Positions 1 through 64,000 of a DNA stretch of 64,000 bases are shown here, piece after piece (within the stretch, counting starts at the first letter, position 1; every line of letters begins with the position of its first letter). The translations under genes were made by a program, and so were the position numbers. Below the pieces are notes generated by a model. It saw nothing but the letters and a program-made list of their open reading frames with translations. It did not search any database and was not told the DNA's origin. Where the stretch lies: the NCBI GenBank assembly GCA_001464715.1, contig LNDT01000023.1, positions 12,385-76,384 of the forward strand, given 5' to 3'. The DNA is from Bdellovibrionales bacterium Ga0074137. GTDB lineage: Bacteria; Bdellovibrionota; Bdellovibrionia; Bdellovibrionales; JAMPXM01.

Positions 1-372
1 CAAATGCTGACGGAAAATGATTCCGCAAAAAAGCTTCTCGAAAGCAATCTCGATGACCTCAAGACTTCGCTGGCACAAAACAAACTTCACGTCGACGCGA
101 TGAAGATTGAAGTCGGAACCGAATTCGCGAAGCAGCGTTTTGAACAGGCTCAGCAGGACGCAAGTCGTGAACAGGCCCGTCAAATGGCTCAAGACTTTAT
201 GGGGCAATTTCGTCAGGACCGTGAAGGATTCCGCCAAGGTTTTGGTGAATCTTTGGGATTCAAAAATTACCAGCAGCCACGACGAAATTCTCTTCCAGAA
301 ATTGAACCGGTTGTTGTGGCCTCGGGGTCTCAGCAAAAGTCTGGTGATCGTCGATTAAATCTTGTCGCGTAA
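1..372 (+). CDS. fliK: Flagellar hook-length control protein FliK, C-terminal fragment (5' end outside window)
   Basis: The frame is open from the window edge to the stop at 370-372. The segment LESNLDDLKTSLAQNKLHVDAMKIEV followed by a Q/E/R-rich tail resembles the FliK C-terminal domain. It lies directly upstream of flgD-flgE, as in canonical hook operons. Confidence 0.6.
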   Translation, partial: QMLTENDSAKKLLESNLDDLKTSLAQNKLHVDAMKIEVGTEFAKQRFEQAQQDASREQARQMAQDFMGQFRQDREGFRQGFGESLGFKNYQQPRRNSLPEIEPVVVASGSQQKSGDRRLNLVA

Positions 373-398
373 GTTTTTCGAACTAGGGGATCAGAATC

Positions 399-1442
399 AT
401 GTCAATGATAAGTGTTAAAAGATCGACCCAAACTTTCGCGACTCCCAAGGCGGATTCACAGGCGATCTTGCGCCAAGGTGCGGGAGCAGATCTCGAAAAA
501 ACTAAGGGCTCGAAAGAAAACGCAGTCTCCGCAGGTGACTACGAAAAAGCTTACGGTGATCAGGCTATTGGCGATGTCCTCAACAAAATTGCCGATCCGA
601 ACTGGCAAGATCCGACGAAGAAGATTCGCGCTGCAGGCGACAACAATCTCGACAAGGATGCGTTTTTTAAATTGATGCTCACGCAGATGAAAAACCAAGA
701 TCCGACAAATCCTATGCAATCGCATGAGATGGCAGCGCAGTTGGCGCAGTTTTCATCCTTAGAACAGCTCAACAATATCGGAAAAGGAATCGACGGTCTT
801 TCTGCGACGACCGCCAGCCAAGGAAGCTTCGGTGCCTTGTCGTTCATAGGGAAAGTCGTCTCGGGCGATGCTTCGAAAGTGGCGCGCGGTCCCGGAGATA
901 CTGAACACGGATTCAACTTCACCCTTGGCGGCGACGCGCAAAAAATCAAAGTCTCGATCAAAGATTCGGCTGGAAAAGTCATACGTGAACTTGAACCTGG
1001 AGCTATGAAAAAAGGTGCCAACTCGGTTCGTTGGAATGGACTCACGACCGAAGGACTTCCAGCGAGGGCCGGCGAGTACAAGTTCTCAATCGAAGCTACC
1101 GGTAATGGCGGGCAGAAGGTTTTCGCGAAGAGTTCTTTTGAAGGTCGAATTTCGGGAGTGGATTTCACTGCACAGGGTCCGATGGTCATCGTCAACGGTC
1201 AGTCGATCAAACTTTCCGAAGTGAAGAAGATTGAGGACCCAGCGATTGGACAAGAAAACGTCCGGTCTCGTGAGAACCAGACTCCCGCAACGCCGCTTGG
1301 CGTTGGACAATTGAAGAGTGGGCCAAAAGCTCTTCCGTCGGATGAAGTCATTCCTCCGGCGCCAGAGGAAGTGGCAAATAATATGGAATCGATTCCGATG
1401 GCGGGACCGCTTCTAGCGAAAGTGCAAAAAGAATCGAACTAG
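399..1442 (+). CDS. flgD: Flagellar hook assembly/capping protein FlgD
   Basis: Carries the N-terminal FlgD signature DKDAFFKLMLTQMKNQDPTNPMQSHEMAAQLAQFSSLEQL, then a beta-rich C-terminal half (GEYKFSIEA). Sits between fliK and flgE. Confidence 0.9.
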   Translation: MSMISVKRSTQTFATPKADSQAILRQGAGADLEKTKGSKENAVSAGDYEKAYGDQAIGDVLNKIADPNWQDPTKKIRAAGDNNLDKDAFFKLMLTQMKNQDPTNPMQSHEMAAQLAQFSSLEQLNNIGKGIDGLSATTASQGSFGALSFIGKVVSGDASKVARGPGDTEHGFNFTLGGDAQKIKVSIKDSAGKVIRELEPGAMKKGANSVRWNGLTTEGLPARAGEYKFSIEATGNGGQKVFAKSSFEGRISGVDFTAQGPMVIVNGQSIKLSEVKKIEDPAIGQENVRSRENQTPATPLGVGQLKSGPKALPSDEVIPPAPEEVANNMESIPMAGPLLAKVQKESN

Positions 1443-1473
1443 ATTTTTAAGAATGTGAATTTGGAGATTTGAA

Positions 1474-1941
1474 GTGAACGACTTGAGTGGTGTGAAAAAT
1501 ATCGGTTTGAAAGGCGGAGGCAGTGCCCTTGGCACTCCTGCGAATTCAATCGATGCGCTTCGCAACCGAGAGTCGACGGCACTGGATTTTAAGAAGTCTT
1601 TGGCGGATTCGATAGCGACGGCTCAAACAGGCCTCGCAACTAATCCGACAGTGGCGACAGGTGCTCTTCAGAAAGCTTTGGGTGCAGACGGCCTTAAGTT
1701 TTCAGCGCACGCTGTGGACCGAATGAAATCCAGAGGGATTTCTTTTGCTCCGGATATGATGAAGGGAATTGAAAGCGCAGTGTCTCGTGCGGCCGCAAAA
1801 GGGTCGAAGGATACACTGGTGCTTGCAGGCGATAATGCGCTGATTGTCAGCGTGAAAAACAATACGGTCGTCACAGTGATGGACAAAAACGCGATGCGCG
1901 AAAATGTCTTCACGAATATCGACAGTACGGTGATCGCTTAG
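1474..1941 (+). CDS. Small flagellar-operon protein (TIGR02530-like), function unknown
   Basis: GTG start 7 nt after GGAG. The motif LKFSAHAVDRMKSRGISF resembles the small conserved ORF found between flgD and flgE in several lineages. This is recognition from memory only. Confidence 0.5.
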   Translation: MNDLSGVKNIGLKGGGSALGTPANSIDALRNRESTALDFKKSLADSIATAQTGLATNPTVATGALQKALGADGLKFSAHAVDRMKSRGISFAPDMMKGIESAVSRAAAKGSKDTLVLAGDNALIVSVKNNTVVTVMDKNAMRENVFTNIDSTVIA

Positions 1942-1947
1942 AGGAGT

Positions 1948-2020
1948 GGTACCTGGTTCCTTTTGCAGAGGATCCGCGGCACGAAGTGACGCGGGGTTTC
2001 TGCAAAAGGAACCTGGTACC
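1948..2020. repeat. Long imperfect inverted repeat (22-bp arms, one T-T mismatch) with a nested 5-bp stem; hairpin in the flgE leader/intergenic region
   Basis: Left arm ggtacctggttccttttgcaga (1948-1969) and right arm tctgcaaaaggaacctggtacc (1999-2020). Inner stem ccgcg (1974-1978) pairs with cgcgg (1990-1994). Confidence 0.8.
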
Positions 2021-2190
2021 CGACGAGAAATTATGAGTACGGGCTGGTCTCTTGGGCATGACTGTGACGATGGTGACTCCATCCGAGCTAGGCACAAGGG
2101 AAGCCCTCCCCGCGGTGGATTGACTGAAACTGCGGAAATTAAAGTGAATGAGCATGATGTTCATTCACGAATGTAACCTAGGAGGGGTTC

Positions 2191-3477
2191 ATGGGTGTTC
2201 TTTCATCGCTCTATACGGGCGTATCTGGTTTAACGGCACAAGGCGAAGCATTGGGGGTCATTGGTGATAACATCGCCAACGCGAACACCATTGGTTTCAA
2301 AGCCAGTCGTGCGGAGTTTCAAGACATTATCTCGAAGAACCTGAAAGGGATCTTGGGAGGTAACCAGATCGGTCGCGGTGTGAAGATCGGAGCCGTGAAT
2401 CCAATTCTCTCGCAAGGTAACGTTGATGCGACAGAGAAGTCGACGGATCTAGCAATTTCGGGTGATGGCTACTTTACGCTTCGAGGTTCCGACGGCGAAT
2501 CTTACACTCGCGACGGATCGTTTCACTTCGATCGTGAAGGTTACCTCGTTTCAAACGATGGTCAGCGTGTTCAAGGTTTTCAGAGCGATGACAAGGGTAA
2601 GATCATCAACAAAACCGGCGACATTAAGTTTCCTCGCGCTCTTATTCCAGCCAAAGGAACTTCTGAAATCGCACTTGATATGAACCTCGACTCGCGCGTC
2701 GATACCGGCAAGGTCTTCAATGCCGAAGATCCTTACACGACATCCAACTTCTCGACGGGCGTTGAGGTGTTCGACTCTCAAGGTAACAAGCATTTGATGA
2801 CGTTGTTCTTCAACAAGTCCGCTGATCGACAGTGGGATGTCCGCGGTATGGTCGACGGTAAAGAAGTCGTCGGTGGAACTCCGGGAAAAATGTCGGAAGT
2901 GATGACGGCCAAACTTGGGTTCACCGTTGACGGTAAACTTGATACCGAGCAGATCACAAAGCAGGCTTTCAACTTCGCCGGTGGTGCTCTTCAGAACCAG
3001 CAGATCAAAATCGATTTCGGTGACTCGATCACCACCGACAAAGGCAAAGGCCTTGATGGATCGAAGCAGTACGGAAAAGACTCAGACTTGATCTCTTGGC
3101 GGCAAGATGGAGCGGCGGCGGGAACAATCACGAACATGTCCTTCAACGACGAAGGTGTTCTGACGGCGCTGTATACGAACGGTCAAGCGGCGGATCTTGG
3201 TCAGATTGCAATGGCAAAGTTTGAAAACCCAGAAGCCCTCTTCAAAGTCGGTAACAACCGGTTGAAAGAGTCGCGCGATTCAGGAGCGGGTGCGATTGGA
3301 AAATCACGTCAAGCGGGTCGCGGATCATTGTTTGCGAAATCTCTTGAGCGATCGACCGTCGATTTAGCGACAGAGTTCGTGAATCTGATTCAGAACCAGC
3401 GAGGCTTCCAAGCCAACGCGAAAACCATCACAACAACCGATGAGCTTCTCAACGAAGTGATTCAGTTGAAGCGATAA
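2191..3477 (+). CDS. flgE: Flagellar hook protein FlgE
   Basis: AGGAGG RBS upstream. N-terminus MGVLSSLYTGVSGLTAQGEALGVIGDNIANANTIGFKASR and C-terminus VDLATEFVNLIQNQRGFQANAKTITTTDELLNEVIQLKR are the conserved rod/hook-family termini. Length is 428 aa. Confidence 0.93.
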   Translation: MGVLSSLYTGVSGLTAQGEALGVIGDNIANANTIGFKASRAEFQDIISKNLKGILGGNQIGRGVKIGAVNPILSQGNVDATEKSTDLAISGDGYFTLRGSDGESYTRDGSFHFDREGYLVSNDGQRVQGFQSDDKGKIINKTGDIKFPRALIPAKGTSEIALDMNLDSRVDTGKVFNAEDPYTTSNFSTGVEVFDSQGNKHLMTLFFNKSADRQWDVRGMVDGKEVVGGTPGKMSEVMTAKLGFTVDGKLDTEQITKQAFNFAGGALQNQQIKIDFGDSITTDKGKGLDGSKQYGKDSDLISWRQDGAAAGTITNMSFNDEGVLTALYTNGQAADLGQIAMAKFENPEALFKVGNNRLKESRDSGAGAIGKSRQAGRGSLFAKSLERSTVDLATEFVNLIQNQRGFQANAKTITTTDELLNEVIQLKR

Positions 3478-3494
3478 GCCGTAAGTGACGCTGC

Positions 3495-3541
3495 GCCGGG
3501 TCCCAACCCGGCTTCGCTGCTTCACGCAGGTTTGCGTGAAG
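3495..3541 (+). terminator. Two tandem GC-rich hairpins downstream of flgE (putative terminator region)
   Basis: Hairpin 1 is gccggg-tcccaa-cccggc (3495-3512). Hairpin 2 is cttcacgca-ggtt-tgcgtgaag (3520-3541). There is no strong T-tract, so it may be a weak or Rho-assisted terminator. Confidence 0.5.
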
Positions 3542-3665
3542 ATTAACGCGTAATATTCTTTAGTTCTGAGCCGGGGTGAGCCTCGGCCGCGGAGTCCAGC
3601 ATCTCGTCAATGCCGATGGCCAAACCTTCTCTTGGGTGCGACCGTTTGTGTGACTCCGCGCCCTC

Positions 3666-4841
3666 CTAAATCAAACGGGTGTGTGCGCTGTAACTTCCAA
3701 ATGTTTTCGTTCGAGGCCATTTGTATTGATGCGATTCTTTCATTGTGACGGCATCAAAACTTAAAAATCCGCCATCAATTCCAAGGACGACGAGGCCTAG
3801 GCTATCTACTGCTGCAATCGACCTCGCGGGCGAATCAAAGTTGAGTATGGCATCAAGCTCTTGTTGCTTCGGGTTCCAAACTGCGACCTGCTTTAAATCC
3901 GGCAATGAAATCCAAATCCGACCATCCGCAGCCAAATCCAAACTCAAGACATTATTGAGGAACGCGGGCGACATCGGAGGGACTTCGAACTTGGATTCCT
4001 TTCGAGCAAGATCAAACTCGACGACACTTGTATTTTTCCAAAGGCCATGAAGTGTCCGTCCCGCGCACCCAAGAACTTTTGTCGGGCTAATCATTAGAAG
4101 GTGTTCCGATCCCAGAATGCTTTCGTCATCGAACGCGGGAAAAAGAGGACTTGAATGCACGTCGAATTTTGACGTTTCAAGATCAAAAACAACAAGCTGC
4201 GATTGGCTCGGACCGCGCATGGATCCCCCGCCACCAGCGATCGCGAAACTGGAGGACGTCAATCTCAAGATGTCGTGATTCGAACCAAAATTAAAGGGAA
4301 TCAAGCTTTCGAGTAAAAAGGTCTCGGCGTTGATGACCGCTAGAAAATTTTCGGTTCCCGCTGAGTTGATAACCGATGCGACAACGGTTTTTCCGTCGCC
4401 AGAAAATACGCCGTGACCATAAAAGAACAATCCGGGGGGAAGTTTTAGAAGATTAGTTTCTTTTCCTAACTTCCAATCGATCAGGCAGGTCTGATTCGAG
4501 TATCTTGGAAGAGCAAGTCCGATGTGACGTTCCGTTGGATGTGCTTCCAAAACATGGATGGGAACGTTGCTATCAATCTCTGTGATTCGTTTTTCGTTGA
4601 GCTCAAGACGAAAAGCCCGCCGATGAGAATAAGCCTCGACGTCATAAGGAATGTTGCCATTGTATCCACTTGGCCGCTTCGAAAAGCCTCCAACAAGGCT
4701 GAGCTGGTCACCAGCGATACTTTGGCGACTGGCAAATGGTCCAAGAAGTTTGGAGGCAAAGCTGCCAATGAGAGTAAATTTAAGCGCTTGCTCAATGTGG
4801 AGCCGGCGAGAGGGTGAAATTGGAGTACTGTTTTTTCCCAA
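3666..4841 (-). CDS. DUF1513-like beta-propeller protein with a probable Tat signal
   Basis: FFYGHGVFSGDGKTVVAS resembles the DUF1513 core motif. SRRLHIEQALKFTLIGSFA is a twin-arginine-like signal. The long ORF starting at ATG 4958 overlaps livF by 95 nt. An in-frame TTG at 4841 lies 6 nt after GGAG and is the more likely start (TTG 4853 is also possible). Confidence 0.55.
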   Translation of the reverse strand: MGKNSTPISPSRRLHIEQALKFTLIGSFASKLLGPFASRQSIAGDQLSLVGGFSKRPSGYNGNIPYDVEAYSHRRAFRLELNEKRITEIDSNVPIHVLEAHPTERHIGLALPRYSNQTCLIDWKLGKETNLLKLPPGLFFYGHGVFSGDGKTVVASVINSAGTENFLAVINAETFLLESLIPFNFGSNHDILRLTSSSFAIAGGGGSMRGPSQSQLVVFDLETSKFDVHSSPLFPAFDDESILGSEHLLMISPTKVLGCAGRTLHGLWKNTSVVEFDLARKESKFEVPPMSPAFLNNVLSLDLAADGRIWISLPDLKQVAVWNPKQQELDAILNFDSPARSIAAVDSLGLVVLGIDGGFLSFDAVTMKESHQYKWPRTKTFGSYSAHTRLI

Positions 4842-4863
4842 GTTTCGCTCCAACCTCGAACGA

Positions 4864-5616
4864 TCAGTGTCCGCCCAAATATGAATCAATAATTCTGGGG
4901 TCGCCCAAAAGATCTTTACCGCGGCCAGAAAAAGAGATCTTTCCGGTTTCGACGACATAGGCTCGGTCGGAAATCTTCAGAGCCATACGAGCATTTTGTT
5001 CCACCAAGAGAACGGTCATACCTTCGCTATTTATCTTTTTAATAATCTCGAAAATCTGCGCCACGATCAGCGGAGCAAGTCCAAGACTTGGTTCATCCAA
5101 TAAAAGTAGCGATGGCTTTGCCATCAGTGCGCGCGCGATCGCCAACATTTGCTGCTCGCCGCCGCTCAATGTACCGGCTTTCTGTTTGACGCGTTCTTTG
5201 AGTCGAGGAAACGAAGCGAAGCAAAGTTCAAGATCTTGCGCGATCTCTTCTTTGTCAGTCCGAGAGAAGGCGCCCATCTGCAAATTTTCAAGCACCGTAA
5301 GGTTAGGGAATACACCCCGGCCCTCGGGCGAGTGAGCGAGTCCGAACTTCACAATGCGGTGCTGAGGAACCGTCGCCAAATTCAAAACTTCGCCTGACTT
5401 GCTTTTGAACTCGACAGTACCTGTGTAAGGCACAAGCGATGAAACAGCTCGCAAAGTCGTTGTTTTACCGGCACCGTTTGCTCCGATGAGTGAAACGATC
5501 TCACCGGTTTTGACTTCAAACGAAACACTTTTAAGGGCCTGGATTCCGCCATAGCTGACGGCGAGGTCAGAAACTTTAAGAATATTTTCGCGTGCCGCCG
5601 TTGGTTTCGCTGTCAT
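4864..5616 (-). CDS. livF: Branched-chain amino-acid ABC transporter, ATP-binding protein LivF
   Basis: Walker A GANGAGKTTTL, signature LSGGEQQMLAIARAL, Walker B LLLLDEPSLGLAP, and a LivF-type C-terminus (DPRIIDSYLGG). Confidence 0.9.
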   Translation of the reverse strand: MTAKPTAARENILKVSDLAVSYGGIQALKSVSFEVKTGEIVSLIGANGAGKTTTLRAVSSLVPYTGTVEFKSKSGEVLNLATVPQHRIVKFGLAHSPEGRGVFPNLTVLENLQMGAFSRTDKEEIAQDLELCFASFPRLKERVKQKAGTLSGGEQQMLAIARALMAKPSLLLLDEPSLGLAPLIVAQIFEIIKKINSEGMTVLLVEQNARMALKISDRAYVVETGKISFSGRGKDLLGDPRIIDSYLGGH

Positions 5617-5619
5617 GCT

Positions 5620-6390
5620 TTAATCCTCTGTTCCAAGATAAGCGGCGATCACCGTTGGATTCGACTGAATTTCCGACGGAGTGCCTTCGGCGATGATGAC
5701 ACCGTGATCGAGAACGATAATCCGTTCACAAATACCCATGACCAGTTTCATATCGTGTTCGATCAAAAGGACGGCCAAATGAAAATCTTTTCGAATCTTT
5801 GCGATCGTCTTCATCAGCTCTTCAGTCTCGCTGTGATTCATTCCCGCCGCCGGCTCGTCGAGCAAAATCAGCCGTGGCTCGGTGGCTAAAGCGCGAACTA
5901 TCTCGAGTCGACGTTGTTCGCCGTAAGGGAGTCCGCCGGATTGAAGGTGCGCTTTATCTTGAAGATTAAAAATAGCGAGCAGTTCGAGCGCTCGCTCTTT
6001 CAGCCGAGCCTCTTCGATGAAGTGCCGTGGTGTGCGCAAGGCAGAGTCGAGCAGCGAATGGCGAGTGTGCTGGAGCCCGGCGACAATGACGTTGTCGAGA
6101 ACTGAAAGATCACGGAACAGGCGAATATTCTGAAACGTCCGAGTCATTCCCAATTTCGAAATTTGCCAAGGGCGAAGACGCTTAGTATCCACAGAGCGGA
6201 TCTTCACAACGCCTTCCGTGGGCTTGTAAACACTGGTCAGGCAGTTGAAACACGTGGTTTTGCCTGCGCCGTTAGGCCCAATCAGTCCGACAAGTTCACC
6301 TGATCGCAAGGTCAAATTGAATCCGTCGACGGCACAAAGACCGCCGAACTGCATTTTCATATTTGTCGCTTCAAGAAGAACTTCGCTCAT
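5620..6390 (-). CDS. livG: Branched-chain amino-acid ABC transporter, ATP-binding protein LivG
   Basis: Walker A GPNGAGKTTCFN, LPYGEQRRLEIVRALA, LILLDEPAAGMN, and a LivG-type C-terminus (VIAAYLG). Confidence 0.9.
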   Translation of the reverse strand: MSEVLLEATNMKMQFGGLCAVDGFNLTLRSGELVGLIGPNGAGKTTCFNCLTSVYKPTEGVVKIRSVDTKRLRPWQISKLGMTRTFQNIRLFRDLSVLDNVIVAGLQHTRHSLLDSALRTPRHFIEEARLKERALELLAIFNLQDKAHLQSGGLPYGEQRRLEIVRALATEPRLILLDEPAAGMNHSETEELMKTIAKIRKDFHLAVLLIEHDMKLVMGICERIIVLDHGVIIAEGTPSEIQSNPTVIAAYLGTED

Positions 6391-7445
6391 TGAGGTTTCT
6401 CACTCACCGAACGGCGCTGAAAAAAATCTCTCAGCGATCGCCACAGTTCGGGCGCTTCGCGAGTTCCCAGAATTCCAGACGGGCGAAGAATCATGAAGAG
6501 AATCAAAAGAAGTGAGTAAATCACCATTCGAAGATCGACGCCGGTCAATTGCTGAAGCTCGCGAAGAACCATCTCTGGAAGCACGGTAATGATAGCGGCC
6601 GCGATGACCGCGCCCGTAAAGCTTCCCATGCCTCCGAGGACGATCATGATAATAATGTCGACCGATTTCGTGAAGGTAAACGTGGATGGATTAAGATACT
6701 TCACTGAGTGAGCGAAAAGTGATCCACCGACGCCTGCGAAAAAAGCCGAAATCACAAACGCGCGAACTTTGATTTGAGTGATATTGATTCCCATCGCTTC
6801 AGCCGCAATCTCATCCTCTCGCACCGAAAGGAAGGCTCGGCCCTTGGCGGAGTGTACGATGCGCCAGAGAACGACGAACGTGATCACAGACCAAACAGAA
6901 GCCACCAAAAACTGCGCCGAAAATGGCGATAGACCCAATTCAGGCACCGCCTGCGCGGAGGGTATTCCATAGAGTCCGCGGGCGCCACCAACCGCTTCCG
7001 AGTTGAGAAGTACGACGCGAATAATTTCGCCAAAGCCAAGGGTAACAATCGCTAAGTAATCGCCGCGCAACCGAAGCGACGGAAGTCCTACAATAAGACC
7101 TGCAACAGCGGCCAGCGCACCGCCTGCGATTGGTAAAATCAGAAACTTGACCAGATCTGGCATTCCTGAAAGTTCCGGCCGAGTCACAAGCCAAGCTGAC
7201 GTGTAGGCTCCGACGGCCATGAATCCCGCGTGTCCCAGCGAAAACTGTCCCGTGAAGCCGTTGACCAGGTTGAGAGATGTCGCAAGCACGACGTTTGTTA
7301 AAATCAGAAGCATCACAAACTGAGTGTAGGGGTTGGCCGACGTGTCCAACAAAACTCCAACCAGCGAAAGCAAAACAATCGCTGCCATTGGTGCGGGAAT
7401 AGAACCAAGCGACTTAAACCGCGCGACTCGATCTTCGGTAGTCAC
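6387..7445 (-). CDS. livM: Branched-chain amino-acid ABC transporter permease LivM
   Basis: Polytopic membrane protein with GQFSLGHAGFMAVGAYTSA and RGDYLAIVTLGFGEIIR motifs. Its stop overlaps the livG start by 4 nt. Confidence 0.88.
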   Translation of the reverse strand: MTTEDRVARFKSLGSIPAPMAAIVLLSLVGVLLDTSANPYTQFVMLLILTNVVLATSLNLVNGFTGQFSLGHAGFMAVGAYTSAWLVTRPELSGMPDLVKFLILPIAGGALAAVAGLIVGLPSLRLRGDYLAIVTLGFGEIIRVVLLNSEAVGGARGLYGIPSAQAVPELGLSPFSAQFLVASVWSVITFVVLWRIVHSAKGRAFLSVREDEIAAEAMGINITQIKVRAFVISAFFAGVGGSLFAHSVKYLNPSTFTFTKSVDIIIMIVLGGMGSFTGAVIAAAIITVLPEMVLRELQQLTGVDLRMVIYSLLLILFMILRPSGILGTREAPELWRSLRDFFQRRSVSEKPQ

Positions 7446-8368
7446 TAAACTTTCTCCCTTGTTTGCGAGCCGAGAAGACCCGAAGGACGAAAGAGTAAAA
7501 TGACTATCAAGATGCCGAATGCAAGAGCGTCGCGGTAAGTGCTTGAGAGATATCCAACAACCATTTCTTCGCTGAGTCCCAAAATCACACCGCCAAGCAT
7601 AGCTCCCGGCAAACTTCCAATCCCGCCGAGGACCGCAGCGACGAACGCCTTAATTCCAAAAAGCATTCCCATGAGTGGATCGATCTTCGGGTACTTAAGT
7701 CCGACAAGAACCGAAGCAATTCCCGCAAGCGATGATCCAATGACGAAAGTGAAGGAGATAACTTGATCGACATTGATGCCCATGAGTCTTGCGACCATGG
7801 TGTTGGAGCTCACGGCGCGCATCGCTGTTCCAATTTTAGTCGCGTGAACCAGAAAGTGAAGTCCGATCATGACCAAAGTTCCGACGACGAGGATTGTGAT
7901 ATCGAGCGATCGAACCTCGACGCCTCCCAGTTGAAACACCGTGACGTCTTTTATGACTTCGGGAAAAAGCTTCGGATCAGCGCCGAAAATAATCTGACCC
8001 GAGTACTGGAGCAAAAGGCTAACTCCAATAGCAGTAATTAAAATGTTGAGCTTTGGAGCTTTTCTCAAAGGGCGGTAGGCGAGGCGCTCGATAGTAACAC
8101 CCAGAATAGAGCAGACAACGACTGCGGCTAAAAGCAGAGCGAAAAGCGCGCCAAAACCGGGGTGTTGATCCAATCCAAGACCCTTACCTGTGTAATAAGC
8201 GGCAAAGGCACCGACCATATAAACTTCGCTATGCGCGAAGTTTATCAACTGGAGAATTCCGTAAACCATGGTGTAGCCGAGAGCAATCAGGGCATAAATG
8301 CTGCCGAGGCTAATGCCATTGATCAAATGCTGGATAAATTCTTGAGCACTACTTTGATCCAAACGCAA
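7445..8368 (-). CDS. livH: Branched-chain amino-acid ABC transporter permease LivH
   Basis: TTG start. INGISLGSIYALIALGYTMVYGILQLINFAHSEV is the LivH N-terminal signature. There is a 1-nt stop/start overlap with livM. Confidence 0.88.
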   Translation of the reverse strand: MRLDQSSAQEFIQHLINGISLGSIYALIALGYTMVYGILQLINFAHSEVYMVGAFAAYYTGKGLGLDQHPGFGALFALLLAAVVVCSILGVTIERLAYRPLRKAPKLNILITAIGVSLLLQYSGQIIFGADPKLFPEVIKDVTVFQLGGVEVRSLDITILVVGTLVMIGLHFLVHATKIGTAMRAVSSNTMVARLMGINVDQVISFTFVIGSSLAGIASVLVGLKYPKIDPLMGMLFGIKAFVAAVLGGIGSLPGAMLGGVILGLSEEMVVGYLSSTYRDALAFGILIVILLFRPSGLLGSQTREKV

Positions 8369-8439
8369 ATCTCCGAGGTTTCGGACTAAGTAGAAAACAT
8401 GTTTGGACCTGCGTCAAAGGTGAACACGTCTTAGGGAGC

Positions 8440-9909
8440 TTAAGTCTCGTTTTCCGATTCAATTTGAATACGGTTTAGTTCGGCTAAATCAGCGTTTGCG
8501 AACTTTTCAAAAAACGCGCTCATTTTGTTGAGCTGGCTACGCTTCCATCGATGAAAATTCAGTGGGCAAAGCGGAAATGTGATGTGAATGCGGCGACTCG
8601 GCGACTCATTAACAATAAAGTGTGATTTTGCTACATTGACGACATACAGGGACCCATCCGCGGGAAGGTGGTAGGGTTTGCCGTCGACAAACAAAAGGCT
8701 GCGAGAGTCTGTGAGAACCGGAAAATGAAGCGTCACACTGAAGGGACCATCGATGTGCTCGGCCATCCGAAACCCTGACTCGGCCACTAAAATTCGCCCA
8801 CGAGTCAGATAGCACTCGGGTTCGACGAAATCGTAAAGTTCTTTAAAAAGGTCCCCGACGGAATTCCTTTTTAGAAACTCCGCCGGCTTCCGTTTCATAC
8901 TGGCTTCACCCCTGGGCGTGATGAAAAAAAGCTGCTCCATGGCATCGTAGAACGGATTCGCTTCATCGGAATACTGAAGCCCCAAGCCGGTGTACTTCTC
9001 GTACCCATCTTTTGCGACAGGAGGGTGGTCATTCAGTGCCTTGATTGCAATTTTCTTGTATTTTCCAACGTCAAATTTTTTTTTCGAGACTTTCAGGACA
9101 TCGAAGTCTTGTTTTAGAATTCTGCTTTTAAGTTCAGAGAGTTCAACGGTCGCAATAGCGGAGGAATCTGCAGATGGCCGGTCGTGTTCGCGGTGTTGTC
9201 CCTCGCTGGTGTTCATCATCCGATCCCAAATAGAAAAAAATATTCCGAAATTTACAGATTCATTCTGATGGTGGCGCGTATGAAATTCCGGCGTCACCGT
9301 CCACCACAAGGAAGGAGTTTTTTTTATCGCTAAGGACCAAAACTGGCTTCCGAGGTGGACGAAGATGGGAAGAAACATTGAAAATATGCCGGCGGTTTTC
9401 ATCACGCCCTGATGAACGGGAACGACAAAATAAATTGGGATCAGCCATAGCATATTGATGGCCGCTTCGATGGGACTCAAAAGGAAAGTACTGACCGGAC
9501 CGGGATACTTCTGGGTATGGTGCACGGAATGGACCGGTCGATAGAGGAATCGTGAATGAAGAGCTCGATGGGCCCAGTAGAGAAAAAAATCATGATAAAG
9601 CAGTAAGATCGGGAGGCTTAAATAATACCACAGCAGACTGTAGTCGCTTTTGTTGATGTAAATTTTCACCCACGGAGAAAAGATCGGAAGATCCAAAACC
9701 GCAAGGATAGTGGCGAAGATCGCCAGCGAAGTTATCGAAATAAAATATTCTTTCAAAACACCACGGAGCCTTTCCCCCCCGGGCTCACCTAAAATATGCC
9801 ATCGAAAGAACGACCTATCTGTAAAAAAAAGAAGCGTAAGAGCTGGCACGAGAAGAGCGTGATAGATCAGCAGTTGGTATTTAAAGTAGTAGAGGAAGAG
9901 TGGTGTCAT
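8440..9909 (-). CDS. Fusion protein: N-terminal fatty-acid hydroxylase/sterol-desaturase-family (di-iron, His-box) domain plus C-terminal aspartyl/asparaginyl beta-hydroxylase-like (LpxO/OlsC-type) cupin domain
   Basis: His boxes HRALH, HSVHH and HTRHH..NFG..WDRMMN lie in a membrane-embedded N-terminal half. The C-terminal half has MAEHIDG...TLHFPVL...LFVDGKPYHLP..VVNVAKSHFIVNES.SRRIHITF, which matches the Asp/Asn-hydroxylase fold pattern. ATG 9909 overlaps the upstream stop (ATGA). The longer ORF starting at 9954 is less likely. Confidence 0.7.
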   Translation of the reverse strand: MTPLFLYYFKYQLLIYHALLVPALTLLFFTDRSFFRWHILGEPGGERLRGVLKEYFISITSLAIFATILAVLDLPIFSPWVKIYINKSDYSLLWYYLSLPILLLYHDFFLYWAHRALHSRFLYRPVHSVHHTQKYPGPVSTFLLSPIEAAINMLWLIPIYFVVPVHQGVMKTAGIFSMFLPIFVHLGSQFWSLAIKKTPSLWWTVTPEFHTRHHQNESVNFGIFFSIWDRMMNTSEGQHREHDRPSADSSAIATVELSELKSRILKQDFDVLKVSKKKFDVGKYKKIAIKALNDHPPVAKDGYEKYTGLGLQYSDEANPFYDAMEQLFFITPRGEASMKRKPAEFLKRNSVGDLFKELYDFVEPECYLTRGRILVAESGFRMAEHIDGPFSVTLHFPVLTDSRSLLFVDGKPYHLPADGSLYVVNVAKSHFIVNESPSRRIHITFPLCPLNFHRWKRSQLNKMSAFFEKFANADLAELNRIQIESENET

Positions 9910-11486
9910 AGCGCATTCGCCAGCCGACCTTTGCTTGCGCTGAGTTCGGAGCAAAGATCTTTTTCATAAGTTTTGATCCACTGGTTCTCGAGCGTTCGGA
10001 TTCGCGCGTGAGTCAAACTGTCGATGGTGCCGCTTCGAATCTCGGCCAGAATTTGCTCGTGATCCATTCCCAGATTTCTCAGGCGAGGATATTGAAAGAT
10101 GGAGCCAATGGCGCTCTTGTTCATTCCGTTTTGCTTCAAACGGTTAATAACATTTCTTTGGATTTTGAGTGCTTTCGGGAAGTCCATCGCCGAATGCTTC
10201 CAGTAGTACGGAGAAAAGCTGACGGTTTCAAAGCCATATTTTTCGGGGAATCGCGAATAGTCGGCGTAGTCGATCGCGACTTTATCCAGTTTTTCTGAAT
10301 ACGGGAACAAAGATAGCACCGGCCAAAACGAAAGATCGAAGACGCGTGAGGTGATAACCCAGTCGAGAGTTTCGCTGATGCTTTCTTCGCTCTCGCCGGG
10401 GAGGCCAATAATGAACGAGCCCTTCATGATTGTTCGGTCGCCGTGTTTCTGTCGCGACTGCACAAACAATTCTTTTACCATTTCAGGTGGAGTGCCTTTT
10501 CCCGCTCGTTTGGCCACAGCGGCATTTAAGCTTTCGATACCCCAGAAGAGGCCTCGGGCCCCGGACTCGATCATTAAATCAAGAGTTTCAGGAAATTTAC
10601 AGGCGACGTCCACTCGCGCGTAACCGACCCATTCAATCTTGAAGGGAAGACTGAGTAGAGTTTCGCAGACCGCATTCACTTTGCTGCGGGTGTCGTTGAA
10701 GCAATCATCACAGAACTGATAAATTGTTGTTCCGAACATTTCATAGTTCCGAATCATCTCGGCACGCAGGGCTTCATTTGTTTGGCGAATGCTTCCTTGC
10801 TTTTCGAAGTGACAGAACTTGCAGTTGTAAAGACAGCCTTTGGCAATTTCAATCGGCAAAGACTCTTCTGGTTGAATGGCGTCTGTCCGGTCCCAAAGAA
10901 TACTTTGGACTGTTTTTGTTTCTGTTCCAAAGTTGGACTCAGTTAAATATTTCGCACCGTCGACAGTTGAAAAGGGAAGCGCCTCGCCGAGCTTCATTTT
11001 CGTCACCAAAGTAAGGAAAAATGATTCGGCTTTTCCAATAACGAAAAAATCAAACAGAGGCCGGATCTCGGGACGTTCCAGTCCGTAGAGCGCTTTTACT
11101 CCGCCAAGGACAACGGGAACGTCGCTCCGATGTGTCTTCCGAGAGACCACACTTCTAACTTTGCCGACAAAATCTTTGAGCTCTTCAGCGCTGTGGCACC
11201 AAAGAAATCCTGCACGGTAGTCAACGATGAAGGTGCTATCGAGCTGGGGCAAGCGAGTGTCGATACCCAAAAATGTACCTGAAAAACCGACAAATAAAGT
11301 TTCTGGTCCAACCGCTGATTCCAGAATATCGAAGAAGTTTTGGAGTTTCGTAAAGTGATCGATGACAACACAGGTAAGACCTTCAGCCCGCAGCATTGAG
11401 GCCAGAACGTAAGGCCCGATGGAACGACCCCAGCCAGGCTCGCCGTCAAGCTGGCTCACATCATTGAGGAGGACAACATGTGCCAT
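9906..11486 (-). CDS. B12-binding-domain (class B) radical SAM enzyme
   Basis: CxxxCxxC cluster motif IAKGCLYNCKFCHF. The N-terminal ~170 aa look like a Rossmann/B12-binding domain (VVLLND...LTCVVIDHF...VVLGGV). 526 aa. The start overlaps the upstream stop (TGATG). Confidence 0.8.
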   Translation of the reverse strand: MAHVVLLNDVSQLDGEPGWGRSIGPYVLASMLRAEGLTCVVIDHFTKLQNFFDILESAVGPETLFVGFSGTFLGIDTRLPQLDSTFIVDYRAGFLWCHSAEELKDFVGKVRSVVSRKTHRSDVPVVLGGVKALYGLERPEIRPLFDFFVIGKAESFFLTLVTKMKLGEALPFSTVDGAKYLTESNFGTETKTVQSILWDRTDAIQPEESLPIEIAKGCLYNCKFCHFEKQGSIRQTNEALRAEMIRNYEMFGTTIYQFCDDCFNDTRSKVNAVCETLLSLPFKIEWVGYARVDVACKFPETLDLMIESGARGLFWGIESLNAAVAKRAGKGTPPEMVKELFVQSRQKHGDRTIMKGSFIIGLPGESEESISETLDWVITSRVFDLSFWPVLSLFPYSEKLDKVAIDYADYSRFPEKYGFETVSFSPYYWKHSAMDFPKALKIQRNVINRLKQNGMNKSAIGSIFQYPRLRNLGMDHEQILAEIRSGTIDSLTHARIRTLENQWIKTYEKDLCSELSASKGRLANAL

Positions 11487-12331
11487 CAGTGCTCCTCCGA
11501 GATTGATTTTCGTTTTGGGTAGGGTTTCGAAATCAATTTTATAATTAGCGACCCGAGATCAAGTTCGCTTTTTTGGATTCCAAAAGAGGCGCGGTCTGGT
11601 TCGTGGTGGTGGTTGTTGTGGTAGCCCTCACCGAAACATAAAATTCCAAGCAATCGAAGGTTCACGCTGTTGTCACCAGTTTCGAAATTTCGGTATCCGA
11701 ATTGCCGTGAGTGACAGAAGAAATTTACAACGGCGACTCCGTGAAAGCTCAGAATGCTGGGTATAAGAAAGGCGTAGGTCGCAAACCGAGCGTCGATAGA
11801 AAATAGAGCTAAAGTCACCGACAGATAGATGAAGAAGTAGTTTCTATGCAGAAAACGATGAAATCGGCTTTTGACCAAATCCTCGCAGGACCTAACGGGC
11901 AGGCTCTCGCGATCGATAGACTTGAGCCAACCTAAGTAGCTCGATGCAAAGCCGTGAATCGGACTGTGGCGATCTCCACTCTCATCGGTGAATTTGTGGT
12001 GCCAGCCACGATGGATGGAGGCCCACAGAATGGGACTGCCTTGGCCCGCCAGACATGTCAGAACTGCGAGAAAACGTTCGACGCTTGGATGGACTGCAAA
12101 ACTGCGGTGAGAAAAGAGTCGATGAGCTGACACAGAAATACCAACACCATAGATAATGGAATAACCCACGGCGACAAGCAGCAGGTCTGAGACATGTACT
12201 CCAAGGTGAGCAATTAAAAAAGCCGCAGCAACATGTCGAACAAGGTGGAAAATAAACAGATTGTTACCGTAGGCGGTCGCACTTTTTTCCACTTTGAGTC
12301 TCACGAGGCCCTGATTTTCGTGAGGCCGCAA
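11486..12331 (-). CDS. Acyl-CoA/acyl-lipid (delta-9-type) fatty-acid desaturase, paralogue B
   Basis: Three His boxes: SAHRLFSHRSF, HRGWHHKFTDESGDRHSP and GEGYHNNHHHEP. An alternative GTG start at 12304 would give a GTGA overlap with the upstream stop. Confidence 0.85.
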   Translation of the reverse strand: MRPHENQGLVRLKVEKSATAYGNNLFIFHLVRHVAAAFLIAHLGVHVSDLLLVAVGYSIIYGVGISVSAHRLFSHRSFAVHPSVERFLAVLTCLAGQGSPILWASIHRGWHHKFTDESGDRHSPIHGFASSYLGWLKSIDRESLPVRSCEDLVKSRFHRFLHRNYFFIYLSVTLALFSIDARFATYAFLIPSILSFHGVAVVNFFCHSRQFGYRNFETGDNSVNLRLLGILCFGEGYHNNHHHEPDRASFGIQKSELDLGSLIIKLISKPYPKRKSISEEH

Positions 12332-13047
12332 ATGGTGGCTAGAAAGTACCCGGCATCAAACTCGCCTCGCTTCACAGCAAAATTAGGATTGCTGGGGGCG
12401 GCGTGATGATTGTTGTGTAGCGCTAGACCAAAAGTAAGAAAGCTAAGCGCTTTTTGGTTGTTAGAATCATCCGGCGTTTCAAAATTGCGATATCCGCTTT
12501 TCGAATGGCAAAACGTACTGACAACGGCGTTTTGATGGTAGGTGAGGATCATGACGGTCAATAAAGTCATAGCGGCCGTGGTGTCGATCAGGCCAATGAC
12601 GAGAAGGACGGCGTAATTTAAGGGAAGATAAAATTTGTGGGTAAGGCGAAAGTATCGCTCCCCTCGCAACTGTCGCACGGAAAGCAGGACCATCGAGGTA
12701 GCTTTTCGCAAGTATCCGATGTGGCTATTGTAGGCACCACCATTTCGAGGTGATGTGAAGTCACTTGGCGTGTCAGCCATCGGATGATGATAGCCAATAT
12801 GAAGTGATCTAAAAAAAAGAGGACTGCCGTTGAGGGTTAGTAACCCTAGGCTATAGAGAATTTTTTGAAGTGCGCTGGGCAGTTTGAAATGCTGATGGCA
12901 AAGCTCTCGATGATAACCAATCTCAAGCCCCAGCCCTCCTAGGAGGATCCAAAGTGGAACGACCGCCACCCCATAGACTTGCGACGGTCCAAAATAGATC
13001 AACCCGCCAAGCCACAGAATGTGGGCGGGAACTATTAAGCTATACAT
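12301..13047 (-). CDS. Acyl-CoA/acyl-lipid (delta-9-type) fatty-acid desaturase, paralogue A (divergent)
   Basis: His boxes GYHRELCHQHF, HIGYHHPMADTPSDFTSP and GLALHNNHHAAP. ATG 13047 follows a GGGAGGGG RBS. The maximal ORF extends to ATG 13110 but has no RBS there. Confidence 0.8.
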   Translation of the reverse strand: MYSLIVPAHILWLGGLIYFGPSQVYGVAVVPLWILLGGLGLEIGYHRELCHQHFKLPSALQKILYSLGLLTLNGSPLFFRSLHIGYHHPMADTPSDFTSPRNGGAYNSHIGYLRKATSMVLLSVRQLRGERYFRLTHKFYLPLNYAVLLVIGLIDTTAAMTLLTVMILTYHQNAVVSTFCHSKSGYRNFETPDDSNNQKALSFLTFGLALHNNHHAAPSNPNFAVKRGEFDAGYFLATICGLTKIRAS

Positions 13048-13202
13048 TTCCCCTCCCGACTCACTCTTGCGGACGCCTTGCGCGTCAATACATCTAAATG
13101 GTACCGTCATGTGTAGTTACTGTCAAAGTTCCGAGGCCCACCTAATGTATAGCTTAGGGTTTAATGGAGCTGGGGAAATTGCATTTTACAAGTAGGTGAA
13201 TT

Positions 13203-14213
13203 TTGAAATCACGTTTCCGATGGTTCGATTTTTTCCTGCTAGCCTGTGTCGTCATTTCAGGAATTTTTATATTTACCTACCTGACGCGGACCCCGACTAA
13301 GAACGTCGTCGTACAGCAAGCACCGACGGTGGCGCCCGGCGCTTTATCGCCAGTGAAACCTGAACTGCTGAAGCCCGAGCCGATCGCGCTCGAAATTCCT
13401 GCGTTAGACTTTAAGCCTGCGAACTTGGCCGCAGTTCTTGAAGATCCTAAAAACCTGAAATTTAAGTCGGGTCAAATTCAACAAACTCGACGATGCAGTC
13501 GTACTGCCAATTGGGGACCCGGGGCCTTCGGCATAACTTCCAACGTCGTCGCTGAAGGTTTCAGTAGCAACCGGCTGAATATTGTCTTCGGGCCGGGAAA
13601 CAAAAATTGCTTCAAGACAGGCGAGGTTGTTCAGTTTGTCGCAATGGAAGAAAACCCAAAAGCTGACCGCCCGTATTTTCGCTTGCTCGGCGAGACAAAA
13701 ATTAGAGCTATTTTCGAAGTGCCGCCCGCGGACGTTCCGGAGGAATTGCTGAAAGCCGGCGGATTGAACCGGAATTCCTACATGGAATACCTCGCTGGTG
13801 AGGCTACCGACATTGTCTTTTTCATCGACCCTATCGTAAAGGCGAGCTCCGCTCGAACGAAGAAAACCACAATCGTCTTTCCTCGAATTGAGATTGTCAC
13901 AGCGGCCGAGCTTCAGACGTTTAAGGCCAGTTATAAAAACCTGAAATCGATCGACCTTCGCACCTCCGCTGCGGCAACTCCTTTGAATCTAAAATTAGAT
14001 CCCTTTAACCCCAAGGTCACTCCGAGCCGCTTGTCAGAAGTTTCACTTCCGCCATCTTGGATGGAGCTTGTATCGGCGAACAACTCGAGGCGTGATCAGC
14101 CGATTTTGGTCGTATGCGATGAAAATCACGAGGCTCGCTGCTTGGCTTTGTTGTCGGCGCTGGCGACGATGAATTTATCGAACGTCAACGTCACTTACAC
14201 CCAGTTCTACTGA
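13203..14213 (+). CDS. Membrane-anchored hypothetical protein with a weak C-terminal rhodanese-like segment
   Basis: TTG start after AGGTGA. N-terminal TM helix WFDFFLLACVVISGIFIFTYL. The C-terminal QPILVVCDENHEARCLALLSALATMNLSNVNV resembles the end of a rhodanese domain (weak match). Confidence 0.45.
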   Translation: MKSRFRWFDFFLLACVVISGIFIFTYLTRTPTKNVVVQQAPTVAPGALSPVKPELLKPEPIALEIPALDFKPANLAAVLEDPKNLKFKSGQIQQTRRCSRTANWGPGAFGITSNVVAEGFSSNRLNIVFGPGNKNCFKTGEVVQFVAMEENPKADRPYFRLLGETKIRAIFEVPPADVPEELLKAGGLNRNSYMEYLAGEATDIVFFIDPIVKASSARTKKTTIVFPRIEIVTAAELQTFKASYKNLKSIDLRTSAAATPLNLKLDPFNPKVTPSRLSEVSLPPSWMELVSANNSRRDQPILVVCDENHEARCLALLSALATMNLSNVNVTYTQFY

Positions 14214-14873
14214 TTCGCTGATCTGCTTTTGGAACTCGGCCTTAAACGCGGTTTCAGAGTGAAGTTGCCTATTCAGAAGCTCTTGTTTCCGATGCACTTG
14301 TTTAAGAGTTCCTGATCGTATGTGAATTGGGTGGTCGTGGAGGAGAGAGCCTGCGAGGCTTTTCTCACCAGGGAAAAAAGACTCTGATCCGGCTGGTATC
14401 AAGGCTTCAGTCACCCAATGATATCGGGTCAGCTCGGGCATCATGCGAAGAAAAGCTTTGAGCCCATGGCGCTCGTGACGGCTGCGCATGGGGGCCGCAA
14501 AAAAATGACGGTAGAGTCCAAGGTTCTCGCCGATCGTCACAAGTCTCGCGTAACAAGCAATGACGCCGTTGTCGGTCACACGGAGCTCGTAGCCTGGACC
14601 TGCGGACTTTAAATTCATCAGCGTCCAGAATGGGAATTTGTCCCAAATATACATGCAAGCAATGGCGGACAGGCGTCCTTCCAGGAAAGCGCCAACCATG
14701 ACTCGTCTCGAATTTAGGTTGGAAAGGTATTTTTCGCTGAGCTCTGAAAACAAACTCAAATATGAATCAGTGATTGGAGTTTTCATGAGGTCGGATCGAG
14801 ATTTGGCGAGATTGATGACTGAATTTTTATCATTGAGGTTCAGCACTCGCGTCGAGAGAGGAGCTGGTTTCAT
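14175..14873 (-). CDS. Hypothetical protein (possibly acyltransferase-like fold; unassigned)
   Basis: ORF on the same strand as the upstream 14891-15319 gene. Internal ATG 14873 avoids a 94-nt overlap with that gene. The 3' end overlaps the convergent 13203-14213 ORF by 39 nt. I recognise no diagnostic motif. Confidence 0.4.
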   Translation of the reverse strand: MKPAPLSTRVLNLNDKNSVINLAKSRSDLMKTPITDSYLSLFSELSEKYLSNLNSRRVMVGAFLEGRLSAIACMYIWDKFPFWTLMNLKSAGPGYELRVTDNGVIACYARLVTIGENLGLYRHFFAAPMRSRHERHGLKAFLRMMPELTRYHWVTEALIPAGSESFFPGEKSLAGSLLHDHPIHIRSGTLKQVHRKQELLNRQLHSETAFKAEFQKQISESVELGVSDVDVR

Positions 14874-14890
14874 ACCGGTGACTTTCGAAA

Positions 14891-15319
14891 CTACGTTTCT
14901 ATTTCGCGTGCTGAGACGACGTATTTGAACCCAGCCTTCTTGAACTGAGTCCGGTTGAAGACGCCTGTGAGGCGACGTTCCCATGCTATGAAGCTATCTT
15001 TATCTTTGAATTCGAGAACCCATTTTGTTTGCTGAGGTGAGAATGCAAACGACTGCTGTCTTAGTGCGGACGTGCCCAGAAATTCAGAATTGAGTTCTCG
15101 CAGCGCGATCTCATTTTCCCATTCTCGTCGGGCCCGAGCGAATTCGGCTTCTGTCAATTCTTTTGGGAAAAGACAATTAATCTCGCACACAAAACCTGAG
15201 GTGGGCGCTAATCCAGTTGTTTCGCGTCTCGAAATAAATCCCAAGCCCAGGTGTCCAATGACCGCTGCCGCCAAAAGGCCAAGACCATCACCGACAAGTT
15301 TTCGACGACTATTGGACAC
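14891..15319 (-). CDS. Hypothetical small protein with an N-terminal hydrophobic/Tat-like segment
   Basis: MSNSRRKLVGDGLGLLAAAVIGHLGLG followed by a soluble ~100-aa domain. No recognisable family. Confidence 0.4.
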   Translation of the reverse strand: MSNSRRKLVGDGLGLLAAAVIGHLGLGFISRRETTGLAPTSGFVCEINCLFPKELTEAEFARARREWENEIALRELNSEFLGTSALRQQSFAFSPQQTKWVLEFKDKDSFIAWERRLTGVFNRTQFKKAGFKYVVSAREIET

Positions 15320-15510
15320 GTTAATCCCCCAGAATGAAACGCGATAGCAACATAGCTACCCCTTATGATAGCACGACAGATCTTAACAAAGTTCAAAGTT
15401 TTTGACTTCAGATTCTATCAGACGCTCATCGCGCTCGCACCGCTGCATTTTGGCCAGACAAACGTCTGTGTGTCTCGGTTTGAGTCGGTCATGACCTCGT
15501 CAAATCGATC

Positions 15511-16686
15511 TTAAGGAGTGATTGTCTTAATGAAGCGGTTCACTTTACCGTCGACTTGAACGACGACAGCACTCTTTGTCGCGTCTCGTTTTTCGTTGAT
15601 CGTGATGACGCCGGTGACGCCGACAAAGTTTTTAGTTTTTGCGATTTCGTCGCGAATATTTTTAGGAGTGATTTCGGTCGTTCGCTCCATCGCTTCGATC
15701 AAAATATTGGCCGCATCGTAGCCAAGGGCTCCGAGACCATCGGGAGTCTTACCTTTGTACGCTTCGCGGTACTTTCGAATGAACTCAGTGACGACTGGCT
15801 CTGTGCTTTCGGTTGTGTAGTGGTTTGAAAAGTAACTTCCTTTGATCGCGTCCTGCCCGAGTTCAGAAAGTTTTTCCGAATCCCAACCATCACCACCTAA
15901 AAGCGGAATCGACATTCCCAACTGACGCGTCTGGCGGGCGATCAATCCAACTTCAGTGTAATAGCCAGGAACAAAAATCGCCTCAGGGTTTTTACCCTTA
16001 AGTTGTGTGAGCTGTGCTTTGAAATCCGTTTCGCCAGCTTGGTAAGATTCGTCGGCGACAATAGTTCCACCCAGTTTCTTAAATTCCGCAGCGAAGACAT
16101 CGGCAAGACCTGTCGAGTAGTCAGACTTCACGTCTCTTAGAATTGCGACGCGTTTTTTCTTGATCTCAAGCGCCGCGAATTTTGCCATCACGAGGCCTTG
16201 AAAAGGATCGATGAAGCAAACTCGAAAAATGTAGTCGCCAACTTCCGTGACCTTTGGGTTTGTCGAAGATGGTGTAATCATCGGAACTTGATATTGCTGA
16301 GCGACCGGCGCGGCCGCCAGCGACCGACTTGATGCGACTTCGCCAAGCACCGCAACAACTCGGTCTTGAGTGACGAGACGCTGCACAGCCGCGCGCGCCT
16401 CTTCCGGTTTTCCCTGGTTGTCGAGCGAGATGAGGCGAAGCTGCTTTCCTTTGACTCCGCCCAACTTATTTTTCTCTGCAAACGCGAGTTTTACACCCTC
16501 GGACGTCGACTGGCCAAACGTTGCTTCGGATCCACTGAACGAACCGTATTCGCCGACAACGATCTCGTTCGTATTTTCTGCTTTTTTCGTGCAAGCAGCG
16601 CCCGCAAGCAAAACGAGAGCAAGGCCGAAAGACAAAACGGAAGGCAAAATGAAAGAACGTCGTGCGAACGAACGGAAATTAGTCAC
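15511..16686 (-). CDS. Branched-chain amino-acid ABC transporter substrate-binding (LivJ/LivK-type) lipoprotein
   Basis: GTG 16686 lies 6 nt after GGAGG. Signal peptide plus LLAGAAC lipobox. The body (IVVGEYGSFSGSEATFGQS...PMITPSSTNPKVT...FVPGYY) is typical of type-I periplasmic Leu/Ile/Val-binding proteins. The upstream ATG at 16818 would overlap pfkA. Confidence 0.8.
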   Translation of the reverse strand: MTNFRSFARRSFILPSVLSFGLALVLLAGAACTKKAENTNEIVVGEYGSFSGSEATFGQSTSEGVKLAFAEKNKLGGVKGKQLRLISLDNQGKPEEARAAVQRLVTQDRVVAVLGEVASSRSLAAAPVAQQYQVPMITPSSTNPKVTEVGDYIFRVCFIDPFQGLVMAKFAALEIKKKRVAILRDVKSDYSTGLADVFAAEFKKLGGTIVADESYQAGETDFKAQLTQLKGKNPEAIFVPGYYTEVGLIARQTRQLGMSIPLLGGDGWDSEKLSELGQDAIKGSYFSNHYTTESTEPVVTEFIRKYREAYKGKTPDGLGALGYDAANILIEAMERTTEITPKNIRDEIAKTKNFVGVTGVITINEKRDATKSAVVVQVDGKVNRFIKTITP

Positions 16687-16784
16687 AGGTATCCTCCAGG
16701 ATAGGAGCTTTAACCCTACACGCCGCAGGGCTTTCGGGGGACCTGCGAACGCACGTTTTCGCGCCGCGACACCGTTCGACAGCG

Positions 16785-17834
16785 TCAGTTCGAAAGAGTT
16801 TGGGCCATGCGAATCCACTCATCGGGAACGCGTTTATGTTTTCCTATGACGTCTCGAAGGGGCACTCCCGAAATGCGGCCGCGCGCCCACGCCATCATCG
16901 CATCACAATAGCCGCGCCTCAAAGCTTCGACGGCCGCCGTTCCCATACGAGACGCTAAGTTTCGGTCGAACGCCGAAGGAGCTCCGCCGCGAAGGACGTG
17001 ACCGAGAACGCAAACTTTTGCTTCGAAGCCGCTTTTTTTACGAATACTTTCCGCGAGGTCGTAGGCCCGTCCGGGCTTTCGACCTTCGGCCGCAATTAGA
17101 ATCGAACTTTTTTTCCCAACCGCCATACCGCGACGGATGTGATCGATGGCGTCGTCGACGGTCACTGGGTTATCGGCGAAGAAAATTTCTTCAGCACCAC
17201 CGGCGAGTCCTGTTTCCAAAGCTATAAAGCCAGAGTCTCGGCCCATCACTTCGACGATAAAAAGTCGGTCGTGCGAGTCGGCTGTGTCGCGAATTCGGTC
17301 GATCGCTTGAACGGCCGCATTCACGGCTGAATCAAATCCTATTGTCGCTTCTGTTCCATGAATGTCGTTGTCGATCGTGGCCGGGATTCCGATGATTGGG
17401 ATTTTGTGCTCGGTCCAAAGAAGTCTTGCGCCAGTGAAAGACCCGTCGCCGCCAATGCACACCAAGGCGTCTAAGCCCGCGGATTTAATTTGAGCCGCCG
17501 CGCGGGCCCGCACGCTGGCCTCTTTAAATTCCGGAAGGCGCGCAGTTTTTAGAATAGTGCCGCCGCGCTGAAGGATATTTCCCATGCCCCGCGAATCCAT
17601 CGGAAGCCACTCGGCGCCCAATATTCCTTTGTAGCCATGAACGGCGCCCGTGATCTGAAGCCCGTGATGAAGTGCCGACCTGACGACCGCTCGAATGGCC
17701 GCGTTCATTCCAGGAGCGTCGCCGCCACTGGTGTAGACCCCGATGTGCTTGAGCATAGGAGTTTGGCCCGAAGGCATGAAGCGCTCAAGGTTTGCTAGGG
17801 GATCTGTCGCCACGGATTCAGGTTTGACGGTCAT
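16785..17834 (-). CDS. pfkA: ATP-dependent 6-phosphofructokinase
   Basis: Motifs GVYTSGGDAPGMNAAIRAVV, IGGDGSFTGA, GIPATIDNDI and MGRDSGFIAL. Confidence 0.9.
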   Translation of the reverse strand: MTVKPESVATDPLANLERFMPSGQTPMLKHIGVYTSGGDAPGMNAAIRAVVRSALHHGLQITGAVHGYKGILGAEWLPMDSRGMGNILQRGGTILKTARLPEFKEASVRARAAAQIKSAGLDALVCIGGDGSFTGARLLWTEHKIPIIGIPATIDNDIHGTEATIGFDSAVNAAVQAIDRIRDTADSHDRLFIVEVMGRDSGFIALETGLAGGAEEIFFADNPVTVDDAIDHIRRGMAVGKKSSILIAAEGRKPGRAYDLAESIRKKSGFEAKVCVLGHVLRGGAPSAFDRNLASRMGTAAVEALRRGYCDAMMAWARGRISGVPLRDVIGKHKRVPDEWIRMAQTLSN

Positions 17835-17861
17835 AAAGAAAAGTCTAAAGAGATAAAACGA

Positions 17862-17900
17862 AAAAAGCAGCTCGGACTTTTCAGTCGCGAGCTGCTTTTA
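17862..17900 (-). terminator. Rho-independent terminator downstream of hup
   Basis: On the minus strand: aaaagcagctcg-loop-cgagctgctttttt. An 11-12 bp stem followed by a T-tract. An A-tract on the other side makes it potentially bidirectional. Confidence 0.8.
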
Positions 17901-17947
17901 AGACAAATGACCTTCAAATCGCGTCAGCGATAGAACGCCGTCGTCGA

Positions 17948-18220
17948 CTACCGAACGATGTCTTTGAATTCAGAACCTGGACGGAACTTTGGGTAAGACA
18001 TAGCTGGGATTTTGATCGCTTTGCCAGTTTGTGGGTTGCGACCCATGCGAGCTTTGCGTTTTGCTTTTGTGAAAGTTCCGAAGCCAACGAGTTTTACTTC
18101 GTCGCCTTTTTTAACTGTCTTCTTGATGGCCTCAAGAGTTGTGTCGAGCATGCGCTCTGTCTGTGCTTTTGTGAGTTTGCATTCTGTAGCGATGTGCTCG
18201 ATGAGTTCTGCTTTGTTCAT
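17948..18220 (-). CDS. hup: HU-family nucleoid-associated DNA-binding protein
   Basis: 90 aa. MNKAELIEHIA...GFGTFTKAKRKARMGRNPQTGKAIKIPA is the canonical HU/IHF arm motif. Confidence 0.92.
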   Translation of the reverse strand: MNKAELIEHIATECKLTKAQTERMLDTTLEAIKKTVKKGDEVKLVGFGTFTKAKRKARMGRNPQTGKAIKIPAMSYPKFRPGSEFKDIVR

Positions 18221-18380
18221 CTGTTGCTCCTATTCGAGGCCTTGCGGCCTGTTGTTGTTAATCACGTTGCTTATATGTATTAACGGATTTTTTTCCGCGA
18301 ACAGCTGAATTGAACCTCGGGCGTTTTGATGTCGTCAACACGAAAGACGCATCGATAGACGCACCGGCGCATATCGTGCC

Positions 18381-18671
18381 TTAAGATTCGTCATCAGAGC
18401 GATTTTCCGGGCTGCTCTCCGGGCCGTTCTCCGCGCCGGCGAGGCGGGCGATTTCTGCTTCGAGCTTTTCATGCTCTTCGGGTGTCATCTCTTGCGGCTC
18501 GGCGGGAACGGCATAGCGGCCTTCGGCCCAAGCGCCAAGATCGATCAGTCGGCAGCGTTCCGAGCAGAACGGCCGAAACGAATTTCGCGGTGAGTATTCA
18601 GAGCTTTTTCCACATTGTGGGCAGCGCACGATGCGCGCGACGACTTTACTTTTATTTTCATCAGAAGACAT
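18381..18671 (-). CDS. yacG: DNA gyrase inhibitor YacG (zinc finger) with an acidic C-terminal tail
   Basis: CPQCGK...[25 protein letters not shown] is the YacG Cys4 zinc-finger signature. Internal ATG 18671 (MSSDENK...) is preferred over the ORF maximum at 18773. Confidence 0.75.
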
Positions 18672-18796
18672 GCGGTCAAAATCGACCAACAAGACAAAAC
18701 CGTCAAGGCCTAGTGAGCCTGACGGTTCGTCGATTTTAATAAAGTTCGTGAGCACGCCTGCGAAGGAAAGCATCCGGCCAGGGGCGGATGCTACAC

Positions 18797-19519
18797 TTAC
18801 TGAGCGATCAGAGTTCCACGAGCGAAGACGGCACCGTTGAACTCGAGATCAACATTCATCTGGTACGAATTGCCCGGGAGGCCATTGTTCACGACAAATC
18901 GGAAACCGTAAGGGCCCCGGCCGGTGAATCCGTTACTGTTGTTGGCAGGTGAAAGGTTGGCCGAGAACGAAGGCGCTAGGATTTGTCGACCCGTTGAAAG
19001 ATTCTTATTTCGCCCACCTGGATATCCTGCACCCGCACCGAGTGTGAGATTTGCGAGGGACGGCAAAGTTCCGCCGGTGGCTCCAGAAGTCTGGAGTGCC
19101 AGAAAACCCGCGTGCGAATAGGATCCGCAGTCGGTATTACCCAACACCCAGTATGTTCGGCACAAACCGAAACTCTCGAGGAAAAGTCCAAAGTTGGCTT
19201 CGTTGATGATTTGAAGATCACGAGCCAAGAATGTTCCGCTGGTCGGTGCAGTGACCCCAGGAAGTGGTGGCACGCAGCGATTTTCGCCAGGAAGCCATCC
19301 GTAACCTGGATAAATGCCTTGGCAGCTCGATGTGTAAAGGCATCCGTAAGATGTATTGACCTGACCGGCCGGGCAAATAGCGGCCTGTGGTCCAATCGGA
19401 GCAATCACGCTGGGACCCGGAGTGCCACCGTCGTTCGATCCGCAACCGACGAGCACCATCGATGCAACCATCATCGTCAGTCCGAACACCCAGAATGTAT
19501 GTCGTGCGAGAGCTTTCAT
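18797..19519 (-). CDS. Cys-rich secreted lipoprotein, hypothetical
   Basis: [26 protein letters not shown] carries a signal peptide with a lipobox. Multiple Cys residues in the mature N-terminal region and a Gly/Asn-rich C-terminal half. Confidence 0.6.
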
Positions 19520-19665
19520 AAAACACCTCTTCAACCCCTACGGTATTTCACTGTCTGTGCCAGTGTCAGAACGCGGTACAGTCAGTTTGTACAAATAGGG
19601 GCGACAAGAAATGTCACTTTGAGGTTTATTAGGGAGCACTTTGCGGCTCGATGAGCCCAGAGGCT

Positions 19666-20898
19666 TTAGCGGTTTCCTCGAGCCTTTGGCCGGGATGAAT
19701 CTAAAATCTCAGCGCCAACCGTGTCGGCGTACCACTTTTGAAGCCACTTTACTTCGGCCTCGGACATGTCATTTGAATTGCCTTCGAAGGCGTCTCTGAA
19801 CTCTGTCTGTACCGCGCGCACACTGTCTTCGGTAAACCGAAGCGGAATTTGTGAGTCGCCGGCATATTCGTGGGCAGTTTGATAGATGGAGAACCTCGCC
19901 AAGGTTCGTTCGCGCTTCGTGGGAAGCAGGTCGATCTGGCTCAAGATACGAACTCGTGACTCTAAGGGAAGAGAGACGACCGCGCGAGAAAGTGCATCGC
20001 GCGTTGGAACCATTGCGTGCGCAATATCGTGCTCAAGTCTTTCGCGCGCATTCATCCAGCGACGATCGATAACAGCCGGTGAATTGACCACCTGCACGGC
20101 ACGAAGTCCCAGCAGTGTGCTTTCGGCCAAGCCCTCAACAGTTTGATTTCGGTGTGTGGGAATAAAAATCTCGGTCTCCAGCATCTCGCTTAAAGCTTCG
20201 CGGTCTTTGCCCTCGGCCTCTTCAAACTTCGCGCGATCGAAAATTTGCCGCCGGCCCGGAACGATATCGGGTCGCGATGGTTGTTTGAGCGCCAAAATTT
20301 CGCTGGCCTCGTGAAGCTTAAGAATCGAATCCCGATACGGAAGGCCTTGGCGTTTTAAATTTTCAAGGTCGCGGACGAAGTTCTGAGCCGCTATTCGATT
20401 CTCGGGGGGGCGTTTCACTTTTTTCAGCGACCGAATCATCATATCCACGCCGCCCTTCATTTTAGGCACCGAAAAATTATTTCGGTTCGTAGGATGGAGC
20501 TGGTTCCATGAGGCCCTGCGCTGATTAAAATCTTGGATAAAAGCGAGCGGGTCTTCGATAGAGGGAAGGTCCCGTCGAAGCGCCTCGAACTTAGGCGGAG
20601 GAAGTTGAATCAGGCGCGAGGCCTCAGCCTGATTTCCGATGGTGCTAAAACCCCTGGCACAAAAGTCGTCGGCGCCCGCGGCATCGGCGACACCCGCTCC
20701 CGCGGATCCGGCGCCTTGAAGAAGAATCCAAAGACAAACCCCGGTGCGGAAAGAAACTCGAAAAGAGTTGCGTAAAAAGTGCGAAAAACTGCGCAGACTC
20801 ACGACAGATTCCGATTCTTTGCGCTTCCAGAAGATTTCCGAATCGCCAAACTTTTCGTCAAGCCCGAACCGACGATATCCATAGAAACGTTTCGGCAC
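19666..20898 (-). CDS. Hypothetical (probably exported) protein
   Basis: 410-aa ORF with a hydrophobic segment (GVCLWILLQGAGSAGAG) near the N-terminus. No family recognised. Start uncertain. Confidence 0.45.
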   Translation of the reverse strand: MPKRFYGYRRFGLDEKFGDSEIFWKRKESESVVSLRSFSHFLRNSFRVSFRTGVCLWILLQGAGSAGAGVADAAGADDFCARGFSTIGNQAEASRLIQLPPPKFEALRRDLPSIEDPLAFIQDFNQRRASWNQLHPTNRNNFSVPKMKGGVDMMIRSLKKVKRPPENRIAAQNFVRDLENLKRQGLPYRDSILKLHEASEILALKQPSRPDIVPGRRQIFDRAKFEEAEGKDREALSEMLETEIFIPTHRNQTVEGLAESTLLGLRAVQVVNSPAVIDRRWMNARERLEHDIAHAMVPTRDALSRAVVSLPLESRVRILSQIDLLPTKRERTLARFSIYQTAHEYAGDSQIPLRFTEDSVRAVQTEFRDAFEGNSNDMSEAEVKWLQKWYADTVGAEILDSSRPKARGNR

Positions 20899-21017
20899 GG
20901 GACACTTTTCACCGAAGCTGACGTTTCATAATGAGACAAAGTTGCTGAATTCACCTGGACCTACAGCCGCTTCCAAGACTGGCCGATAGTAGAGGAGTGT
21001 TAAATGGCGGAGGCTTG

Positions 21018-22931
21018 ATGGCATTGTTGGAATTAAAACGGCTCGCGCTGGTTGGCGTCCTATTACTGCTCAGCGTGGCAATCTTGCCTCAGAAGTCGCA
21101 CGCTCAAGCGGCACCTGCGGCCCATGAATTTGTGCCGGGCGAAATTATCGTCAAACTTAAAGGAAGTTCCAAAACACTGAAAGCCCAAGCCTTTATTGGT
21201 AAAGCTGTTTCCGAACAAGCGATGTCCTTAAAAGGATCTTGGTCAGGCCTCAACATGCATCATTTCAAGCTCGCCGATCCAGCGCAGATGGCGGCGAAAA
21301 TCGCGGAACTGCAAGCTGATCCTGACGTTGAGTATGCAGAGCCAAACTATGTAGTTCGACTTTCTCCGATGTCGACATCCAGTGAAAATGTCATTTCTCT
21401 CGCTGAGGCCAGAAGCACAGAGGGAGCAAGTTCCACCTACGGACCGCTGGCTCAAACCAATGCTCCGATTCAATTAGCGAACGCGTGGGATGCTGAAACT
21501 CCTGGAAAAGCTCCGGTCGTGGTTGCAATTATCGATACCGGTGTCGATCTCAGTCATGAAATTTTCCGAGACTCTGGCGCAGTCTGGGTCAACCCTGGCG
21601 AAACTGCCGGTAACGGTATCGATGACGACGGTAACGGTTACGTCGATGACATCAACGGATGGAACTTCGTCGCGAATTCCAATCTTCCTGGTGACGATGA
21701 CAACCACGGAACACATGTCGCAGGGATTGTTCTCGGATCGACGCAAGATATTTTGGCGTATCCGATGTCGGCTTCAAAAATTAAGATCATGTCGCTGAAG
21801 TTTTTAGATTCCAACGGCATCGGTACGACGTCTGACGCGGTTCGCGCGATCTATTATGCGGTCAACAATGGCGCACGAATTTTGAACAACTCCTGGGGTG
21901 GCGGCGGCTATTCTAATTCACTTGTCGATGCGATTGCTTTTGCTTACTCGCGACGCGCGATCTTTATCGCAGCCGCAGGGAATAGTTCTGTGAACAACGA
22001 TGTATCGCCGACGTATCCCGCCAGCTACTCGGTGCCGGGAATTTTGTCGATCGCTGCCACGACGGATGCGGATGGATTTGCTTCCTACTCAAATTACGGA
22101 GTTTCTACTGTTCACCTGGGTTCTCCAGGCAGCAGTATCTGGAGTAGTCTTCCCAACGACACTTACGGCCGCTCGTCGGGAACCTCGATGGCAACACCGT
22201 TCGTTGCAGGTATTGCAGCCATGGTTTTGCGCGAAAATCCTGATCTCTCAGCTTACCAAATCAAAGAACTGATTCTTTCTGGTGCCGAGCCGATTTCGAG
22301 TTTGCAGACGAAAACAATCAGTCGCTCACGACTTAATGCTTACAACTCGGTGGCGGCGGCGAAAGCAGCTGTCGCAAGTGCTTCGCAGCCTGGCTACGTC
22401 GCGAGTGCACGGGCTCCAGCCTCTGAAGAAGCGGGTGCTGCTGGTTGTGGACTGGTGAAAGCGCTTGCCGACGACATTTCAGGTCCCAGTGGGCCGCACC
22501 GAAATGTCGCGTTCTTCGGATTACTGCTTTTGTTCGCAGCTCCGATACTTATTGCTTTGGCACTTCGAAAAAAATCGGGAGCCTCGCGACGACGATTCCC
22601 ACGCTACCAAATTTCTTCGCAAGTTCGAATGTCGGTTGGCGGCCGCGAACTGACCGGCGAAGTGAGCTCGATCTCGATGGGTGGAGTTCAAGTCGCTATG
22701 GGTGGCCCTGCGGATGCGGGAGCCGGCAGTAACCCTGATGCATGGCTAGAGAATGGCGGCGTTGTTTCGATGACAATCAAGAGTCCCGATGGCCGCGAAG
22801 AAATTCGCGTCGCCGGAAAAGTCGTCTGGGCCGAAGAGAAGAAGCGCTACGGAGTCGCCTTCGAAGGTGCTGACTCAAGTGTTCTCAACTCGATCGGACG
22901 CTGGACCGCGAGCCTCCTAAAAGCGTCATAG
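21018..22931 (+). CDS. Subtilisin-like (S8) serine protease fused via a TM helix to a C-terminal PilZ (c-di-GMP-binding) domain
   Basis: ATG 21018 follows GGAGG. Signal peptide ...KSHAQA and an I9-like propeptide (GEIIVKLKG). Catalytic triad contexts VAIIDTGVD, HGTHVAGI and SGTSMATPFVAGIAA. TM helix VAFFGLLLLFAAPILIALAL followed by RKK. PilZ motifs RRRFPR (RxxxR) and SSISMGG (D/N-x-S-x-x-G-like). Confidence 0.8.
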   Translation: MALLELKRLALVGVLLLLSVAILPQKSHAQAAPAAHEFVPGEIIVKLKGSSKTLKAQAFIGKAVSEQAMSLKGSWSGLNMHHFKLADPAQMAAKIAELQADPDVEYAEPNYVVRLSPMSTSSENVISLAEARSTEGASSTYGPLAQTNAPIQLANAWDAETPGKAPVVVAIIDTGVDLSHEIFRDSGAVWVNPGETAGNGIDDDGNGYVDDINGWNFVANSNLPGDDDNHGTHVAGIVLGSTQDILAYPMSASKIKIMSLKFLDSNGIGTTSDAVRAIYYAVNNGARILNNSWGGGGYSNSLVDAIAFAYSRRAIFIAAAGNSSVNNDVSPTYPASYSVPGILSIAATTDADGFASYSNYGVSTVHLGSPGSSIWSSLPNDTYGRSSGTSMATPFVAGIAAMVLRENPDLSAYQIKELILSGAEPISSLQTKTISRSRLNAYNSVAAAKAAVASASQPGYVASARAPASEEAGAAGCGLVKALADDISGPSGPHRNVAFFGLLLLFAAPILIALALRKKSGASRRRFPRYQISSQVRMSVGGRELTGEVSSISMGGVQVAMGGPADAGAGSNPDAWLENGGVVSMTIKSPDGREEIRVAGKVVWAEEKKRYGVAFEGADSSVLNSIGRWTASLLKAS

Positions 22932-22944
22932 ATTAGAGGTACCC

Positions 22945-25056
22945 TTAAAGCGTGGCCTCTTTTTTTAGGGCGTAGTCCTCGCGGATCCAGTTGCGGATGC
23001 GCTTATGAAGTTCGTCCGAGCATCCGAAAAAAACGAACTGACACTTGAAGGTCGGATTTTGACCTCCGCTCGAGATGGAGGCTGTACACCTTGCCAGCAC
23101 TCCGTCGCCGGCATCTCCAAACAAGTTGGAAAAAAATCGGACGAAGACTTTAGGTCTTAGCGGCGTCGCATGCCTCACAGTCACGCCGAATTCCGAAATT
23201 TCTTCGAGAACAATCGTTTTGCAAACCGCCGCGTTGAGCTCGCAAGGCACAAAGGGTGAGGTCTCCGGCATAACGGACCTTGAGAGCTGAGGTGCGGCCA
23301 CAGCGAGCTTGTCAGTGATCTGCTTTCTGTCGACGGGCTTAAAAATAAAATCCGCAAAACCCGGTCGAGCGTAGATTCCGGGCTGAACACGAGACTCTTC
23401 GTCGGCCAAAATAATAATTTTTGGAAGTGGATCGTCCTCGGTGATGACCTTGGCTCGAACCAAAGCCCCTTGAAGGCCTTCGAGCCAAGCCGAAGCATCT
23501 GTTCGAATCAATCCACCATCGATGACAATAGCGTCAAAGCGGTACTGGTCGGGCGTTGCGCCTTTTGCAATTTGCCGGTTGAGCTCAAGCCACGCACTTC
23601 GTTCGACCTGTTTGATTTCAAGCTGCAGGGTTGTCGGTTCCTCCGAGCTTACAGCCGGATGCAATCGACCTTTGACCTCCGTGTAGAGAAAGGAGCCTGT
23701 TCCATCGACGAACCGAAGACCTGTGACACCTTGGCCGCCGGTCGCGGTGTAGTTCAAAAATTCATTGAAGTCCTCATGGTCATCCTTTGGGATTGTGGAC
23801 ATCCAGTCCGAGGCCCGCGCCAACCAATCTTTGCTGGAGAGCCCTAGAAAAGTTTCCTCACCGCGAAGTGCGGGATCAAAAGATAACAGTCCATGGCCGT
23901 CTTCATTGATGACCATCGTGATTCGGCCCCCTGGGATTCCAGCGACAAGTGCTTCCGGGGTTTCATCATCTTCGTCTCCGGTTCCCTCGGCCTGCGCCTC
24001 TGGCGAATCGGTGAGACCTGCGAGTTTTGCGAGGCCACCCAAAAATCGCGTGTACGAGGGAAAAGTCGTGACGGCCGTGCGGTCGAAGTTCTCTTCGATC
24101 GTGGTCTGAGATTGCGCTAGTACGTCTCGGTTCAAGTCGATAATCGCGATTCGGTACCGCGGCGGAAGTTTTATTTTGTTGGGACTTGCCACAACCACGC
24201 GGCTCGTGGCGGTACCGGTGCGAAGACGTCCCGGCATTTGACGACCTCGAACAAAGCGCCGAAGCTCGTTCAATTGGGACGTTGTAATTCCGAAAAGTGA
24301 GAATCTTACGAGCCACAATCCCTCGTATTGAGGGTGGCGAACTGAAGCGTAACATCGGCCCAATATTCTGCGGGTCGCAGCGCTGTCGCCAAAGACCCGC
24401 GAGTGGATTTGCGCAAAAACGCCCTCGGCAATCGGCGTGGGGTTTCGAATCGATACGGCGAAGTCAGACACTTCGTCGATGACGGCATCTTTTCCAATCT
24501 CAATTTCGAATTCAGCCTGCGCGCGAAAAATAAAAGACGGCGAGATGTCCGGTTTGTCGGCCAAAAGAAGTTCAACTTTTTGCATGAAGAACTGTTGATC
24601 GAGCGGTTTAATCACCATGTCGTCAACGGCCTCGTGCCGAAATCGATCGGGCCTTACGTGAGGATCGTCGTAGCCCATCAAAAGCGTTTTGAACTGAGTT
24701 CCGTCGCCGAGGTGTCCCAGATTTTTTAGGCGCTCACGTTCCGCCACAAGCCAGTCGAGGGGTTTTAACGAAATTGCGTCGAGATCGACAATAAGCAGTC
24801 GAATCGGACTGAGCTCGGCCTCGAGTTCGAGCTGCTTTCGTCGTTCTTCTGGATCCGTGGGGTCCACATCGGCCGGAGCGTCCAAACCAGCGTCGACAAG
24901 AACATCACCTGACTTCATCGGTTCTGCGTACTTGGTTTCGAACTTTTCTAATTTTGAATATGTTTCGAGATAGGGTGCATCTTCGAACAAACGAAGCCAA
25001 CTCCAGATTTGCTGGGCGGCGCGAGCATCGTTCGTGATGAGTACACATTTCTTCAT
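22945..25056 (-). CDS. Multidomain signalling protein with receiver-like (REC) and PilZ-like modules, hypothetical
   Basis: Three CheY-like segments: KCVLITND...IRLLIVDLD...DDMVIKPLD; YRIAIIDLN; and FDAIVIDGG...IIILADEE...DFIFKPVDRKQI. These are interleaved with beta-rich segments carrying degenerate PilZ-type motifs (IDEVSDFAVSI, LEEISEFGVTV). Domain calls are by eye only. Confidence 0.5.
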   Translation of the reverse strand: MKKCVLITNDARAAQQIWSWLRLFEDAPYLETYSKLEKFETKYAEPMKSGDVLVDAGLDAPADVDPTDPEERRKQLELEAELSPIRLLIVDLDAISLKPLDWLVAERERLKNLGHLGDGTQFKTLLMGYDDPHVRPDRFRHEAVDDMVIKPLDQQFFMQKVELLLADKPDISPSFIFRAQAEFEIEIGKDAVIDEVSDFAVSIRNPTPIAEGVFAQIHSRVFGDSAATRRILGRCYASVRHPQYEGLWLVRFSLFGITTSQLNELRRFVRGRQMPGRLRTGTATSRVVVASPNKIKLPPRYRIAIIDLNRDVLAQSQTTIEENFDRTAVTTFPSYTRFLGGLAKLAGLTDSPEAQAEGTGDEDDETPEALVAGIPGGRITMVINEDGHGLLSFDPALRGEETFLGLSSKDWLARASDWMSTIPKDDHEDFNEFLNYTATGGQGVTGLRFVDGTGSFLYTEVKGRLHPAVSSEEPTTLQLEIKQVERSAWLELNRQIAKGATPDQYRFDAIVIDGGLIRTDASAWLEGLQGALVRAKVITEDDPLPKIIILADEESRVQPGIYARPGFADFIFKPVDRKQITDKLAVAAPQLSRSVMPETSPFVPCELNAAVCKTIVLEEISEFGVTVRHATPLRPKVFVRFFSNLFGDAGDGVLARCTASISSGGQNPTFKCQFVFFGCSDELHKRIRNWIREDYALKKEATL

Positions 25057-25381
25057 CTTCTATTAATTCTAAGTAAGACTAAGGGCTACGCACAGAAGAA
25101 CTTTGGTTTAGAAGTCCGGAATTGGACCTGAGGTTCAGCGCTTAAACAGAAGGCTGACAATTTGAGCAGCCCCAGGGAGGCGCGTTGCGCCAAACGGGAG
25201 GGCTTGCCCCTTGGATCTGTTTTCCCGGCCTTTTGTCACCAGCAGTTTGTGAACTCACCTTGGCTTCACTTTTTTCAAATTGTTTTGCCCAAGAGGCCTC
25301 TTGGGGCTGTTCAAGGCTTGATTCATCCACCTGCTATGAACTATTGGTGGAGAGGACAATTCAACGGATAGAAGGTGAAAA

Positions 25382-25834
25382 TTGATTTTAAGATTTGCAA
25401 AAGAGCAAACACAGGCCGCTCGCGACGAAAAGTTCCGCGAGTTTTGCGATATCACTAGCCAAGCTTTGAATGTCTCGATCGAGAATGCGAAGACTAAGGA
25501 TGTAGCGGGACCAGGTGACTTTCTTTTGGTTGGAACACACACCGATCCAACTCTTGAACTCGATTTGGACACAGAAGAGCCCATTCGTCTCGACGGATTT
25601 GAATGTATTTATGTCCCGCGCGCGGAGGCGGATGCTCGAGAGCTTCGCTCGTCCGAGGAGTTCAAAAAGCGATTTGGACTCAGCGCGATCGACAAGAATT
25701 ACGCGGGTCTTCGCGTGAACGAATTTTTGATGTCACAAGTGATCGACGGCGCTCCCATGGGACAAGCCACTGATCTGAAAAACGCGAAGTTTCAGGATCG
25801 CTACCACTTCGTAGTAAAAATCATCGGGAACTAG
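25382..25834 (+). CDS. Hypothetical protein
   Basis: 150-aa ORF with a TTG start, followed by a clear terminator. No family recognised. Confidence 0.45.
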   Translation: MILRFAKEQTQAARDEKFREFCDITSQALNVSIENAKTKDVAGPGDFLLVGTHTDPTLELDLDTEEPIRLDGFECIYVPRAEADARELRSSEEFKKRFGLSAIDKNYAGLRVNEFLMSQVIDGAPMGQATDLKNAKFQDRYHFVVKIIGN

Positions 25835-25841
25835 ATATACC

Positions 25842-25868
25842 GCATCCGCCCAGGCGGATGCTTTCGTT
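25842..25868 (+). terminator. Rho-independent terminator
   Basis: gcatccgc-ccag-gcggatgc followed by tttcgtt, immediately after the stop at 25834. Confidence 0.7.
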
Positions 25869-25909
25869 CGCAGGCTTGCTCACGAATTTTCTTATGCCGC
25901 ATCCGTCTG

Positions 25910-26440
25910 CTAGTTGAGGGATTCGACGCGGGCTATGTAGGGGAGGTTTCGGTAGAAACCTTGGTAATCGAGTCCGTAGCCGATGACGAAGTCGTTAGGG
26001 ATTTTGAAGCCGACGTAATCGGGTTTAAAGTCGACTTTGAGCGCGTCGGGCTTAAAGAGAAGTGAGCACGAAAGAAGTTTTTTAGGTTTTCGTGCGGCCA
26101 AAGTTTTCGCCAAAAACTCCATCGTGAGTCCCGAGTCGATAATATCCTCGATCAGCAAAACTGTTTTACCTTCAATCGATGTTGTTAAATCCAAAGTGAG
26201 CTTCACTTCACCGCTCGATTTCGTCGAGTTTCCATAGCTGGCGACGCCCAAAAACTCAGAGCTGATGTCAGCGTCAATGTGTCGTATGAGATCCGAGTAA
26301 AACACGAACGAACCTTTGAGAACGCAGACGGCGACCACCGGTTCTTTGCGGCACAGCTCGGTAATTTCAACGCCGAGTTCTTTCACTCGTTTTGCTATTT
26401 CGGTTTCTGAAATCATACGGGAAAACTTGAGTGGAGCCAT
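25910..26440 (-). CDS. hpt: Hypoxanthine(-guanine) phosphoribosyltransferase
   Basis: 176 aa. PRPP-binding loop KTVLLIEDIIDSGLTM, plus DFVIGYGLDY and YRNLPYI near the C-terminus. Confidence 0.9.
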   Translation of the reverse strand: MAPLKFSRMISETEIAKRVKELGVEITELCRKEPVVAVCVLKGSFVFYSDLIRHIDADISSEFLGVASYGNSTKSSGEVKLTLDLTTSIEGKTVLLIEDIIDSGLTMEFLAKTLAARKPKKLLSCSLLFKPDALKVDFKPDYVGFKIPNDFVIGYGLDYQGFYRNLPYIARVESLN

Positions 26441-26471
26441 CAGCCCATTCCTTTCGCAAAATGCGCAAGGC

Positions 26472-27566
26472 TTAAGGGTTACGGTCGTCGACCCAACGAG
26501 GCAAGATTAAAACGACGATTTCGGCTCCGGTCGAGGCCGCAGTCCCGGGGCGAGCGGGGACTTTCCCAAGTGTCATGATCGTACCCTCGCCCTTCTCGAT
26601 CGTGAGTGGGGCGGCCGTGGGCGCCCGAACCGATCCATCAGCTCCTTGGCGTGCCGCTGTTTGAGCCAAACCAGTCAAAGAACTTGCGCCACCACTGGCG
26701 GTCGGGGAAGTTTCAGGAGTGGCTGTGAGATCAAATCTGACAGCACCTCTCTCGGGACCTGTGACGTCGATCGGCTCTGATTTTTCTGAGACGCGGTGGC
26801 GAGTGGCGCTGATAATATTATAAGCGCCTTGCGTCTCTCGAAGGCGCGCTTCAAGATCGGGCACCGAGTGGAATCCTGGTTCTGTTGCTCCCATCATCTG
26901 AAGCCATTCCTTTGAGGCTTCCACCCAAAGAAAGGCAACGAGCACTTCCGACTTGGGTTTAGCACCGCGCGCGTCGGCGCCAGCCGCCGAACCTGAATTC
27001 GAATTCGCATCGGTCAGCATTGCATTGGCAGCCGCCGATGTTGGAGATGTTGCCCCCGACACAGCCTGCGATGTAGTTGCCCCATCAGCGCCGAGCGGTT
27101 CCATCGGAGGCGCTCCGGTATCTTCCATAGAAGAATTTTCGGCCACGTCTTCTGACGCCTCATCGCTCGACGTCCCCGTGAGCTGATTCATCGCTTTCAT
27201 AAAAGAACTCTGCGACTTTGCAGATCGAGCTGGGCGCTGAGGCCCTGGGCCGCTTTCCGAGCCAGACTGTCCAGAACTCGACAAGCCCGTAGCGATACTG
27301 TTTTCGCCATGGCTCGATGAATCGGGTCGAAGCAAAACAAAAGCAGCGACGACAAGTAGAGCCATCGCTCCGGCAATAAGTGCGGGGTGTGTCGCCTTCG
27401 GTTTAGGTTTTCTTTTAATGGTCGCCATTTCGACGCCGCAGCTGGCGCAATAAGGATCAACCGGCGTCCAAAATCCGCATTTCGGACACTCCGTTAAGGG
27501 CACTCGCGAGGTGTCCTCAGCGGACTTCATTTTGACGATTACCGACTTGGGGTCAAAATCACTCAC
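26472..27566 (-). CDS. Zinc-ribbon membrane protein with a low-complexity Ser/Ala/Gly-rich region, hypothetical
   Basis: CPKCGFWTPVDPYCASCG zinc ribbon, then TM helix ALIAGAMALLVVAAFVLL, then S/G/A-rich disordered sequence. Divergent from mraZ. Confidence 0.55.
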   Translation of the reverse strand: MSDFDPKSVIVKMKSAEDTSRVPLTECPKCGFWTPVDPYCASCGVEMATIKRKPKPKATHPALIAGAMALLVVAAFVLLRPDSSSHGENSIATGLSSSGQSGSESGPGPQRPARSAKSQSSFMKAMNQLTGTSSDEASEDVAENSSMEDTGAPPMEPLGADGATTSQAVSGATSPTSAAANAMLTDANSNSGSAAGADARGAKPKSEVLVAFLWVEASKEWLQMMGATEPGFHSVPDLEARLRETQGAYNIISATRHRVSEKSEPIDVTGPERGAVRFDLTATPETSPTASGGASSLTGLAQTAARQGADGSVRAPTAAPLTIEKGEGTIMTLGKVPARPGTAASTGAEIVVLILPRWVDDRNP

Positions 27567-27673
27567 CTGGTCGTCCTCGCTATGCGCGTTAAGTTCTTGA
27601 AACGGTTCGCCTCTTTATATTCTGGCCACTCTTTTATTATGCCCATTTTCAGAGCCAAAAGACAATCCAGGTC

Positions 27674-27702
27674 TTGACGCTGTCCAGAGACGCCCTTATT
27701 CT
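27674..27702 (+). promoter_or_regulatory. Candidate sigma-70 promoter of the dcw operon (Pmra)
   Basis: TTGACG (27674-27679), a 17-nt spacer, then TATTCT (27697-27702). Lies ~175 nt upstream of mraZ. Confidence 0.6.
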
Positions 27703-27708
27703 CTAAAA

Positions 27709-27732
27709 GTGGCAAAAAGTGGGGTTTGGTGG
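27709..27732 (+). promoter_or_regulatory. Putative MraZ operator: three direct GTGG repeats at exact 10-bp phasing
   Basis: aGTGGc (27709-27712), aGTGGg (27719-27722) and gGTGGt (27729-27732), immediately downstream of the -10 box. This mirrors the three phased (G)TGGG-type direct repeats bound by MraZ in E. coli and other bacteria. Confidence 0.65.
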
Positions 27733-27877
27733 TAAAGTCGTAGCGATTTTCTGCCGAAACCACTCGAGCCGGTGGGTTTTAGAAACTGCAGTTTTTTGAG
27801 GCTGTCCGGTTTTTGAAGCTGTCCAAGGATGGACGCTTCGTTTTCAAACTCCTCTCTCTTAGGGAAGAGGCTTCAGG

Positions 27878-28396
27878 ATGAAGTCAGGTTCGGATCGAAA
27901 AAATGGGACAAAATCTCGCGCATCACTGGAGGCGCGATTTCGCGGCCGTTTCGAAGTAAAACTAGACCCGAAAGGGCGACTCTCACTTCCACCAAGTCTT
28001 CGGCTTTCAGAATCGCTGGTTGTAACCAATCACCGTCTCAATGGGCGAAATGCCCTCCACGTTTTTACTTTGAGCGCCTGGGAAAAATTAGAATCTCGCA
28101 TTGCGCGTTTGTCGTCGCTGGACGCTTCGGTCCAGGCGTTTGAACGATTTTATCTTTCGGGCGGTCAAGTCGTTGAACTCGACACGCAAGGTCGATTGCT
28201 CGTGCCATCAAGTCTTCGGCGATTTGCGCAGATTGAAACTGACGCCGTCCTGGTCGGGCTTGGCGATAAATTCGAGATTTGGTCGGGCCCTTCGTGGGAG
28301 ACTCTCTTTGGCGAGATGACGGCGAGTTTTGATGAAACGCTGGCACGGGTGGCTTCTCTTGTGCCGACGTTGCCGGATGGAGAAGGTGAGACTTGA
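27878..28396 (+). CDS. mraZ: Transcriptional regulator MraZ
   Basis: Two SpoVT/AbrB-like halves: FRGRFEVKLDPKGRLSLPPSLR and VELDTQGRLLVPSSLRRFA. The N-terminus is ~20 aa longer than typical, so the start is somewhat uncertain. Confidence 0.88.
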   Translation: MKSGSDRKNGTKSRASLEARFRGRFEVKLDPKGRLSLPPSLRLSESLVVTNHRLNGRNALHVFTLSAWEKLESRIARLSSLDASVQAFERFYLSGGQVVELDTQGRLLVPSSLRRFAQIETDAVLVGLGDKFEIWSGPSWETLFGEMTASFDETLARVASLVPTLPDGEGET

Positions 28397-29457
28397 GCAG
28401 CAACAAATCGGCGGCGAATTCTAAAGGTCATGTGCCCGTGCTTTTAAGTGAAGTGCGGGAGCAAGCCAAAGAAGTGGCGCTTGAGCTGGGTCAAGTGGCT
28501 TACGGTTTTGATGGGACCTTCGGTCGCGGAGGACACACGAAAGCTCTTTTGAATGATCATCCTTCTTTAAGAATGATCGCGTTCGATCAAGATGCCGAAG
28601 CAATTCAATTTGGTCAGACTCAGTTTCTGGGCGATGTTGACTGCGGTCGGCTTCAGTTGATCCGTGGAAATTTTGAAAACCTAGAGATGGCTCGCGCAGC
28701 GTTGGCGCAAAACGGAGCCACAAATTTTGATTTTATGCTGTTTGATCTTGGAGTTTCGTCGCCTCAGCTCGATGTCGCCTCTCGCGGTTTTTCTTTTTAC
28801 AATGATGGCCCACTCGACATGCGCATGGACGACAGAACAGAACTCACGGCCGCCAAGATTGTTAACGAATGGGCCGAGCAAGACCTAGCAAGAATTTTTA
28901 TTGAGCACGGCGAAGTGGAGTTCCCCTTCAAAGTCGTACGCGCGATCGTGCAGGATCGAGAGAAGACTCAGTTCGAGACGACGCAGCAATTGGCAGGGCT
29001 TATCGAACGCGTCGATGGGTGGACGAAAAAAGGATTTCATCCCGCCACCCAGTACTTCATGGCACTTCGTATGGAAATTAATCGCGAGACGGATGTCGTG
29101 GCACAAATGCTTCCGAAGGCCCTAAAGCTTCTAAGTCCGGGCGGTCGCTTGGCCGTGATCACTTTTCATTCGCTGGAAGATCGAATCGTGAAAAACTTTT
29201 TTCGCGAGCGCGACGCCGAAGCCACTTTCGGAGAAACAGTAAAACGTAAAGCCATTCAACCGAGCGACGAAGAAGTGGCGCGAAATCCTCGGTCGCGCAG
29301 CGCAAAGCTTCGTGTCTTTCGACGCTATCAAGATGGCGAGTCGAAGCGACCGAAAAATAAGTATGCCCATCTCGCTAAGACGCGACACCTGTCGCCTCCG
29401 CCGGATTATGATCTGGCCGATGATGATCTCGGCGGTGACGAAGAGGAGACTTCATGA
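28393..29457 (+). CDS. rsmH: 16S rRNA (cytosine1402-N4)-methyltransferase RsmH (MraW), with an acidic C-terminal extension
   Basis: HVPVLLSEV, DGTFGRGGHT, FDLGVSSPQLD and SLEDRIVK motifs. The TTG start overlaps the mraZ stop (TTGA). Confidence 0.9.
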   Translation: MSSNKSAANSKGHVPVLLSEVREQAKEVALELGQVAYGFDGTFGRGGHTKALLNDHPSLRMIAFDQDAEAIQFGQTQFLGDVDCGRLQLIRGNFENLEMARAALAQNGATNFDFMLFDLGVSSPQLDVASRGFSFYNDGPLDMRMDDRTELTAAKIVNEWAEQDLARIFIEHGEVEFPFKVVRAIVQDREKTQFETTQQLAGLIERVDGWTKKGFHPATQYFMALRMEINRETDVVAQMLPKALKLLSPGGRLAVITFHSLEDRIVKNFFRERDAEATFGETVKRKAIQPSDEEVARNPRSRSAKLRVFRRYQDGESKRPKNKYAHLAKTRHLSPPPDYDLADDDLGGDEEETS

Positions 29458-29813
29458 AACGTGAGACGATGAATTGGGTGGCCGCGGAGTCTGACGAAGA
29501 GAGCGGACAGAAGTGGGTCGGAATTGCGTGGTCGGACGTGGCGCCATTTCTGAGTGTTGCGATTTTGGCGCTGACATTGTTTTTTTTGGCCTTTTCCAAA
29601 ATGGAAGTTCGGCGACTTGGCTACAGTGTATTGAAACTCTCAAGGGAGGAACGCTCGTTGAGAGATCTTGAGCGCGATGCCGCGATCCGCTTGGCCCGAG
29701 CGACCCGCCCCGAACGTCTGGCTCTATTGGCCGAAAGCCGTCTGACCTTGCGTCGCGCTGAGAAGGGCCAGATCATTCAGATGACTGAAAACGGAGTGGC
29801 CTTCGAACAGTGA
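29454..29813 (+). CDS. ftsL: Cell-division protein FtsL
   Basis: Small bitopic protein: TM helix FLSVAILALTLFFLAF followed by a coiled-coil-like region (LSREERSLRDLERD). Canonical position between rsmH and ftsI, with ATGA/GTGA overlaps on both sides. Confidence 0.75.
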   Translation: MKRETMNWVAAESDEESGQKWVGIAWSDVAPFLSVAILALTLFFLAFSKMEVRRLGYSVLKLSREERSLRDLERDAAIRLARATRPERLALLAESRLTLRRAEKGQIIQMTENGVAFEQ

Positions 29814-31999
29814 CGTCAAAAAAATCTCGGCTTCTTATTTTATTTATTTTCTTTGTCGGCCTTTGGTCGCTTTTGGTTTTCCGCGCGGCGTGGATTCAGC
29901 TTATTCCCAACGCACGTTTGGAGGCGATGAAACGGCGACAGTTCGAAACGACCGTTACGATTGGCCATCGTCGCGGGGACATTCTCGATCGCAATTCCAA
30001 CGAGCTCGCCGCATCGTCGGCCGCGTGGTCACTTTTTGTAGATCCAAAAGTTCTAGGAGAGCCGCGCAAATCGGCACGCCGAATCGCGGCCGTCCTTCAT
30101 CCTTCACGGCGCACGTACGAGCAGATTCGAATTGCGAATTCCATTTACGAGCAGGTGCGAAATAAAAAACGAAGGTTCGTATGGATTCGCCGCCAATTAA
30201 GTCTCAGAGAAAAACTTGCGATTCAGGATTTGAAAATAAAAGGCATCGGTTTTATCGAAGAGCCCAAGCGTGTTTACCCCAACGAAACTTTGATGGCGAA
30301 TGTGCTGGGATTTGTCGGCAAAGAGGGCCGAGGCCTTGAAGGCCTCGAACATCGCTTTAACGAATCGTTGTCGGCGTCGCGCCGAAAAGTCGCCCTTCAA
30401 AAAGACGCTCGGGGACGACCTTTGATTCTCAACGGGCAGGTTTTCACGGAAGCTCCGGACGGTGCGACTGTGCAGTTGACGATTGATCGCGATCTCCAGT
30501 TTTTCGTCGAACGAGAATTAGCGAACGCCGTCACCAAGCATGAAGCCGCGGCCGCGACAGCGATCGTACTGGACGCACAGACGTCTGAAATTTTGGCGAT
30601 GGCAACGCTTCCGACCTTCAATGCGAACGAAGGAAGTAAGGCGCGCCCAGAAAATCGACGCAATCGCACCATCACGGATCTTTTCGAACCTGGATCGACG
30701 ATGAAGACGTTTGTCATTGCTGAAGCTCTCGAAAAAGAAAAAATCCAGCCCAATACAAAAATTTTTGCCGAGAACGGTCTGATGAAAATCGGCAAGCGAA
30801 CAATTCGTGAAGCCGACGCAAAACATCACTTCGGATGGATAACGGCCACTGAAATTTTGTCGCATTCTTCCAACGTTGGTTCAACAAAAGTGGCTCTGCT
30901 CTTAGGCGATCGGGATGTGCGTGCGGCGTATTTGCGCTTCGGTTTCGGCGAAACAACGGGCGTTGATCTTCCGGGTGAGGCCCGTGGAAAAGTCCACGCG
31001 CTGCCGTGGGGCGATCACTTATTAGCGAATATTTCGTTTGGGCACGGCGTCTCGACGACCGCTCTTCAGATTGCCAACGCCTATGCCGCCATCGCCAACG
31101 GTGGTTGGTTGAAGCGACCCTACATCGTAAAGTCGGTTCTAGATCCCGAATCGGGCCAGACGATTGAATCGAAGCCAAAAATACTCCGCCGCGTTCTCGG
31201 TGATGAGACGGCTTCTAAAATGCGCCTGATGTTGTCGGCGACGACCATCGGCGAAGGTACGGGCTTTAATGCGCGAGTCCCAGGATTCCCAGTCGCTGGT
31301 AAAACGGGTACGGCTCAGAGGGTACTTGAGGATGGTCGTGGCTACGAGCCTGGAGCTTACGTATCAAGCTTCGTCGGTTTTTTGCCGGCGAATGATCCAA
31401 AGTTTGTTATTTTCGTCTCTCTCGACCGACCCCTCAAAAATTTCTATGGCGGGGCCGTGGCAGCTCCTGTTTTCTCGCAAATCGGTCGCTACGCGGTATC
31501 TCGCGCAGGACTTTCTCCGGTCTTGATTTCTGCTAAAAATGTGATCGCATCCGATGCCGCTTTGAAGGCAAGAAATCCTAAAGCCGATGCCGTCGAGTGG
31601 CGGGCCGAGCGGGGCCTCGCCTCGGACGAACTTCGTTCGCAGGGTTTGGCAACGATGGCTGGTCTGAACATGTCGAGTTCTATTTCTGATATTCGTCGGG
31701 TGGCTGGAGTGCGCGATTTTTTCGCTTCCGAACGCGGCGCGATTGAGGACGGAAGTATCGCTGATGGTGATTCTAATTCTGATGCCGACGCTCACTCTGA
31801 CGGGCGCCCGCGTGTTCCCGACGTGGTTGGGCTCAGTTTGCGCGAAGCGATGGAGTCGTTTTCGGCTGTGGGAATTGGCTGGAGCAATATTTCTCCACGC
31901 GGCCAGGGATTCGTTGTGCGCCAGACGCCCGAGCCAGGATCACTTTGGGTCGAAGGAAAGAGTCGCGGCGTTCGCCTCGATTTGACGTTACAGCGATAA
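29810..31999 (+). CDS. ftsI: Peptidoglycan D,D-transpeptidase FtsI (PBP3) with a C-terminal PASTA-like domain
   Basis: Motifs GSTMKTF (SxxK), SHSSN (SxN) and KTGTA (KTG). An N-terminal TM anchor. The C-terminal VPDVVGLSLREAMESFSAVG...VVRQTPEPGS is PASTA-like. Confidence 0.9.
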   Translation: MTSKKSRLLILFIFFVGLWSLLVFRAAWIQLIPNARLEAMKRRQFETTVTIGHRRGDILDRNSNELAASSAAWSLFVDPKVLGEPRKSARRIAAVLHPSRRTYEQIRIANSIYEQVRNKKRRFVWIRRQLSLREKLAIQDLKIKGIGFIEEPKRVYPNETLMANVLGFVGKEGRGLEGLEHRFNESLSASRRKVALQKDARGRPLILNGQVFTEAPDGATVQLTIDRDLQFFVERELANAVTKHEAAAATAIVLDAQTSEILAMATLPTFNANEGSKARPENRRNRTITDLFEPGSTMKTFVIAEALEKEKIQPNTKIFAENGLMKIGKRTIREADAKHHFGWITATEILSHSSNVGSTKVALLLGDRDVRAAYLRFGFGETTGVDLPGEARGKVHALPWGDHLLANISFGHGVSTTALQIANAYAAIANGGWLKRPYIVKSVLDPESGQTIESKPKILRRVLGDETASKMRLMLSATTIGEGTGFNARVPGFPVAGKTGTAQRVLEDGRGYEPGAYVSSFVGFLPANDPKFVIFVSLDRPLKNFYGGAVAAPVFSQIGRYAVSRAGLSPVLISAKNVIASDAALKARNPKADAVEWRAERGLASDELRSQGLATMAGLNMSSSISDIRRVAGVRDFFASERGAIEDGSIADGDSNSDADAHSDGRPRVPDVVGLSLREAMESFSAVGIGWSNISPRGQGFVVRQTPEPGSLWVEGKSRGVRLDLTLQR

Positions 32000-32037
32000 C
32001 TTGCCAAGACGCTTCCTCTGCGCCGACAATCGAGATC

Positions 32038-33576
32038 GTGAACCTAAAAACGCTTTTCACCACTGTGGATCCACGAAAAGACAGCGAAGTCACATCGCTG
32101 GTGTTCGATGCGAAGCTGGCCTCACCAGGTTCGGTTTTTGTTGCGATTCGTGGAAGCAAAGTGGACGGGCACAGCTTTATTAGCGAAGCTATTCAGCGCG
32201 GCGCAAAAGCCGTCGTCGTTGAAGATCCAAGTTTGGTTCCGCGCGAGTTCTCTGGATTTGTGCAGACGGTGGACTCCTCGCGCCGTGAACTGGCGCGTCT
32301 GTCGGCCGCGTGGCAGAGGTCTCCGTCAAAAGAACTTTTCACTGTCGGAGTTACCGGAACCAACGGAAAGACGACGACGACCCATATGATTGAGGCTGTG
32401 TTGAATCATGGCGGTCTTCCAACGGGCGTGATCGGAACCATCGATCACCACCTGGGTGCTAAAGTTTGGTCGACCGAGCGCACGACGCCGGATCCCGTCG
32501 TTTTTCAAACACGGCTTCGGCAGTTTGTTGAAAGTGGAGCGAAAGCTGTCGCCATTGAAGTTACGAGTCACGCTCTTGATCAATCACGTGTGGAAAGCGT
32601 TGAATTTGATGTCGGCCTTTTCACAAATCTCACGCGCGATCATCTGGACTATCACGGAACCATTGAAGCCTATTTTGAATCGAAGCTAAAATTTTTCACT
32701 GAACTTTTACACCGATCTGAAAAGCCTCGGCCACGGGCGATTCTTCACATCGATGATCCGTGGATTGAAAAAGCATTTCAGCGGATCGTACCGCTGAAAA
32801 AGCCCGATGTGTGGACGTTTGGTCAAAAGTGTCGAGATCGCACTTCGGGTGCGAATCACGTCGATTTTGAATATGAGATCCTCACCCAAGGGTTTGACGG
32901 CGCTGAGATCGTGCTGAAATCTCCCTTCGGGGAACGTCGTCTGCAGCTGGCTATGGCTGGCATCTACAATATTCAAAATGCGGTGGGCGCGATGGCTACG
33001 GGGCTTGCTGCGGGTTTTAATATCGATCTTGCATCAAAAGCGATTGAGTCGTTACGCGGCGTCAACGGCCGTCTTGAAAGTGTTGAAAACTCTTTGGGGC
33101 TCAATGTTTTTGTCGACTACGCACACACGGACGATGCGATCACGGCCATTCTGCGACTCCTGCAAGATCTTCGATCGGCGTCGAAAAGCCGCACTTCGGG
33201 ACGGCCTCAAATCATCACTGTTTTTGGCTGCGGTGGAGATCGCGACGCCGGGAAACGCCCGCTGATGATGAAGGCGGCCCTCGGGGGTTCTGATACAGTC
33301 ATTGTGACGTCGGACAATCCGCGCACGGAAGATCCTGAAAAAATCATCGACGATGCGATGACTGGAGCAAGCCCGAGTGATCACTCCCGCATTCACCGTG
33401 TTGTTGATCGACGACGAGCGCTGATGAAGGCTCTCGAGATTGCTACCCAGGGGGATGTGATTTTGATCGCAGGTAAAGGTCACGAAGTCACACAGACCAT
33501 CGGCACTCAGAAGTTCCCATTTTCCGATGTCTTGGTCGTGCGCGAATTGATGGAGGGATCCAATGTCAGTTCTTGA
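32038..33576 (+). CDS. murE: UDP-N-acetylmuramoyl-L-alanyl-D-glutamate--2,6-diaminopimelate ligase MurE
   Basis: GVTGTNGKTTTTHM P-loop, TSHALDQSRV, DYAHTDDA, and the DNPR motif (TSDNPRTEDP) typical of meso-DAP-adding MurE. In-frame GTG 32038 is preferred. ATG 31945 would overlap ftsI by 55 nt. Confidence 0.88.
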   Translation: MNLKTLFTTVDPRKDSEVTSLVFDAKLASPGSVFVAIRGSKVDGHSFISEAIQRGAKAVVVEDPSLVPREFSGFVQTVDSSRRELARLSAAWQRSPSKELFTVGVTGTNGKTTTTHMIEAVLNHGGLPTGVIGTIDHHLGAKVWSTERTTPDPVVFQTRLRQFVESGAKAVAIEVTSHALDQSRVESVEFDVGLFTNLTRDHLDYHGTIEAYFESKLKFFTELLHRSEKPRPRAILHIDDPWIEKAFQRIVPLKKPDVWTFGQKCRDRTSGANHVDFEYEILTQGFDGAEIVLKSPFGERRLQLAMAGIYNIQNAVGAMATGLAAGFNIDLASKAIESLRGVNGRLESVENSLGLNVFVDYAHTDDAITAILRLLQDLRSASKSRTSGRPQIITVFGCGGDRDAGKRPLMMKAALGGSDTVIVTSDNPRTEDPEKIIDDAMTGASPSDHSRIHRVVDRRRALMKALEIATQGDVILIAGKGHEVTQTIGTQKFPFSDVLVVRELMEGSNVSS

Positions 33577-35101
33577 ATCCAACTGGACCCTTTCTGCTCA
33601 AGAGTCCGCCGCGGCCGTCGATGGAAAGCTTGAATTGATTGGTGGCGGCGGTCTTACAGATTCCGTTTTTCACGGTGTCGGTACCGATACGCGCGTGGAT
33701 CTTTCTAGTTTATTGTTTTTTGCGCTGGTGGGCGACGCTCACGACGCCCACAGGTTTCTAAAGGACGCTATTTCTAAAAATGCAGCCGGCCTTGTCGTTC
33801 ACCGCGCGTTGACTCCTGAAGAAGTCGCCGCCTGTGAAGAACAGTCGCGAATTAGCGGAATGCCGGTCGCGATCATCTTGGTGAAAGACACTTTGCTTGC
33901 GCTTCAACAACTGTCTCGCCACTGGCGCATGAAATGCCCGGCGATGGTTTTAGGAATTACCGGGACGAACGGAAAAACTTCGACGAAAGAATTTGCGGCC
34001 GCCATTATCTCGAGCCGGTTTAAAGTTCAGTGGTCCAAGGGAAGCTTCAACAATCACTGGGGTGTTCCGATTTCTCTGCTCTCGATCAGGCCTAACGATG
34101 AAGTGGCTGTGATTGAAATGGGGATGAACCATATAGGAGAGCTTAAGACGCTTTCGCGGCTTGTGGAGGCGAACGCTGTTGTCTGCACAATGGTGGGACG
34201 CGGGCATTTGGAAGGCGTCGGTTCGGTGGAAGGTGTGGCTTTGGCCAAATCTGAAATTTATAGCGAAGCGCCTCGAACGGCGACGTTCATTTTTAATCTC
34301 GATAACGAGCACACGGTGTCGATGATGTCGCGATTTGCCGCTCCCAGCGAGGAAGGTCGCTCGGGCCGAAGAACGGTGACGTTTGGCGCCGCGGCCGGCG
34401 ATGTTTCTCTGCGAGTGACATCGATGGACGCGGATTCGATTCACATTGAAGGAGAAATCCGCGGCGTCGAAGGTCATGCTGTCATCCCGGTTTACGGAAA
34501 ACACAACGTAACGAACTTGATGGCGGCCGCAAGTCTTGCTCTTGTCGCCGGAATGTCTCCGCAAGAAATTTGGAAAGCCCTTCCGCTGTGCCGATCGGCG
34601 TGGGGACGAAATCAGTGGGTTCATCTTAAGTCCGGAGCGCGAGCCATGTTCGATGGCTACAATGCCAATCCGGAGAGTATGCAGGCTGCGCTTGAGAACG
34701 CAAAGTTACTGTCGGTCGATGGCCGGCGCGTGGCGGTGCTTGGCGAAATGCGCGAGCTTGGAGATTTTGCGGCGAGTGCGCATGAGGAACTTGGTCGACT
34801 GGCAAGAGACGTCGGTTTTGCTGAAGTTATTTTCTTAGGACCGTCGGCCGGGGACTTTGCTCGCGGGTTTGAGAGCGTTGATGGCGGAGCGAAAGTTGGT
34901 GCGCCTGGTGGTGCCAGCGGTGGTGCGCCCGTCAGGGCGAAATCGCTTCTTAAAACGATGGCGAGTTTTGATCCCGCGGTGGCCGCAGATTTAAAGACGC
35001 GCCTGGTGCCTGGAGACTTCGTCTTGATCAAAGGTTCCAGAGGCATGAGCCTTGAGACTTTTCTCAAAGGCCTCGATCCCACCGACTTTAAATCGAAGTG
35101 A
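33563..35101 (+). CDS. murF: UDP-N-acetylmuramoyl-tripeptide--D-alanyl-D-alanine ligase MurF
   Basis: GITGTNGKTSTKEF P-loop, EMGMNHIGE, DGYNANPESM and LIKGSRGMSLE motifs. Confidence 0.9.
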   Translation: MSVLESNWTLSAQESAAAVDGKLELIGGGGLTDSVFHGVGTDTRVDLSSLLFFALVGDAHDAHRFLKDAISKNAAGLVVHRALTPEEVAACEEQSRISGMPVAIILVKDTLLALQQLSRHWRMKCPAMVLGITGTNGKTSTKEFAAAIISSRFKVQWSKGSFNNHWGVPISLLSIRPNDEVAVIEMGMNHIGELKTLSRLVEANAVVCTMVGRGHLEGVGSVEGVALAKSEIYSEAPRTATFIFNLDNEHTVSMMSRFAAPSEEGRSGRRTVTFGAAAGDVSLRVTSMDADSIHIEGEIRGVEGHAVIPVYGKHNVTNLMAAASLALVAGMSPQEIWKALPLCRSAWGRNQWVHLKSGARAMFDGYNANPESMQAALENAKLLSVDGRRVAVLGEMRELGDFAASAHEELGRLARDVGFAEVIFLGPSAGDFARGFESVDGGAKVGAPGGASGGAPVRAKSLLKTMASFDPAVAADLKTRLVPGDFVLIKGSRGMSLETFLKGLDPTDFKSK

Positions 35102-35107
35102 TCGCCT

Positions 35108-36181
35108 TTAGTTTCCGAGTCTGGGCAGATAGCGAGCCATCACCGGCGCTCCGAGTTTTTGAACGGCTTGGAATACGTTGTGCTCACGGCAGAGAACACG
35201 GATGTTCTCTACGTCACTTTTTCCTCCCAGCGCCACGGGCGTTCGGTGATCAAATTCCAAACGATTTCGCTCCTCACAGCGACGACCTGCCGGAGAAACA
35301 TATTCGCACTGACTCTTGGCTTTCTGCCACGCGTCTCTTTTCACAGGCACAGAAAATGGCTGCGCTTCTTTTTCCAGCGACCGCGTTGGTCGGGCCGGTC
35401 GAATTCCTGAATTTTCCCGCGGCTCCTCCGCCGGTGGAGTCGCACAATTGTCGTCTGACGAAGTCAGAACCTTTTTTGCTGATGACTTCGCGGCGCCCCC
35501 GATGGAATGAGTCATCGCTTGGTCTTTCTTCCTTGGCTTGCGAAGTGGCGGGGCTTCACCACGTTCCCGTTTTTTCTTTGCGAGCTCTTTTCTCGCTAAA
35601 TTTAGAAAGAGATCTTTCGCAGTTTGATTTTTACTTTTGAGTCGACGGAGGTCTTCAATCACGGCCATCTCGTCGTCGGTCAGATCTAAGGTCAGCCGCG
35701 TAACGCCGGTCGAAAGCTGCCTTTCGAGAACTGGGCGAGCTGACAGTGTCAGCGGAAACTCGTGAACAAGTATTTTTTCGGCCGCCCGTTTCGAGAGTCC
35801 TGAAAGTTGTAACATCACCGACTTCTTTTGTTCCGTAGAAACTTTAATTTTCGTTTCTCGTTCGTGAGCCCTAATTACTACCCGTGCTTGCGCCACGGTC
35901 GATAGACTGAGCTTGCCCGACTCGATCTGGTTTTCAATTTCAACCACGTCTCGCATCGCGCGCATCGCTTCAATGCGGCGGCTGGCTGCGGCCTCCGAAT
36001 ATCCAAGTTTAGCTGTGCAATACGCAAAAAGACTGGAGTAACCAAGTTCGGCGTAGACCAAGCGGCGCTCGATTTCGCGGAGGAGTCTTAAGACTTCGAC
36101 CGTCGCTCGCCGCTCTTCTCCGACCAAGAATTGAATTTTGTGATTGAGCTCTTGATTCGTAAGCTGTGACAACGCTTCCAT
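35108..36181 (-). CDS. DUF222-like / HNH endonuclease-domain protein (antisense insertion inside the dcw cluster)
   Basis: The C-terminal CEYVSPAGRRCEERNRLEFDHRTPVALGGKSDVENIRVLCREHN is an HNH nuclease motif. The N-terminal LRLLREIERRLVYAELGYSSLFAYCTAKLGYSEAAASRRIEAMRAM resembles the DUF222 ('13E12-repeat'-type) domain. ATG 36181 follows AAGGA. The maximal ORF starts at GTG 36226. Confidence 0.75.
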   Translation of the reverse strand: MEALSQLTNQELNHKIQFLVGEERRATVEVLRLLREIERRLVYAELGYSSLFAYCTAKLGYSEAAASRRIEAMRAMRDVVEIENQIESGKLSLSTVAQARVVIRAHERETKIKVSTEQKKSVMLQLSGLSKRAAEKILVHEFPLTLSARPVLERQLSTGVTRLTLDLTDDEMAVIEDLRRLKSKNQTAKDLFLNLARKELAKKKRERGEAPPLRKPRKKDQAMTHSIGGAAKSSAKKVLTSSDDNCATPPAEEPRENSGIRPARPTRSLEKEAQPFSVPVKRDAWQKAKSQCEYVSPAGRRCEERNRLEFDHRTPVALGGKSDVENIRVLCREHNVFQAVQKLGAPVMARYLPRLGN

Positions 36182-36676
36182 CGTAGGTCCTTTTTTGTAG
36201 TGCTCGTTTTGTTCCAACGAGTTCACGATACCATCGGTTTTAAATCCGAAAACTTCCGTGCAGATAGCCTGTTGTTAGCGAGGTTGTAAAAACCGAAGAC
36301 GCCGGAACGTCGGCGGGAAATTGTGTTCAGTGGCGGCTGTCGTGCGAGGCGAGGCCTGGAGGCAAGCATCGAAACTGAATCGCCGCTCGCGAAACTGAGT
36401 TCGAAGGCAGTCAAATTTTTTCTTCATGCACCGATCTTTTTTTTCAAAACGAACCTTTGTGTCCGACGGCCGGACGACAATTCGCCGGGCGGAAGTAGGT
36501 CAGAAAGATCGCCAGAGAAAGTTGCCAGAGAAAGTGGCCGCGAGAGACGGCTGAAAAACTACGAGAGGAAAACGGCTGAATGAGAAAGGCTTGCCGTTGT
36601 CGTGACCACCAAAAAAATACTCGTGACGGTCGGCGCGATTTTTAGTCAGCGCGCGAACTGAAAAAAGCGGAGTCTC

Positions 36677-36826
36677 CTCCGCCGGCGGAGTCGGTGTTCG
36701 GAAGTCACCTTAAGCGTTTTGGCGCGAGTTGATCTGCGGGCTTCCTCCGCCAGCGGAGTCAGCGGTCGCTAAGCCATCCCCGGCGCGCACGCGCGAGCAG
36801 CGTCCAGATTTTCTCCGCCGGCGGAG
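36677..36826. repeat. Three copies of a 14-bp GC-rich palindrome CTCCGCC(G/A)GCGGAG at exact 68-bp spacing
   Basis: Copies at 36677-36690 (perfect), 36745-36758 (one substitution) and 36813-36826 (perfect). Flanking bases are loosely conserved (tYtY...CTCCGCCGGCGGAGtYRG). The sequence between copies is unrelated. Confidence 0.85.
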
Positions 36827-37027
36827 TTGGGCTCTGCGGATGCCCACGACCACCATTGAGCGGTTGATTTTCCTCGGCGTAGGAGCCGCTTTAGCGTCCC
36901 CTCGTTGGTTTTAATAATCATCAATGATTACAGTATCTTATCAAATAGTTCTTGCAGCTGTTTTGCTGTCCGTGCTAAGTGTCCTCATACATCTTTTCGA
37001 TCTCGTTTTGGGGGCAAGTCCGACACC

Positions 37028-38104
37028 ATGCTTTACCATTGGCTCCATTCTTTGTCTGAACAGCACAGTTTCCTCAACGTCTTCCGGTACATCACATTTC
37101 GAGCTTTCATCGCTTTCTTTACCGGATTTTTTCTCTGCCTCTGGATTGGTCCGTGGTTCATTCGTGGACTCGTAAATCGTCAGGTCGGGCAAGCGATCCG
37201 CGACGACGGCCCGCAAACTCACAAGAAAAAAGCAGGGACGCCGACCATGGGGGGCGTTCTCATATTGGTCGGACTTTTGGTGCCGGCACTTTTGTGGGTG
37301 AATGTTCTCCATCCGCTTGTCTGGGCGACGCTGATTGTGACGTTGGGATTTGGCTACATCGGTTACGTCGATGACTCTTTGAAAGTTCGAAAGAAGAACA
37401 CAAAGGGTTTGCCGGGGCGTCTGCGTTTGGCGGCGGAGTTTTTAATTTCAGGATCGGTGATCGCAGCGCTGATTCATTTCACGGATCTTTCGACCATCGT
37501 CAGTGTTCCGTTTTTCAAAACGGTCGCGTTTGATATCGGTTGGGGCTACGTCCTGTTCGGATCGCTTGTTGTGACGGGTTGCGCGAACGCTGTGAATTTG
37601 ACGGATGGTTTGGACGGTCTTGCGATTGTTCCAGTGATTATCGCCTCGGCCACTCTGGGTGTTTTTGCTTACGTCGCGGGAAACGCGGCGATTGCGTCGT
37701 ACTTGCAGATTCCCTTCATTTCAGGAGCAGGAGAACTGGTTCCGCTGGCAGGCGCCATGGTGGCCGCGGGGCTTGGATTTCTTTGGTTCAATACTTATCC
37801 GGCGCAAGTTTTCATGGGCGACATCGGTTCGCTTTCCATCGGTGGTTTCCTTGGAATTTTGGCTGTACTTACGAAAAACGAAATCGTCTTGATCGTTCTG
37901 GGCGGAGTTTTTGTCGTCGAAGCGCTTTCGGTGATCACTCAAGTCATTTCGTTTAAGCTGACAGGGCGGCGAATTTTTAAGATGGCCCCGATTCATCATC
38001 ACTTTGAACTCAAAGGTCTCACTGAGACCAAGATCATTGTTCGCTTCTGGATCATTTCGATTCTGCTGGCGATTTTGAGTCTAGCGACTCTCAAACTTCG
38101 GTAA
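37028..38104 (+). CDS. mraY: Phospho-N-acetylmuramoyl-pentapeptide transferase MraY
   Basis: [27 protein letters not shown] is a typical MraY N-terminus. Also [23 protein letters not shown] and [11 protein letters not shown]. The upstream in-frame extension to 36905 is judged non-coding. Confidence 0.9.
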
Positions 38105-38152
38105 TAACTTTTTAATCACGTTCGCTTTTGTAAAGCAGGAGTACTTAAACCC

Positions 38153-39592
38153 ATGGCTCAAACCCCAATGCCCCCATCCAGCGGAACGCCGCCACCATTC
38201 ACAGACTTCAAAGACCTCGAAGGTAAACGCGTTCTCATCGTCGGACTTGCTCGTAGCGGCGTGAGTCTTGCGCACTTCCTCACCGAGTGCGGCGCTCAAG
38301 TCACTATTTCGGATCACAAGTCGAAACCCGAACTAGCGACATCTCTCGAGCAAATCGAAGGTTTGAATGTTCAGTTGGATCTTGGCGGACACAGTCCGAA
38401 AGTTTTCTTGGCACAAGACTGCATTATTCTTTCGCCGGGAGTGCCGCCGAATTTAAAGATCTTCGAGTACGCTCGAACCAATGGCGTTGTCGTCACGGGC
38501 GAATTCGAATTTTCAACCTGGTTCATTAAGCAGCCGATCGTTGCTGTAACAGGAACCAATGGAAAATCGACCACGTGCAAACTCGTCGAGCTTTTCCTCA
38601 AAGAGTCGGGTATCGCAACGTGGCTTGGTGGAAACTTTGGCGATCCGTTGGTTGAGTATCTGCGCCTTGTTAAGGGCGGTGAGAAATTCGATTCGGTCGT
38701 CGCTGAAGTTTCAAGTTTCCAGCTTGAGCACTGCGATCGGTTCACGCCGCAAAATATCGTTTTCACGAACCTCGCCGAAAACCATCAAGATCGCTACAAG
38801 TCGATGGAAGAGTACGTGAATGCGAAACGTCGCATTTTCCAGAACGTGAACCAGGCGACGACATCGATTTTGAACGCCGATGACAATGCAGTCGTTGAGC
38901 TCGCCCGGGATCCAGCTGTTCAGCGTGGACGTATTTTCTACTTCTCTCGTAAACCAGCTCTCGAGCCACAGATCATGTCGATCGGTGGCGCGGTTTGTAT
39001 CAAAGACGAAGTTCGTGTTCGAACGGGACCCGAGATCGAGACGTACTCGATCAAGAACATGAAAATGCGCGGAAAACATTCGATCGACAATATTATGGCG
39101 GCGATTTTGGCGGCCCGCGAGCACGGCGCCAAGCGCGAGTCGATTCAAAAAGTGATCGATACCTACACAGGCATGCCGCATCGTCTTGAGTATGTTCGTC
39201 GTGTCGGCGGCGTTGAATTCTTTAACGATTCAAAAGCCACCAACGTTCACGCCGTTATGCGCGCGTTGGACGCGTTTGATGAAAACATCATCCTCATCAT
39301 GGGTGGAAAAGATACGAATCTTTCCTATGAGCCTTTGCGTGAGATGGTGAAGCGAAAAGTAAAAACGCTGATTCTGGTTGGCGAAGCAAAAGAGCGCATG
39401 AATCGCGATCTTGGAGATTGGTCGGAAACATTTTTGATCGGTACCTTCGAAGAGGCGGTTTTGATCGCTTATCAAAAGTCCCGTATCAGCGATTCGGTAC
39501 TGTTGTCGCCAGGGGCCTCGAGCTTTGACATGTTCGACAGCTACGAAGAGCGCGGGAACTACTTCAAAGAAATCGTTCGCAAGTTCAAATAG
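38153..39592 (+). CDS. murD: UDP-N-acetylmuramoylalanine--D-glutamate ligase MurD
   Basis: Motifs GLARSGVSLAHFL, VTGTNGKSTT, HRLEYV and NDSKATN. Has a Pro-rich N-terminal extension of ~20 aa. Confidence 0.9.
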   Translation: MAQTPMPPSSGTPPPFTDFKDLEGKRVLIVGLARSGVSLAHFLTECGAQVTISDHKSKPELATSLEQIEGLNVQLDLGGHSPKVFLAQDCIILSPGVPPNLKIFEYARTNGVVVTGEFEFSTWFIKQPIVAVTGTNGKSTTCKLVELFLKESGIATWLGGNFGDPLVEYLRLVKGGEKFDSVVAEVSSFQLEHCDRFTPQNIVFTNLAENHQDRYKSMEEYVNAKRRIFQNVNQATTSILNADDNAVVELARDPAVQRGRIFYFSRKPALEPQIMSIGGAVCIKDEVRVRTGPEIETYSIKNMKMRGKHSIDNIMAAILAAREHGAKRESIQKVIDTYTGMPHRLEYVRRVGGVEFFNDSKATNVHAVMRALDAFDENIILIMGGKDTNLSYEPLREMVKRKVKTLILVGEAKERMNRDLGDWSETFLIGTFEEAVLIAYQKSRISDSVLLSPGASSFDMFDSYEERGNYFKEIVRKFK

Positions 39593-39603
39593 CGCCGTCC
39601 ATT

Positions 39604-39713
39604 GATGTTGAGCTTCAGCTCACATGAGGTTGAGCTTCAGCTCACATGAGGTTGAGCTTCAGCTCACATGAGGTTGAGCTTCAGCTCACATGAGGTTGAG
39701 CTTCAGCTCACCT
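39604..39713. repeat. Tandem repeat, 22-bp unit x ~4.8 copies, each unit containing the inverted repeat tgagct-tc-agctca
   Basis: The unit ga(t/g)gttgagcttcagctcacat repeats at 39604, 39626, 39648, 39670 and 39692 (the last ends ...cacct). The period is not a multiple of 3. It lies in the murD-ftsW intergenic region. Confidence 0.95.
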
Positions 39714-39786
39714 TGTGCTGAGCTCGACATTCGTCGGGCTCAAAAAAGCGCGCGACGGCGGTCGTTGAAAAGCCTAAACTACTTCG

Positions 39787-40953
39787 ATGGAATTAGGTCG
39801 CAGTCGCACGGTGACGGGTCTTTGGCTGGCAGCGTTCGCGCTTTTAGGTCTTGGCGTCGTTCAAGTTTATACATCCAGCTACATTTTCGCGATTGAGTCG
39901 CGCGGCGATGGTCTCTTTTTCGTCAAACGACAATTTTTATTCGCTGGGATCTCGTTCACACTGATGGGCCTTGTCGCCTTTACGCCTTGGACTTGGATTG
40001 AAAAATCGGGGTGGCTTTTGTGGCCCATGGCGGGCTTTGGCGTCTTGATGACATTGGTGCCAGGGCTTGGCGTCCGAGCGGGCGGAGCGGCTCGCTGGAT
40101 CAATCTTCCTGGTTCGAATGTCTTTGAGCCGGCAGAGCTTGTGAAAGTGGCGCTTCCGCTTTTTTTGGCGACGCTATTGGCGAGACGAAATTCCGAGAGA
40201 CCTTTCTTTGCTGACCTGGCACCGGGACTTCGCCATGCACTTCTCTTCACTCTGCTGTGCGCGCCGTTTTTACTTTTATTAAAGCAGCCCGACTTTGGAA
40301 CTTTCGCTATCGCCTCTGCGGCAGTTTTTTGTGTTTTGTTCGTCTTTGGTCTTCCTTGGCTTTGGATCATTGCTTCGGCCTCGGTGGCGGCGCCTGCGTT
40401 TTACATTTTGATTATGCAGGTACCTTACCGGCGGTCGCGCGTGTTGGCGTTCCTAGATCCCTGGTCCGTTTCGGACAGTAAAGGTTTTCAAGTTATTCAG
40501 TCGATGTTGAGTCTTCGCACCGGTGGCCTCACGGGCACAGGCCTTGGCGAGGGGCAGGGGAAACTCTTTTTCCTTCCCGAAGCGCACACGGATTTCACTC
40601 TCGCAGTTCTTGGGGAAGAGATGGGGTTCATCGGTGTTGTCGCGATATTGAGTCTTTATGGCTACTGCTTGCTTCGTGCTTTTCAGTTGGCCTCACGGAC
40701 CGAAGACCCTTTTCGACGAGCACTGGCGGCGGGCCTTGCGGCTGTGTTCGGCCTTTCTGTGTTCGTAAATTCCGGCGTCGCGATGGGACTTTTGCCAACG
40801 AAAGGTCTAACGCTTCCGTTTCTTTCCTACGGTGGGAGCTCGGCCGTGATGTCGGGGCTTTTGTTCGGACTTTTACTGGCATTGGAACGACAGGACCGTT
40901 TCGGATTTCAATCGCGTAAAGGATCGGGCCGCCGGGCGCGTGCGTCCGCATGA
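39787..40953 (+). CDS. ftsW: Cell-division SEDS protein FtsW (peptidoglycan glycosyltransferase / lipid II-associated)
   Basis: Polytopic membrane protein with INLPGSNVFEPAELVKVALPLFLA, QPDFGT, PEAHTDFTLAVLGEEMGFIG and LPFLSYGGSS motifs. Canonical position between murD and murG. Confidence 0.88.
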   Translation: MELGRSRTVTGLWLAAFALLGLGVVQVYTSSYIFAIESRGDGLFFVKRQFLFAGISFTLMGLVAFTPWTWIEKSGWLLWPMAGFGVLMTLVPGLGVRAGGAARWINLPGSNVFEPAELVKVALPLFLATLLARRNSERPFFADLAPGLRHALLFTLLCAPFLLLLKQPDFGTFAIASAAVFCVLFVFGLPWLWIIASASVAAPAFYILIMQVPYRRSRVLAFLDPWSVSDSKGFQVIQSMLSLRTGGLTGTGLGEGQGKLFFLPEAHTDFTLAVLGEEMGFIGVVAILSLYGYCLLRAFQLASRTEDPFRRALAAGLAAVFGLSVFVNSGVAMGLLPTKGLTLPFLSYGGSSAVMSGLLFGLLLALERQDRFGFQSRKGSGRRARASA

Positions 40954-42035
40954 GCCGCGTCGTCATTGCCGGGGGCGGTACCGGTGGACACATCTATCCA
41001 GGCCTCGCCGTCGCGCGAGTTCTTCAGAAGCAGGGCCACGATGTGCAGTGGGTGGGGGCTGTTGGTGGACTCGAAGAAAAAATCGTCGTGCGAGAAAATC
41101 TTCCACTTCACTTGATCCGTATCGGAAAACTTCATCACAGTGTCGGTCTTTGGGTGCGTTTAAAAACTCTGTTTGGATTTCCCATAGCTTTTTTCCAAGC
41201 CTTGAGACTTGTGTGGAGTTTAAAACCTGACGCTGTCCTAGGCATCGGCGGATTTGCGTCGGGGCCATTTTTGTTTGTTGCGAGTCTTTTGGGCTGTAGA
41301 ACAGTTATTTGGGAGCCGAATGCGCACGCGGGCCTTGCGAACCGAGTGCTGTCGCGGTGGGTGGATGTTTGCCTTCTCGTTTTTGATGAGGCCGCAAGTG
41401 GTCTCAAAGGAAGAAAAACATATCGCGTGGGGCTTCCCGTACGAACTTCGATGTTACCGGCGACGCGCGAACCGCTGGGCGGTAGAAATTTTAGAATTCT
41501 TGTTTTCGGTGGAAGCCAGGGCGCGCGCGCGATCAATAAAGTCGTGAGCCAGTGGGTTCAGTCGGATCTTTGGCCAGACGATGTCGAGCTTCTTCATCAA
41601 ACGGGATCCTTGGATTTTAAGGAAGTGCAAAAAACTTACGAAGCACTTCACTCCACCGGGCAGCGGCTGAAGGTGCAGTGTGCCGAGTATTTGCACGATA
41701 TGGATGCACGTTACGCCTGGGCGGATGTTGTTCTTTGCCGGGCAGGCGCAAGCACAGTGGCCGAAATTGCAGCCTGTGGCAAAGCGGCCATTTTTATTCC
41801 GTTACCGACTGCCGCCGATGACCATCAGATGAAAAACGCAAGCGTGCTTGAGCGGGCCGGAGCTTCGATCGTCATCGAGCAAAAAAGTTTTTCTGTCGAA
41901 ACGCTTTTAAAAGAAATCCAGCGTCTAAAATCCCAACCTGAATTGGTTGTTCAGCTGGAGTCCTCTGTGCGACACTTCGCCACGTCCGGATCGGCCGAGA
42001 CTATTGCTTCGCACGTTTTGGAGACGCCCGTATGA
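40950..42035 (+). CDS. murG: UDP-N-acetylglucosamine--N-acetylmuramyl-(pentapeptide) pyrophosphoryl-undecaprenol GlcNAc transferase MurG
   Basis: Motifs GGGTGGHIYPGLAVA, FGGSQGA, RAGASTVAEI and DHQMKNA. ATGA overlap with ftsW. Confidence 0.92.
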   Translation: MSRVVIAGGGTGGHIYPGLAVARVLQKQGHDVQWVGAVGGLEEKIVVRENLPLHLIRIGKLHHSVGLWVRLKTLFGFPIAFFQALRLVWSLKPDAVLGIGGFASGPFLFVASLLGCRTVIWEPNAHAGLANRVLSRWVDVCLLVFDEAASGLKGRKTYRVGLPVRTSMLPATREPLGGRNFRILVFGGSQGARAINKVVSQWVQSDLWPDDVELLHQTGSLDFKEVQKTYEALHSTGQRLKVQCAEYLHDMDARYAWADVVLCRAGASTVAEIAACGKAAIFIPLPTAADDHQMKNASVLERAGASIVIEQKSFSVETLLKEIQRLKSQPELVVQLESSVRHFATSGSAETIASHVLETPV

Positions 42036-43525
42036 ACCCCTCATCTCGCCCACTGCCCCCGCGAACTTTGCCGGCACGCACGCTGATGCTGGCGCGAGTT
42101 CACTTTATCGGAATCGGCGGCATTGGCATGTGCGGACTTGCCGAACTTCTGCACAATATGGGTTCGACAGTTTCGGGATCTGATCTGACAGAAAATGCTC
42201 AGGTTGTGCGCCTTCGAGAGATTGGAATTAAAGTCGAGATCGGTCAGCGCCCTGAGAACGTTCGCGGTGCTGAAGTCGTGGTTTATTCGAGCGCCGTGAA
42301 GCCGACCAATCCGGAATATGCCGAAGCTCGCCGCTTAAAAATTCCATTGATCCCTCGAGCGGAATCATTGGCAGAGATCATGCGCCTTAAGCGCGGAGTC
42401 GCTGTCGGCGGATCACACGGTAAGACAACTACGACATCGATGATTGCTGCGATTTTTTTAGAAGCGAGAACGGAGCCGACAATTGTCGTCGGGGGGCGCT
42501 TGGATCTGATCAAGTCGACGGCGGTTCTTGGAACGGGTGATTGGATGATCGCCGAGGCTGATGAAAGCGACGGAAGTTTTTCGAGGCTCAATCCTGAAAT
42601 CGCACTTGTTACAAATATCGACAACGATCACTTGGATCACTACGGAACTTTCGAGCACTTAAAAAAAGCATTTTTTGATTTCGCAAGTCGTGTTCCATTC
42701 TATGGCTCTGCCATTGTGTGTTGGGATGATCCAGTGATCCGCGAAACTTTCGCGCCGTTTGGAAAGCGACTTGTTCGTTATGGATTTAGCGACGACTGCG
42801 ACATTCGGCTCTTAGGAGAAAAAGGCCTCTATCAAGTTTTCGTCTACGGAGAATTGAAAGGGTCCTTTCAACTTCACGTGCCTGGTCGACATAACGCTTT
42901 GAATGCGGCGGCAGCGCTCGCGACGGCTCTTGAAGGCGGAATTGATTTCGAGACCGCGGTGAGAGGGCTTGATCGCTTTCGCGGTGTGGATCGACGCTTT
43001 CAACATAAAGGTGCGGTCGGCGTGATTGATGTCTTCGATGACTACGGCCATCATCCGACGGAAATCGAAGCGGTTTTAAAGGCCTACCGTGAGCGGTACG
43101 GCGATCGCCGTTTGATTGTAGCATTCCAGCCACATCGCTTTACTAGGACGAAACTTTGCTGGGAGCAGTTTCTGACTTGTTTTGCTTTGGCGGACCGTGT
43201 GTTCATCACTGATATTTATGCGGCTGGCGAAGATCCATTGGCAGGTATTGATGCCGTGTCGATGATCGCTGGAATCAAAGCTCAGGACTCAAAGTATATT
43301 CCGTCAGAGGGAGTTACGAGAATTGAAGCCAAGGGCGGCTTAACTCCTATCTTACGCGTGACTGCCGAACTTCTGGCGAAAGAACTCACTTCGAAGGCCC
43401 CAATAAAATCTAAATCTGACGTTGAGGGCGTGAGCCTTTTTACTTTAGGTGCTGGTGATATTTGGAAACTCTCAGGGGAAGTCTTGGATGTGCTGAACCA
43501 AGAGACCAAGGCGAGTCGAAAATGA
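42032..43525 (+). CDS. murC: UDP-N-acetylmuramate--L-alanine ligase MurC
   Basis: Motifs HFIGIGGIGMCGLAELL, GSHGKTTTTSM, EADESDGSF, DDYGHHPTEI and FQPHRFTRT. ATGA overlap with murG. Confidence 0.92.
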   Translation: MNPSSRPLPPRTLPARTLMLARVHFIGIGGIGMCGLAELLHNMGSTVSGSDLTENAQVVRLREIGIKVEIGQRPENVRGAEVVVYSSAVKPTNPEYAEARRLKIPLIPRAESLAEIMRLKRGVAVGGSHGKTTTTSMIAAIFLEARTEPTIVVGGRLDLIKSTAVLGTGDWMIAEADESDGSFSRLNPEIALVTNIDNDHLDHYGTFEHLKKAFFDFASRVPFYGSAIVCWDDPVIRETFAPFGKRLVRYGFSDDCDIRLLGEKGLYQVFVYGELKGSFQLHVPGRHNALNAAAALATALEGGIDFETAVRGLDRFRGVDRRFQHKGAVGVIDVFDDYGHHPTEIEAVLKAYRERYGDRRLIVAFQPHRFTRTKLCWEQFLTCFALADRVFITDIYAAGEDPLAGIDAVSMIAGIKAQDSKYIPSEGVTRIEAKGGLTPILRVTAELLAKELTSKAPIKSKSDVEGVSLFTLGAGDIWKLSGEVLDVLNQETKASRK

Positions 43526-44484
43526 CCGGGACTTCAGGTCATAACACGAACCGCGAAGCCCCCGAACTTCGTGAGAACGTTTCGCTGGCGCCGATCACGT
43601 CGTGGCAGATCGGCGGCATCGCCGACGTCTATGCCGAACCGACAAATGAAGAGCAACTGGAAGCGGCCATAGAAGAGGGCGCAAAGCGTGGCCTACCGAT
43701 AACTATTCTTGGCGGCGGAACGAATGTTCTGATTTCGGATCGTGGTGTGCGGGGATTGGTGATCGGCCTTAGAAAATTCAGCGGCATTAAAACGTCTGAA
43801 GTCGAAGGGCGATTTCAAATTGAAGCTCTGGCCGGGACTTCGAAATCGGAACTTCTAAAAGCGTTTTTGAAAGCGAAGCTTGAGCCAGCGATTTTTTTAG
43901 CGGGCATTCCAGGGGATATCGGCGGCGGCGTCGTGATGAACGCCGGCGTCGGAGAGCAGCTTCGCCCACGTGAGTTCAACGAGATTACGGACGCGATTGA
44001 AGTGTGGCGTTGGCCAACAACTCCTTTGGCCGATATGTCGATATTCAAAGTAGGACGTCAGCGTCTCGAAGCGAAGTCCCTCAACTGGAGTTACCGCCAC
44101 TGCGAAGGTTGGCGGCCGGGGTTAATTTCAAAAGTCTGGCTTTCATGGCCGATGGAGCCCAAAGCCGACGTCTTAGACCGCGTGAAGGCGGCTAACCACA
44201 ATCGCCTCACCAAACAACCGCTCGACATGCCGTCGTGCGGATCGGTGTTCGTAAATCCCGTCGGCGACCGCGCGGGTCGCCTCATCGAAGCTTCGGGCTT
44301 AAAAGGCTTCGCCATCGGCGGAGCAAAAGTCTCAGAAAAACACGCGAACTTTATTGTGAATACCGGCGGCGCCACCGCGCAAGACATGCGCGCCGTGATC
44401 GAACACGTCCGCGCACGAGTAAAAGACCGCCAAGGTGTCGACCTGAAAACCGAAGTCGTCTGGCTAGGCGATTGGACACCCTAA
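43522..44484 (+). CDS. murB: UDP-N-acetylenolpyruvoylglucosamine reductase MurB
   Basis: Motifs LAPITSWQIGG, ILGGGTNVLISD, PSCGSVFVNP and GAKVSEKHANFIVN. ATG 43522 overlaps the murC stop (ATGA). The longer ORF from 43462 is rejected. Confidence 0.88.
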   Translation: MTGTSGHNTNREAPELRENVSLAPITSWQIGGIADVYAEPTNEEQLEAAIEEGAKRGLPITILGGGTNVLISDRGVRGLVIGLRKFSGIKTSEVEGRFQIEALAGTSKSELLKAFLKAKLEPAIFLAGIPGDIGGGVVMNAGVGEQLRPREFNEITDAIEVWRWPTTPLADMSIFKVGRQRLEAKSLNWSYRHCEGWRPGLISKVWLSWPMEPKADVLDRVKAANHNRLTKQPLDMPSCGSVFVNPVGDRAGRLIEASGLKGFAIGGAKVSEKHANFIVNTGGATAQDMRAVIEHVRARVKDRQGVDLKTEVVWLGDWTP

Positions 44485-44619
44485 ACAAAGACAGATCCGG
44501 ATCAGCTCCGGCATGTTGAATACTGTTCCGTAGGCCGAATACTGGAGCCGGTATTCTGCATGCGGTACGGAATGCTGAATTCTGTGTGGGGATTTTAGAA
44601 CTGGACCTCGGGTCTTGTT

Positions 44620-45456
44620 GTGAATTCGTGGGTTCGGCGGTTCAATAGAGATACTTTGAAAGCGAAACTTGGATTCCTTATTCGGCTGAAACCCTTTGCT
44701 CCTCTTGTTCTTGGGGCTTTGCTCCTGCTTGTACTGGCGACAACTTTGTTCGTGTCGCTCAATGAGTCGCGGGTTTTTGCTATTCAGGCGATTCCGCTGG
44801 AGTGGCAGTTGCGGCTCAATGATGGCCGAATGGAAAATGAAATCGCCCGAACAATTGAAGCGGGTATCGGTGCTAAGTTTGGACCCGTTATGGGGCAACG
44901 GCCCTGGGAAATCGATCTCAAAAGTTTGCGCGAATCTATTCAGATCTTGCCATGGATCAAGGAAGCTCGGATTCAACGTGTTTTTCCTGATCGCCTGGTT
45001 GTATCCATTCTTCCTAAGCGCCCATTGGCTGTGATCGTCGCTTCGAAAAGTCCAAAGCTGCTTCAGCCGATTTCTTACGACGGCGAAATTATGCCCCAGT
45101 GGACATCGGGCGTTGTTCCCGACGTTCCTTACTTGCGCGGCGATGTCTTTTTAAAAGACGCCGATCTGCGGGAAAAGGCTGTGGCCTTGATTCGCGCGCT
45201 TCCGCGAGAGGGAATTTTGTCGCGCGCGAACGTTGCGGAAATAAGCTGGGTTTCGGCGGATCCCACATCGAAAGGCTTTTCGATTCTGCTTCTTTCGCCG
45301 CGCACAGAAATTCGTTTGGGCGATTCGGAAATCGAAACGAAGCTCGCGCGCGTCGCCCATGTTTTGAACTATCTTTCGACTCAAGGAAAGAAGGCCCCGG
45401 TGATCGATTCGACTTCGGTCAAGAAAGTTGTTGTCAGGGCGCATCACCGTCCGTAG
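44620..45456 (+). CDS. ftsQ: Cell-division protein FtsQ (POTRA domain)
   Basis: GTG start. N-terminal TM helix FAPLVLGALLLLVLATTLFV. POTRA-like ILPWIKEARIQRVFPDRLVVSI. Canonical position upstream of ftsA. Confidence 0.75.
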   Translation: MNSWVRRFNRDTLKAKLGFLIRLKPFAPLVLGALLLLVLATTLFVSLNESRVFAIQAIPLEWQLRLNDGRMENEIARTIEAGIGAKFGPVMGQRPWEIDLKSLRESIQILPWIKEARIQRVFPDRLVVSILPKRPLAVIVASKSPKLLQPISYDGEIMPQWTSGVVPDVPYLRGDVFLKDADLREKAVALIRALPREGILSRANVAEISWVSADPTSKGFSILLLSPRTEIRLGDSEIETKLARVAHVLNYLSTQGKKAPVIDSTSVKKVVVRAHHRP

Positions 45457-45615
45457 CCTTAGGACGAGGCCAGAAAGATTCTGGCTTTAGTACCAGTTCG
45501 CTGGGGGTTAAGGATGACATACGACCGGACGGCAGATCGTTCAGCCACAAAAATGGCAATGAACGCATCCGGAGGAGCGACTTCGGCAGCGCGCGACACT
45601 CTGCGTGAAAAGCCA

Positions 45616-46947
45616 ATGTCGAACGAAATAGTAATCGCGGGTCTCGATATTGGCTCGACCAAGGTCTCGGTCGTCATCGGTGTTGTTCGCGCGACGCCGA
45701 ATGCGATTGCGAACATATCGTCGGCCAATATGAGTTCCGCAGTGAACCTTGAGTTTCCAGGTGATCTTCAATTGGAAGTGATCGGCCTCGGAACGGCGCC
45801 GTCGAATGGCATCCGGCAAGGTGTCGTCGTCAATGTCGAGTCGACGATCGAAGCTATAGCAAAAGCAAGAGAAGAAGCCGAGCTCATGGCTGGCTACCGA
45901 ATCAGCGATGTATACATTGCGGTGGGTGGCAATCACGTGAAATCTTTTGATTCGCGCGGCATGATTGCGATTCGAAATCGCGAAGTGAAGCCCGATGATA
46001 TCACGCGAGTGATTGAAGCGGCAAAAGCGGTGGCTGTTCCCAGCGACCGACAAGTTCTGCACGTACTTCCCAGAGAATTTAAAATCGACGAGCAAGCCGG
46101 AATTTCGGATCCCGTCGGCATGTCGGGAGTTCGTCTCGAAGCCAATGTTCATATTATCACGGCTGGCCAAACGGCTCTTCAGAACATGATCAAGTGTTCT
46201 GAAAAAGCGGGTCTTCATGTGCGCGGCCTTGTACTTCAGCAGTTTGCTTCTTCGCTTGCGGTGTTGTCGGAAGACGAGCGAAAGCTTGGCGTGGCCGTTG
46301 TCGATATCGGCGGCGGAACAAGCGACATCATGACTTACGTTGCGGGTGCTGTTGCGCACACGGCGACTGTTCCCGTTGGCGGCGCACATTTCACACAAGA
46401 TGTAGCGATGGGTCTTCGAACACCGCAGTCGGCCGCAGAGACAGTAAAGAAAAAGTACGGTTGTGCGATTGCGGATCTTGTCGATGAAAATGAAACGATC
46501 GAGGTTGAAGGTGTTGGCGGCCGAAAGCCACGCTCACTTCTTCGCCGAGATCTTTGTGAAGTGATCGAACCGCGAGCGGAAGAGACCATTCTTCTAATTT
46601 GGCAGGAGATCCGTCGCTCGGGTCTTGCGAATCAAATTGGATCTGGCATCGTTCTCACGGGCGGCGCAAGTCAGCTCGAGGGTTTGAATGAAATGGGTGA
46701 GTTTATTTGTGAAGTTCCTGTGCGCCGGGGTGTTCCCGAGCGTATCGGTGGACTGACCGATGTTGTGAAGAGCCCCGAGTTCTCTACAACGGTCGGGCTT
46801 TTGATTTATGGGATCGAGAATTTGTCAGTACATGAGAAGCAGCGCTTGGTTCAAGCCGGCCGAGAAGGAGACATCACGGGAGTGAGTGAGACGTTCGAGA
46901 ACGTCGCTCGCAAAGTGAAGGACTTTTTCGGTGGTGCATTGAGCTAG
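45616..46947 (+). CDS. ftsA: Cell-division protein FtsA
   Basis: Actin-fold motifs VIAGLDIGSTKVSVVIG, VVDIGGGTSDI and VLTGGASQLEGL. The start is uncertain, since in-frame ATGs exist back to 45514. Confidence 0.88.
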   Translation: MSNEIVIAGLDIGSTKVSVVIGVVRATPNAIANISSANMSSAVNLEFPGDLQLEVIGLGTAPSNGIRQGVVVNVESTIEAIAKAREEAELMAGYRISDVYIAVGGNHVKSFDSRGMIAIRNREVKPDDITRVIEAAKAVAVPSDRQVLHVLPREFKIDEQAGISDPVGMSGVRLEANVHIITAGQTALQNMIKCSEKAGLHVRGLVLQQFASSLAVLSEDERKLGVAVVDIGGGTSDIMTYVAGAVAHTATVPVGGAHFTQDVAMGLRTPQSAAETVKKKYGCAIADLVDENETIEVEGVGGRKPRSLLRRDLCEVIEPRAEETILLIWQEIRRSGLANQIGSGIVLTGGASQLEGLNEMGEFICEVPVRRGVPERIGGLTDVVKSPEFSTTVGLLIYGIENLSVHEKQRLVQAGREGDITGVSETFENVARKVKDFFGGALS

Positions 46948-46998
46948 CGTCCGCTGGGCAGAATGCCCATGTGGAATAAGACCTAAACGGAGGGGTAA

Positions 46999-48741
46999 AT
47001 GTTCGAACTCGAGGAAAATATCAATATCGGCGCAAATATTAAAGTCGTGGGTGTCGGTGGTGGCGGTAACAACGCAATCACGACGATGATCGACGGCGGT
47101 CTTCAGGGCGTCGAATTCATCGTGGCCAATACGGATCGCCAGGTTCTGGCGTCCCATCGGGCTTCAAAGAAAATCAATCTTGGATCTGAACTGACAAAAG
47201 GTTTGGGCGCTGGTGCAAATCCCGAGATCGGGAAGCGTTCGGCGATCGAATCCTACAACGATATCGTGGAAGCTCTTGAAGGAGCCGACATGGTTTTCGT
47301 CACAGCTGGTATGGGCGGTGGAACGGGAACCGGAGCTGCGCCGATCGTCGCTAAAATCGCTCGTGAAATGGGAGCCCTCACAATCGGTGTTGTGACTCGA
47401 CCCTTCTTATTCGAAGGTAAAAAGCGAATGCGAAACGCTGATGGCGGTATCGCTGAACTTCGCGAGAACGTCGACACTCTTATTGTCATTCCAAACCAAA
47501 AACTTCTTTCGATCTCTAACGATCGAACGACGTTGGTCGACAGCTTTAAACGTGCCGACGAAGTTCTTCTTCACGCGGTGAAGGGAATTTCGGATCTCAT
47601 CAACGTTCGCGGTTACATCAACCTCGACTTTGCCGATATCCGAACAGTCATGGCATCAAAAGGTATGGCGATTATGGGTACGGGTCGAGCGCGCGGTGAA
47701 AATCGTGCGGTCGAAGCGGCCACAGCGGCGATCTCGTCACCTCTTCTTGAAAATATCTCGATCGATGGCGCGACAGGAATCGTCGTGAACATCACAGGCG
47801 CTGATCTTTTGATGAACGAAGTGAACGAAGCGACAACGCTGATCACGGAAGCCGCGCACGAGTCGGCCGAAGTTATCTTCGGAGCCGTGATCGACGAATC
47901 TTTGGGCGACGAAATTCAGATCACTGTTATCGCAACGGGCTTCGGGCTTGATCCTGCCGTTATGCACGCCAACGAACATTTGGCGCAGATGCAGGCTCTT
48001 CAGCACCAAGTTCGCGCTTCACAACAGGTGAACTCGATGGCGCAGGCGTTGACCTCGCAGGTCACAAATCAAATGACCTCGCAGGTTACATCGCAAATGG
48101 CCGCGCAGGTCACCGCGCAACCAACTTATGCGGCGCCCTCGCCCGCGACACATCAGGCTCAGCACCAGGTCCAACATCAGGCCAATTACCAAACTCCGGT
48201 AGCGCCGCAAAGTGTTTGGCCCGCGATGCCTCAGCCGGGAGCCTATGCGCCGAACGCAGCTCCCCCAATGACTCAACCGATGACGCAGCCAATGACGCAG
48301 CCAATGACTCAGCCAATGACTCAGGCGATGAATTATTCGGCCCAGCCAATGACGGCTCAGCCTGTGTCGCAGCCGATGTCAGAATACGCGCAGCCAATTC
48401 AGCCGCAGTATGGGGCTCAGTCGTTGGCGACCTCGGAAGAGGGACCGATTCTGAATCTCAACGGATCTCCCGCGCCGCAAGCAGAAGCTGAAAAGCCTCT
48501 GCCGCGAGATATCCTCCTCCAGAAAGTTCGTCAGTACCGCGAATCACAAGCAAGACGCGCGGGTGCGATTCAACCCGAGCAGTTGGCGATGGACGTCGAG
48601 GGACCTGAGAGTTCATTGGAAGCAGCACGCCGCTTGGCCAGTGAGATTGTTCGATCCCCGTTTGATCCCAAAAATCTTGATGTACCGACATTTCTTCGCC
48701 GTAAGACACGTGAAGAAGAGTCGGAAAATCCGACTATCTAG
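46999..48741 (+). CDS. ftsZ: Cell-division GTPase FtsZ with an unusually long repeat-containing C-terminal linker
   Basis: Motifs [24 protein letters not shown] and [12 protein letters not shown] (tubulin signature). 580 aa. The C-terminal peptide DVPTFLRRK is the conserved FtsA/ZipA-binding tail. Confidence 0.95.
48268..48327 (+). repeat. In-frame 12-bp tandem repeat (x5) encoding (MTQP)n inside the FtsZ linker
   Basis: atgactcaaccg atgacgcagcca atgacgcagcca atgactcagcca atgactcaggcg. Confidence 0.9.
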
Positions 48742-48762
48742 ATTTTTCAGACGCAATTATCG

Positions 48763-48797
48763 AAAAAAAGCCCGGGAGTTTTCCCGGGCTTTTTTTT
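48763..48797 (+). terminator. Strong Rho-independent terminator after ftsZ (end of the dcw operon); potentially bidirectional
   Basis: aaaaaaagcccggga-gttt-tcccgggcttttttttt. Confidence 0.9.
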
Positions 48798-48850
48798 ATT
48801 CGAACGCTTCACTGTTAAGACCTTGAGTCCAATGCAAGTCATCCGCTACT

Positions 48851-49618
48851 TTGGCTAAAGTGAGAGCAAAGTTCGTCTCTGATATTCACATCAACGGCCC
48901 CGAAGATCCAAGACTTGAAAAGTTTGAATCTGTCCTACGTTCGTCTTTAACCGACGGAACCTCGCACCTTTTTTTAGTGGGCGATATTTTCGATCTTTGG
49001 GTGGGAAGCCATTCATTTTTTCGCGAGCGCTACTTGGCCGTCGTCGAATTAATCCAACAGTTGCGGCGCCAAAATGTAGAAGTTAATTACTTCGAAGGAA
49101 ATCACGACTTACATATTCAGAAACTTTGGTCGATTGAGCTAAAATGCCGTGTGTTCACCGAGCCATCCTACTTTGATCTGGGCGGGCTTCGAATTCGTGT
49201 GGAACATGGCGACCAAATGAATCCCGAGGATACAGGTTACCTTTTTCTTCGTGGGATCTTAAGAACCGGTTTTGTGAAGTGGTTGGCCGACACTCTACCG
49301 GGCTCTGTGATTCAGTCGATCGGCGATAAAATGAGCCGCTCAAGCCGCAAGTGGACATCAAGTCCACTTAAGGCGCGCGATGAAGCCGCAATTAAAAATA
49401 TGATTCGAAATCACGCTAGGCGTGTACGAAAAAACGAGGCGCCTTTTGACCTACTAATTTCCGGCCATGTTCACGTTCGCGATGATTTCAGTTGGCAAGA
49501 CGAACTCTCGGGAACCGACGTGAGGTCCGTGAATTTAGGTTGGTGGGCACCATCTGGTGGCGCCCCGATTTTTATCTTTTGCATCGACGCCGAAGGCCGC
49601 CGATGGATTGAGCTTTAA
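48851..49618 (+). CDS. lpxH: UDP-2,3-diacylglucosamine diphosphatase LpxH-like metallophosphoesterase
   Basis: TTG start. FVSDIHINGPEDP...LFLVGDIFDLWVGS parallels the LpxH DxH...GDLF..W.G motif. Also GNHD, VEHGD and SGHVH metallophosphoesterase boxes. Confidence 0.65.
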   Translation: MAKVRAKFVSDIHINGPEDPRLEKFESVLRSSLTDGTSHLFLVGDIFDLWVGSHSFFRERYLAVVELIQQLRRQNVEVNYFEGNHDLHIQKLWSIELKCRVFTEPSYFDLGGLRIRVEHGDQMNPEDTGYLFLRGILRTGFVKWLADTLPGSVIQSIGDKMSRSSRKWTSSPLKARDEAAIKNMIRNHARRVRKNEAPFDLLISGHVHVRDDFSWQDELSGTDVRSVNLGWWAPSGGAPIFIFCIDAEGRRWIEL

Positions 49619-49631
49619 GAGAAGCTTCTTT

Positions 49632-50051
49632 TTAGTTTAAGTAAATCTCTTGCAAATTACACTTCACACAAGAGAGTTTGATTTTTACCTGCGTGCGCGA
49701 CGTGTTGGTGTAGTGAACTTGGGCTTCCATGAGGCCACCCAACTGATCGTGCATCTCGACGCGAATCCGCTTTCGGCCTTTATTGTGCTCAAGATTTCCA
49801 ATGGCCAAAAGCTGGCCTGTCGCTCGGTCGATCAAACGCACGACACTCATCTGCCGACCGTGCCCCATGTTAATTTCCTGAACCATTACTTCCGACATTC
49901 CGCCGGGGAGAAGCCAATGTAGCTTTGCCAGTGGCATTGGGAACGGGCAGTCGCGGCAGGCTTTCGCTTCATCTATGAGGGCGGTCTGCGACGTCATAAA
50001 AGCTAAAATCAGAACAGTGAGGAACGTTGTCGACTTCATTTTGGACTCCAT
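49632..50051 (-). CDS. Small secreted hypothetical protein
   Basis: Signal peptide MKSTTFLTVLILAFMTSQTALI. Cys pairs (CRDC...CVKC). No family recognised. Confidence 0.5.
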   Translation of the reverse strand: MESKMKSTTFLTVLILAFMTSQTALIDEAKACRDCPFPMPLAKLHWLLPGGMSEVMVQEINMGHGRQMSVVRLIDRATGQLLAIGNLEHNKGRKRIRVEMHDQLGGLMEAQVHYTNTSRTQVKIKLSCVKCNLQEIYLN

Positions 50052-50063
50052 AATCTTCGATTT

Positions 50064-51245
50064 CTAATTTGTTAGACTTGCGGTGGTGCCGAGCGCCCGT
50101 GCTGGGCGGACGGCATCTTCGCGAGGTTCGAGTTGCTCGTTGTTTTCGATGATTTCTAATCGAAGCTTGGGGTTCAGATAGTAACCCTCTTTGCCTCGCA
50201 AAATAAATTCCGTCGTCGAGCCTTCGCTCTCAAGGAGGCGGCGGAGACGTTTGATATTCACATAAATTTTATTGTCGTGAGTTTGCGGCCGATAACTTTC
50301 GTTCCACACTTCGCGCACGAGAAGTTCTTTTTTTAGAACGACACCGGGCTTTAACATCGCGGCCCGCATGAAAACTGTCAGTAGGTCCCGTAGCAAAAAC
50401 TGCCCATCAAACCTAACTTCAGCGTGACCCAACACGGTCAGGCGGTTCGTCTCAAGATCCAACAACAGATCGAAATTACTTTTGGTGTCCCGCAGATTCA
50501 CCAACGCTTCGTCCACGATGCGTGCAATTCGCGGAAACTCTGTTCGCTTTAGCGATCGCTGCGCGAGATCTAAATATATTCGGGCTGCACCTGCGTCGCC
50601 TTTATCGCGAAGGATGGTCCCCAATGTCGCCAACGTGTGAAGATAAAGCCCAAGATGCGGTTGTTCTTTTAAGGATTCAAAAGCGCTCCACGCGCTTGAA
50701 AGAGCGCCGTCGACGTCCTTTCGATTGCGAAGTATCAGAGCTCGCAAAAGGAGAGAAGATGACGAGAGCTCGGAAATGGGATTACAGCTGAGGAGCGTCG
50801 TGAGCTTCTCAAGTTCTTGAAGAGCGTCCTCGTAGCGGCCGCGAGCATAAAGAACTGTAGCGGCACCGTAAAGCGGCCAAGCCAAAGCCGAGCGGTCTTG
50901 GCATGCCATTGCGAACTGGATGGAATTTCTAAAACGTTCCATCGCGGCTTCGTGTTTTTCGCCTTGGTAGACGAGGCAAATCCCCAAGACATAGTGCATT
51001 CTCGAGAGAAGTTTTGGACTGACCGTCGAAGTGTCTTTTTGCTGATTGGCGAAAAATTCCAGAATTCGTGTTTCGATTTTTGAAACATCAGCGAAGGCTT
51101 CTTGCTCGGCCAGTAACCGCAAAACATAGATTGAGCATTCGACGAAGCGGGCGCCGTCGCCCGAGCGATGAAAGCGATTCGCAAGTTTTTCGAACTCCGG
51201 TTTTGCCAGAGAATAATCACCGCGGTGATAGGCATAGAGCGCCAT
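50064..51245 (-). CDS. TPR-repeat protein with a C-terminal OmpR/PhoB-type winged-helix DNA-binding domain
   Basis: The N-terminal ~270 aa show repeated TPR-like A/Y/L patterns (ALYAYHRGDYSLAKPEFEKL, VLGICLVYQGEKHEAAMERF, ATVLYARGRYEDALQEL). The C-terminal LLVREVWNESYRPQTHDNKIYVNIKRLRRLLE...GYYLN matches the trans_reg_C pattern. Confidence 0.65.
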   Translation of the reverse strand: MALYAYHRGDYSLAKPEFEKLANRFHRSGDGARFVECSIYVLRLLAEQEAFADVSKIETRILEFFANQQKDTSTVSPKLLSRMHYVLGICLVYQGEKHEAAMERFRNSIQFAMACQDRSALAWPLYGAATVLYARGRYEDALQELEKLTTLLSCNPISELSSSSLLLRALILRNRKDVDGALSSAWSAFESLKEQPHLGLYLHTLATLGTILRDKGDAGAARIYLDLAQRSLKRTEFPRIARIVDEALVNLRDTKSNFDLLLDLETNRLTVLGHAEVRFDGQFLLRDLLTVFMRAAMLKPGVVLKKELLVREVWNESYRPQTHDNKIYVNIKRLRRLLESEGSTTEFILRGKEGYYLNPKLRLEIIENNEQLEPREDAVRPARALGTTASLTN

Positions 51246-51371
51246 CTGAAAGCGCGCCGCCCAGGGGCCAGTGCCCCAATCCGTGGTCAGTTTTGCTTGG
51301 TCTGTGTGATTGATGGGGCCGACCTCGTGTCAGTTTCTGTTTCGGGAGAAAAGAAACTGTCAAAGTCTGAC

Positions 51372-53144
51372 TTAACGAGCAAGCCGTGACTCACGGCGCA
51401 CTTTTGCTGCGCCGCCAGCAGGATTTTTGGGAGACGACTTTTTGGAGGTGGCCGTCGCATCGCTCAAGAGCTGTTTGGCGTGAGCGAGCGACGTCGGACT
51501 TACTTTTTCTCCCGAAATCAGGCGTGCGATTTCGCGAATTCGGTGGTCCGCCGTGAGTTCCGTCACATCCATCAGTGCCGCGTCTTTAAGCGTCGTTTTG
51601 CGGATGAAAAAGTGCGCATCGCCGTGGGCTGCAACCTGCGGTAAGTGCGTAACGCTGATCACTTGTTGGCCTTTGGCGATGGTTCGAAGCTTGCGTCCGA
51701 CCTTTTCAGCGGTCTCGCCGCTGACGCCCGTATCGACCTCGTCGAAGAGGTAGGTTCGGGGCAAAAGCCCTTCGCCGACAATCTGTTTGATCGAAAGTAG
51801 AATTCTAGAAAGTTCGCCGCCGCTGGCCGCTTTGCCAAGAGGTCTTGGTGCGTCTGACTTCGAAGTTTTGGTCATAAACTCGATATCACTTTGCCCGGTC
51901 GAGTGAAACTCACTCAGCAACTGAACATTCACCAGAAGTTCCACGCCTTTCATATTGAGTTCTAAAAGTTCATGATTCACTTCTCGGCCGAAGAGCTCGG
52001 CCGCGGAGCGCCTTTTTTCGTGGAGTTCAGTTGCAATCTTCTTCATGCGGTCCGCGAGGGCGCGAAGTTCCGCCTGAAGGCTCGAAAGCCTTTCGTCGCT
52101 GGCTTCAAGGAGATTGATTTCATTTTCAGTCGCTTCGAGCGCTGTCAGAATATCTTGCGCGGTGCCGCCGTATTTTTTTTGAAGCTGCCGAAGTCGACTG
52201 AGTTTTGATTCAAGCTGGTCGAGGCGCGCCGGATCGGCCTCGAGTTTATGACTGTAATCGCGCATTTCATAAACGACATCTTGAATGAGCGACCGAGCTT
52301 GTTCTAGCGGAGCAATCGTTTCGCTGAGACGCGGATCAAGGCCGCGAAGTTCGCCAGCCTTCGTAACAAGGCCGTGGATGCGAGTTAAAACTGAATCTTC
52401 ATCGCCATCGAGTGAATCTTGCGTGAGTGAAGCGAAGTCGATCAGGCGGCGGGCGTGCTTGAGTCGCTTCGTGTCGGCTTCGATTGTGACTTCGTCGCCA
52501 GGTGCCAAATCCAGCGAACGAATTTCGTCGCGCTGAAAAATCAGGAAGTCTAACTTAAGTGCCTGATTTCTTTCGTCGAGTTGGATTTGCTCGATCTCGG
52601 CCTCGACATCGCGGTGACGTTCAAAAAGCGAAGAAAACTCCCCGCGAAGTGCCGTGGTTCCGGCGTACTGATCGAGAAGTTCTAAGTGGTACGACTTCGA
52701 CAGGAGGTGTCGGTTGTCGTGTTGGCCGGTCATCTCGATCAGCGGAACAGCTTGTCCCGTGACTTCGACCATCGGGCTTACCACTTCGCGAAGTGCTGCG
52801 AGAGTCGACAATGAGCCATTGATGTAAACGCGAGCTTTTGAGCCGTGAGCGACGATCCGGCGAACAACCATCGTGTCATCGCTGGATTCGATTCCCATTC
52901 CTGTCAAACGCGCGCGAATGTCCGGGCGTCCACTGACATCAAAAGATCCTTCGATCAGCGCTTGTTCGGCGCCTGAACGAATCGCCGTCGCATCGGCCTT
53001 ATCGCCCATAAGAAGGCCGAGGCTTTTTAGGAGAATCGATTTTCCAGCGCCGGTTTCGCCACTCAAGACGTTTAGGCCCTTTCGAAACGAAAGCTGAATA
53101 TTGTCGATGATCGCAAAATTCGAAACGCGAAGTTCGTCGAGCAT
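51372..53144 (-). CDS. recN: DNA repair protein RecN
   Basis: MLDELRVSNFAIIDNIQLSF...LSGETGAGKSILL (Walker A), a long coiled-coil middle region, ASGGELSRILL (signature) and YLFDEVDTGVSG (Walker B). Has a basic C-terminal tail. Confidence 0.92.
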   Translation of the reverse strand: MLDELRVSNFAIIDNIQLSFRKGLNVLSGETGAGKSILLKSLGLLMGDKADATAIRSGAEQALIEGSFDVSGRPDIRARLTGMGIESSDDTMVVRRIVAHGSKARVYINGSLSTLAALREVVSPMVEVTGQAVPLIEMTGQHDNRHLLSKSYHLELLDQYAGTTALRGEFSSLFERHRDVEAEIEQIQLDERNQALKLDFLIFQRDEIRSLDLAPGDEVTIEADTKRLKHARRLIDFASLTQDSLDGDEDSVLTRIHGLVTKAGELRGLDPRLSETIAPLEQARSLIQDVVYEMRDYSHKLEADPARLDQLESKLSRLRQLQKKYGGTAQDILTALEATENEINLLEASDERLSSLQAELRALADRMKKIATELHEKRRSAAELFGREVNHELLELNMKGVELLVNVQLLSEFHSTGQSDIEFMTKTSKSDAPRPLGKAASGGELSRILLSIKQIVGEGLLPRTYLFDEVDTGVSGETAEKVGRKLRTIAKGQQVISVTHLPQVAAHGDAHFFIRKTTLKDAALMDVTELTADHRIREIARLISGEKVSPTSLAHAKQLLSDATATSKKSSPKNPAGGAAKVRRESRLAR

Positions 53145-53146
53145 GC

Positions 53147-54100
53147 CTAGTTCCTCTCTCCAAATTTCAACTTTTCACGAAGGAGCTGAAAGAAATTATG
53201 CGAAGGGCGGCGGACGGTAATGTGGTCGATCGGACTTCGCGTGATCAAAACTTCATCTTCAAATGTGACTTCACCGCAGTGGGCCCCATCGACCGTGAGA
53301 ATGGCGTGCTTCGCTTTTTGAGTGACGTGAAAGCGAAGGCGCTGATCGTCTGGAAAAATCAAAGGTCGGCTGGTCAATGCATGGGGACACACCGGTGTGA
53401 CGACGATGGACTTTGTTTCAGGGTGAAGGATCGGGCCACCAGCCGCCAAATTGTACGCCGTTGATCCCGTGGGGGTCGCAATGATCAAAGCATCAGCTTT
53501 GATTTCACCGACCTGGTGTTTCTCGCTGTGAATTTCAATGTTGATCAAGTGGGTGATAGAGCCGCGCTCGAGAACGGCGTCATTGAGCGCCATGTATTCG
53601 CCGCGAAGTTTTCCTTTTCGTCGAATTTCAATGGAGAGCATCGAACGCGCGCGGAAATCCATCTTTCCGCCAAGAGTGGCGATGACGGTGTTGAACAAGT
53701 CTTCCACTCGCGTTTCAGTCAAAAATCCAAGGGATCCCATATTCACGCCTAAAACCGGAACGGCGTGACGGCCCAGCATCCGCACTGCACCTAGGTACGT
53801 TCCGTCGCCACCCAGCACGACCACCAAATCAAGACGGTCGAGATCCTTTGTACCGACGACCTTAAAACCGCGTCCTAAAGACTGACCAGGGGCCGCAAGA
53901 ACTTCGGATCCCTGTTCGCTCAGCCACGTCGCAAGCTCCACAGACTTCTGAACCGCGAGTGCCGTTTGTGGTCGATACAAAATCGCAACCACACGTTGAC
54001 CTAAAGTGGAGCGCTGCTTTTTAGAAGTTTTCGGCTTCTGGTTCGGTCTCTGGTTCTGCTTTTGGCCCGCGGTGGAAATTACTTTTTTTGTTTTCGCCAT
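53147..54100 (-). CDS. nadK: NAD(+) kinase, with a Lys/Gln-rich N-terminal extension
   Basis: Motifs VVVLGGDGTYL, GVNMGSLGFLT and ATPTGSTAYNLAAGGPI. The start may be internal. Confidence 0.88.
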   Translation of the reverse strand: MAKTKKVISTAGQKQNQRPNQKPKTSKKQRSTLGQRVVAILYRPQTALAVQKSVELATWLSEQGSEVLAAPGQSLGRGFKVVGTKDLDRLDLVVVLGGDGTYLGAVRMLGRHAVPVLGVNMGSLGFLTETRVEDLFNTVIATLGGKMDFRARSMLSIEIRRKGKLRGEYMALNDAVLERGSITHLINIEIHSEKHQVGEIKADALIIATPTGSTAYNLAAGGPILHPETKSIVVTPVCPHALTSRPLIFPDDQRLRFHVTQKAKHAILTVDGAHCGEVTFEDEVLITRSPIDHITVRRPSHNFFQLLREKLKFGERN

Positions 54101-54110
54101 TCTGGAATTC

Positions 54111-56189
54111 CTAAATCAATCCGTCGCGACGAAGGAGTGCGTCCGGATCGGGTTCACGACCGCGGAACTTTTTGTAGAGTTCCATCGGCTCTTCCGACGA
54201 ACCTTTCGACAAAACGTACTTTCGAAACTTCGAAGCGACGTCTTTGTTGAAAAGGCCTTCTTCTTTGAAGAACTCAAAAGCGTCGGCATCAAGAACTTCA
54301 GCCCACTTGTACGAGTAGTACCCGGCCGAGTATCCGCCGGCAAAAATATGAGAAAACGCGGCCGAAGAATTGGTGCCATCGACCGGCGGGAAAAGCGCTG
54401 TTCCCGCTGTCGCTCCTCTTTCAAACGCGACAACATCTGAGATCGAACTTGGATCGTTGGAGTGCCAAGCCATATCGAGAGTGGCGAAATTGATTTGTCT
54501 CATCGCAAAGTAGCCCGCCTGAAACTGCGAGCTCTTTTTGATCTTTTCAGTGAGTTCCACAGGAATTGTTTCGCCGGTTTTATAATGCTTGGCGAAGACC
54601 GCGAGGCCTTCTCGTTCGCCGACCCAATTTTCCATGATTTGGCTGGGAAGTTCGACGAAATCCCAGAAAACATTCGTCCCACCGAGACTCACAAATTTGC
54701 ATTCTGATAGAAGTCCATGCAGAGCGTGGCCGAATTCGTGGAACAAAGTTTTCACTTCATCCAATGTCAAAAGCGAGGGTGCCGTCGCCGTGGGTTTAGT
54801 GAAATTGCAGACGATAACAATATGGGGACGCTCAACTTTGCCGGACTCGGCATAGAAGCCTTGTTCTCTGAACGAGGACATCCAGGCGCCGCCGCGCTTC
54901 GACGCTCGCGGGAAAAAGTCTGTGTAGAAGAGTCCAATGTGCTGTTTTGTGTGATCGTCGATCACTTCAAAAACTTTGACTTCAGGATGATAGACGGGAA
55001 TCCCATCGAGGGGCTTAAAGCTAACGCCGTAGAGGCGTTTTGCGTGCTCGAAAGCGCCGTCGACGACTTTTTCCAACTGAAAGTAGGGACGAAGAAGTTC
55101 TTCGTCCAAGTCGTGAAGTTTCATTTTTAGTCTTTCAGACCAGTACGCATAATCCCAAGGTTCGAACGAGTCGTCGCCGCTCGTCTCTTGTTTGAATTTC
55201 CGAACCTCATCCAAATCACGTAGGGCTGCAGGCTTTGCTTTGTCTTTGATCCGTTCAAGAAACGAAATAACAGTTTCTGGTTTCGAAGCCATTCTCTCTT
55301 CAAGAACAAAAGCGGCGTGTGAGGCGTAACCAAGAAGTTTCGCGCGCTGGTGACGAAGTTCGACGATCTGTCTTAGGACGGGACTGTTCTCGGCAATCGA
55401 CCTCGAATTGTAGGCGCGCCAAAGTTTCTCTCGCAGATCGCGGCGCGAAGAGTAAGACAACATCGGCGAAAGACTTGGCTGATGAAGTGTCACAAGCCAC
55501 TTCCCATCAAGACCCGCCTCTTTGGCGGCCTCAGCGTAAGATTGGATCGCCGCATCCGGGACGCCGTCGAGATCTTGTTTATTTTCGATCACTAGTTTGA
55601 AATCATTTGTCGCCTTTAAGACGTTGTCGCTGAACTGGGGACTTAGAGTCGAAAGTTTCTGATCTAGGGCGCGAAGCTCGGATTTCTTCTCGGACGAAAG
55701 AAGAGCTCCGTTTCGTGCGAACTCGCGATATGTTTTTTCTGTCAGTCGAAGTTCTTCACCAGAAAGTTTCAGTTCCGCGCGCGAGTCCCAAACTGACTTC
55801 ACACGTTTAAAGATCGCTTCATCCAAAAGAAGGTCACTTGAAAGGCTCGCCAAGAGTGGCGAAATTTCCTTGGTGATGGCCTGCATTTCGTCGTCGCTAC
55901 TTGTACCGACAAGATTGAAGAAAATTTTCGCGGCGTGAGTTTCGACTTCGGGCGCTGTCTCAATGGCGAGAATTGTGTTCTCGAAATTCGGTTTCGATGT
56001 GTCGAGGCGAATTTTTTCGTAAGCGAGTTTTGCCAGCCGAATACCTTCGTTGATCGCGGGTCGAAAGTGTTTCTTTTCGACTTTGTCGAAGGCAAAGGCT
56101 CCGAAAGGGTTTTTAGAAATCGTAAGAAGGGGGTTCGCCGCCGCGCTGGAAGGAGAGCTAGAGTCCGTGCTGTTTTTCATGTTTGTCAT
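54111..56189 (-). CDS. M3-family zinc metallopeptidase (peptidyl-dipeptidase Dcp / oligopeptidase A-like)
   Basis: HEFGHALH zinc motif with a downstream E (FVELPSQIMENW). ~690 aa, typical of M3A peptidases. Confidence 0.85.
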   Translation of the reverse strand: MTNMKNSTDSSSPSSAAANPLLTISKNPFGAFAFDKVEKKHFRPAINEGIRLAKLAYEKIRLDTSKPNFENTILAIETAPEVETHAAKIFFNLVGTSSDDEMQAITKEISPLLASLSSDLLLDEAIFKRVKSVWDSRAELKLSGEELRLTEKTYREFARNGALLSSEKKSELRALDQKLSTLSPQFSDNVLKATNDFKLVIENKQDLDGVPDAAIQSYAEAAKEAGLDGKWLVTLHQPSLSPMLSYSSRRDLREKLWRAYNSRSIAENSPVLRQIVELRHQRAKLLGYASHAAFVLEERMASKPETVISFLERIKDKAKPAALRDLDEVRKFKQETSGDDSFEPWDYAYWSERLKMKLHDLDEELLRPYFQLEKVVDGAFEHAKRLYGVSFKPLDGIPVYHPEVKVFEVIDDHTKQHIGLFYTDFFPRASKRGGAWMSSFREQGFYAESGKVERPHIVIVCNFTKPTATAPSLLTLDEVKTLFHEFGHALHGLLSECKFVSLGGTNVFWDFVELPSQIMENWVGEREGLAVFAKHYKTGETIPVELTEKIKKSSQFQAGYFAMRQINFATLDMAWHSNDPSSISDVVAFERGATAGTALFPPVDGTNSSAAFSHIFAGGYSAGYYSYKWAEVLDADAFEFFKEEGLFNKDVASKFRKYVLSKGSSEEPMELYKKFRGREPDPDALLRRDGLI

Positions 56190-56332
56190 TGTGGCAAAGA
56201 CGTATCACAAATCAAAAGAGACGCACTATAACGCTGCGCAGGAGCTGGCGAATTTAAGGAGATCGGTCCAACAGGAGACGAGATGTCCGCGCGGCGCATC
56301 CCGTCGCGACCGAAAGGCGCTAAATGCCCGTG

Positions 56333-56482
56333 CTAAATTCCGGACGAGATCAGCTGAAACGCCACGACTTGAAGCGCTAGGTAGAACATGACGGTCAAAA
56401 CTCCAGCATGAGCCAGATCAATCAAAAGCTGAATTGTCGCGCCTCGTACAGGCGCGCCCGAAGCATTTTTTGTAGACTTCAT
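56333..56482 (-). CDS. Small (49-aa) hydrophobic ORF translationally coupled to the upstream lipoprotein gene; below the ORF-track threshold
   Basis: My own translation is MKSTKNASGAPVRGATIQLLIDLAHAGVLTVMFYLALQVVAFQLISSGI*. Its ATG (56482-56480) overlaps the TGA of the upstream gene (TGATG). It has one predicted TM helix. Confidence 0.35.
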   Translation of the reverse strand: MKSTKNASGAPVRGATIQLLIDLAHAGVLTVMFYLALQVVAFQLISSGI

Positions 56483-57255
56483 CACTGAGTGCATATTCCG
56501 ACGGCGTAACCGTCCGAACGGTAGTTGTTACTGATAGGGCTACACCGAGCTCCGGGGCCGCACGAACTTAGGCCGACTGTGCACGTCTGGCCGATTTGCG
56601 TCGAGCAAGACAGTGTCGCCGGGGCGGGCTGATTATAAACTTGGTGACGCCCCTGATACCCATTGCGGCGGCCTCCCAGATGACCGTGTTGCTGCCATTG
56701 TCCTTGGTGATGTTGCGGTCGACGGAAATGACCATAATGAGTGGGCGGCGGCAAATTTGTGCGCGGATCCAACACATTTGTGTATCCCGTGTAAGCACCA
56801 AAACCTGAGGGCTGAAAACCCTGTGGACCTTGGTGAAACCACCGAACATTCTGCCGCGTCAGAAACTGCACTGGCATACAGACAACGCCGTGACTTGCAT
56901 CACACATTGCTTGTGTTCCCTGGGGGCAACCGCAGAAGCCCTGGCTTGCGATCAATTGAGCGTTCGGCTGATAGCCGTTCACTCCGTAACCGTAAGGTAC
57001 AATGTTCGCCTGCGCATGGGGAACTTGCGCCCAGTCGTTTCCGCTGTACGTTGAGCCCGCAGCGCAAGACTGCGATGGCGATGAGAATGGAGTGACAGCG
57101 AAACTTTCATCGACGTTGCCACCGTCTTTGTTTTTTCCACAGCCCGAAATAAACGGAAGTACTGCAATGAGGAGGAGGCTTGCGAAAATCAGAATCGCTC
57201 GACGCGGTGAATGTGATTCGTGAGAGTGTTGAAACTTTGTTCGAGCGTGCATCAT
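56482..57255 (-). CDS. Cys-rich, His/Gln/Gly-rich secreted lipoprotein, hypothetical
   Basis: AGAGGA RBS before ATGATG at 57255. Signal peptide with lipobox ...LPFISGC. HYGHFRRPQHHQGQWQQHGH tract. 12 or more Cys in the mature part. Confidence 0.6.
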   Translation of the reverse strand: MMHARTKFQHSHESHSPRRAILIFASLLLIAVLPFISGCGKNKDGGNVDESFAVTPFSSPSQSCAAGSTYSGNDWAQVPHAQANIVPYGYGVNGYQPNAQLIASQGFCGCPQGTQAMCDASHGVVCMPVQFLTRQNVRWFHQGPQGFQPSGFGAYTGYTNVLDPRTNLPPPTHYGHFRRPQHHQGQWQQHGHLGGRRNGYQGRHQVYNQPAPATLSCSTQIGQTCTVGLSSCGPGARCSPISNNYRSDGYAVGICTQ

Positions 57256-57449
57256 TTTTAATTCCTCTTTAGTGCCACTTTGGTCGTGATTCGCAGGGGG
57301 AAAAGGTTGCCATCTGTGTGCCGCTTTTTGTCCCTCGCCATTCTTCGCGAGAAGCAACTGAGCGCGTCGGCGACGAATTTTACCAGAGACAAAGCGGGAC
57401 CAGTTGAAGAAATTTGCGAAGTACCATGAAAGCGTTCTAAGCTTTAAGT

Positions 57450-58229
57450 ATGAGAATTAGGTTTGTTTCCCTTTTGCTCTTTTCAGTTTTTTTGACGGGC
57501 CTTGTTTGCGGCCTGGGTGAGATGGCCCACGCGCGACGTTTTGATATGAAGTCTGAAAACTTCGCGACTTACTTCGGTGGAAGTTTCGGTCCGTCGAACC
57601 TCAGCGACGGCGCATTCTCGCTGGCGGCCGGAACGGATGTAACGACCGACAAAATAGTTCGGTCAAATTACTCGGGCGAAGTCGGCATTACGCTAACCTC
57701 ATCCCGCGGGGGGCTTCGCTTTAGCGGTGAGTATATTCTTGGACAGACATTGACGGGCGTCAGCGGAACGCACTCTTCAGGAACCAAGTACTACGATCTC
57801 ACGTCCAAAGTTTCGGCGCTGGTTCCGATGGTTTCGGCGGAAGCTCCAATATGGAAAGGGCTAGAATCGCGCGCCATGATCGGCGGAGGCCTTGGTTACG
57901 CTTTTGTCTCGCTGGACCAAGAGTATACGATGACGGCGGCCGGCGCGACGGCGCTTGGCGTGAGTGATTATATCGAGAAAGCGTCCACACAGGCGCTGGC
58001 GTGGCGCCTCTACACATCTTTTGAAACTCTGTTTGTCGACACAACGACACTTTCTTTCGAGCTTGGCTATCGCAGTATCAGGGTGGGATCGCTGCAAAGT
58101 TTAAAGGACACCGCCGCGATTTCAGGAGCTCAAACGAAGGGGTCAGATCTTAGAAATATGGACGCCTCGAACCGCGCTTTTGATCTCGGCGGCGGCTACG
58201 TGAGCGTGCACTTTCGTTTCTATTTGTGA
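57450..58229 (+). CDS. Outer-membrane beta-barrel protein, hypothetical
   Basis: Sec signal peptide ...GEMAHA. Alternating amphipathic beta-strand pattern. C-terminal YVSVHFRFYL is a typical OMP terminal aromatic signature. Confidence 0.6.
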   Translation: MRIRFVSLLLFSVFLTGLVCGLGEMAHARRFDMKSENFATYFGGSFGPSNLSDGAFSLAAGTDVTTDKIVRSNYSGEVGITLTSSRGGLRFSGEYILGQTLTGVSGTHSSGTKYYDLTSKVSALVPMVSAEAPIWKGLESRAMIGGGLGYAFVSLDQEYTMTAAGATALGVSDYIEKASTQALAWRLYTSFETLFVDTTTLSFELGYRSIRVGSLQSLKDTAAISGAQTKGSDLRNMDASNRAFDLGGGYVSVHFRFYL

Positions 58230-58300
58230 CAGTCGTGAAGTTTTAACCTAATGCTTGGATGCCTCGCCCAAATTGCATCGGCTCGGGCTATACTCCGCCG

Positions 58301-59332
58301 ATGCGTCGAGTCCTTAAGTTTAAAAGTACATTTCGGTTTTTAGTGGGTCTCGCGCTGATCCTTGCCACTTTTCATTCGCCGTCAGCGAACGCGAGCCTGC
58401 TGTGCGGAGGTCTTTTTAAAGAAGATGATCTTTCCAATCGTCTTCGAAAGTCTTTTGTCGATGTCGATGGCAAGTCGATTTATTATGAGGCCCTTCGCGC
58501 CAAGCCTGGAAAGCCAACAGCGATTGTGTTTTTGGGGCTGTTTACTCCATTAAGTGATCTTCAAAAATTTCAGGCCAGTTTTTTGAAGCAGTCGAGTGGG
58601 GAAGGTCTCATTATTTTTTCCTACAGCACATCGACAGAATCCTTAATTTTTGGATCCGTTAGAAAGTCAGATCGTTTTTCACAAAATGAAGGCACGGATC
58701 TCAATGACTACGTTCGACAGGCGACCGCTGTGATCAACGCCGAATCGCCACGAGGATCGGTCACCGCCATTGGGTACTCCTATGGGTCAGCACCGGCGGC
58801 GCGGTTTGCGAGTTTCCACCGGGGCCGCGTCGACAATTTGGTCTTCGCAGCGCCTTTAATTTATCCTGGCGAACACTCGCCGCAGTCCATCGTAGGAAAA
58901 GAAATCGCAGAGAGCTTAGCGGCGATGAATCCTTTCTTTGGTTCCAAGATGATTGACGGTTTGCGGGCGCGCGCCGCAGAAGACACAGCTCTAAAAATTG
59001 TCGGCGATTATCTCAAGCGAGGGCGATTCCCAGAGTTTCTTCCAAAAGAAATTGTTGTCGAATCTTTGACGGCTCAAATTCGAGCCACGGAACAATTCGA
59101 CTTGAGAAATGAAGACTTCACGCAGTGGCCAAGGACGCATTTTCTTTTGGCCGGAAAAGAAGGCGCCTCGCGCCTTCACGGACAAAAAGAACTCATCAAT
59201 AAATTGAAAACCGGCCCACAGTCTTTCAGGCTTGGAGTGGTTGAAAGCGTCGACGGTGGGGCTCACGCTATTTTGGCGGATCAGCCAATGATCAGTGCAG
59301 AGATAGTTTTACGTATTCTTCGACATCAGTAG
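58301..59332 (+). CDS. Secreted alpha/beta-fold hydrolase, hypothetical
   Basis: Signal peptide MRRVLKFKSTFRFLVGLALILATFHSPSANA. Nucleophile elbow GYSYGS (GxSxG). HAILADQP near the C-terminus is a candidate catalytic His. The maximal ORF begins at 58259. Confidence 0.6.
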   Translation: MRRVLKFKSTFRFLVGLALILATFHSPSANASLLCGGLFKEDDLSNRLRKSFVDVDGKSIYYEALRAKPGKPTAIVFLGLFTPLSDLQKFQASFLKQSSGEGLIIFSYSTSTESLIFGSVRKSDRFSQNEGTDLNDYVRQATAVINAESPRGSVTAIGYSYGSAPAARFASFHRGRVDNLVFAAPLIYPGEHSPQSIVGKEIAESLAAMNPFFGSKMIDGLRARAAEDTALKIVGDYLKRGRFPEFLPKEIVVESLTAQIRATEQFDLRNEDFTQWPRTHFLLAGKEGASRLHGQKELINKLKTGPQSFRLGVVESVDGGAHAILADQPMISAEIVLRILRHQ

Positions 59333-61221
59333 AGCGAGTCGATGACTTCTTTGTAGTGTTGATCGACTGTTTTTCGTTTCAATTTCAACGACGGTGTGAG
59401 TTCTCCGGCTTCGATGGTGAAGTCTTTTGGAAGAATCGCGAAATTTTTAATCGTTTCAAAAGGTGCAAGATTAGAATTGGCGTCCGCAATGGATCGCCGG
59501 ATCAGCTCTTTCACTTTTGCATGCTTAGATAAGCTATCGGAATCCGTGATCGAAATTCCGGCCTCTGCCGCCCACGGCTCGACCGTTTCTGCGGCGAGTG
59601 TGACAAGAGCGATGCAGTATTTTCTGTTGTCTCCATGAATGTGCACATTGGAAATGAAAGGCGAAAGCTTCACCAAGCCTTCAAGCTTTTGAGGTGCAAC
59701 GTATTTTCCACCGGCGGTTTTGATCAGATCTTTTTTTCGGTCTGTGATGATTAAATGCCCTTTTGAATCCAGCTCGCCAATGTCGCCGGTCGAAAACCAA
59801 CCATCTTTCAGAAGCTCTGCCGTCGCTTTTGGGTCGTCGAGGTACTCGCGCATGACTTTTCGCGAATGAATCAATATCTCGCCGTCGTCAGCAAAACGAA
59901 TTTTCACGTCGCCAATGGGCTTTCCCACAGTGCCAAAGCAGTAGTCGAAAGGTGTATTCACGCAGACCGCCGCCGTGGTTTCCGTAAGCCCATAGCCCTC
60001 AAGGATCAGAATTCCAGCCGCGTGAAAGAACTCGGCAATGGGTCGGCTCAAAGCGGCTCCGCCACAAACGGCAAACCGGAGGCGCCCGCCCAAACGCTCG
60101 TGAATCGAATCGAACACAAGCTTTCGTGCCGCCGCATAGCGAAGAGCCACATCGAGGGGAATCGCTTTTTTATTCTGCTTAAAGACGCTCACTTGGCGAC
60201 CGACACCCAGAGCCCAGTCGAAGGCTTTTCTTCGCAGCGGCGAAATGTCGGCTTGAGCCAAAATACCGGCGTGAATTTTTTCGAAGATTCTTGGTACCGC
60301 AACGATCAAAGTTGGTTGGATCGCCAGAAACCCTTGTTTGAGTCGTTCAAGCGATTCTGCAAATCCCATCGTGTAGCCGATGACGACGTGGCCCCAAATT
60401 TCAATGCGCCCCAAAACATGGGCGAACGGAAGAAACGTGAGAGTCACATCATTGCTACTGACCCCAAGAAGTGGAAATGCTTCGGCGACTTCGCTGAGCG
60501 CTTGAGCGTGCGTGTGCACAACGCCCTTTGGTTCGCCGGTTGTTCCTGACGTGTAGATAATCGTTGCGACGTCTTCGGCCGAGACTTCATTCACAGCCAA
60601 TGAGTAAAGAGTTGGTGATGAGCGGAGTGCGGTTTCTCCAAGCTTCTGAATCGCATCCAGAGTAATGAAAGACGCCGCGCTGGCCTTCCCGCCGGATTGA
60701 GAGCTTTTCGTCTCTGCGGCCATTGGCGTTTCAATGAGTGCGATTTTCTCAGGCAAGCGCGCCGGTGACTTTGTTTCCCAAAAAGAGCGGAGTTTTTTGA
60801 GAGCGTCCTCATCTTCGACGAAGAAAATTTTAGCGTTGGAATTGGCGAGCACAAAAGTGACGTCCGCCGGTGGCGAGCTTGGGTAGACGGGAACGGTGAC
60901 TCCGCCAAGTCCCATGATTGCCAAATCCAGCGCCGCCCATTCGACGCGCGAATTCGACATAATGGCCACGCGGTCACCCTTTCGAAGGCCCATCGATTGT
61001 AGACCGGCGGCCAGTGATTCGACCAGCTGTCGGTACTCTTCCCATGTTAGAGAGAGCCAGTTTTCAATTTGATCTCCGTCGCGGTCGCGCGTGCGCTGTT
61101 TCAAGCCGTGGCTGAAGCGGACTGCGATCTTTGACGGGTGCCGTTTCACGGTTTCTAAAAAGCGGCGAATCACAGTGTCAGACATGAGATGTTTCATCTC
61201 ATTAGTTTTGAGATTTGTCAT
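59326..61221 (-). CDS. Long-chain fatty-acid--CoA ligase (AMP-dependent synthetase)
   Basis: AMP-binding motif IIYTSGTTGEPKGV, plus GYGLTET, TGDIG and DRKKDLIKTAGGKYVAP. ~630 aa. Confidence 0.88.
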   Translation of the reverse strand: MTNLKTNEMKHLMSDTVIRRFLETVKRHPSKIAVRFSHGLKQRTRDRDGDQIENWLSLTWEEYRQLVESLAAGLQSMGLRKGDRVAIMSNSRVEWAALDLAIMGLGGVTVPVYPSSPPADVTFVLANSNAKIFFVEDEDALKKLRSFWETKSPARLPEKIALIETPMAAETKSSQSGGKASAASFITLDAIQKLGETALRSSPTLYSLAVNEVSAEDVATIIYTSGTTGEPKGVVHTHAQALSEVAEAFPLLGVSSNDVTLTFLPFAHVLGRIEIWGHVVIGYTMGFAESLERLKQGFLAIQPTLIVAVPRIFEKIHAGILAQADISPLRRKAFDWALGVGRQVSVFKQNKKAIPLDVALRYAAARKLVFDSIHERLGGRLRFAVCGGAALSRPIAEFFHAAGILILEGYGLTETTAAVCVNTPFDYCFGTVGKPIGDVKIRFADDGEILIHSRKVMREYLDDPKATAELLKDGWFSTGDIGELDSKGHLIITDRKKDLIKTAGGKYVAPQKLEGLVKLSPFISNVHIHGDNRKYCIALVTLAAETVEPWAAEAGISITDSDSLSKHAKVKELIRRSIADANSNLAPFETIKNFAILPKDFTIEAGELTPSLKLKRKTVDQHYKEVIDSLY

Positions 61222-61249
61222 ATCATGACACTGTCAGGGCAGGATGAAG

Positions 61250-63361
61250 TTATCGGCCCGCGGGACGAGGACCGCGGATATTGGCGCGAGGAATGAGCGT
61301 GATTCGGCGAGTCGTATTTTCGGGAATTCGAACTCGGACTTCATCGCTTGCTTTGGTGACAGGATCAAAGACTCGAACTGTCACGTCTTGATCTGCGGGG
61401 ACTTCGAATCCGTTGACGGGACCGAAAGCCGCTACGACTTTGCCGTTGACGGAGATTTCTCCGTTGCCCATGACTGTGATGTCTAGGTAACCGCGACGAT
61501 CCGCTTTAAGTGAGTAGGCGATCGAACGACCTTGTTGCACAATAGTTCGTTCACTGTGTTCTTTGTGGCCAGGAAGTCGAAGAGTCCATTCGATTTCTTC
61601 GCCTTCGCGTCGTTCGATGGTCGTCGGCGTCAGTTCGCCGGTTGATTTTCCATTGATCAAAATTTCTGCGCCGGGTGGATTTGAGCTCACCGGAATCATA
61701 ACACGCGCCGGGGCCATCGAGGCCATTGGCGTTTCGGTCAATTTTACTTCAGAAATTGTTTTTGGTTTTGGCAAAAGCCCTGTGTCTCTCATGATTCGGG
61801 ACATGAGGTTGCTGGCTTTATCGGGGTTCGCAAAATACCACACGCCGCCACTGACCAAAACACCTATGACCAATAAAACAGCGATCAGTGAGGCGTAACT
61901 TGAGCTCTGTCGGTTGTAAGAGCTTTCGGTTCGCGACCGAGTTCCACCGCCGCCGCTAAATGTGCCGACTTGAGTTTGCTGGGGATGTCCCATGCCGGTC
62001 GCACCCAAGGTCGAATTGTAGTTGGTGTAAGGATTTGGTCCGCGTTTAGGTAGTTCAATTTTTAAACCAGCGTCACCAAATTGGTTGGACTGGTTTCCTT
62101 CGGCCGCGACACTTTTGTCTTCAACGAGATTTACTTTGCCGTTTTCGCGAACTTCAAAGGGCGACGTCGAGGGACCCGTTTGTACCGGGCGCTCTTCACG
62201 CTTTACATCGACTTTTCCTTCGCGCTTTGCGCGGGGATCGAGACGCTTTTCGAGCTGCTTTTCGAGTTTGTTGACCTCGTGGATATCAGAGCGAATGCTT
62301 TTCTGCGTCGCTACCGATCCAAAAGTCGAATTCTCGTCCATCGCGGGCTGATGTCTCTTCTTGGGGCGCACCAGCTGCGAAAAGTCGATCTTTGCGTAAT
62401 CGAGCAGTTTTCTGTGAGTGTCTTCAATCTCTTTAGCAAAAAGAGTTTTTAAGAACTTCGCAAAATCTTGCTTCGAGAAGTCGGGGTACTTCAAGTTTAA
62501 AAACCGGTGCAAATCACGATGCAGATCTTCCGCATTTTTGTAGCGAAGATTTCGGTCTTTTGTTAGCGCTTTGGAAACGATTTTTTCAAGCTCAGGGGGA
62601 ATATTGGCATTCAGCTTTCGAAGAGGCTGAATGTTGCATTCTTTAATTTTGCGAAGGATCTCGATTTCATTTTTTCCAATGAAAAGTCGATCGTTCGCCA
62701 AGAGTTCCCAAATGATAATGCCCAACGAAAAGACGTCAGTTCGCTGATCGACTTCTTGAGCGTCGGCCTGTTCAGGGGACATGTAGCCGAATTTACCTTT
62801 GAGAGTTCCGGCCCGCGTTGATTCGATTTGGGTTTCGGCCTTGGCAATACCAAAGTCGACGACTTTAATTTCACCGTCGAAACTGAGCATGACGTTGTGA
62901 GGCGACATATCGCGGTGAATGATATTCAGAGGTTTCGCTGTCGCAGGATTCAAGCAGCGATGGGCGTGATCAAGTCCGGCAGCGATTTCTTTGGCGATAT
63001 AAACAATGTGCTCAATGCCTAAGCCAGAGTTTGCGGTTTTAACTTTGTTCAGAATCTGCTTTAGGTTTCGTCCGTTAACAAAGTCCATGACGATGAAGAA
63101 TTGATTCTTCTCCATACCGAACTCGGAGATTGTGACGATATTGGAGTGCTGCAAATTGATCGCGATCGACGCTTCGTCTTTGAACATGTCGACGAATTCG
63201 ACCTGCTCAGAGAACTGCGGCAAAATACGCTTTATCGCTACGAATTTTCCGACGCCGCCGGCGCCGAGACTTCGAGCGAGATAAACTTCTGCCATTCCAC
63301 CCATAGCAAGCTTCTCGAGGAGAACGTACTTGCCAAAGGTTTCGAGTTTCATGATATCCAC
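61250..63361 (-). CDS. Hanks-type Ser/Thr protein kinase with a TM segment and C-terminal PEGA-like domains
   Basis: Motifs GGMAEVYLA, VAIKRI, HRDMSPHNVML, DFGIAK and GYMSPEQ. TM helix LIAVLLVIGVLVSGGVWYF. PPGAEILINGKSTGELTP is PEGA-like. Confidence 0.9.
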   Translation of the reverse strand: MDIMKLETFGKYVLLEKLAMGGMAEVYLARSLGAGGVGKFVAIKRILPQFSEQVEFVDMFKDEASIAINLQHSNIVTISEFGMEKNQFFIVMDFVNGRNLKQILNKVKTANSGLGIEHIVYIAKEIAAGLDHAHRCLNPATAKPLNIIHRDMSPHNVMLSFDGEIKVVDFGIAKAETQIESTRAGTLKGKFGYMSPEQADAQEVDQRTDVFSLGIIIWELLANDRLFIGKNEIEILRKIKECNIQPLRKLNANIPPELEKIVSKALTKDRNLRYKNAEDLHRDLHRFLNLKYPDFSKQDFAKFLKTLFAKEIEDTHRKLLDYAKIDFSQLVRPKKRHQPAMDENSTFGSVATQKSIRSDIHEVNKLEKQLEKRLDPRAKREGKVDVKREERPVQTGPSTSPFEVRENGKVNLVEDKSVAAEGNQSNQFGDAGLKIELPKRGPNPYTNYNSTLGATGMGHPQQTQVGTFSGGGGTRSRTESSYNRQSSSYASLIAVLLVIGVLVSGGVWYFANPDKASNLMSRIMRDTGLLPKPKTISEVKLTETPMASMAPARVMIPVSSNPPGAEILINGKSTGELTPTTIERREGEEIEWTLRLPGHKEHSERTIVQQGRSIAYSLKADRRGYLDITVMGNGEISVNGKVVAAFGPVNGFEVPADQDVTVRVFDPVTKASDEVRVRIPENTTRRITLIPRANIRGPRPAGR

Positions 63362-63506
63362 GGTTCTTCATCGGAAAAGATTGAAATAGCCTTAAGATAT
63401 CGGCGGTTTCGACCTCGCATTCCGGACTGTTCCTGGACCTTCTTGGTCAGTCTCGACTAGACCCGGACAGGTTCTTTGTCCCAGAATGAGGCTCGAAGGA
63501 GATCTC

Positions 63507-64000
63507 ATGATCTGGGTTGGACTGACGGGCGGCATCGCCAGCGGAAAAAGCACCGTCGCTGGAATTTTCAGTGAGCTTGGAGTTGAAGTCGTCAGCGCGG
63601 ATCGGTTGGCCCACGATGTGATTGCTTGCGGGACCGAAGGCGCACGCCGCGTTCGTGAAATGTTCGGCGAAGGTGTTATGTCCAAAGACGGATCCGTCGA
63701 CCGCGCGAAACTTGCGACCGTGGTTTTTGGTGATCCGACAGGAACAGAGCGGGCGCGCCTGGAAGGATTGATTCACCCTGAAGTTCGAAAAAAGTCAAAA
63801 ATGGAAAGAGCTCGGCTCGAGGCTCGCGGCGATAGTGTCGCCATTTACGAAATACCGCTTCTATTTGAAAAAAACCTGGCGAGCGAATTTGACTTCATTG
63901 TAACCGTCGCGATTTCAAGAGAGCTTCAAATTGATCGATTGATTCGGCGAAATTCGATGACGCGCGAGGAAGCGCTCAAGCGAATCGCCTCGCAAAAAAG
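63507..64000 (+). CDS. coaE: Dephospho-CoA kinase CoaE, 5' portion (runs off the window end; absent from the ORF track)
   Basis: My own translation from ATG 63507 (AAGGAG RBS 5 nt upstream) is MIWVGLTGGIASGKSTVAGIFSELGVEVVSADRLAHDV...IHPEVRKK...IYEIPLLFE. It has the P-loop GLTGGIASGKST and the CoaE-typical PLLFE. Confidence 0.85.
   Translation, partial: MIWVGLTGGIASGKSTVAGIFSELGVEVVSADRLAHDVIACGTEGARRVREMFGEGVMSKDGSVDRAKLATVVFGDPTGTERARLEGLIHPEVRKKSKMERARLEARGDSVAIYEIPLLFEKNLASEFDFIVTVAISRELQIDRLIRRNSMTREEALKRIASQK

Follow-up and report, generated by a model that had tools for sequence, protein, structure and literature searches.

A compact desaturase, radical SAM and fused-hydroxylase gene unit that may tailor a membrane-anchored amphiphile in a Bdellovibrionales bacterium

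Four overlapping minus-strand genes in the window (the whole 64,000-nt stretch of Bdellovibrionales DNA analysed here) encode two short desaturase-type proteins, DesA and DesB, a radical SAM (rSAM) enzyme, and a protein in which a membrane hydroxylase is fused to an AspH-like oxygenase. Our best explanation, which we hold tentatively, is that these genes tailor, by oxidative and radical steps, an amphiphile that is anchored in the membrane and has a polar part resembling an amino acid. Membrane di-iron superfamilies supply three of the five catalytic domains, each with complete His boxes and with hydrophobic segments present; to our knowledge, all known members of these integral-membrane superfamilies act on hydrophobic chains or rings, which supports this reading.

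8440-13047, minus strand: the four-gene set (DesA, DesB, rSAM, FA_hydroxylase/AspH-like fusion)
12301..13047, minus strand: DesA, 248 aa, short membrane di-iron desaturase-type protein; His boxes HRELCH, HIGYHH, HNNHH
11486..12304, minus strand: DesB, 272 aa, short desaturase-type protein; His boxes HRLFSH, HRGWHH, HNNHHH
9906..11486, minus strand: rSAM enzyme of 526 aa, with a Rossmann domain (B12-binding-like) at the N-terminus, then the rSAM barrel and a helical C-terminal domain
10812..10835, minus strand: CxxxCxxC cluster-binding motif CLYNCKFC (C218, C222, C225)
9145..9909, minus strand: residues 1-255 of the fusion (N-terminal half), an FA_hydroxylase-type di-iron domain embedded in the membrane; His boxes HRALH, HSVHH, HTRHH
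8440..9144, minus strand: C-terminal half of the fusion, residues 256-489, AspH-like 2-oxoglutarate/Fe(II) oxygenase; HxD...H plus RxH
12304..12301, minus strand: DesA/DesB junction GTGA; the TGA stop of DesA overlaps the GTG start of DesB, where the 272-aa JGI call also starts
11488..11484, minus strand: DesB/rSAM junction TGATG; the DesB stop and the rSAM ATG share 1 nt
11492-11498, minus strand: rSAM Shine-Dalgarno sequence GGAGGAG, 5 nt upstream of the start
9909..9906, minus strand: rSAM/fusion junction ATGA; the rSAM stop overlaps the fusion-gene ATG (4 nt)
13098..13126, minus strand: promoter-like site, TTGACA, 17-nt spacer, TACCAT (consensus scan, 10/12 matches)
8363..8439, minus strand: 77-nt interval from the fusion gene to livH; its only hairpin, weak and of 5 bp (8372-8385), overlaps the livH Shine-Dalgarno sequence
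14175..14873, minus strand: candidate accessory gene, 232 aa

Gene starts, junctions and extent of the unit

JGI gene calling on the contig from which the window comes, made independently, gave the same four products (248, 272, 526 and 489 aa), and their exact sequences are all present in a public protein collection. The three overlaps named in the original prediction (GTGA, TGATG and ATGA) were read in the sequence, as were the quoted His boxes of both desaturases and the CLYNCKFC motif. The outer coordinate of the unit, given there as 13110, was corrected to 13047: 13110 is an in-frame ATG upstream of the latter, and is the less likely start of DesA, as the ATG at 13047 is preceded by a strong Shine-Dalgarno sequence (GGGAGGGG) and is the start in the JGI call. 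The promoter-like site, identified purely by its match to the consensus, lies partly inside the ORF beginning at 13110, and therefore also favours 13047. The TTG codons that open the longest ORFs at 12331 and 9954 are unlikely to be real starts.

The locus is one transcription unit, in line with the compact same-strand arrangement that had been proposed, and its overlaps support co-translation in one operon. They had also been taken as a sign of stoichiometric expression, an over-reading, since overlaps alone lend that idea no support and are unremarkable here: the adjacent liv genes are packed alike, their junctions consisting of 1 shared base (7445), an overlap of 4 nt (6387-6390) and a gap of 3 nt (5616/5620). 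The unit possibly continues into livHMGF, because a terminator scan and the sequence itself revealed no strong intrinsic terminator in the gap before livH, so that read-through could occur.

The 232-aa gene on the other side is assigned to the unit tentatively, because a plus-strand gene (13203-14213) intervenes. Relatives of this gene lie directly upstream of desaturase genes in L002/L088 and L004, two of the loci discussed below; its product resembles that of L088 4471-5127 (phmmer E about 6e-6), itself similar to L004 12957-13529 and L019 7198-7824, and it found no match in Pfam, NCBIfam or PDB.

The desaturases and the hydroxylase fusion

DesA and DesB are divergent paralogs, as predicted, sharing 36% identity, and both exceed the Pfam FA_desaturase threshold (52.5 bits for DesA, cut-off 29.7; 61.1 bits for DesB). 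Two hydrophobic segments were found in DesA. DesB is related to the stearoyl-CoA delta-9 desaturase SCD1, aligning across all His boxes with the human/mouse structures 4zyo and 4ymk (phmmer E 1.8e-15 and 2e-14), and scored 83 bits against the NCBIfam DesA family, far under the cut-off of 400. By domain, DesA and DesB are both SCD1-like short desaturases.

The fusion had been described as a di-iron hydroxylase joined to an Asp/Asn-beta-hydroxylase-like dioxygenase. Its first part is borne out by a Pfam FA_hydroxylase match of 91.4 bits (cut-off 31) over residues 116-249, in a half that carries about four hydrophobic segments; this half scored 19.6-22.6 bits against NCBIfam OlsE (cut-off 475) and had no sequence match in PDB. 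The second part stayed sub-threshold for Pfam Asp_Arg_Hydrox, at 12.9 bits, and is supported instead by its fold and family: PF05118 is matched by 44/51 of its homologues, R117, H130, D132 and H175 are invariant in the family, and the AF2 model of the domain (pLDDT 93.5) has as its top Foldseek match Cpz10 (7v4f; E 3.9e-14, TM 0.86 on target). Sequence comparison pointed to the same enzyme, both for the half itself (phmmer E 2.6e-6, catalytic residues aligned) and for the family profile (E 2.3e-23).

The caprazamycin enzyme Cpz10, the nearest solved homologue, is a small-molecule beta-hydroxylase whose substrate is a soluble, polar aminoacyl-nucleoside. As the AspH-like relatives are also soluble, something other than a simple acyl chain could be the substrate, and the solubility of the Cpz10 substrate counts against a membrane amphiphile. 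The fusion itself points the other way: hydrophobic segments are absent from all other listed AspH-like relatives but one, so that attachment to a membrane enzyme is a specific hint that the substrate here may be located in the membrane. A search of 1.84 billion protein representatives shows how rare the AspH-like family is, with 212 members at E<=1e-3, and among them this fusion is the sole example of its kind.

The radical SAM enzyme and the loci of its relatives

The rSAM enzyme, in which no transmembrane segment was found, matches Pfam Radical_SAM at 43.5 bits (cut-off 29.5), and its three cluster-binding cysteines are invariant in a 26-sequence family alignment. Its AF2 model (pLDDT 90.2) resembles the cobalamin-dependent class B enzymes TsrM (E 1e-16) and OxsB, which head the Foldseek matches together with AprD4, MgmA, CysS and TokK. 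The model thus supports the class B architecture that had been proposed; the accompanying cobalamin binding is predicted, with Pfam B12-binding sub-threshold at 17-21 bits (32.1 required), and this counts against our best explanation. The protein falls short of the cut-off of every named family, including HpnJ, the ladderane-type rSAM, BchE and Tes. Its best partial match in NCBIfam is to PhpK-type P-methyltransferases (101.9 bits, cut-off 600), and the best structural target coverage is that of AprD4, which we take to be a non-methylating dehydratase; given these results, a methylated or cross-linked acyl chain as the product of this enzyme is a guess.

The four-gene set recurs nowhere else, and both set and fusion are confined to one metagenomic contig, which counts against the amphiphile reading. 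The original prediction's own test, conservation of all four genes together, goes against the complete set; just two sub-modules are co-conserved, one pairing the rSAM gene with an AspH-like gene and the other a short desaturase with an rSAM gene. An AspH-like gene lies near an rSAM-family gene in 13/27 close-relative loci; in L002/L088 the same 4-nt coupling joins the rSAM gene (8001-9590) to a stand-alone AspH-like gene (9587-10114). For a family as rare as the AspH-like one, this adjacency is far above chance. Short desaturases accompany the rSAM superfamily in eight loci (the window, L002, L004, L011, L017, L174, L169 and L170), which are scattered among deeply separated lineages in the family tree. 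None of the six closest rSAM relatives with neighbourhoods read adjoins a desaturase (two lack any cluster partner, one has an SDR only, three have AspH-like genes), and the nearest relatives of the FA_hydroxylase half lie in unrelated gene contexts.

These observations make it barely credible that DesA and DesB are housekeeping membrane-fluidity desaturases lying by chance beside unrelated genes. Overlapping genes are indeed common in this genome and the full set is without conservation elsewhere, but the short subfamily (250-285 aa) stands apart from the longer Bdellovibrionota proteins called 'fatty acid desaturase' (365-380 aa; 24-32% identity) and appears repeatedly in clusters containing rSAM or oxygenase genes, and the non-random rSAM/AspH-like pairing is likewise hard to reconcile with chance. 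Very improbable, too, is that a ribosomal peptide or a protein is the target of the rSAM and AspH-like enzymes, which would C-methylate it and beta-hydroxylate its Asp/Asn residues, as happens in proteusins and EGF domains, with the membrane enzymes as unrelated neighbours. Class B rSAM and Fe/2OG enzymes do work together in the proteusin (polytheonamide) pathway, the L004 cluster includes a gamma-carboxylase-like HTTM protein as well as a second, small rSAM, and in L168 ORFs of 54 and 64 aa adjoin PhyH genes. The window's unit, however, consists of abutting genes and has neither a small ORF resembling a precursor nor a protease, a transporter or a leader-recognition domain; its AspH-like domain is covalently joined to a lipid-type hydroxylase and structurally closest to a small-molecule enzyme, and the repetition of the desaturase-rSAM linkage across eight loci also counts against this reading.

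Relatives of the module occur in MAGs of Bdellovibrionota, on a single phage-like contig and on four contigs of IMG/VR. The top matches among GTDB species representatives are all MAGs, beyond which identity falls to about 25%, and cultured Bdellovibrio in this set have no family member at >=38% identity. The surrounding clusters are variable, with SDRs, PP-loop enzymes and further oxygenase-like families, and with GT2, carbamoyltransferase, ATP-grasp, AMP-binding, TauD and PhyH genes nearby.

Candidate substrates and proposed chemistry

Such contexts look more like variable tailoring clusters for secondary metabolites or glycans than like core lipid pathways, and weigh against our best explanation. 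Neither the unit nor its vicinity contains a lipid-biosynthetic gene (acyltransferase, ACP, olsA/olsB, lpx or spt), and none of the proteins reaches a lipid-enzyme equivalog threshold, including those of OlsE, DesA and HpnJ. The module might act on a diffusible secondary metabolite and not on a structural membrane lipid; examples would be modified amino acids, nucleosides or lipidated small molecules, with a hydrophobic side chain that the membrane enzymes oxidise. This we consider unlikely, although the relatives' clusters are BGC-like in also containing BKACE, methyltransferase, glycosyltransferase and heme-oxygenase-like di-iron genes, paralogs are abundant (up to 3 rSAM and 3-5 AspH-like per locus), and natural-product enzymes are the nearest structures for the AspH-like domain (Cpz10) and among the neighbours of the rSAM model (TsrM, OxsB, AprD4, CysS, TokK). 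Against it, no scaffold-building enzyme (NRPS, PKS or ligase) occurs within 10 kb on either side in the window, and three membrane-integral domains with a tethered oxygenase suggest a substrate resident in the membrane.

That substrate could instead be an envelope glycoconjugate (lipid A/LPS, or a surface polysaccharide with acyl substituents), the module being an accessory island for surface variation. The AspH-family enzymes LpxO and OlsC hydroxylate acyl chains of lipid A and ornithine lipids, relatives are accompanied by SDR/epimerase-type genes, two GT2 genes, NodU/Nol-type carbamoyltransferases and a DegT-like aminotransferase, and surface-modifying auxiliary genes are frequent on phage-like and viral contigs such as those carrying the module. 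We nevertheless judge it improbable, as the window's unit has no sugar-handling gene; the acyl chains of HD100 lipid A may be hydroxylated or unsaturated, but the distribution among cultured Bdellovibrio leaves a link to B. bacteriovorus lipid A unsupported.

The gene structure, the identity of the domains, their intact metal-binding motifs and the two recurrent linkages are established here; for the amphiphile that we tentatively favour, we infer the kind of substrate, the sequence of reactions and the rSAM chemistry. Taken as a whole, the original interpretation finds partial support. Candidate substrates would be acylated amino compounds, aminolipids and envelope lipids, whether lipid A-like or not. 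DesA and DesB, as O2-dependent SCD1-type di-iron enzymes, would introduce double bonds or related oxidations into the hydrocarbon chain, and the FA_hydroxylase half would hydroxylate or desaturate the same hydrophobic part. The fusion would tether an otherwise soluble AspH/Cpz10-type oxygenase to the membrane, where it may hydroxylate the polar, probably amino-acid-like part. The soluble rSAM enzyme, translationally coupled to the oxygenase as in relatives, would perform a radical step at an unactivated carbon, which could be C-methylation if cobalamin is bound or, as presumably for AprD4, a dehydration or rearrangement. The kinds of enzyme assembled here are otherwise known; the fusion of two different hydroxylases is so far unique.

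Gene layout and genomic setting

Reverse-strand reading verified the four consecutive minus-strand ORFs that the original prediction had described as a lipid-tailoring operon, together with every junction quoted for them. The genes encode two short desaturase-type proteins (DesA and DesB), a radical SAM enzyme (rSAM) and a fusion protein (HydF), in which an N-terminal FA_hydroxylase half is joined to a C-terminal AspH-like 2OG/Fe(II) oxygenase half (the HydC family).

Features of the four-gene unit (window positions)
13126-13098, minus strand: promoter-like TTGACA-17-TACCAT, a consensus-type signal upstream of DesA
12301-13047, minus strand: DesA, 248 aa
12304..12301, minus strand: GTGA, the DesA stop and the DesB GTG start
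11486-12304, minus strand: DesB, 272 aa
11488..11484, minus strand: TGATG, the DesB stop and the rSAM ATG, with a GGAGGAG Shine-Dalgarno 5 bases upstream
9906-11486, minus strand: rSAM, 526 aa
9909..9906, minus strand: ATGA, the rSAM stop and the HydF ATG
8440-9909, minus strand: HydF, 489 aa

The JGI gene calls (metagenome 3300002461, contig AADWTP_10000500; NCBI WGS LNFM01) have the same lengths of 248, 272, 526 and 489 aa and identical overlapping starts. The outer boundary had been placed at 13110, where an ATG lies in frame upstream of DesA; we moved the DesA start to the ATG at 13047, which is preceded by the ribosome-binding site GGGAGGGG and is also JGI's choice. The overlaps had further been read as a sign of fixed stoichiometric expression, a claim that they do not back, as they are commonplace in this genome: the adjacent liv genes are packed alike, with 1 base shared at 7445, a 4-base overlap at 6387-6390 and a 3-base spacing at 5616/5620. 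The packing therefore argues for a single operon with possible translational coupling, and not for a fixed stoichiometry. No strong terminator could be found among the sequence signals inside the four-gene unit or downstream of it, and transcripts may read through from HydF into livHMGF, because the spacer between HydF and livH holds, in its 77 nt, just one weak 5-bp hairpin.

The window is chromosomal, with genes for the flagellar hook, HU, PFK and a branched-chain amino-acid ABC transporter (liv), and with a dcw cluster (mraW, ftsI, murE, murF, mraY). Judged by the relatives of rSAM, its source is an uncultured member of Bdellovibrionota. Neither tRNA nor Rfam elements were found in it, and a cobalamin/SAM riboswitch or other RNA element was rejected on these grounds. 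The liv transporter looks split, with its binding-protein gene (15511-16818, minus strand) some 7 kb away from livHMGF (4864-8368, minus strand), and the interval holds the four-gene cluster, two minus-strand genes without assignment and one plus-strand gene. We considered a recent horizontal insertion into the liv operon, which base composition does not establish: total GC in the interval is low (0.46-0.49 vs 0.51), but GC3 is not deviant, with the cluster genes within ~1.3 sd of the window mean. The genes at 13203-14213 (plus strand) and 14175-14873 (minus strand) are convergent, their 3' ends overlapping by 39 nt, and the former encodes a 336-aa protein that is hydrophobic in one N-terminal segment and matches no family. 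Elsewhere in the window, the gene at 20997-22931 (plus strand) encodes a subtilase (Peptidase_S8, with a fervidolysin-like prodomain) carrying a C-terminal PilZ domain, an unusual combination which suggests a c-di-GMP-binding protease.

Enzyme families of the four products

Both desaturases pass the Pfam FA_desaturase (PF00487) cut-off of 29.7 bits (DesA 52.5, DesB 61.1). The superfamily is defined by three His boxes (HX3-4H, HX2-3HH, HX2-3HH) together with membrane-spanning segments, and hydrophobic 19-mers accompany the boxes HRELCH, HIGYHH and HNNHH in DesA and HRLFSH, HRGWHH and HNNHHH in DesB; the two proteins are 36% identical. Residues 24-237 of DesB align with human and mouse SCD1 (PDB 4ZYO and 4YMK; E 1.8e-15 and 2e-14) across all three boxes, and the window desaturases share with SCD1 an HRxxSH-type first box and an HNxHH third box. 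They differ from it in the second box, where DesB has HRGWHH as compared with HRAHH (HxxxHH, one extra residue), and are far shorter (248-272 aa) than SCD1 and bacterial DesA-type enzymes (~320-390 aa). Scores for the bacterial DesA equivalog (NCBIfam NF049918) fell far short of its 400-bit cut-off, at 50.4 bits for DesA and 83 for DesB. DesA and DesB belong to a small subfamily of 250-285-aa proteins, set apart from the annotated 365-380-aa desaturases of Bdellovibrionota, to which DesB is 24-32% identical. Members of the small subfamily, unlike stand-alone housekeeping desaturases, sit in clusters containing rSAM or oxygenase genes.

The rSAM protein scores 43.5 bits against Pfam Radical_SAM (cut-off 29.5), and a 26-member alignment shows no variation at the three cysteines of its CLYNCKFC motif (CxxxCxxC; C218, C222 and C225). 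Against Pfam B12-binding (PF02310) it reaches 17.4-20.8 bits, under the cut-off of 32.1; for a minority of rSAM family members a PF02310 match is precomputed. Its AF2 model (pLDDT 90.2) has a Rossmann N-domain packed on the radical SAM barrel, as in solved cobalamin-dependent enzymes, and a Foldseek search with this model returned TsrM and OxsB as the best matches (E 1e-16 to 1e-13), followed by AprD4, MgmA, CysS and TokK. The modelled rSAM is thus of class B architecture, because the confident model most resembles the cobalamin-dependent TsrM and OxsB. These structural relatives share with it the Rossmann N-domain, the CxxxCxxC barrel and a C-terminal domain (Foldseek E 1e-16 to 1e-10), but identity is just 11-16%, with a TM on the query of 0.45-0.59.

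We know of no diagnostic sequence motif for cobalamin binding or methyl transfer. C-methylation is a possible activity of rSAM, and its best HMM relatives are methyltransferases. The best target coverage among its structural matches belongs to AprD4, a dehydratase that is not known to use cobalamin and is partnered with an SDR-type reductase; SDRs accompany several rSAM relatives and not the rSAM of the window. The best NCBIfam match was TIGR04479 (PhpK P-methyltransferase subfamily; E 2.8e-29, residues 194-480), at 101.9 bits with a cut-off of 600, and the scores for HpnJ (66.6/577.6), the ladderane-type B12 rSAM (TIGR04072; 50.8/360) and BchE (41.2/481) were likewise under their cut-offs, while no NCBIfam match to Tes was obtained. 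Phosphonate or phosphinate chemistry, the candidate raised by the PhpK-type match, was rejected, since the score is far under the cut-off and no PEP mutase lies nearby; this gene was absent from every neighbourhood, of relatives or of the window, whose Pfam content was read. A 154-aa ENA fragment represents the cluster to which the rSAM sequence belongs, and the homology search therefore lists no 100% match for it; the exact sequence is nonetheless in the public protein collection.

The N-terminal half of HydF matches Pfam FA_hydroxylase (PF04116; 91.4 bits vs 31, residues 116-249) and carries the His boxes HRALH, HSVHH and HTRHH. Its sole NCBIfam match is OlsE, at 19.6-22.6 bits vs the 475 of the equivalog (NF052566). 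The C-terminal half (residues 256-489) stays under the Asp_Arg_Hydrox (PF05118) cut-off of 22.6 with 12.9 bits (E 0.1); 44 of its 51 aligned homologues match this family (best E 3.5e-11), and the closest stand-alone homologue (10852-11529 of the relative locus L004) is barely over the cut-off with 23.3 bits. The AspH-like domain shows no variation at R117, H130, D132 and H175 and hardly any at R185 and H187 (domain numbering), and the alignment and the AF2 model (pLDDT 93.5) give a double-stranded beta-helix fold, an iron-binding HxD...H triad and an Arg for 2OG binding. Foldseek ranked Cpz10 first for this model (E 3.9e-14, TM 0.86 on the target), ahead of L-proline hydroxylases and human AspH. 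Cpz10 (PDB 7V4F/7V4M) is the best match in both sequence and fold, with phmmer aligning H-x-D, H and R-x-H of the window sequence (E 2.6e-6) and the family profile reaching E 2.3e-23; the small AspH-like cupin core is common to both, but identity is only 21-23%. The domain assignments of the original prediction are therefore essentially correct, although two of them, B12-binding and Asp_Arg_Hydrox, draw on the protein families and on structure, the window sequences themselves missing the HMM thresholds.

The FA_hydroxylase::AspH-like fusion is new and so far unique. Searched exhaustively with HMMER, 1.84 billion representatives yielded 212 AspH-like proteins at E<=1e-3 (49 at E<=1e-10), nearly all of them stand-alone and ~200-330 aa long, and hydrophobic segments are missing from all but one of the relatives among the matches listed. 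Among 5.8 billion proteins, a word-indexed search retrieved only HydF itself and five FA_hydroxylase-only proteins (28-33% identity), and a second fusion was found in neither collection. P0212, a 538-aa relative, has an AspH-like domain C-terminal to DUF3854 and D5_N (primase/helicase-associated) domains, an arrangement that suggests either another mobile element as its setting or two genes merged into one call.

OlsE, of the FA_hydroxylase family, and OlsC and LpxO, of the AspH family, act on ornithine lipids and lipid A. HydF unites the same two superfamilies, a resemblance at the superfamily level only: the OlsC and LpxO models gave no NCBIfam match, and no olsA/olsB or lpx genes lie near the four-gene unit.

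Relatives in Bdellovibrionota and on phage-like DNA

The four genes had been expected to be conserved together, which the relatives contradict: HydF is a singleton, its nearest FA_hydroxylase homologue lies in an unrelated gene context, and the closest rSAM relatives have no adjoining desaturases. A survey of co-occurrence recovered the pairs rSAM/AspH-like and short desaturase/rSAM repeatedly, and not the whole set. That the four genes have no joint function at all is, in our judgement, highly improbable. The rSAM family has >344 matches (best identity 54%), mainly in Bdellovibrionota MAGs, with up to three copies per locus; the neighbourhoods of selected relatives are listed below, together with those of three close non-self desaturase relatives (loci L168, L169 and L170).

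Gene neighbourhoods of relative proteins (P-numbers) and of loci with desaturase relatives (L-numbers)
P0002: rpe, rSAM, aromatic-amino-acid-lyase family (HAL/PAL-type) gene
P0007: no recognisable partner
P0011: SDR
P0003: AspH-like, rSAM, AspH-like, SDR, two GT2 genes
P0014: 458-aa AspH-like protein and B12-like protein
P0015 (locus L083): three rSAMs, three AspH-like proteins, TauD
L168, 625-7184: DesB's nearest relative, next to two PhyH oxygenases
L169: desaturase relative with AMP-binding, SDR, BKACE, GNAT, ATP-grasp and a distant rSAM
L170: desaturase relative beside three B12-type rSAMs, a heme-oxygenase-like di-iron protein, a methyltransferase and GT17

An AspH-like gene (HydC family) lies near rSAM in 13 of the 27 close-relative loci, and a short desaturase occurs in 6/27, in addition to L169 and L170 with their distant rSAMs. 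The census comprises tens of the >340 rSAM family members, and these fractions are lower bounds, because many loci are short contigs. The gene for rSAM, a soluble protein, is coupled by overlap to the AspH/Cpz10-type oxygenase gene in the window as in relatives (in locus L002 by 4 bases, as at the window's rSAM-HydF junction), and the oxygenase is fused to a membrane hydroxylase here alone. In a quick, rough neighbour-joining distance tree of rSAM, desaturase-associated members are dispersed over deep branches, and the linkage between short desaturases and the rSAM superfamily is therefore old or repeatedly selected. The minus-strand run of L168 includes two PhyH proteins, two PP-loop (SGGLDSE) proteins and ORFs of 54 and 64 aa, arranged in a manner reminiscent of phages or RiPP clusters.

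When 56 loci were clustered all against all, SDR-like proteins and a PP-loop protein (SGGxDSE, QueC-like) emerged as repeated partners, as did six accessory families: F5, F7 and F12, of 210-290 aa and bearing HxD...H-like motifs, and A3, F16 and F26, of 180-230 aa and flanking desaturase genes. None of the six has a Pfam, NCBIfam or PDB match. We considered A3, F16 and F26 as N-acyltransferases (GNAT or N-acyl amino acid synthase) and rejected this as unsupported, given the lack of such matches and negative hhalign comparisons among the three groups. A3-type genes lie immediately 5' of short desaturase genes in two Bdellovibrionales loci, and the family's members are ~190-232 aa long (L088 4471-5127, L004 12957-13529, L019 7198-7824); in the window, the 232-aa product of 14175-14873 (minus strand), two genes upstream of DesA, is a weak member. 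Locus L004 (MEPU01000011.1) holds within 6464-17231 an HTTM (gamma-carboxylase-like) gene, a class-B-type rSAM, a small MoaA/Tes-like rSAM, an SDR, a short desaturase-like gene and at least four AspH-like paralogs. Several loci are identical contigs deposited both as MAG and as metagenome (L002 = L088, L004 = L090, L013 = L089). L088 was considered as a second cluster of the window's genome and rejected: its sequence coincides fully with that of a MAG LNEB01 contig, and its GC of 0.37 vs 0.515 assigns it to a different organism, despite the LNFM01 prefix of the window's project.

Copies of the module also occur on phage-like DNA. The contig of locus L174 (JAAURC010000090.1), binned as Richelia sp. 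RM2_1_2, has a GC of 0.32, small unidirectional genes and one gene related to PA5oct-type jumbo phages (E 4e-30), and is probably mis-binned viral DNA. Its array at 4741-15760 runs F12, F12, F16, desaturase, rSAM, SDR-like, F7, AspH-like, F7 and adjoins GTP cyclohydrolase I and phosphoribosyltransferase genes, and its gene families match those of the Bdellovibrionales loci L002, L011 and L017. Further rSAM relatives (29-33% identity) are found on four IMG/VR viral contigs, and on one of these they are accompanied by an aminotransferase, a phage methyltransferase and a Nol-like carbamoyltransferase. In T4-like cyanophages, small 2OG-Fe(II) oxygenase genes occur several at a time in islands with PhyH-like and carbamoyltransferase genes (PMC3037559), a long-noted gene composition to which these phage-like and viral contigs are thematically alike. 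Among 50,697 isolate phage genomes, tblastn gave no match to the window's rSAM or AspH-like domain, and DesB had weak matches only (27-29% identity). A widespread phage gene was accordingly rejected, the PHROG matches also being weak. The rSAM/AspH-like pair is a rare, paralog-rich module that is largely limited to Bdellovibrionota without cultured members and is also present on phage-like contigs.

Candidate substrates and biological meaning

Metal ligands are intact in all five catalytic domains, three of which are integral-membrane di-iron enzymes. All five belong to established superfamilies and none to a characterised family, and the locus is best described as a predicted tailoring cassette built from known kinds of oxygenase and radical enzyme, outside characterised families. 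What is new, besides the fusion, is a rare uncharacterised rSAM/AspH-like/desaturase module, including its presence on phage-like DNA. For pathways uniting B12-type rSAM and desaturase genes, our literature searches returned only an archaeal-lipid preprint, and for Bdellovibrionota biosynthetic clusters nothing specific.

To our knowledge, every characterised member of the FA_desaturase and FA_hydroxylase superfamilies acts on a hydrophobic chain or ring. Cpz10 and proline hydroxylases, for their part, act on carbons of amino-acid-like moieties, the substrate of Cpz10 being an aminoacyl-glycyluridine (PMC9814697). The simplest substrate would therefore be a membrane amphiphile whose hydrocarbon tail is buried in the membrane while a polar, amino-acid-like portion sits at the surface, and we tentatively favour the reading that the cassette tailors such a molecule. 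DesA and DesB would desaturate or otherwise oxidise the tail and the FA_hydroxylase half of HydF would hydroxylate it, while the tethered 2OG oxygenase of the C-terminal half would hydroxylate the polar part and rSAM would functionalise an unactivated carbon. These and all other readings given here are drawn from one metagenomic contig and from sequence inference.

Cpz10 is a non-heme Fe/2-oxoglutarate beta-hydroxylase of caprazamycin biosynthesis, a soluble 182-aa homodimer encoded in an actinomycete nucleoside-antibiotic cluster (PMC9814697). The HydF domain, in contrast, shares its polypeptide with a membrane di-iron hydroxylase, and its gene is coupled to that of rSAM. A diffusible secondary metabolite as the substrate is conceivable, and we hold it to be somewhat unlikely. 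A peptide or protein substrate is clearly improbable, as the unit offers neither room nor a candidate ORF for a RiPP precursor, which was rejected as a component. The lipid A of B. bacteriovorus HD100 has hydroxylated or unsaturated acyl chains; no family member was found, however, in cultured Bdellovibrio among GTDB representatives. A link to Bdellovibrio lipid A was rejected for this reason and retained as a weak rival only, and an envelope glycoconjugate is, more generally, an improbable substrate.

Within the favoured amphiphile reading, a more specific version, which we consider unlikely, takes the window for a membrane-adapted form of an uncharacterised mobile biosynthetic module that might make a new class of heavily oxidised, possibly C-methylated amphiphiles. 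A class-B-type rSAM, several distinct 2OG oxygenases and a short SCD-like desaturase would make up this module together with an SDR and a PP-loop enzyme, and Bdellovibrionota would share it with large phage-like elements. Its product could be an envelope lipid or an N-acyl amino compound that is hydroxylated, for instance, and the unique HydF fusion would link oxidation of the tail to that of the head group within a single protein chain.

The HydF fusion and the two desaturase paralogs provide the best available clue to where the substrate of the module resides, and the four genes form a construct compact enough for expression to find the product. Should nothing lipid-related emerge, the locus would simply join the other orphan tailoring clusters. 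A new envelope lipid or lipidated metabolite as the product would extend the chemistry of class B radical SAM enzymes on lipids, and might also be relevant to how predatory bacteria and their phages interact with surfaces or modify their own surface biology.

What the first reader, a model, noticed from the sequence alone, without database searches (positions are those of the whole stretch)
35102..37027. The dcw cluster is interrupted between murF and mraY by an antisense DUF222/HNH endonuclease gene plus ~850 bp of non-coding DNA
murF and mraY are normally adjacent and co-transcribed, and elsewhere in this cluster the genes overlap by 4 nt. Here 1.9 kb intervenes.

The insert contains an opposite-strand ORF with a DUF222-like N-terminal domain and a C-terminal HNH motif (CEY...FDHRTPVALGG..NIRVLCREHN). 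Its stop at 35108 is only 6 nt from the murF stop at 35101, with no terminator between them. An 846-bp ORF-poor region (36182-37027) follows.

DUF222-HNH proteins are multi-copy, selfish-looking genes in other phyla (the '13E12 repeat' family). The consequences here are:
- Convergent transcription into murF.
- mraY-to-ftsZ needs either read-through across an antisense gene or a new promoter. A candidate is TTAATA-17 nt-TATCTT at 36911-36939.

I have not seen this insertion point described before.
Basis: partly seen in the sequence, partly recalled or inferred. Interest (0 to 1): 0.65.

Follow-up and report, generated by a model that had tools for sequence, protein, structure and literature searches.

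The report
Selfish HNH nuclease element splitting dcw
A roughly 1.8-kb copy of a multi-copy, selfish-looking nuclease gene with its own upstream control DNA sits backwards between two cell-wall genes of a Bdellovibrio-like bacterium; it is tolerated because that junction is naturally loose in this lineage, so the case is real but fairly ordinary.

Summary
murF ends at 35101, an antisense 357-aa ORF occupies 35108-36181, and 846 bp without conserved ORFs precede mraY at 37028.

The ORF is a divergent DUF222-like/HNH nuclease. Its family is very large and multi-copy in Bdellovibrionota genomes.

The "non-coding DNA" has two origins:
- About 650-700 bp is the element's own 5' region: a promoter-like motif, a conserved leader, a 13-nt tandem repeat and three GC-rich palindromes.
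- The last ~120 bp is a native mraY upstream block. It is conserved in relatives that lack the insert.

The same insert sits at the same place in a sister species (MurF 88% identical), under purifying selection (dN/dS 0.19). Relatives at MurF 63-71% identity lack it; there the junction is empty (195 bp) or holds other cargo. It is therefore an old, vertically inherited insertion into a recurrent insertion spot, not a mis-assembly and not a fixed dcw component.

The most interesting by-product is a 14-22-nt palindrome that recurs at two fixed places in family members: upstream of the gene and inside the disordered linker codons. Its stem covaries between clades. Its function is unknown.

The parts
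33563..35101 (+). murF (UDP-MurNAc-pentapeptide synthetase). The C-terminus is intact (…DPTDFKSK*).
   Evidence: Pfam Mur_ligase_M and Mur_ligase_C. The C-terminal residues are conserved with L007, L010, L011 and L119.
35108..36181 (-). DUF222-like/HNH nuclease ORF of 357 aa (P0001). It is the protein-coding core of the inserted element.
   Evidence: Against the L007 orthologue dN/dS is 0.19; by domain it is 0.14 (N-domain) and 0.16 (HNH).
35132..35359 (-). HNH nuclease domain (aa ~275-350). All family-invariant Cys, His and Asn residues are present (C292, C302, H312, N326, C331, H334, N335).
   Evidence: Pfam HNH at aa 300-332. Invariant columns in A4. PDB sequence and fold hits cover only this domain: 4h9d and 6ghc. 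AF2 pLDDT is about 90-97.
35360..35563 (-). Hypervariable, predicted-disordered linker between the two domains.
   Evidence: pLDDT is below 50 for aa 217-271. Identity to L007 is 63%, with 81 gap columns. Indels appear throughout A4.
35426..35439 (.). Internal palindrome P2 (CTCCGCCGGTGGAG on the + strand). It encodes T-P-P-A-E and carries one synonymous change that breaks perfect symmetry; the L007 copy is perfect.
35564..36181 (-). Helical N-terminal DUF222-like domain with helix-turn-helix-like segments (…LGYSEAAASRRIEAMR…).
   Evidence: AF2 pLDDT is 95-98 for aa 10-140. hhalign to a DUF222+HNH protein gives 99.9%. No solved structural neighbour was found.
36182..36233 (-). 5' UTR with a Shine-Dalgarno sequence (AAGGA) and an extended -10-like motif (TGgTATCGT, 36225-36233).
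   Evidence: The motif AAAAC(C)nrTGnTAnnnT lies 35-60 nt upstream of the start codon in most family members, down to 27% aa identity. Its promoter function is inferred, not shown.
36234..36460 (-). Conserved leader of the element. It includes an invariant TTGAC (36410-36414).
   Evidence: Alignments A1 and A5 of 12 loci from unrelated contexts. nhmmer recovers only the seed clade. There is no support for RNA structure.
36502..36539 (.). 13-nt tandem repeat (2.8 copies), deleted in L007. This is a variable microsatellite-like zone of the element's 5' region.
   Evidence: TRF and the gaps in A2. Heptamer repeats sit at the equivalent place in other clades.
36677..36826 (.). P1 array: three copies of the same 14-nt palindrome at 36677-36690, 36745-36758 and 36813-36826, with an exact 68-nt period. 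It lies at or near the 5' edge of the element. The gene-proximal copy is part of a terminator-like hairpin plus T-run on the minus strand (36660-36690).
   Evidence: In the 64-kb window, 8 strand-matches were found against 0.03 expected by chance, representing 4 palindromic sites all at this locus. Orthologous copies exist in L007.
36831..36905 (.). Least conserved stretch (54% identity to L007). It probably contains the junction between element DNA and native DNA.
   Evidence: There is no homology to paralogues upstream of P1.
36906..37027 (+). Native mraY upstream block.
   Evidence: Identity to L007 is 86%. It is conserved in L010 (no insert), L011 (peptidase M3 insert) and L119 (92-nt spacer).
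37028..38104 (+). mraY
   Evidence: Pfam Glycos_transf_4 and MraY_sig1. It is 98.6% aa identical to L007.

Best explanation
**What it is.** Window 35102 to about 36900 is one copy of a 1.5-1.8-kb repeat element that is multi-copy in Bdellovibrionota.

**Anatomy of the element, in gene order:**
- a 5' non-coding region carrying one to three GC-rich palindromic hairpins (P1);
- a variable short tandem repeat;
- a ~230-nt conserved leader;
- its own extended -10-like promoter and ribosome-binding site;
- a single ORF.

**The ORF encodes:**
- a helical, HTH-like DUF222-type domain;
- a disordered linker whose codons carry a fourth copy of the palindrome (P2);
- an intact zinc-binding HNH nuclease.

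**History.** The element landed between the murF stop codon and the mraY upstream region in a common ancestor of this organism and a sister species. It has been inherited vertically since, with the ORF under purifying selection.

**Why it is tolerated.** In this lineage the dcw cluster is already split at murF|mraY.
- mraY keeps a conserved upstream block of about 120 nt, whatever lies in front of it.
- Other relatives carry other cargo at the same junction.

**How the element works (inferred, not shown).**
- It behaves as a selfish nuclease gene whose copies exchange sequence by recombination or gene conversion.
- It spreads by nuclease-initiated, recombination-dependent copying.
- The matched hairpins P1 and P2 are cis sites for the element's own protein or for control of its expression.
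- Antisense placement inside a transcribed operon probably keeps the nuclease at a low level.
For: - Anatomy and coordinates.
- Homology to DUF222+HNH proteins over both domains.
- A profile of the alignment hits 5,120 clusters at 50% identity with E<=1e-30.
- Single MAGs carry 4-7 copies. Eight related loci lie in the same metagenome in unrelated contexts.
- Paralogues share 350-700 nt upstream of the ORF, and their homology ends at the stop codon.
- Copies within one genome are mosaic: the leader, N-domain and HNH segments give incongruent identity matrices.
- The insert is collinear in L007, L008 and L009 (MurF 88.6% identical), with dN/dS 0.19.
- L010 has an empty junction. L011 and L119 carry other cargo.
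- The mraY upstream block is conserved in all of these relatives.
- The MurF C-terminus is untouched.
- The palindrome is specific to the element. In the window, 8 strand-matches (4 palindromic sites) were found against 0.03 expected. Across about 550 kb of loci, nearly all hits fall at the two fixed positions.
- Perfect stems of 8 bp or more occur at 1.04 per kb in the linker, 0.09 per kb in N-domain codons and 0.19 per kb in the flanks.

**From the literature.**
- REP13E12/DUF222-HNH repeats are gene-conversion hot spots that "lack defined biological function" (PMC13061034).
- Peredibacter genomes hold 10-13 HNH endonucleases, some of them strain-specific (PMC13147790).
Against: - No occupied/empty site pair at close evolutionary distance was available. 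Exact element ends, any target-site duplication and the mode of insertion are therefore not defined.
- No transposase or recombinase is encoded, and no terminal inverted repeats were seen, so mobility itself is inferred only from copy number and context.
- The copy here has been stable since before a speciation event, and its internal palindrome carries a symmetry-breaking change. It may therefore be inactive or domesticated.
- Promoter assignments rest on motif conservation only.
Confidence: 0.78

Rival explanations
1. Hairpin-dependent transposon. P1 and P2 are single-strand DNA hairpins recognised and nicked by the DUF222-HNH protein, which moves the element by a single-strand route. The logic would resemble IS200/IS605 or REP-RAYT, but with an HNH nuclease in place of the HUH/Y1 enzyme.
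For: - The stems covary between clades while staying perfectly complementary.
- Loop length varies from 0 to 5 nt, including odd and even values. This fits a hairpin better than a dimer site on duplex DNA.
- P2 keeps its dyad while the encoded peptide changes: TPPAE, LPPAEV, TSAAEV, PPTSEV, LPAPAV, TAAAAV.
- P1 and P2 of the same element share centre and flank variants in direct orientation in L001, L061, the window and L007.
- In the window clade P1 lies at or near the 5' edge of paralogue homology.
Against: - P2 lies about 330 nt inside the 3' end, and paralogue homology continues through the HNH domain to the stop codon.
- In another clade homology extends about 200 nt upstream of P1.
- Many members lack a detectable P1 or P2.
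- No HNH-driven single-strand transposition is known (my own knowledge).
Confidence: 0.15
2. Domesticated lineage-specific component. The gene and its hairpin array have been co-opted, for example as an insulator or terminator module that separates a murF-ending transcript from an mraY-starting one, or as a host nuclease.
For: - The insert is shared by two species, with dN/dS 0.14-0.19 in both domains.
- A terminator-like hairpin is present in the P1 array.
- P1 is often followed by a T-run in other members.
Against: - The insert is absent from the next relatives, which manage the same junction with 92-217 nt in front of mraY.
- Close paralogues sit in unrelated contexts.
- The non-coding parts of the insert evolve near the synonymous rate, at 54-75% identity.
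- The hairpins are not followed by T-runs in the dcw (+) direction.
Confidence: 0.1
3. RNA-guided nuclease. The conserved upstream region encodes a structured guide or scaffold RNA for the HNH protein, as the omega RNA (HEARO) does for IscB.
For: - A conserved non-coding region of about 300-700 nt always travels with the ORF, on its 5' side.
- One clade has three conserved hairpins enclosed by a 14-nt inverted repeat.
Against: - No Rfam match was found, even at E<=10 for the window region (35000-37100) and E<=1 for six related loci.
- Folding energies are ordinary: z-scores of +0.76, +0.64, -1.06 and -1.22.
- RNAalifold finds nothing or only -1.95 kcal/mol.
- Only 3 of 58 predicted pairs show compensatory change.
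- There is no RuvC domain. The IscB model scores 15 bits against a cut-off of 175, and only over the HNH part.
- The best-conserved upstream motif looks like a promoter, not an RNA element.
Confidence: 0.05
4. Defence nuclease. The gene is a McrA-like or other restriction-type HNH enzyme carried on a small island, not a self-propagating element.
For: - Some homologues carry the source name "5-methylcytosine-specific restriction endonuclease McrA".
- The best fold hit is EcoKMcrA, 6ghc.
Against: - The similarity is confined to the HNH domain.
- PADLOC gives only weak restriction-enzyme hits over the HNH motif, E 0.009-0.06.
- Four to seven diverged copies per genome, each with a conserved private upstream region, is not how defence genes are usually organised.
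Confidence: 0.07
5. Mis-assembly joining unrelated contigs at a repeat.
For: Family members do break assemblies elsewhere: copies lie at contig ends in L041, L042, L077 and L078.
Against: - The same junctions on both sides are seen in the window's own 86.6-kb contig and in three independent assemblies of the sister species.
- The flanks are collinear across both boundaries.
Confidence: 0.01

Closest known systems
REP13E12 / DUF222-HNH repeat genes of Mycobacterium and other Actinomycetota
   Same: - Single ORF with a DUF222-type N-domain plus a C-terminal HNH.
- Several diverged copies per genome.
- The repeat unit is larger than the ORF.
- Copies exchange sequence: mosaicism here and gene conversion in M. 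tuberculosis (PMC13061034).
- Function undefined.
   Different: - A different phylum (Bdellovibrionota).
- The N-domain is too diverged for Pfam DUF222 to score the window protein.
- The matched upstream and in-linker palindromes are not described for REP13E12 in the papers I could search.
- The one high-GC DUF222+HNH locus I examined (L118) gave no convincing pair.
Free-standing HNH homing endonuclease genes (phage mob/seg-type, I-HmuI-like)
   Same: A small selfish gene encoding an HNH nuclease, found between conserved genes of an operon. The expected spread is by nuclease-triggered repair.
   Different: - No full-length relatives were found in 2.9 million viral contigs.
- It is dispersed into unrelated chromosomal contexts rather than one cognate site.
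- It carries a long private 5' region.
- No clear co-conversion tract is visible.
IS200/IS605 elements and REP-RAYT systems
   Same: Short GC-rich hairpins of element-specific sequence are associated with a single nuclease gene. The hairpin sequence co-varies with the element lineage.
   Different: - There is no HUH/Y1 transposase.
- One hairpin is inside the ORF, about 330 nt from the 3' end.
- The palindrome is not dispersed through the genome. It occurs nowhere else in the 64-kb window.
IscB/IsrB OMEGA systems (HEARO RNA)
   Same: An HNH-containing protein whose gene is always preceded by a conserved non-coding region.
   Different: There is no RuvC domain, no detectable structured RNA and no Rfam hit.
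Canonical dcw (division and cell wall) cluster
   Same: The gene order mraZ-rsmH-ftsL-ftsI-murE-murF-mraY-murD-ftsW-murG-murC-murB-ftsQ-ftsA is kept.
   Different: - This lineage tolerates insertions at murF|mraY: the HNH element, a peptidase M3 gene, or an NHL gene plus an antisense acetyltransferase.
- L119 also carries insertions at ftsI|murE.

Membership tests
DUF222-HNH (REP13E12-type) repeat proteins | C-terminal HNH (beta-beta-alpha-metal) nuclease motif with zinc ligands | tested here: met
   - PF01844 scores E 3e-5, above its cut-off.
- Invariant C292, C302, H312, N326 and C331 are all present in the window protein.
- PDB hits are 4h9d and 6ghc.
DUF222-HNH (REP13E12-type) repeat proteins | N-terminal DUF222 (PF02720) domain | tested here: met
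   - The window protein alone has no Pfam hit at E<=0.01.
- Thirteen of 28 aligned homologues hit PF02720, best E 3e-5.
- hhalign of the family profile against a DUF222+HNH protein gives probability 99.9%, E 1.4e-36, covering the N-domain.
- Membership is therefore at superfamily level.
DUF222-HNH (REP13E12-type) repeat proteins | Several dispersed copies per genome, with a repeat unit that extends beyond the ORF | tested here: met
   - Four MAGs carry 4-7 copies each.
- Paralogues share 350-700 nt upstream.
- The copy number in the window's own genome is not established. Eight related loci lie in the same metagenome, with similar GC of 0.51-0.53.
Homing endonuclease gene | The nuclease cuts the cognate insert-free allele, and the gene is copied in by repair | not testable with these tools
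   This needs the purified enzyme and an empty-site substrate. The nearest empty site available (L010) is too diverged.
Homing endonuclease gene | Residence in a phage, intron or intein, or one cognate site across genomes | tested here: not met
   No full-length relatives were found in viral contigs. The copies lie in unrelated chromosomal contexts.
Homing endonuclease gene | A co-conversion tract of reduced divergence flanking the insert | tested here: inconclusive
   - dS against L007 is 0.58-0.68 for the HNH gene, mraY and murD, but 1.0-2.4 for mraZ, ftsL, ftsI, murE, murF and ftsW.
- mraY and murD are also slow against the outgroup L010, so intrinsic rate variation can explain the pattern.
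IS200/IS605 or REP-RAYT | HUH/Y1 transposase gene | tested here: not met
   The only ORF with homologues is the DUF222-HNH protein.
IS200/IS605 or REP-RAYT | Subterminal hairpins at both element ends | tested here: not met
   P1 is near the 5' edge in the window clade. P2 is about 330 nt inside the 3' end, and homology runs on to the stop codon.
IscB / OMEGA RNA-guided nucleases | Split RuvC domain flanking the HNH | tested here: not met
   NCBIfam guided_IscB scores 15 bits against a cut-off of 175, over the HNH part only. The AF2 model shows a helical N-domain.
IscB / OMEGA RNA-guided nucleases | A structured omega RNA encoded next to the gene | tested here: not met
   - No Rfam match.
- No consensus structure.
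- Folding z-scores lie between -1.2 and +0.8.
McrA-like type IV restriction enzyme | N-terminal modified-DNA reader domain | tested here: not met
   Sequence and fold matches to 6ghc and 5zmm cover only the HNH domain.
dcw cluster | Conserved gene order with murF directly followed by mraY | tested here: not met
   - The overall order is conserved.
- murF and mraY are separated by 1,926 nt here.
- The separation is 195 nt in L010.
- L011 and L119 hold extra genes at the junction.

The most novel reading that the evidence does not exclude
The matched GC-rich hairpins define a previously undescribed kind of mobile or self-regulating element. One or more sit at the 5' edge of the element, and one is written into the codons of the disordered linker. 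They covary between clades and are kept identical within an element. On this reading the DUF222 domain reads its own hairpin (as DNA or RNA) and the HNH domain nicks next to it. This would drive copying, gene conversion or module shuffling in the very large and so far function-less DUF222-HNH family, including REP13E12 of M. tuberculosis.
Probability: 0.2. Interest if true: 0.7.

Novelty: new member of a known kind. Interest (0 to 1): 0.35.

Why it matters
- **For the dcw cluster.** The textbook-tight murF-mraY link is not obligatory in Bdellovibrionota. mraY carries its own conserved upstream block, and the junction is a recurrent landing site. This bears on operon prediction and on how division and cell-wall genes are regulated in predatory bacteria.
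- **For mobile DNA.** DUF222-HNH genes form a very large family: 5,120 clusters at 50% identity with E<=1e-30. No mechanism is known for them. The anatomy worked out here gives concrete cis-elements to test in vitro: a private 5' region, a promoter motif, and paired covarying hairpins with one inside the ORF.
- **In itself.** The insertion in this window is an old, quiet passenger.

Tried and rejected
1. **Structured RNA in the 846-bp region.**
   - Rfam gave nothing at gathering thresholds on the whole window, and only chance-level hits (E 2.9-9.8) on 35000-37100.
   - Rfam on six related loci gave nothing relevant.
   - RNAalifold found 0 pairs in 12 leaders and -1.95 kcal/mol in 7 leaders.
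   - Folding z-scores were ordinary.
2. **Mini CRISPR-like or TIGR-like array for the 68-nt periodic palindromes.**
   - There are only 2-3 units.
   - The spacers match nothing in the window.
   - There are no cas or tas genes, and the count differs from the sister species.
3. **Recombination (co-conversion) tract around the insert.** The drop in dS over the HNH gene, mraY and murD is largely explained by the intrinsically slow evolution of mraY and murD.
4. **Phage origin.** Viral contigs hold only HNH-domain matches. PHROG hits are generic HNH.
5. **Defence system.** PADLOC gives only weak restriction-enzyme hits on the HNH motif.
6. **Fold of the N-domain.** Foldseek against the PDB finds nothing beyond the HNH domain.
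7. **Conserved small ORFs in the spacer.** These are excluded by non-triplet indels relative to L007.
8. **The same palindrome pair in a canonical high-GC DUF222+HNH locus (L118).** One linker palindrome was seen, but in 64% GC DNA it cannot be told from chance.
9. **RNA versus DNA hairpin by G·U bias.** By hand, I count four G·U-compatible mismatches on the sense strand against two on the antisense strand. That is too few to decide.
10. **Terminal inverted repeats or target duplications.** None were seen at paralogue boundaries.
Full report
**1. The observation**

  - murF runs 33563-35101 (+).
  - An antisense ORF has its stop at 35108, 6 nt beyond the murF stop.
  - mraY runs 37028-38104 (+).
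  - The 846 bp between the ORF start (36181) and mraY have no conserved ORF.
- Pfam identifies MurE, MurF, MraY and MurD as expected. In the antisense protein it finds only an HNH domain (E 3e-5).
- No terminator-like site lies between the convergent stops.
- The window is contig AADWTP_10000500 of an activated-carbon metagenome (JGI 3300002461). It carries a complete dcw cluster in canonical order.
- The nearest named relatives of its MurF and HNH proteins are Bdellovibrionota MAGs.

**2. What the antisense gene is**

- The protein has orthologue-like relatives at 64-70% identity, a second tier at 46-54%, and then many at about 30%.
- Family-level analysis shows three parts:
  - a helical N-domain (aa 1-206, pLDDT up to 98);
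  - a disordered, indel-rich linker (aa 217-271, pLDDT below 50);
  - an HNH domain with every invariant Cys, His and Asn residue present.
- The DUF222 link holds at family level.
  - The window protein alone has no DUF222 hit.
  - Thirteen of 28 homologues hit PF02720.
  - The family profile aligns to a DUF222+HNH protein over both domains (hhalign 99.9%, E 1.4e-36).
- The family is very large. A profile of the alignment finds 5,120 clusters at 50% identity with E<=1e-30.
- Solved structures match only the HNH part: the Gme HNH nickase 4h9d and EcoKMcrA 6ghc.
- No full-length relative occurs in viral contigs.
- Defence and IscB models give only sub-threshold HNH matches.

**3. It is a repeat element, and most of the "spacer" belongs to it**

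- Three relatives from the same metagenome sit in unrelated contexts, none of them dcw. The NCBI assembly of that metagenome holds eight related loci.
- In species-representative genomes the family is essentially confined to Bdellovibrionota. It is multi-copy there: 6, 4, 5 and 7 copies in four MAGs, and several copies lie at contig ends.
- Paralogues within one genome share the ORF plus 350-700 nt upstream. Their homology stops at the stop codon.
- Within one genome the leader, N-domain and HNH segments give incongruent identity matrices. For example, L030 and L036 are 97% identical in the ORF but 62% in the leader. The copies therefore recombine.
  - This matches reports that REP13E12/DUF222-HNH repeats are gene-conversion hot spots of unknown function (PMC13061034).
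  - It also matches reports that Peredibacter genomes have 10-13 HNH endonucleases, some strain-specific (PMC13147790).
- In the window clade about 330 nt upstream of the start codon are alignable across 12 loci, with an invariant TTGAC.
- A motif AAAAC(C)nrTGnTAnnnT lies 35-60 nt upstream of the start codon. It is followed by a Shine-Dalgarno sequence and is recognisable down to 27% protein identity. I read it as an extended -10 promoter (window 36225-36233, minus strand). This is an inference.
- I found no evidence that the leader is a structured RNA.

**4. The palindromes**

- The 14-mer CTCCGCCGGCGGAG occurs four times in the 64-kb window, all in this locus. The search reported 8 strand-matches against 0.03 expected by chance.
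  - Three copies lie at 36677, 36745 and 36813, with an exact 68-nt period.
  - One copy lies at 35426, inside the ORF, where it encodes T-P-P-A-E in the disordered linker.
- The same two locations recur across the family: inside the linker codons (+546 to +805 from the start codon) and upstream of the gene (-74 to -645).
- The sequence changes between clades but keeps its dyad. Variants include ACTTCCGCCGGCGGAAGT, ACCTCCGCAGCGGAGGT, CACTGCCGGCGCCGGCAGTG, ACCTCCGACGTCGGAGGT and AAACCCCGCCGGCGGGGTTT.
  - Loops range from 0 to 5 nt.
  - The encoded peptide changes with the stem (TPPAE, LPPAEV, TSAAEV, PPTSEV, LPAPAV, TAAAAV), so selection acts on the nucleotides.
- Perfect stems of 8 bp or more are 11-fold denser in the linker than in N-domain codons, and 5-fold denser than in the flanks.
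- Within an element the upstream and internal copies share centre and flank variants in direct orientation (L001, L061, L062, the window, L007).
- Upstream copies are often followed by T-runs, so they look like terminators.
- Varying loop length argues for a hairpin rather than a dimer site on duplex DNA. RNA and single-strand DNA cannot be told apart here.
- The window's internal copy carries one synonymous change that breaks the symmetry. The sister species' copy is perfect.
- Not all members have detectable copies.

**5. History of this insertion**

- The closest MurF (88.6% identity; three independent Logan assemblies) has the same arrangement: murF, antisense HNH gene, about 800 bp, then mraY. 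It is collinear with the window across the whole insert.
- The ORF is under purifying selection. Overall dN/dS is 0.19; it is 0.14 for the N-domain and 0.16 for the HNH domain.
- The element's non-coding parts are 54-75% identical. The 122 nt before mraY are 86% identical.
- More distant relatives differ at this junction.
  - L010 (MurF 71%) has murF, 195 bp, then mraY.
  - L011 (68%) has a peptidase M3 gene there.
  - L119 (63%) has an NHL-repeat gene and an antisense acetyltransferase there. It also has two extra genes between ftsI and murE.
- In all of these relatives, the block TTCTTGC…CGTGCTA(A/G)… plus the GGGGGCAAGTC..ACACC-ATG leader precedes mraY. This includes L119's 92-nt spacer.
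- The MurF C-terminus is unchanged.
- A dip in dS over the HNH gene, mraY and murD suggested a co-conversion tract. mraY and murD are also slow against the outgroup, so I do not claim one.

**6. Interpretation**

A selfish, multi-copy DUF222-type HNH gene has been inserted antisense into the dcw cluster.
- What changes is the framing.
  - The insert is a complete element of about 1.8 kb that includes most of the "non-coding DNA".
  - It is old and vertically inherited in a two-species clade.
  - It sits in a junction that is naturally open and independently expressed in this lineage. The predicted regulatory crisis for mraY-ftsZ therefore probably does not exist.
- How such elements move is unknown, both here and in the literature. 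My working model is nuclease-initiated, recombination-dependent copying and gene conversion, with the hairpins as cis sites. This is an inference.
- The hairpin-transposon, domestication, RNA-guide and defence readings are listed as rivals, each with its test.

Noticed in passing
window 35426-35439, 36677-36690, 36745-36758, 36813-36826; L001, L007, L024-L037, L043, L061, L062, L069, L072, L085-L103 and others: An element-specific GC-rich palindrome of 14-22 nt recurs at two fixed places in DUF222-HNH elements: upstream of the gene and inside the linker codons. Its stem covaries between clades. The copies within one element share the same variants. No description of this was found in the searchable literature.
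   Followed up: yes
window 36502-36539; L024-L037 about 300-420 nt upstream of the ORF; L044 about 3590-3640; L085 about 2000-2050: Short tandem repeats of variable copy number sit in the 5' region of elements from different clades. Here it is a 13-mer in 2.8 copies, deleted in L007. Elsewhere they are (TTTGCTC)n, (CCATGCT)n and (GGGGATT)n. They may act as slippage-prone expression switches.
   Followed up: partly
L011 6543-8108; L119 5653-7646 and 884-2347: Other relatives carry different cargo at the same murF|mraY junction: a peptidase M3 gene, or an NHL-repeat gene plus an antisense acetyltransferase. L119 also has a DUF4423 gene (antisense) and a 152-aa ORF between ftsI and murE. The dcw cluster of this lineage is therefore repeatedly interrupted.
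   Followed up: partly
window 36949-36979 and 37010-37027; L007, L010, L011, L119 upstream of mraY: A conserved block TTCTTGC-N15-CGTGCTA(A/G) plus a GGGGGCAAGTC..ACACC leader precedes mraY in every relative examined. It does not fit a textbook sigma-70 -10 element. It could be a lineage-specific promoter or a regulatory site.
   Followed up: partly
window 37028-39592 versus L007 9358-11923: MraY and MurD are 98.6% and 99.6% identical between the two species, while neighbouring dcw proteins are 78-94% identical. For mraY and murD, dS is about half that of murE and murF. Against an outgroup both genes are also unusually slow, so this is probably strong constraint rather than recent transfer.
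   Followed up: yes
L072 about 3144-3230 (ORF +656 to +741): The internal palindrome is duplicated 66 nt apart inside the ORF, duplicating a 22-aa linker unit. This spacing is close to the 68-nt and 73-nt spacing of the upstream copies in the window and in L007. It suggests that a palindrome-containing unit of about 66-73 nt duplicates readily.
   Followed up: no
L085, L088, L089, L091, L103, about 300-700 nt upstream of the ORF: In one soil clade a 14-nt inverted repeat (TCCGTCCATGAGAA / TTCTCATGGATGGA) encloses a block of about 360 nt holding three conserved hairpins, one of which is P1. The sequences are too similar to each other to test covariation.
   Followed up: partly
L041, L042, L077, L078 (contig ends): Several family members lie exactly at contig ends, so these repeats break short-read assemblies. 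Copy numbers in MAGs are therefore underestimates.
   Followed up: no
window 39593-39786: A second sizeable intergenic gap (194 nt) lies between murD and ftsW. In L010 the corresponding gap holds an 85-aa ORF. This may be another loose joint of the cluster.
   Followed up: no
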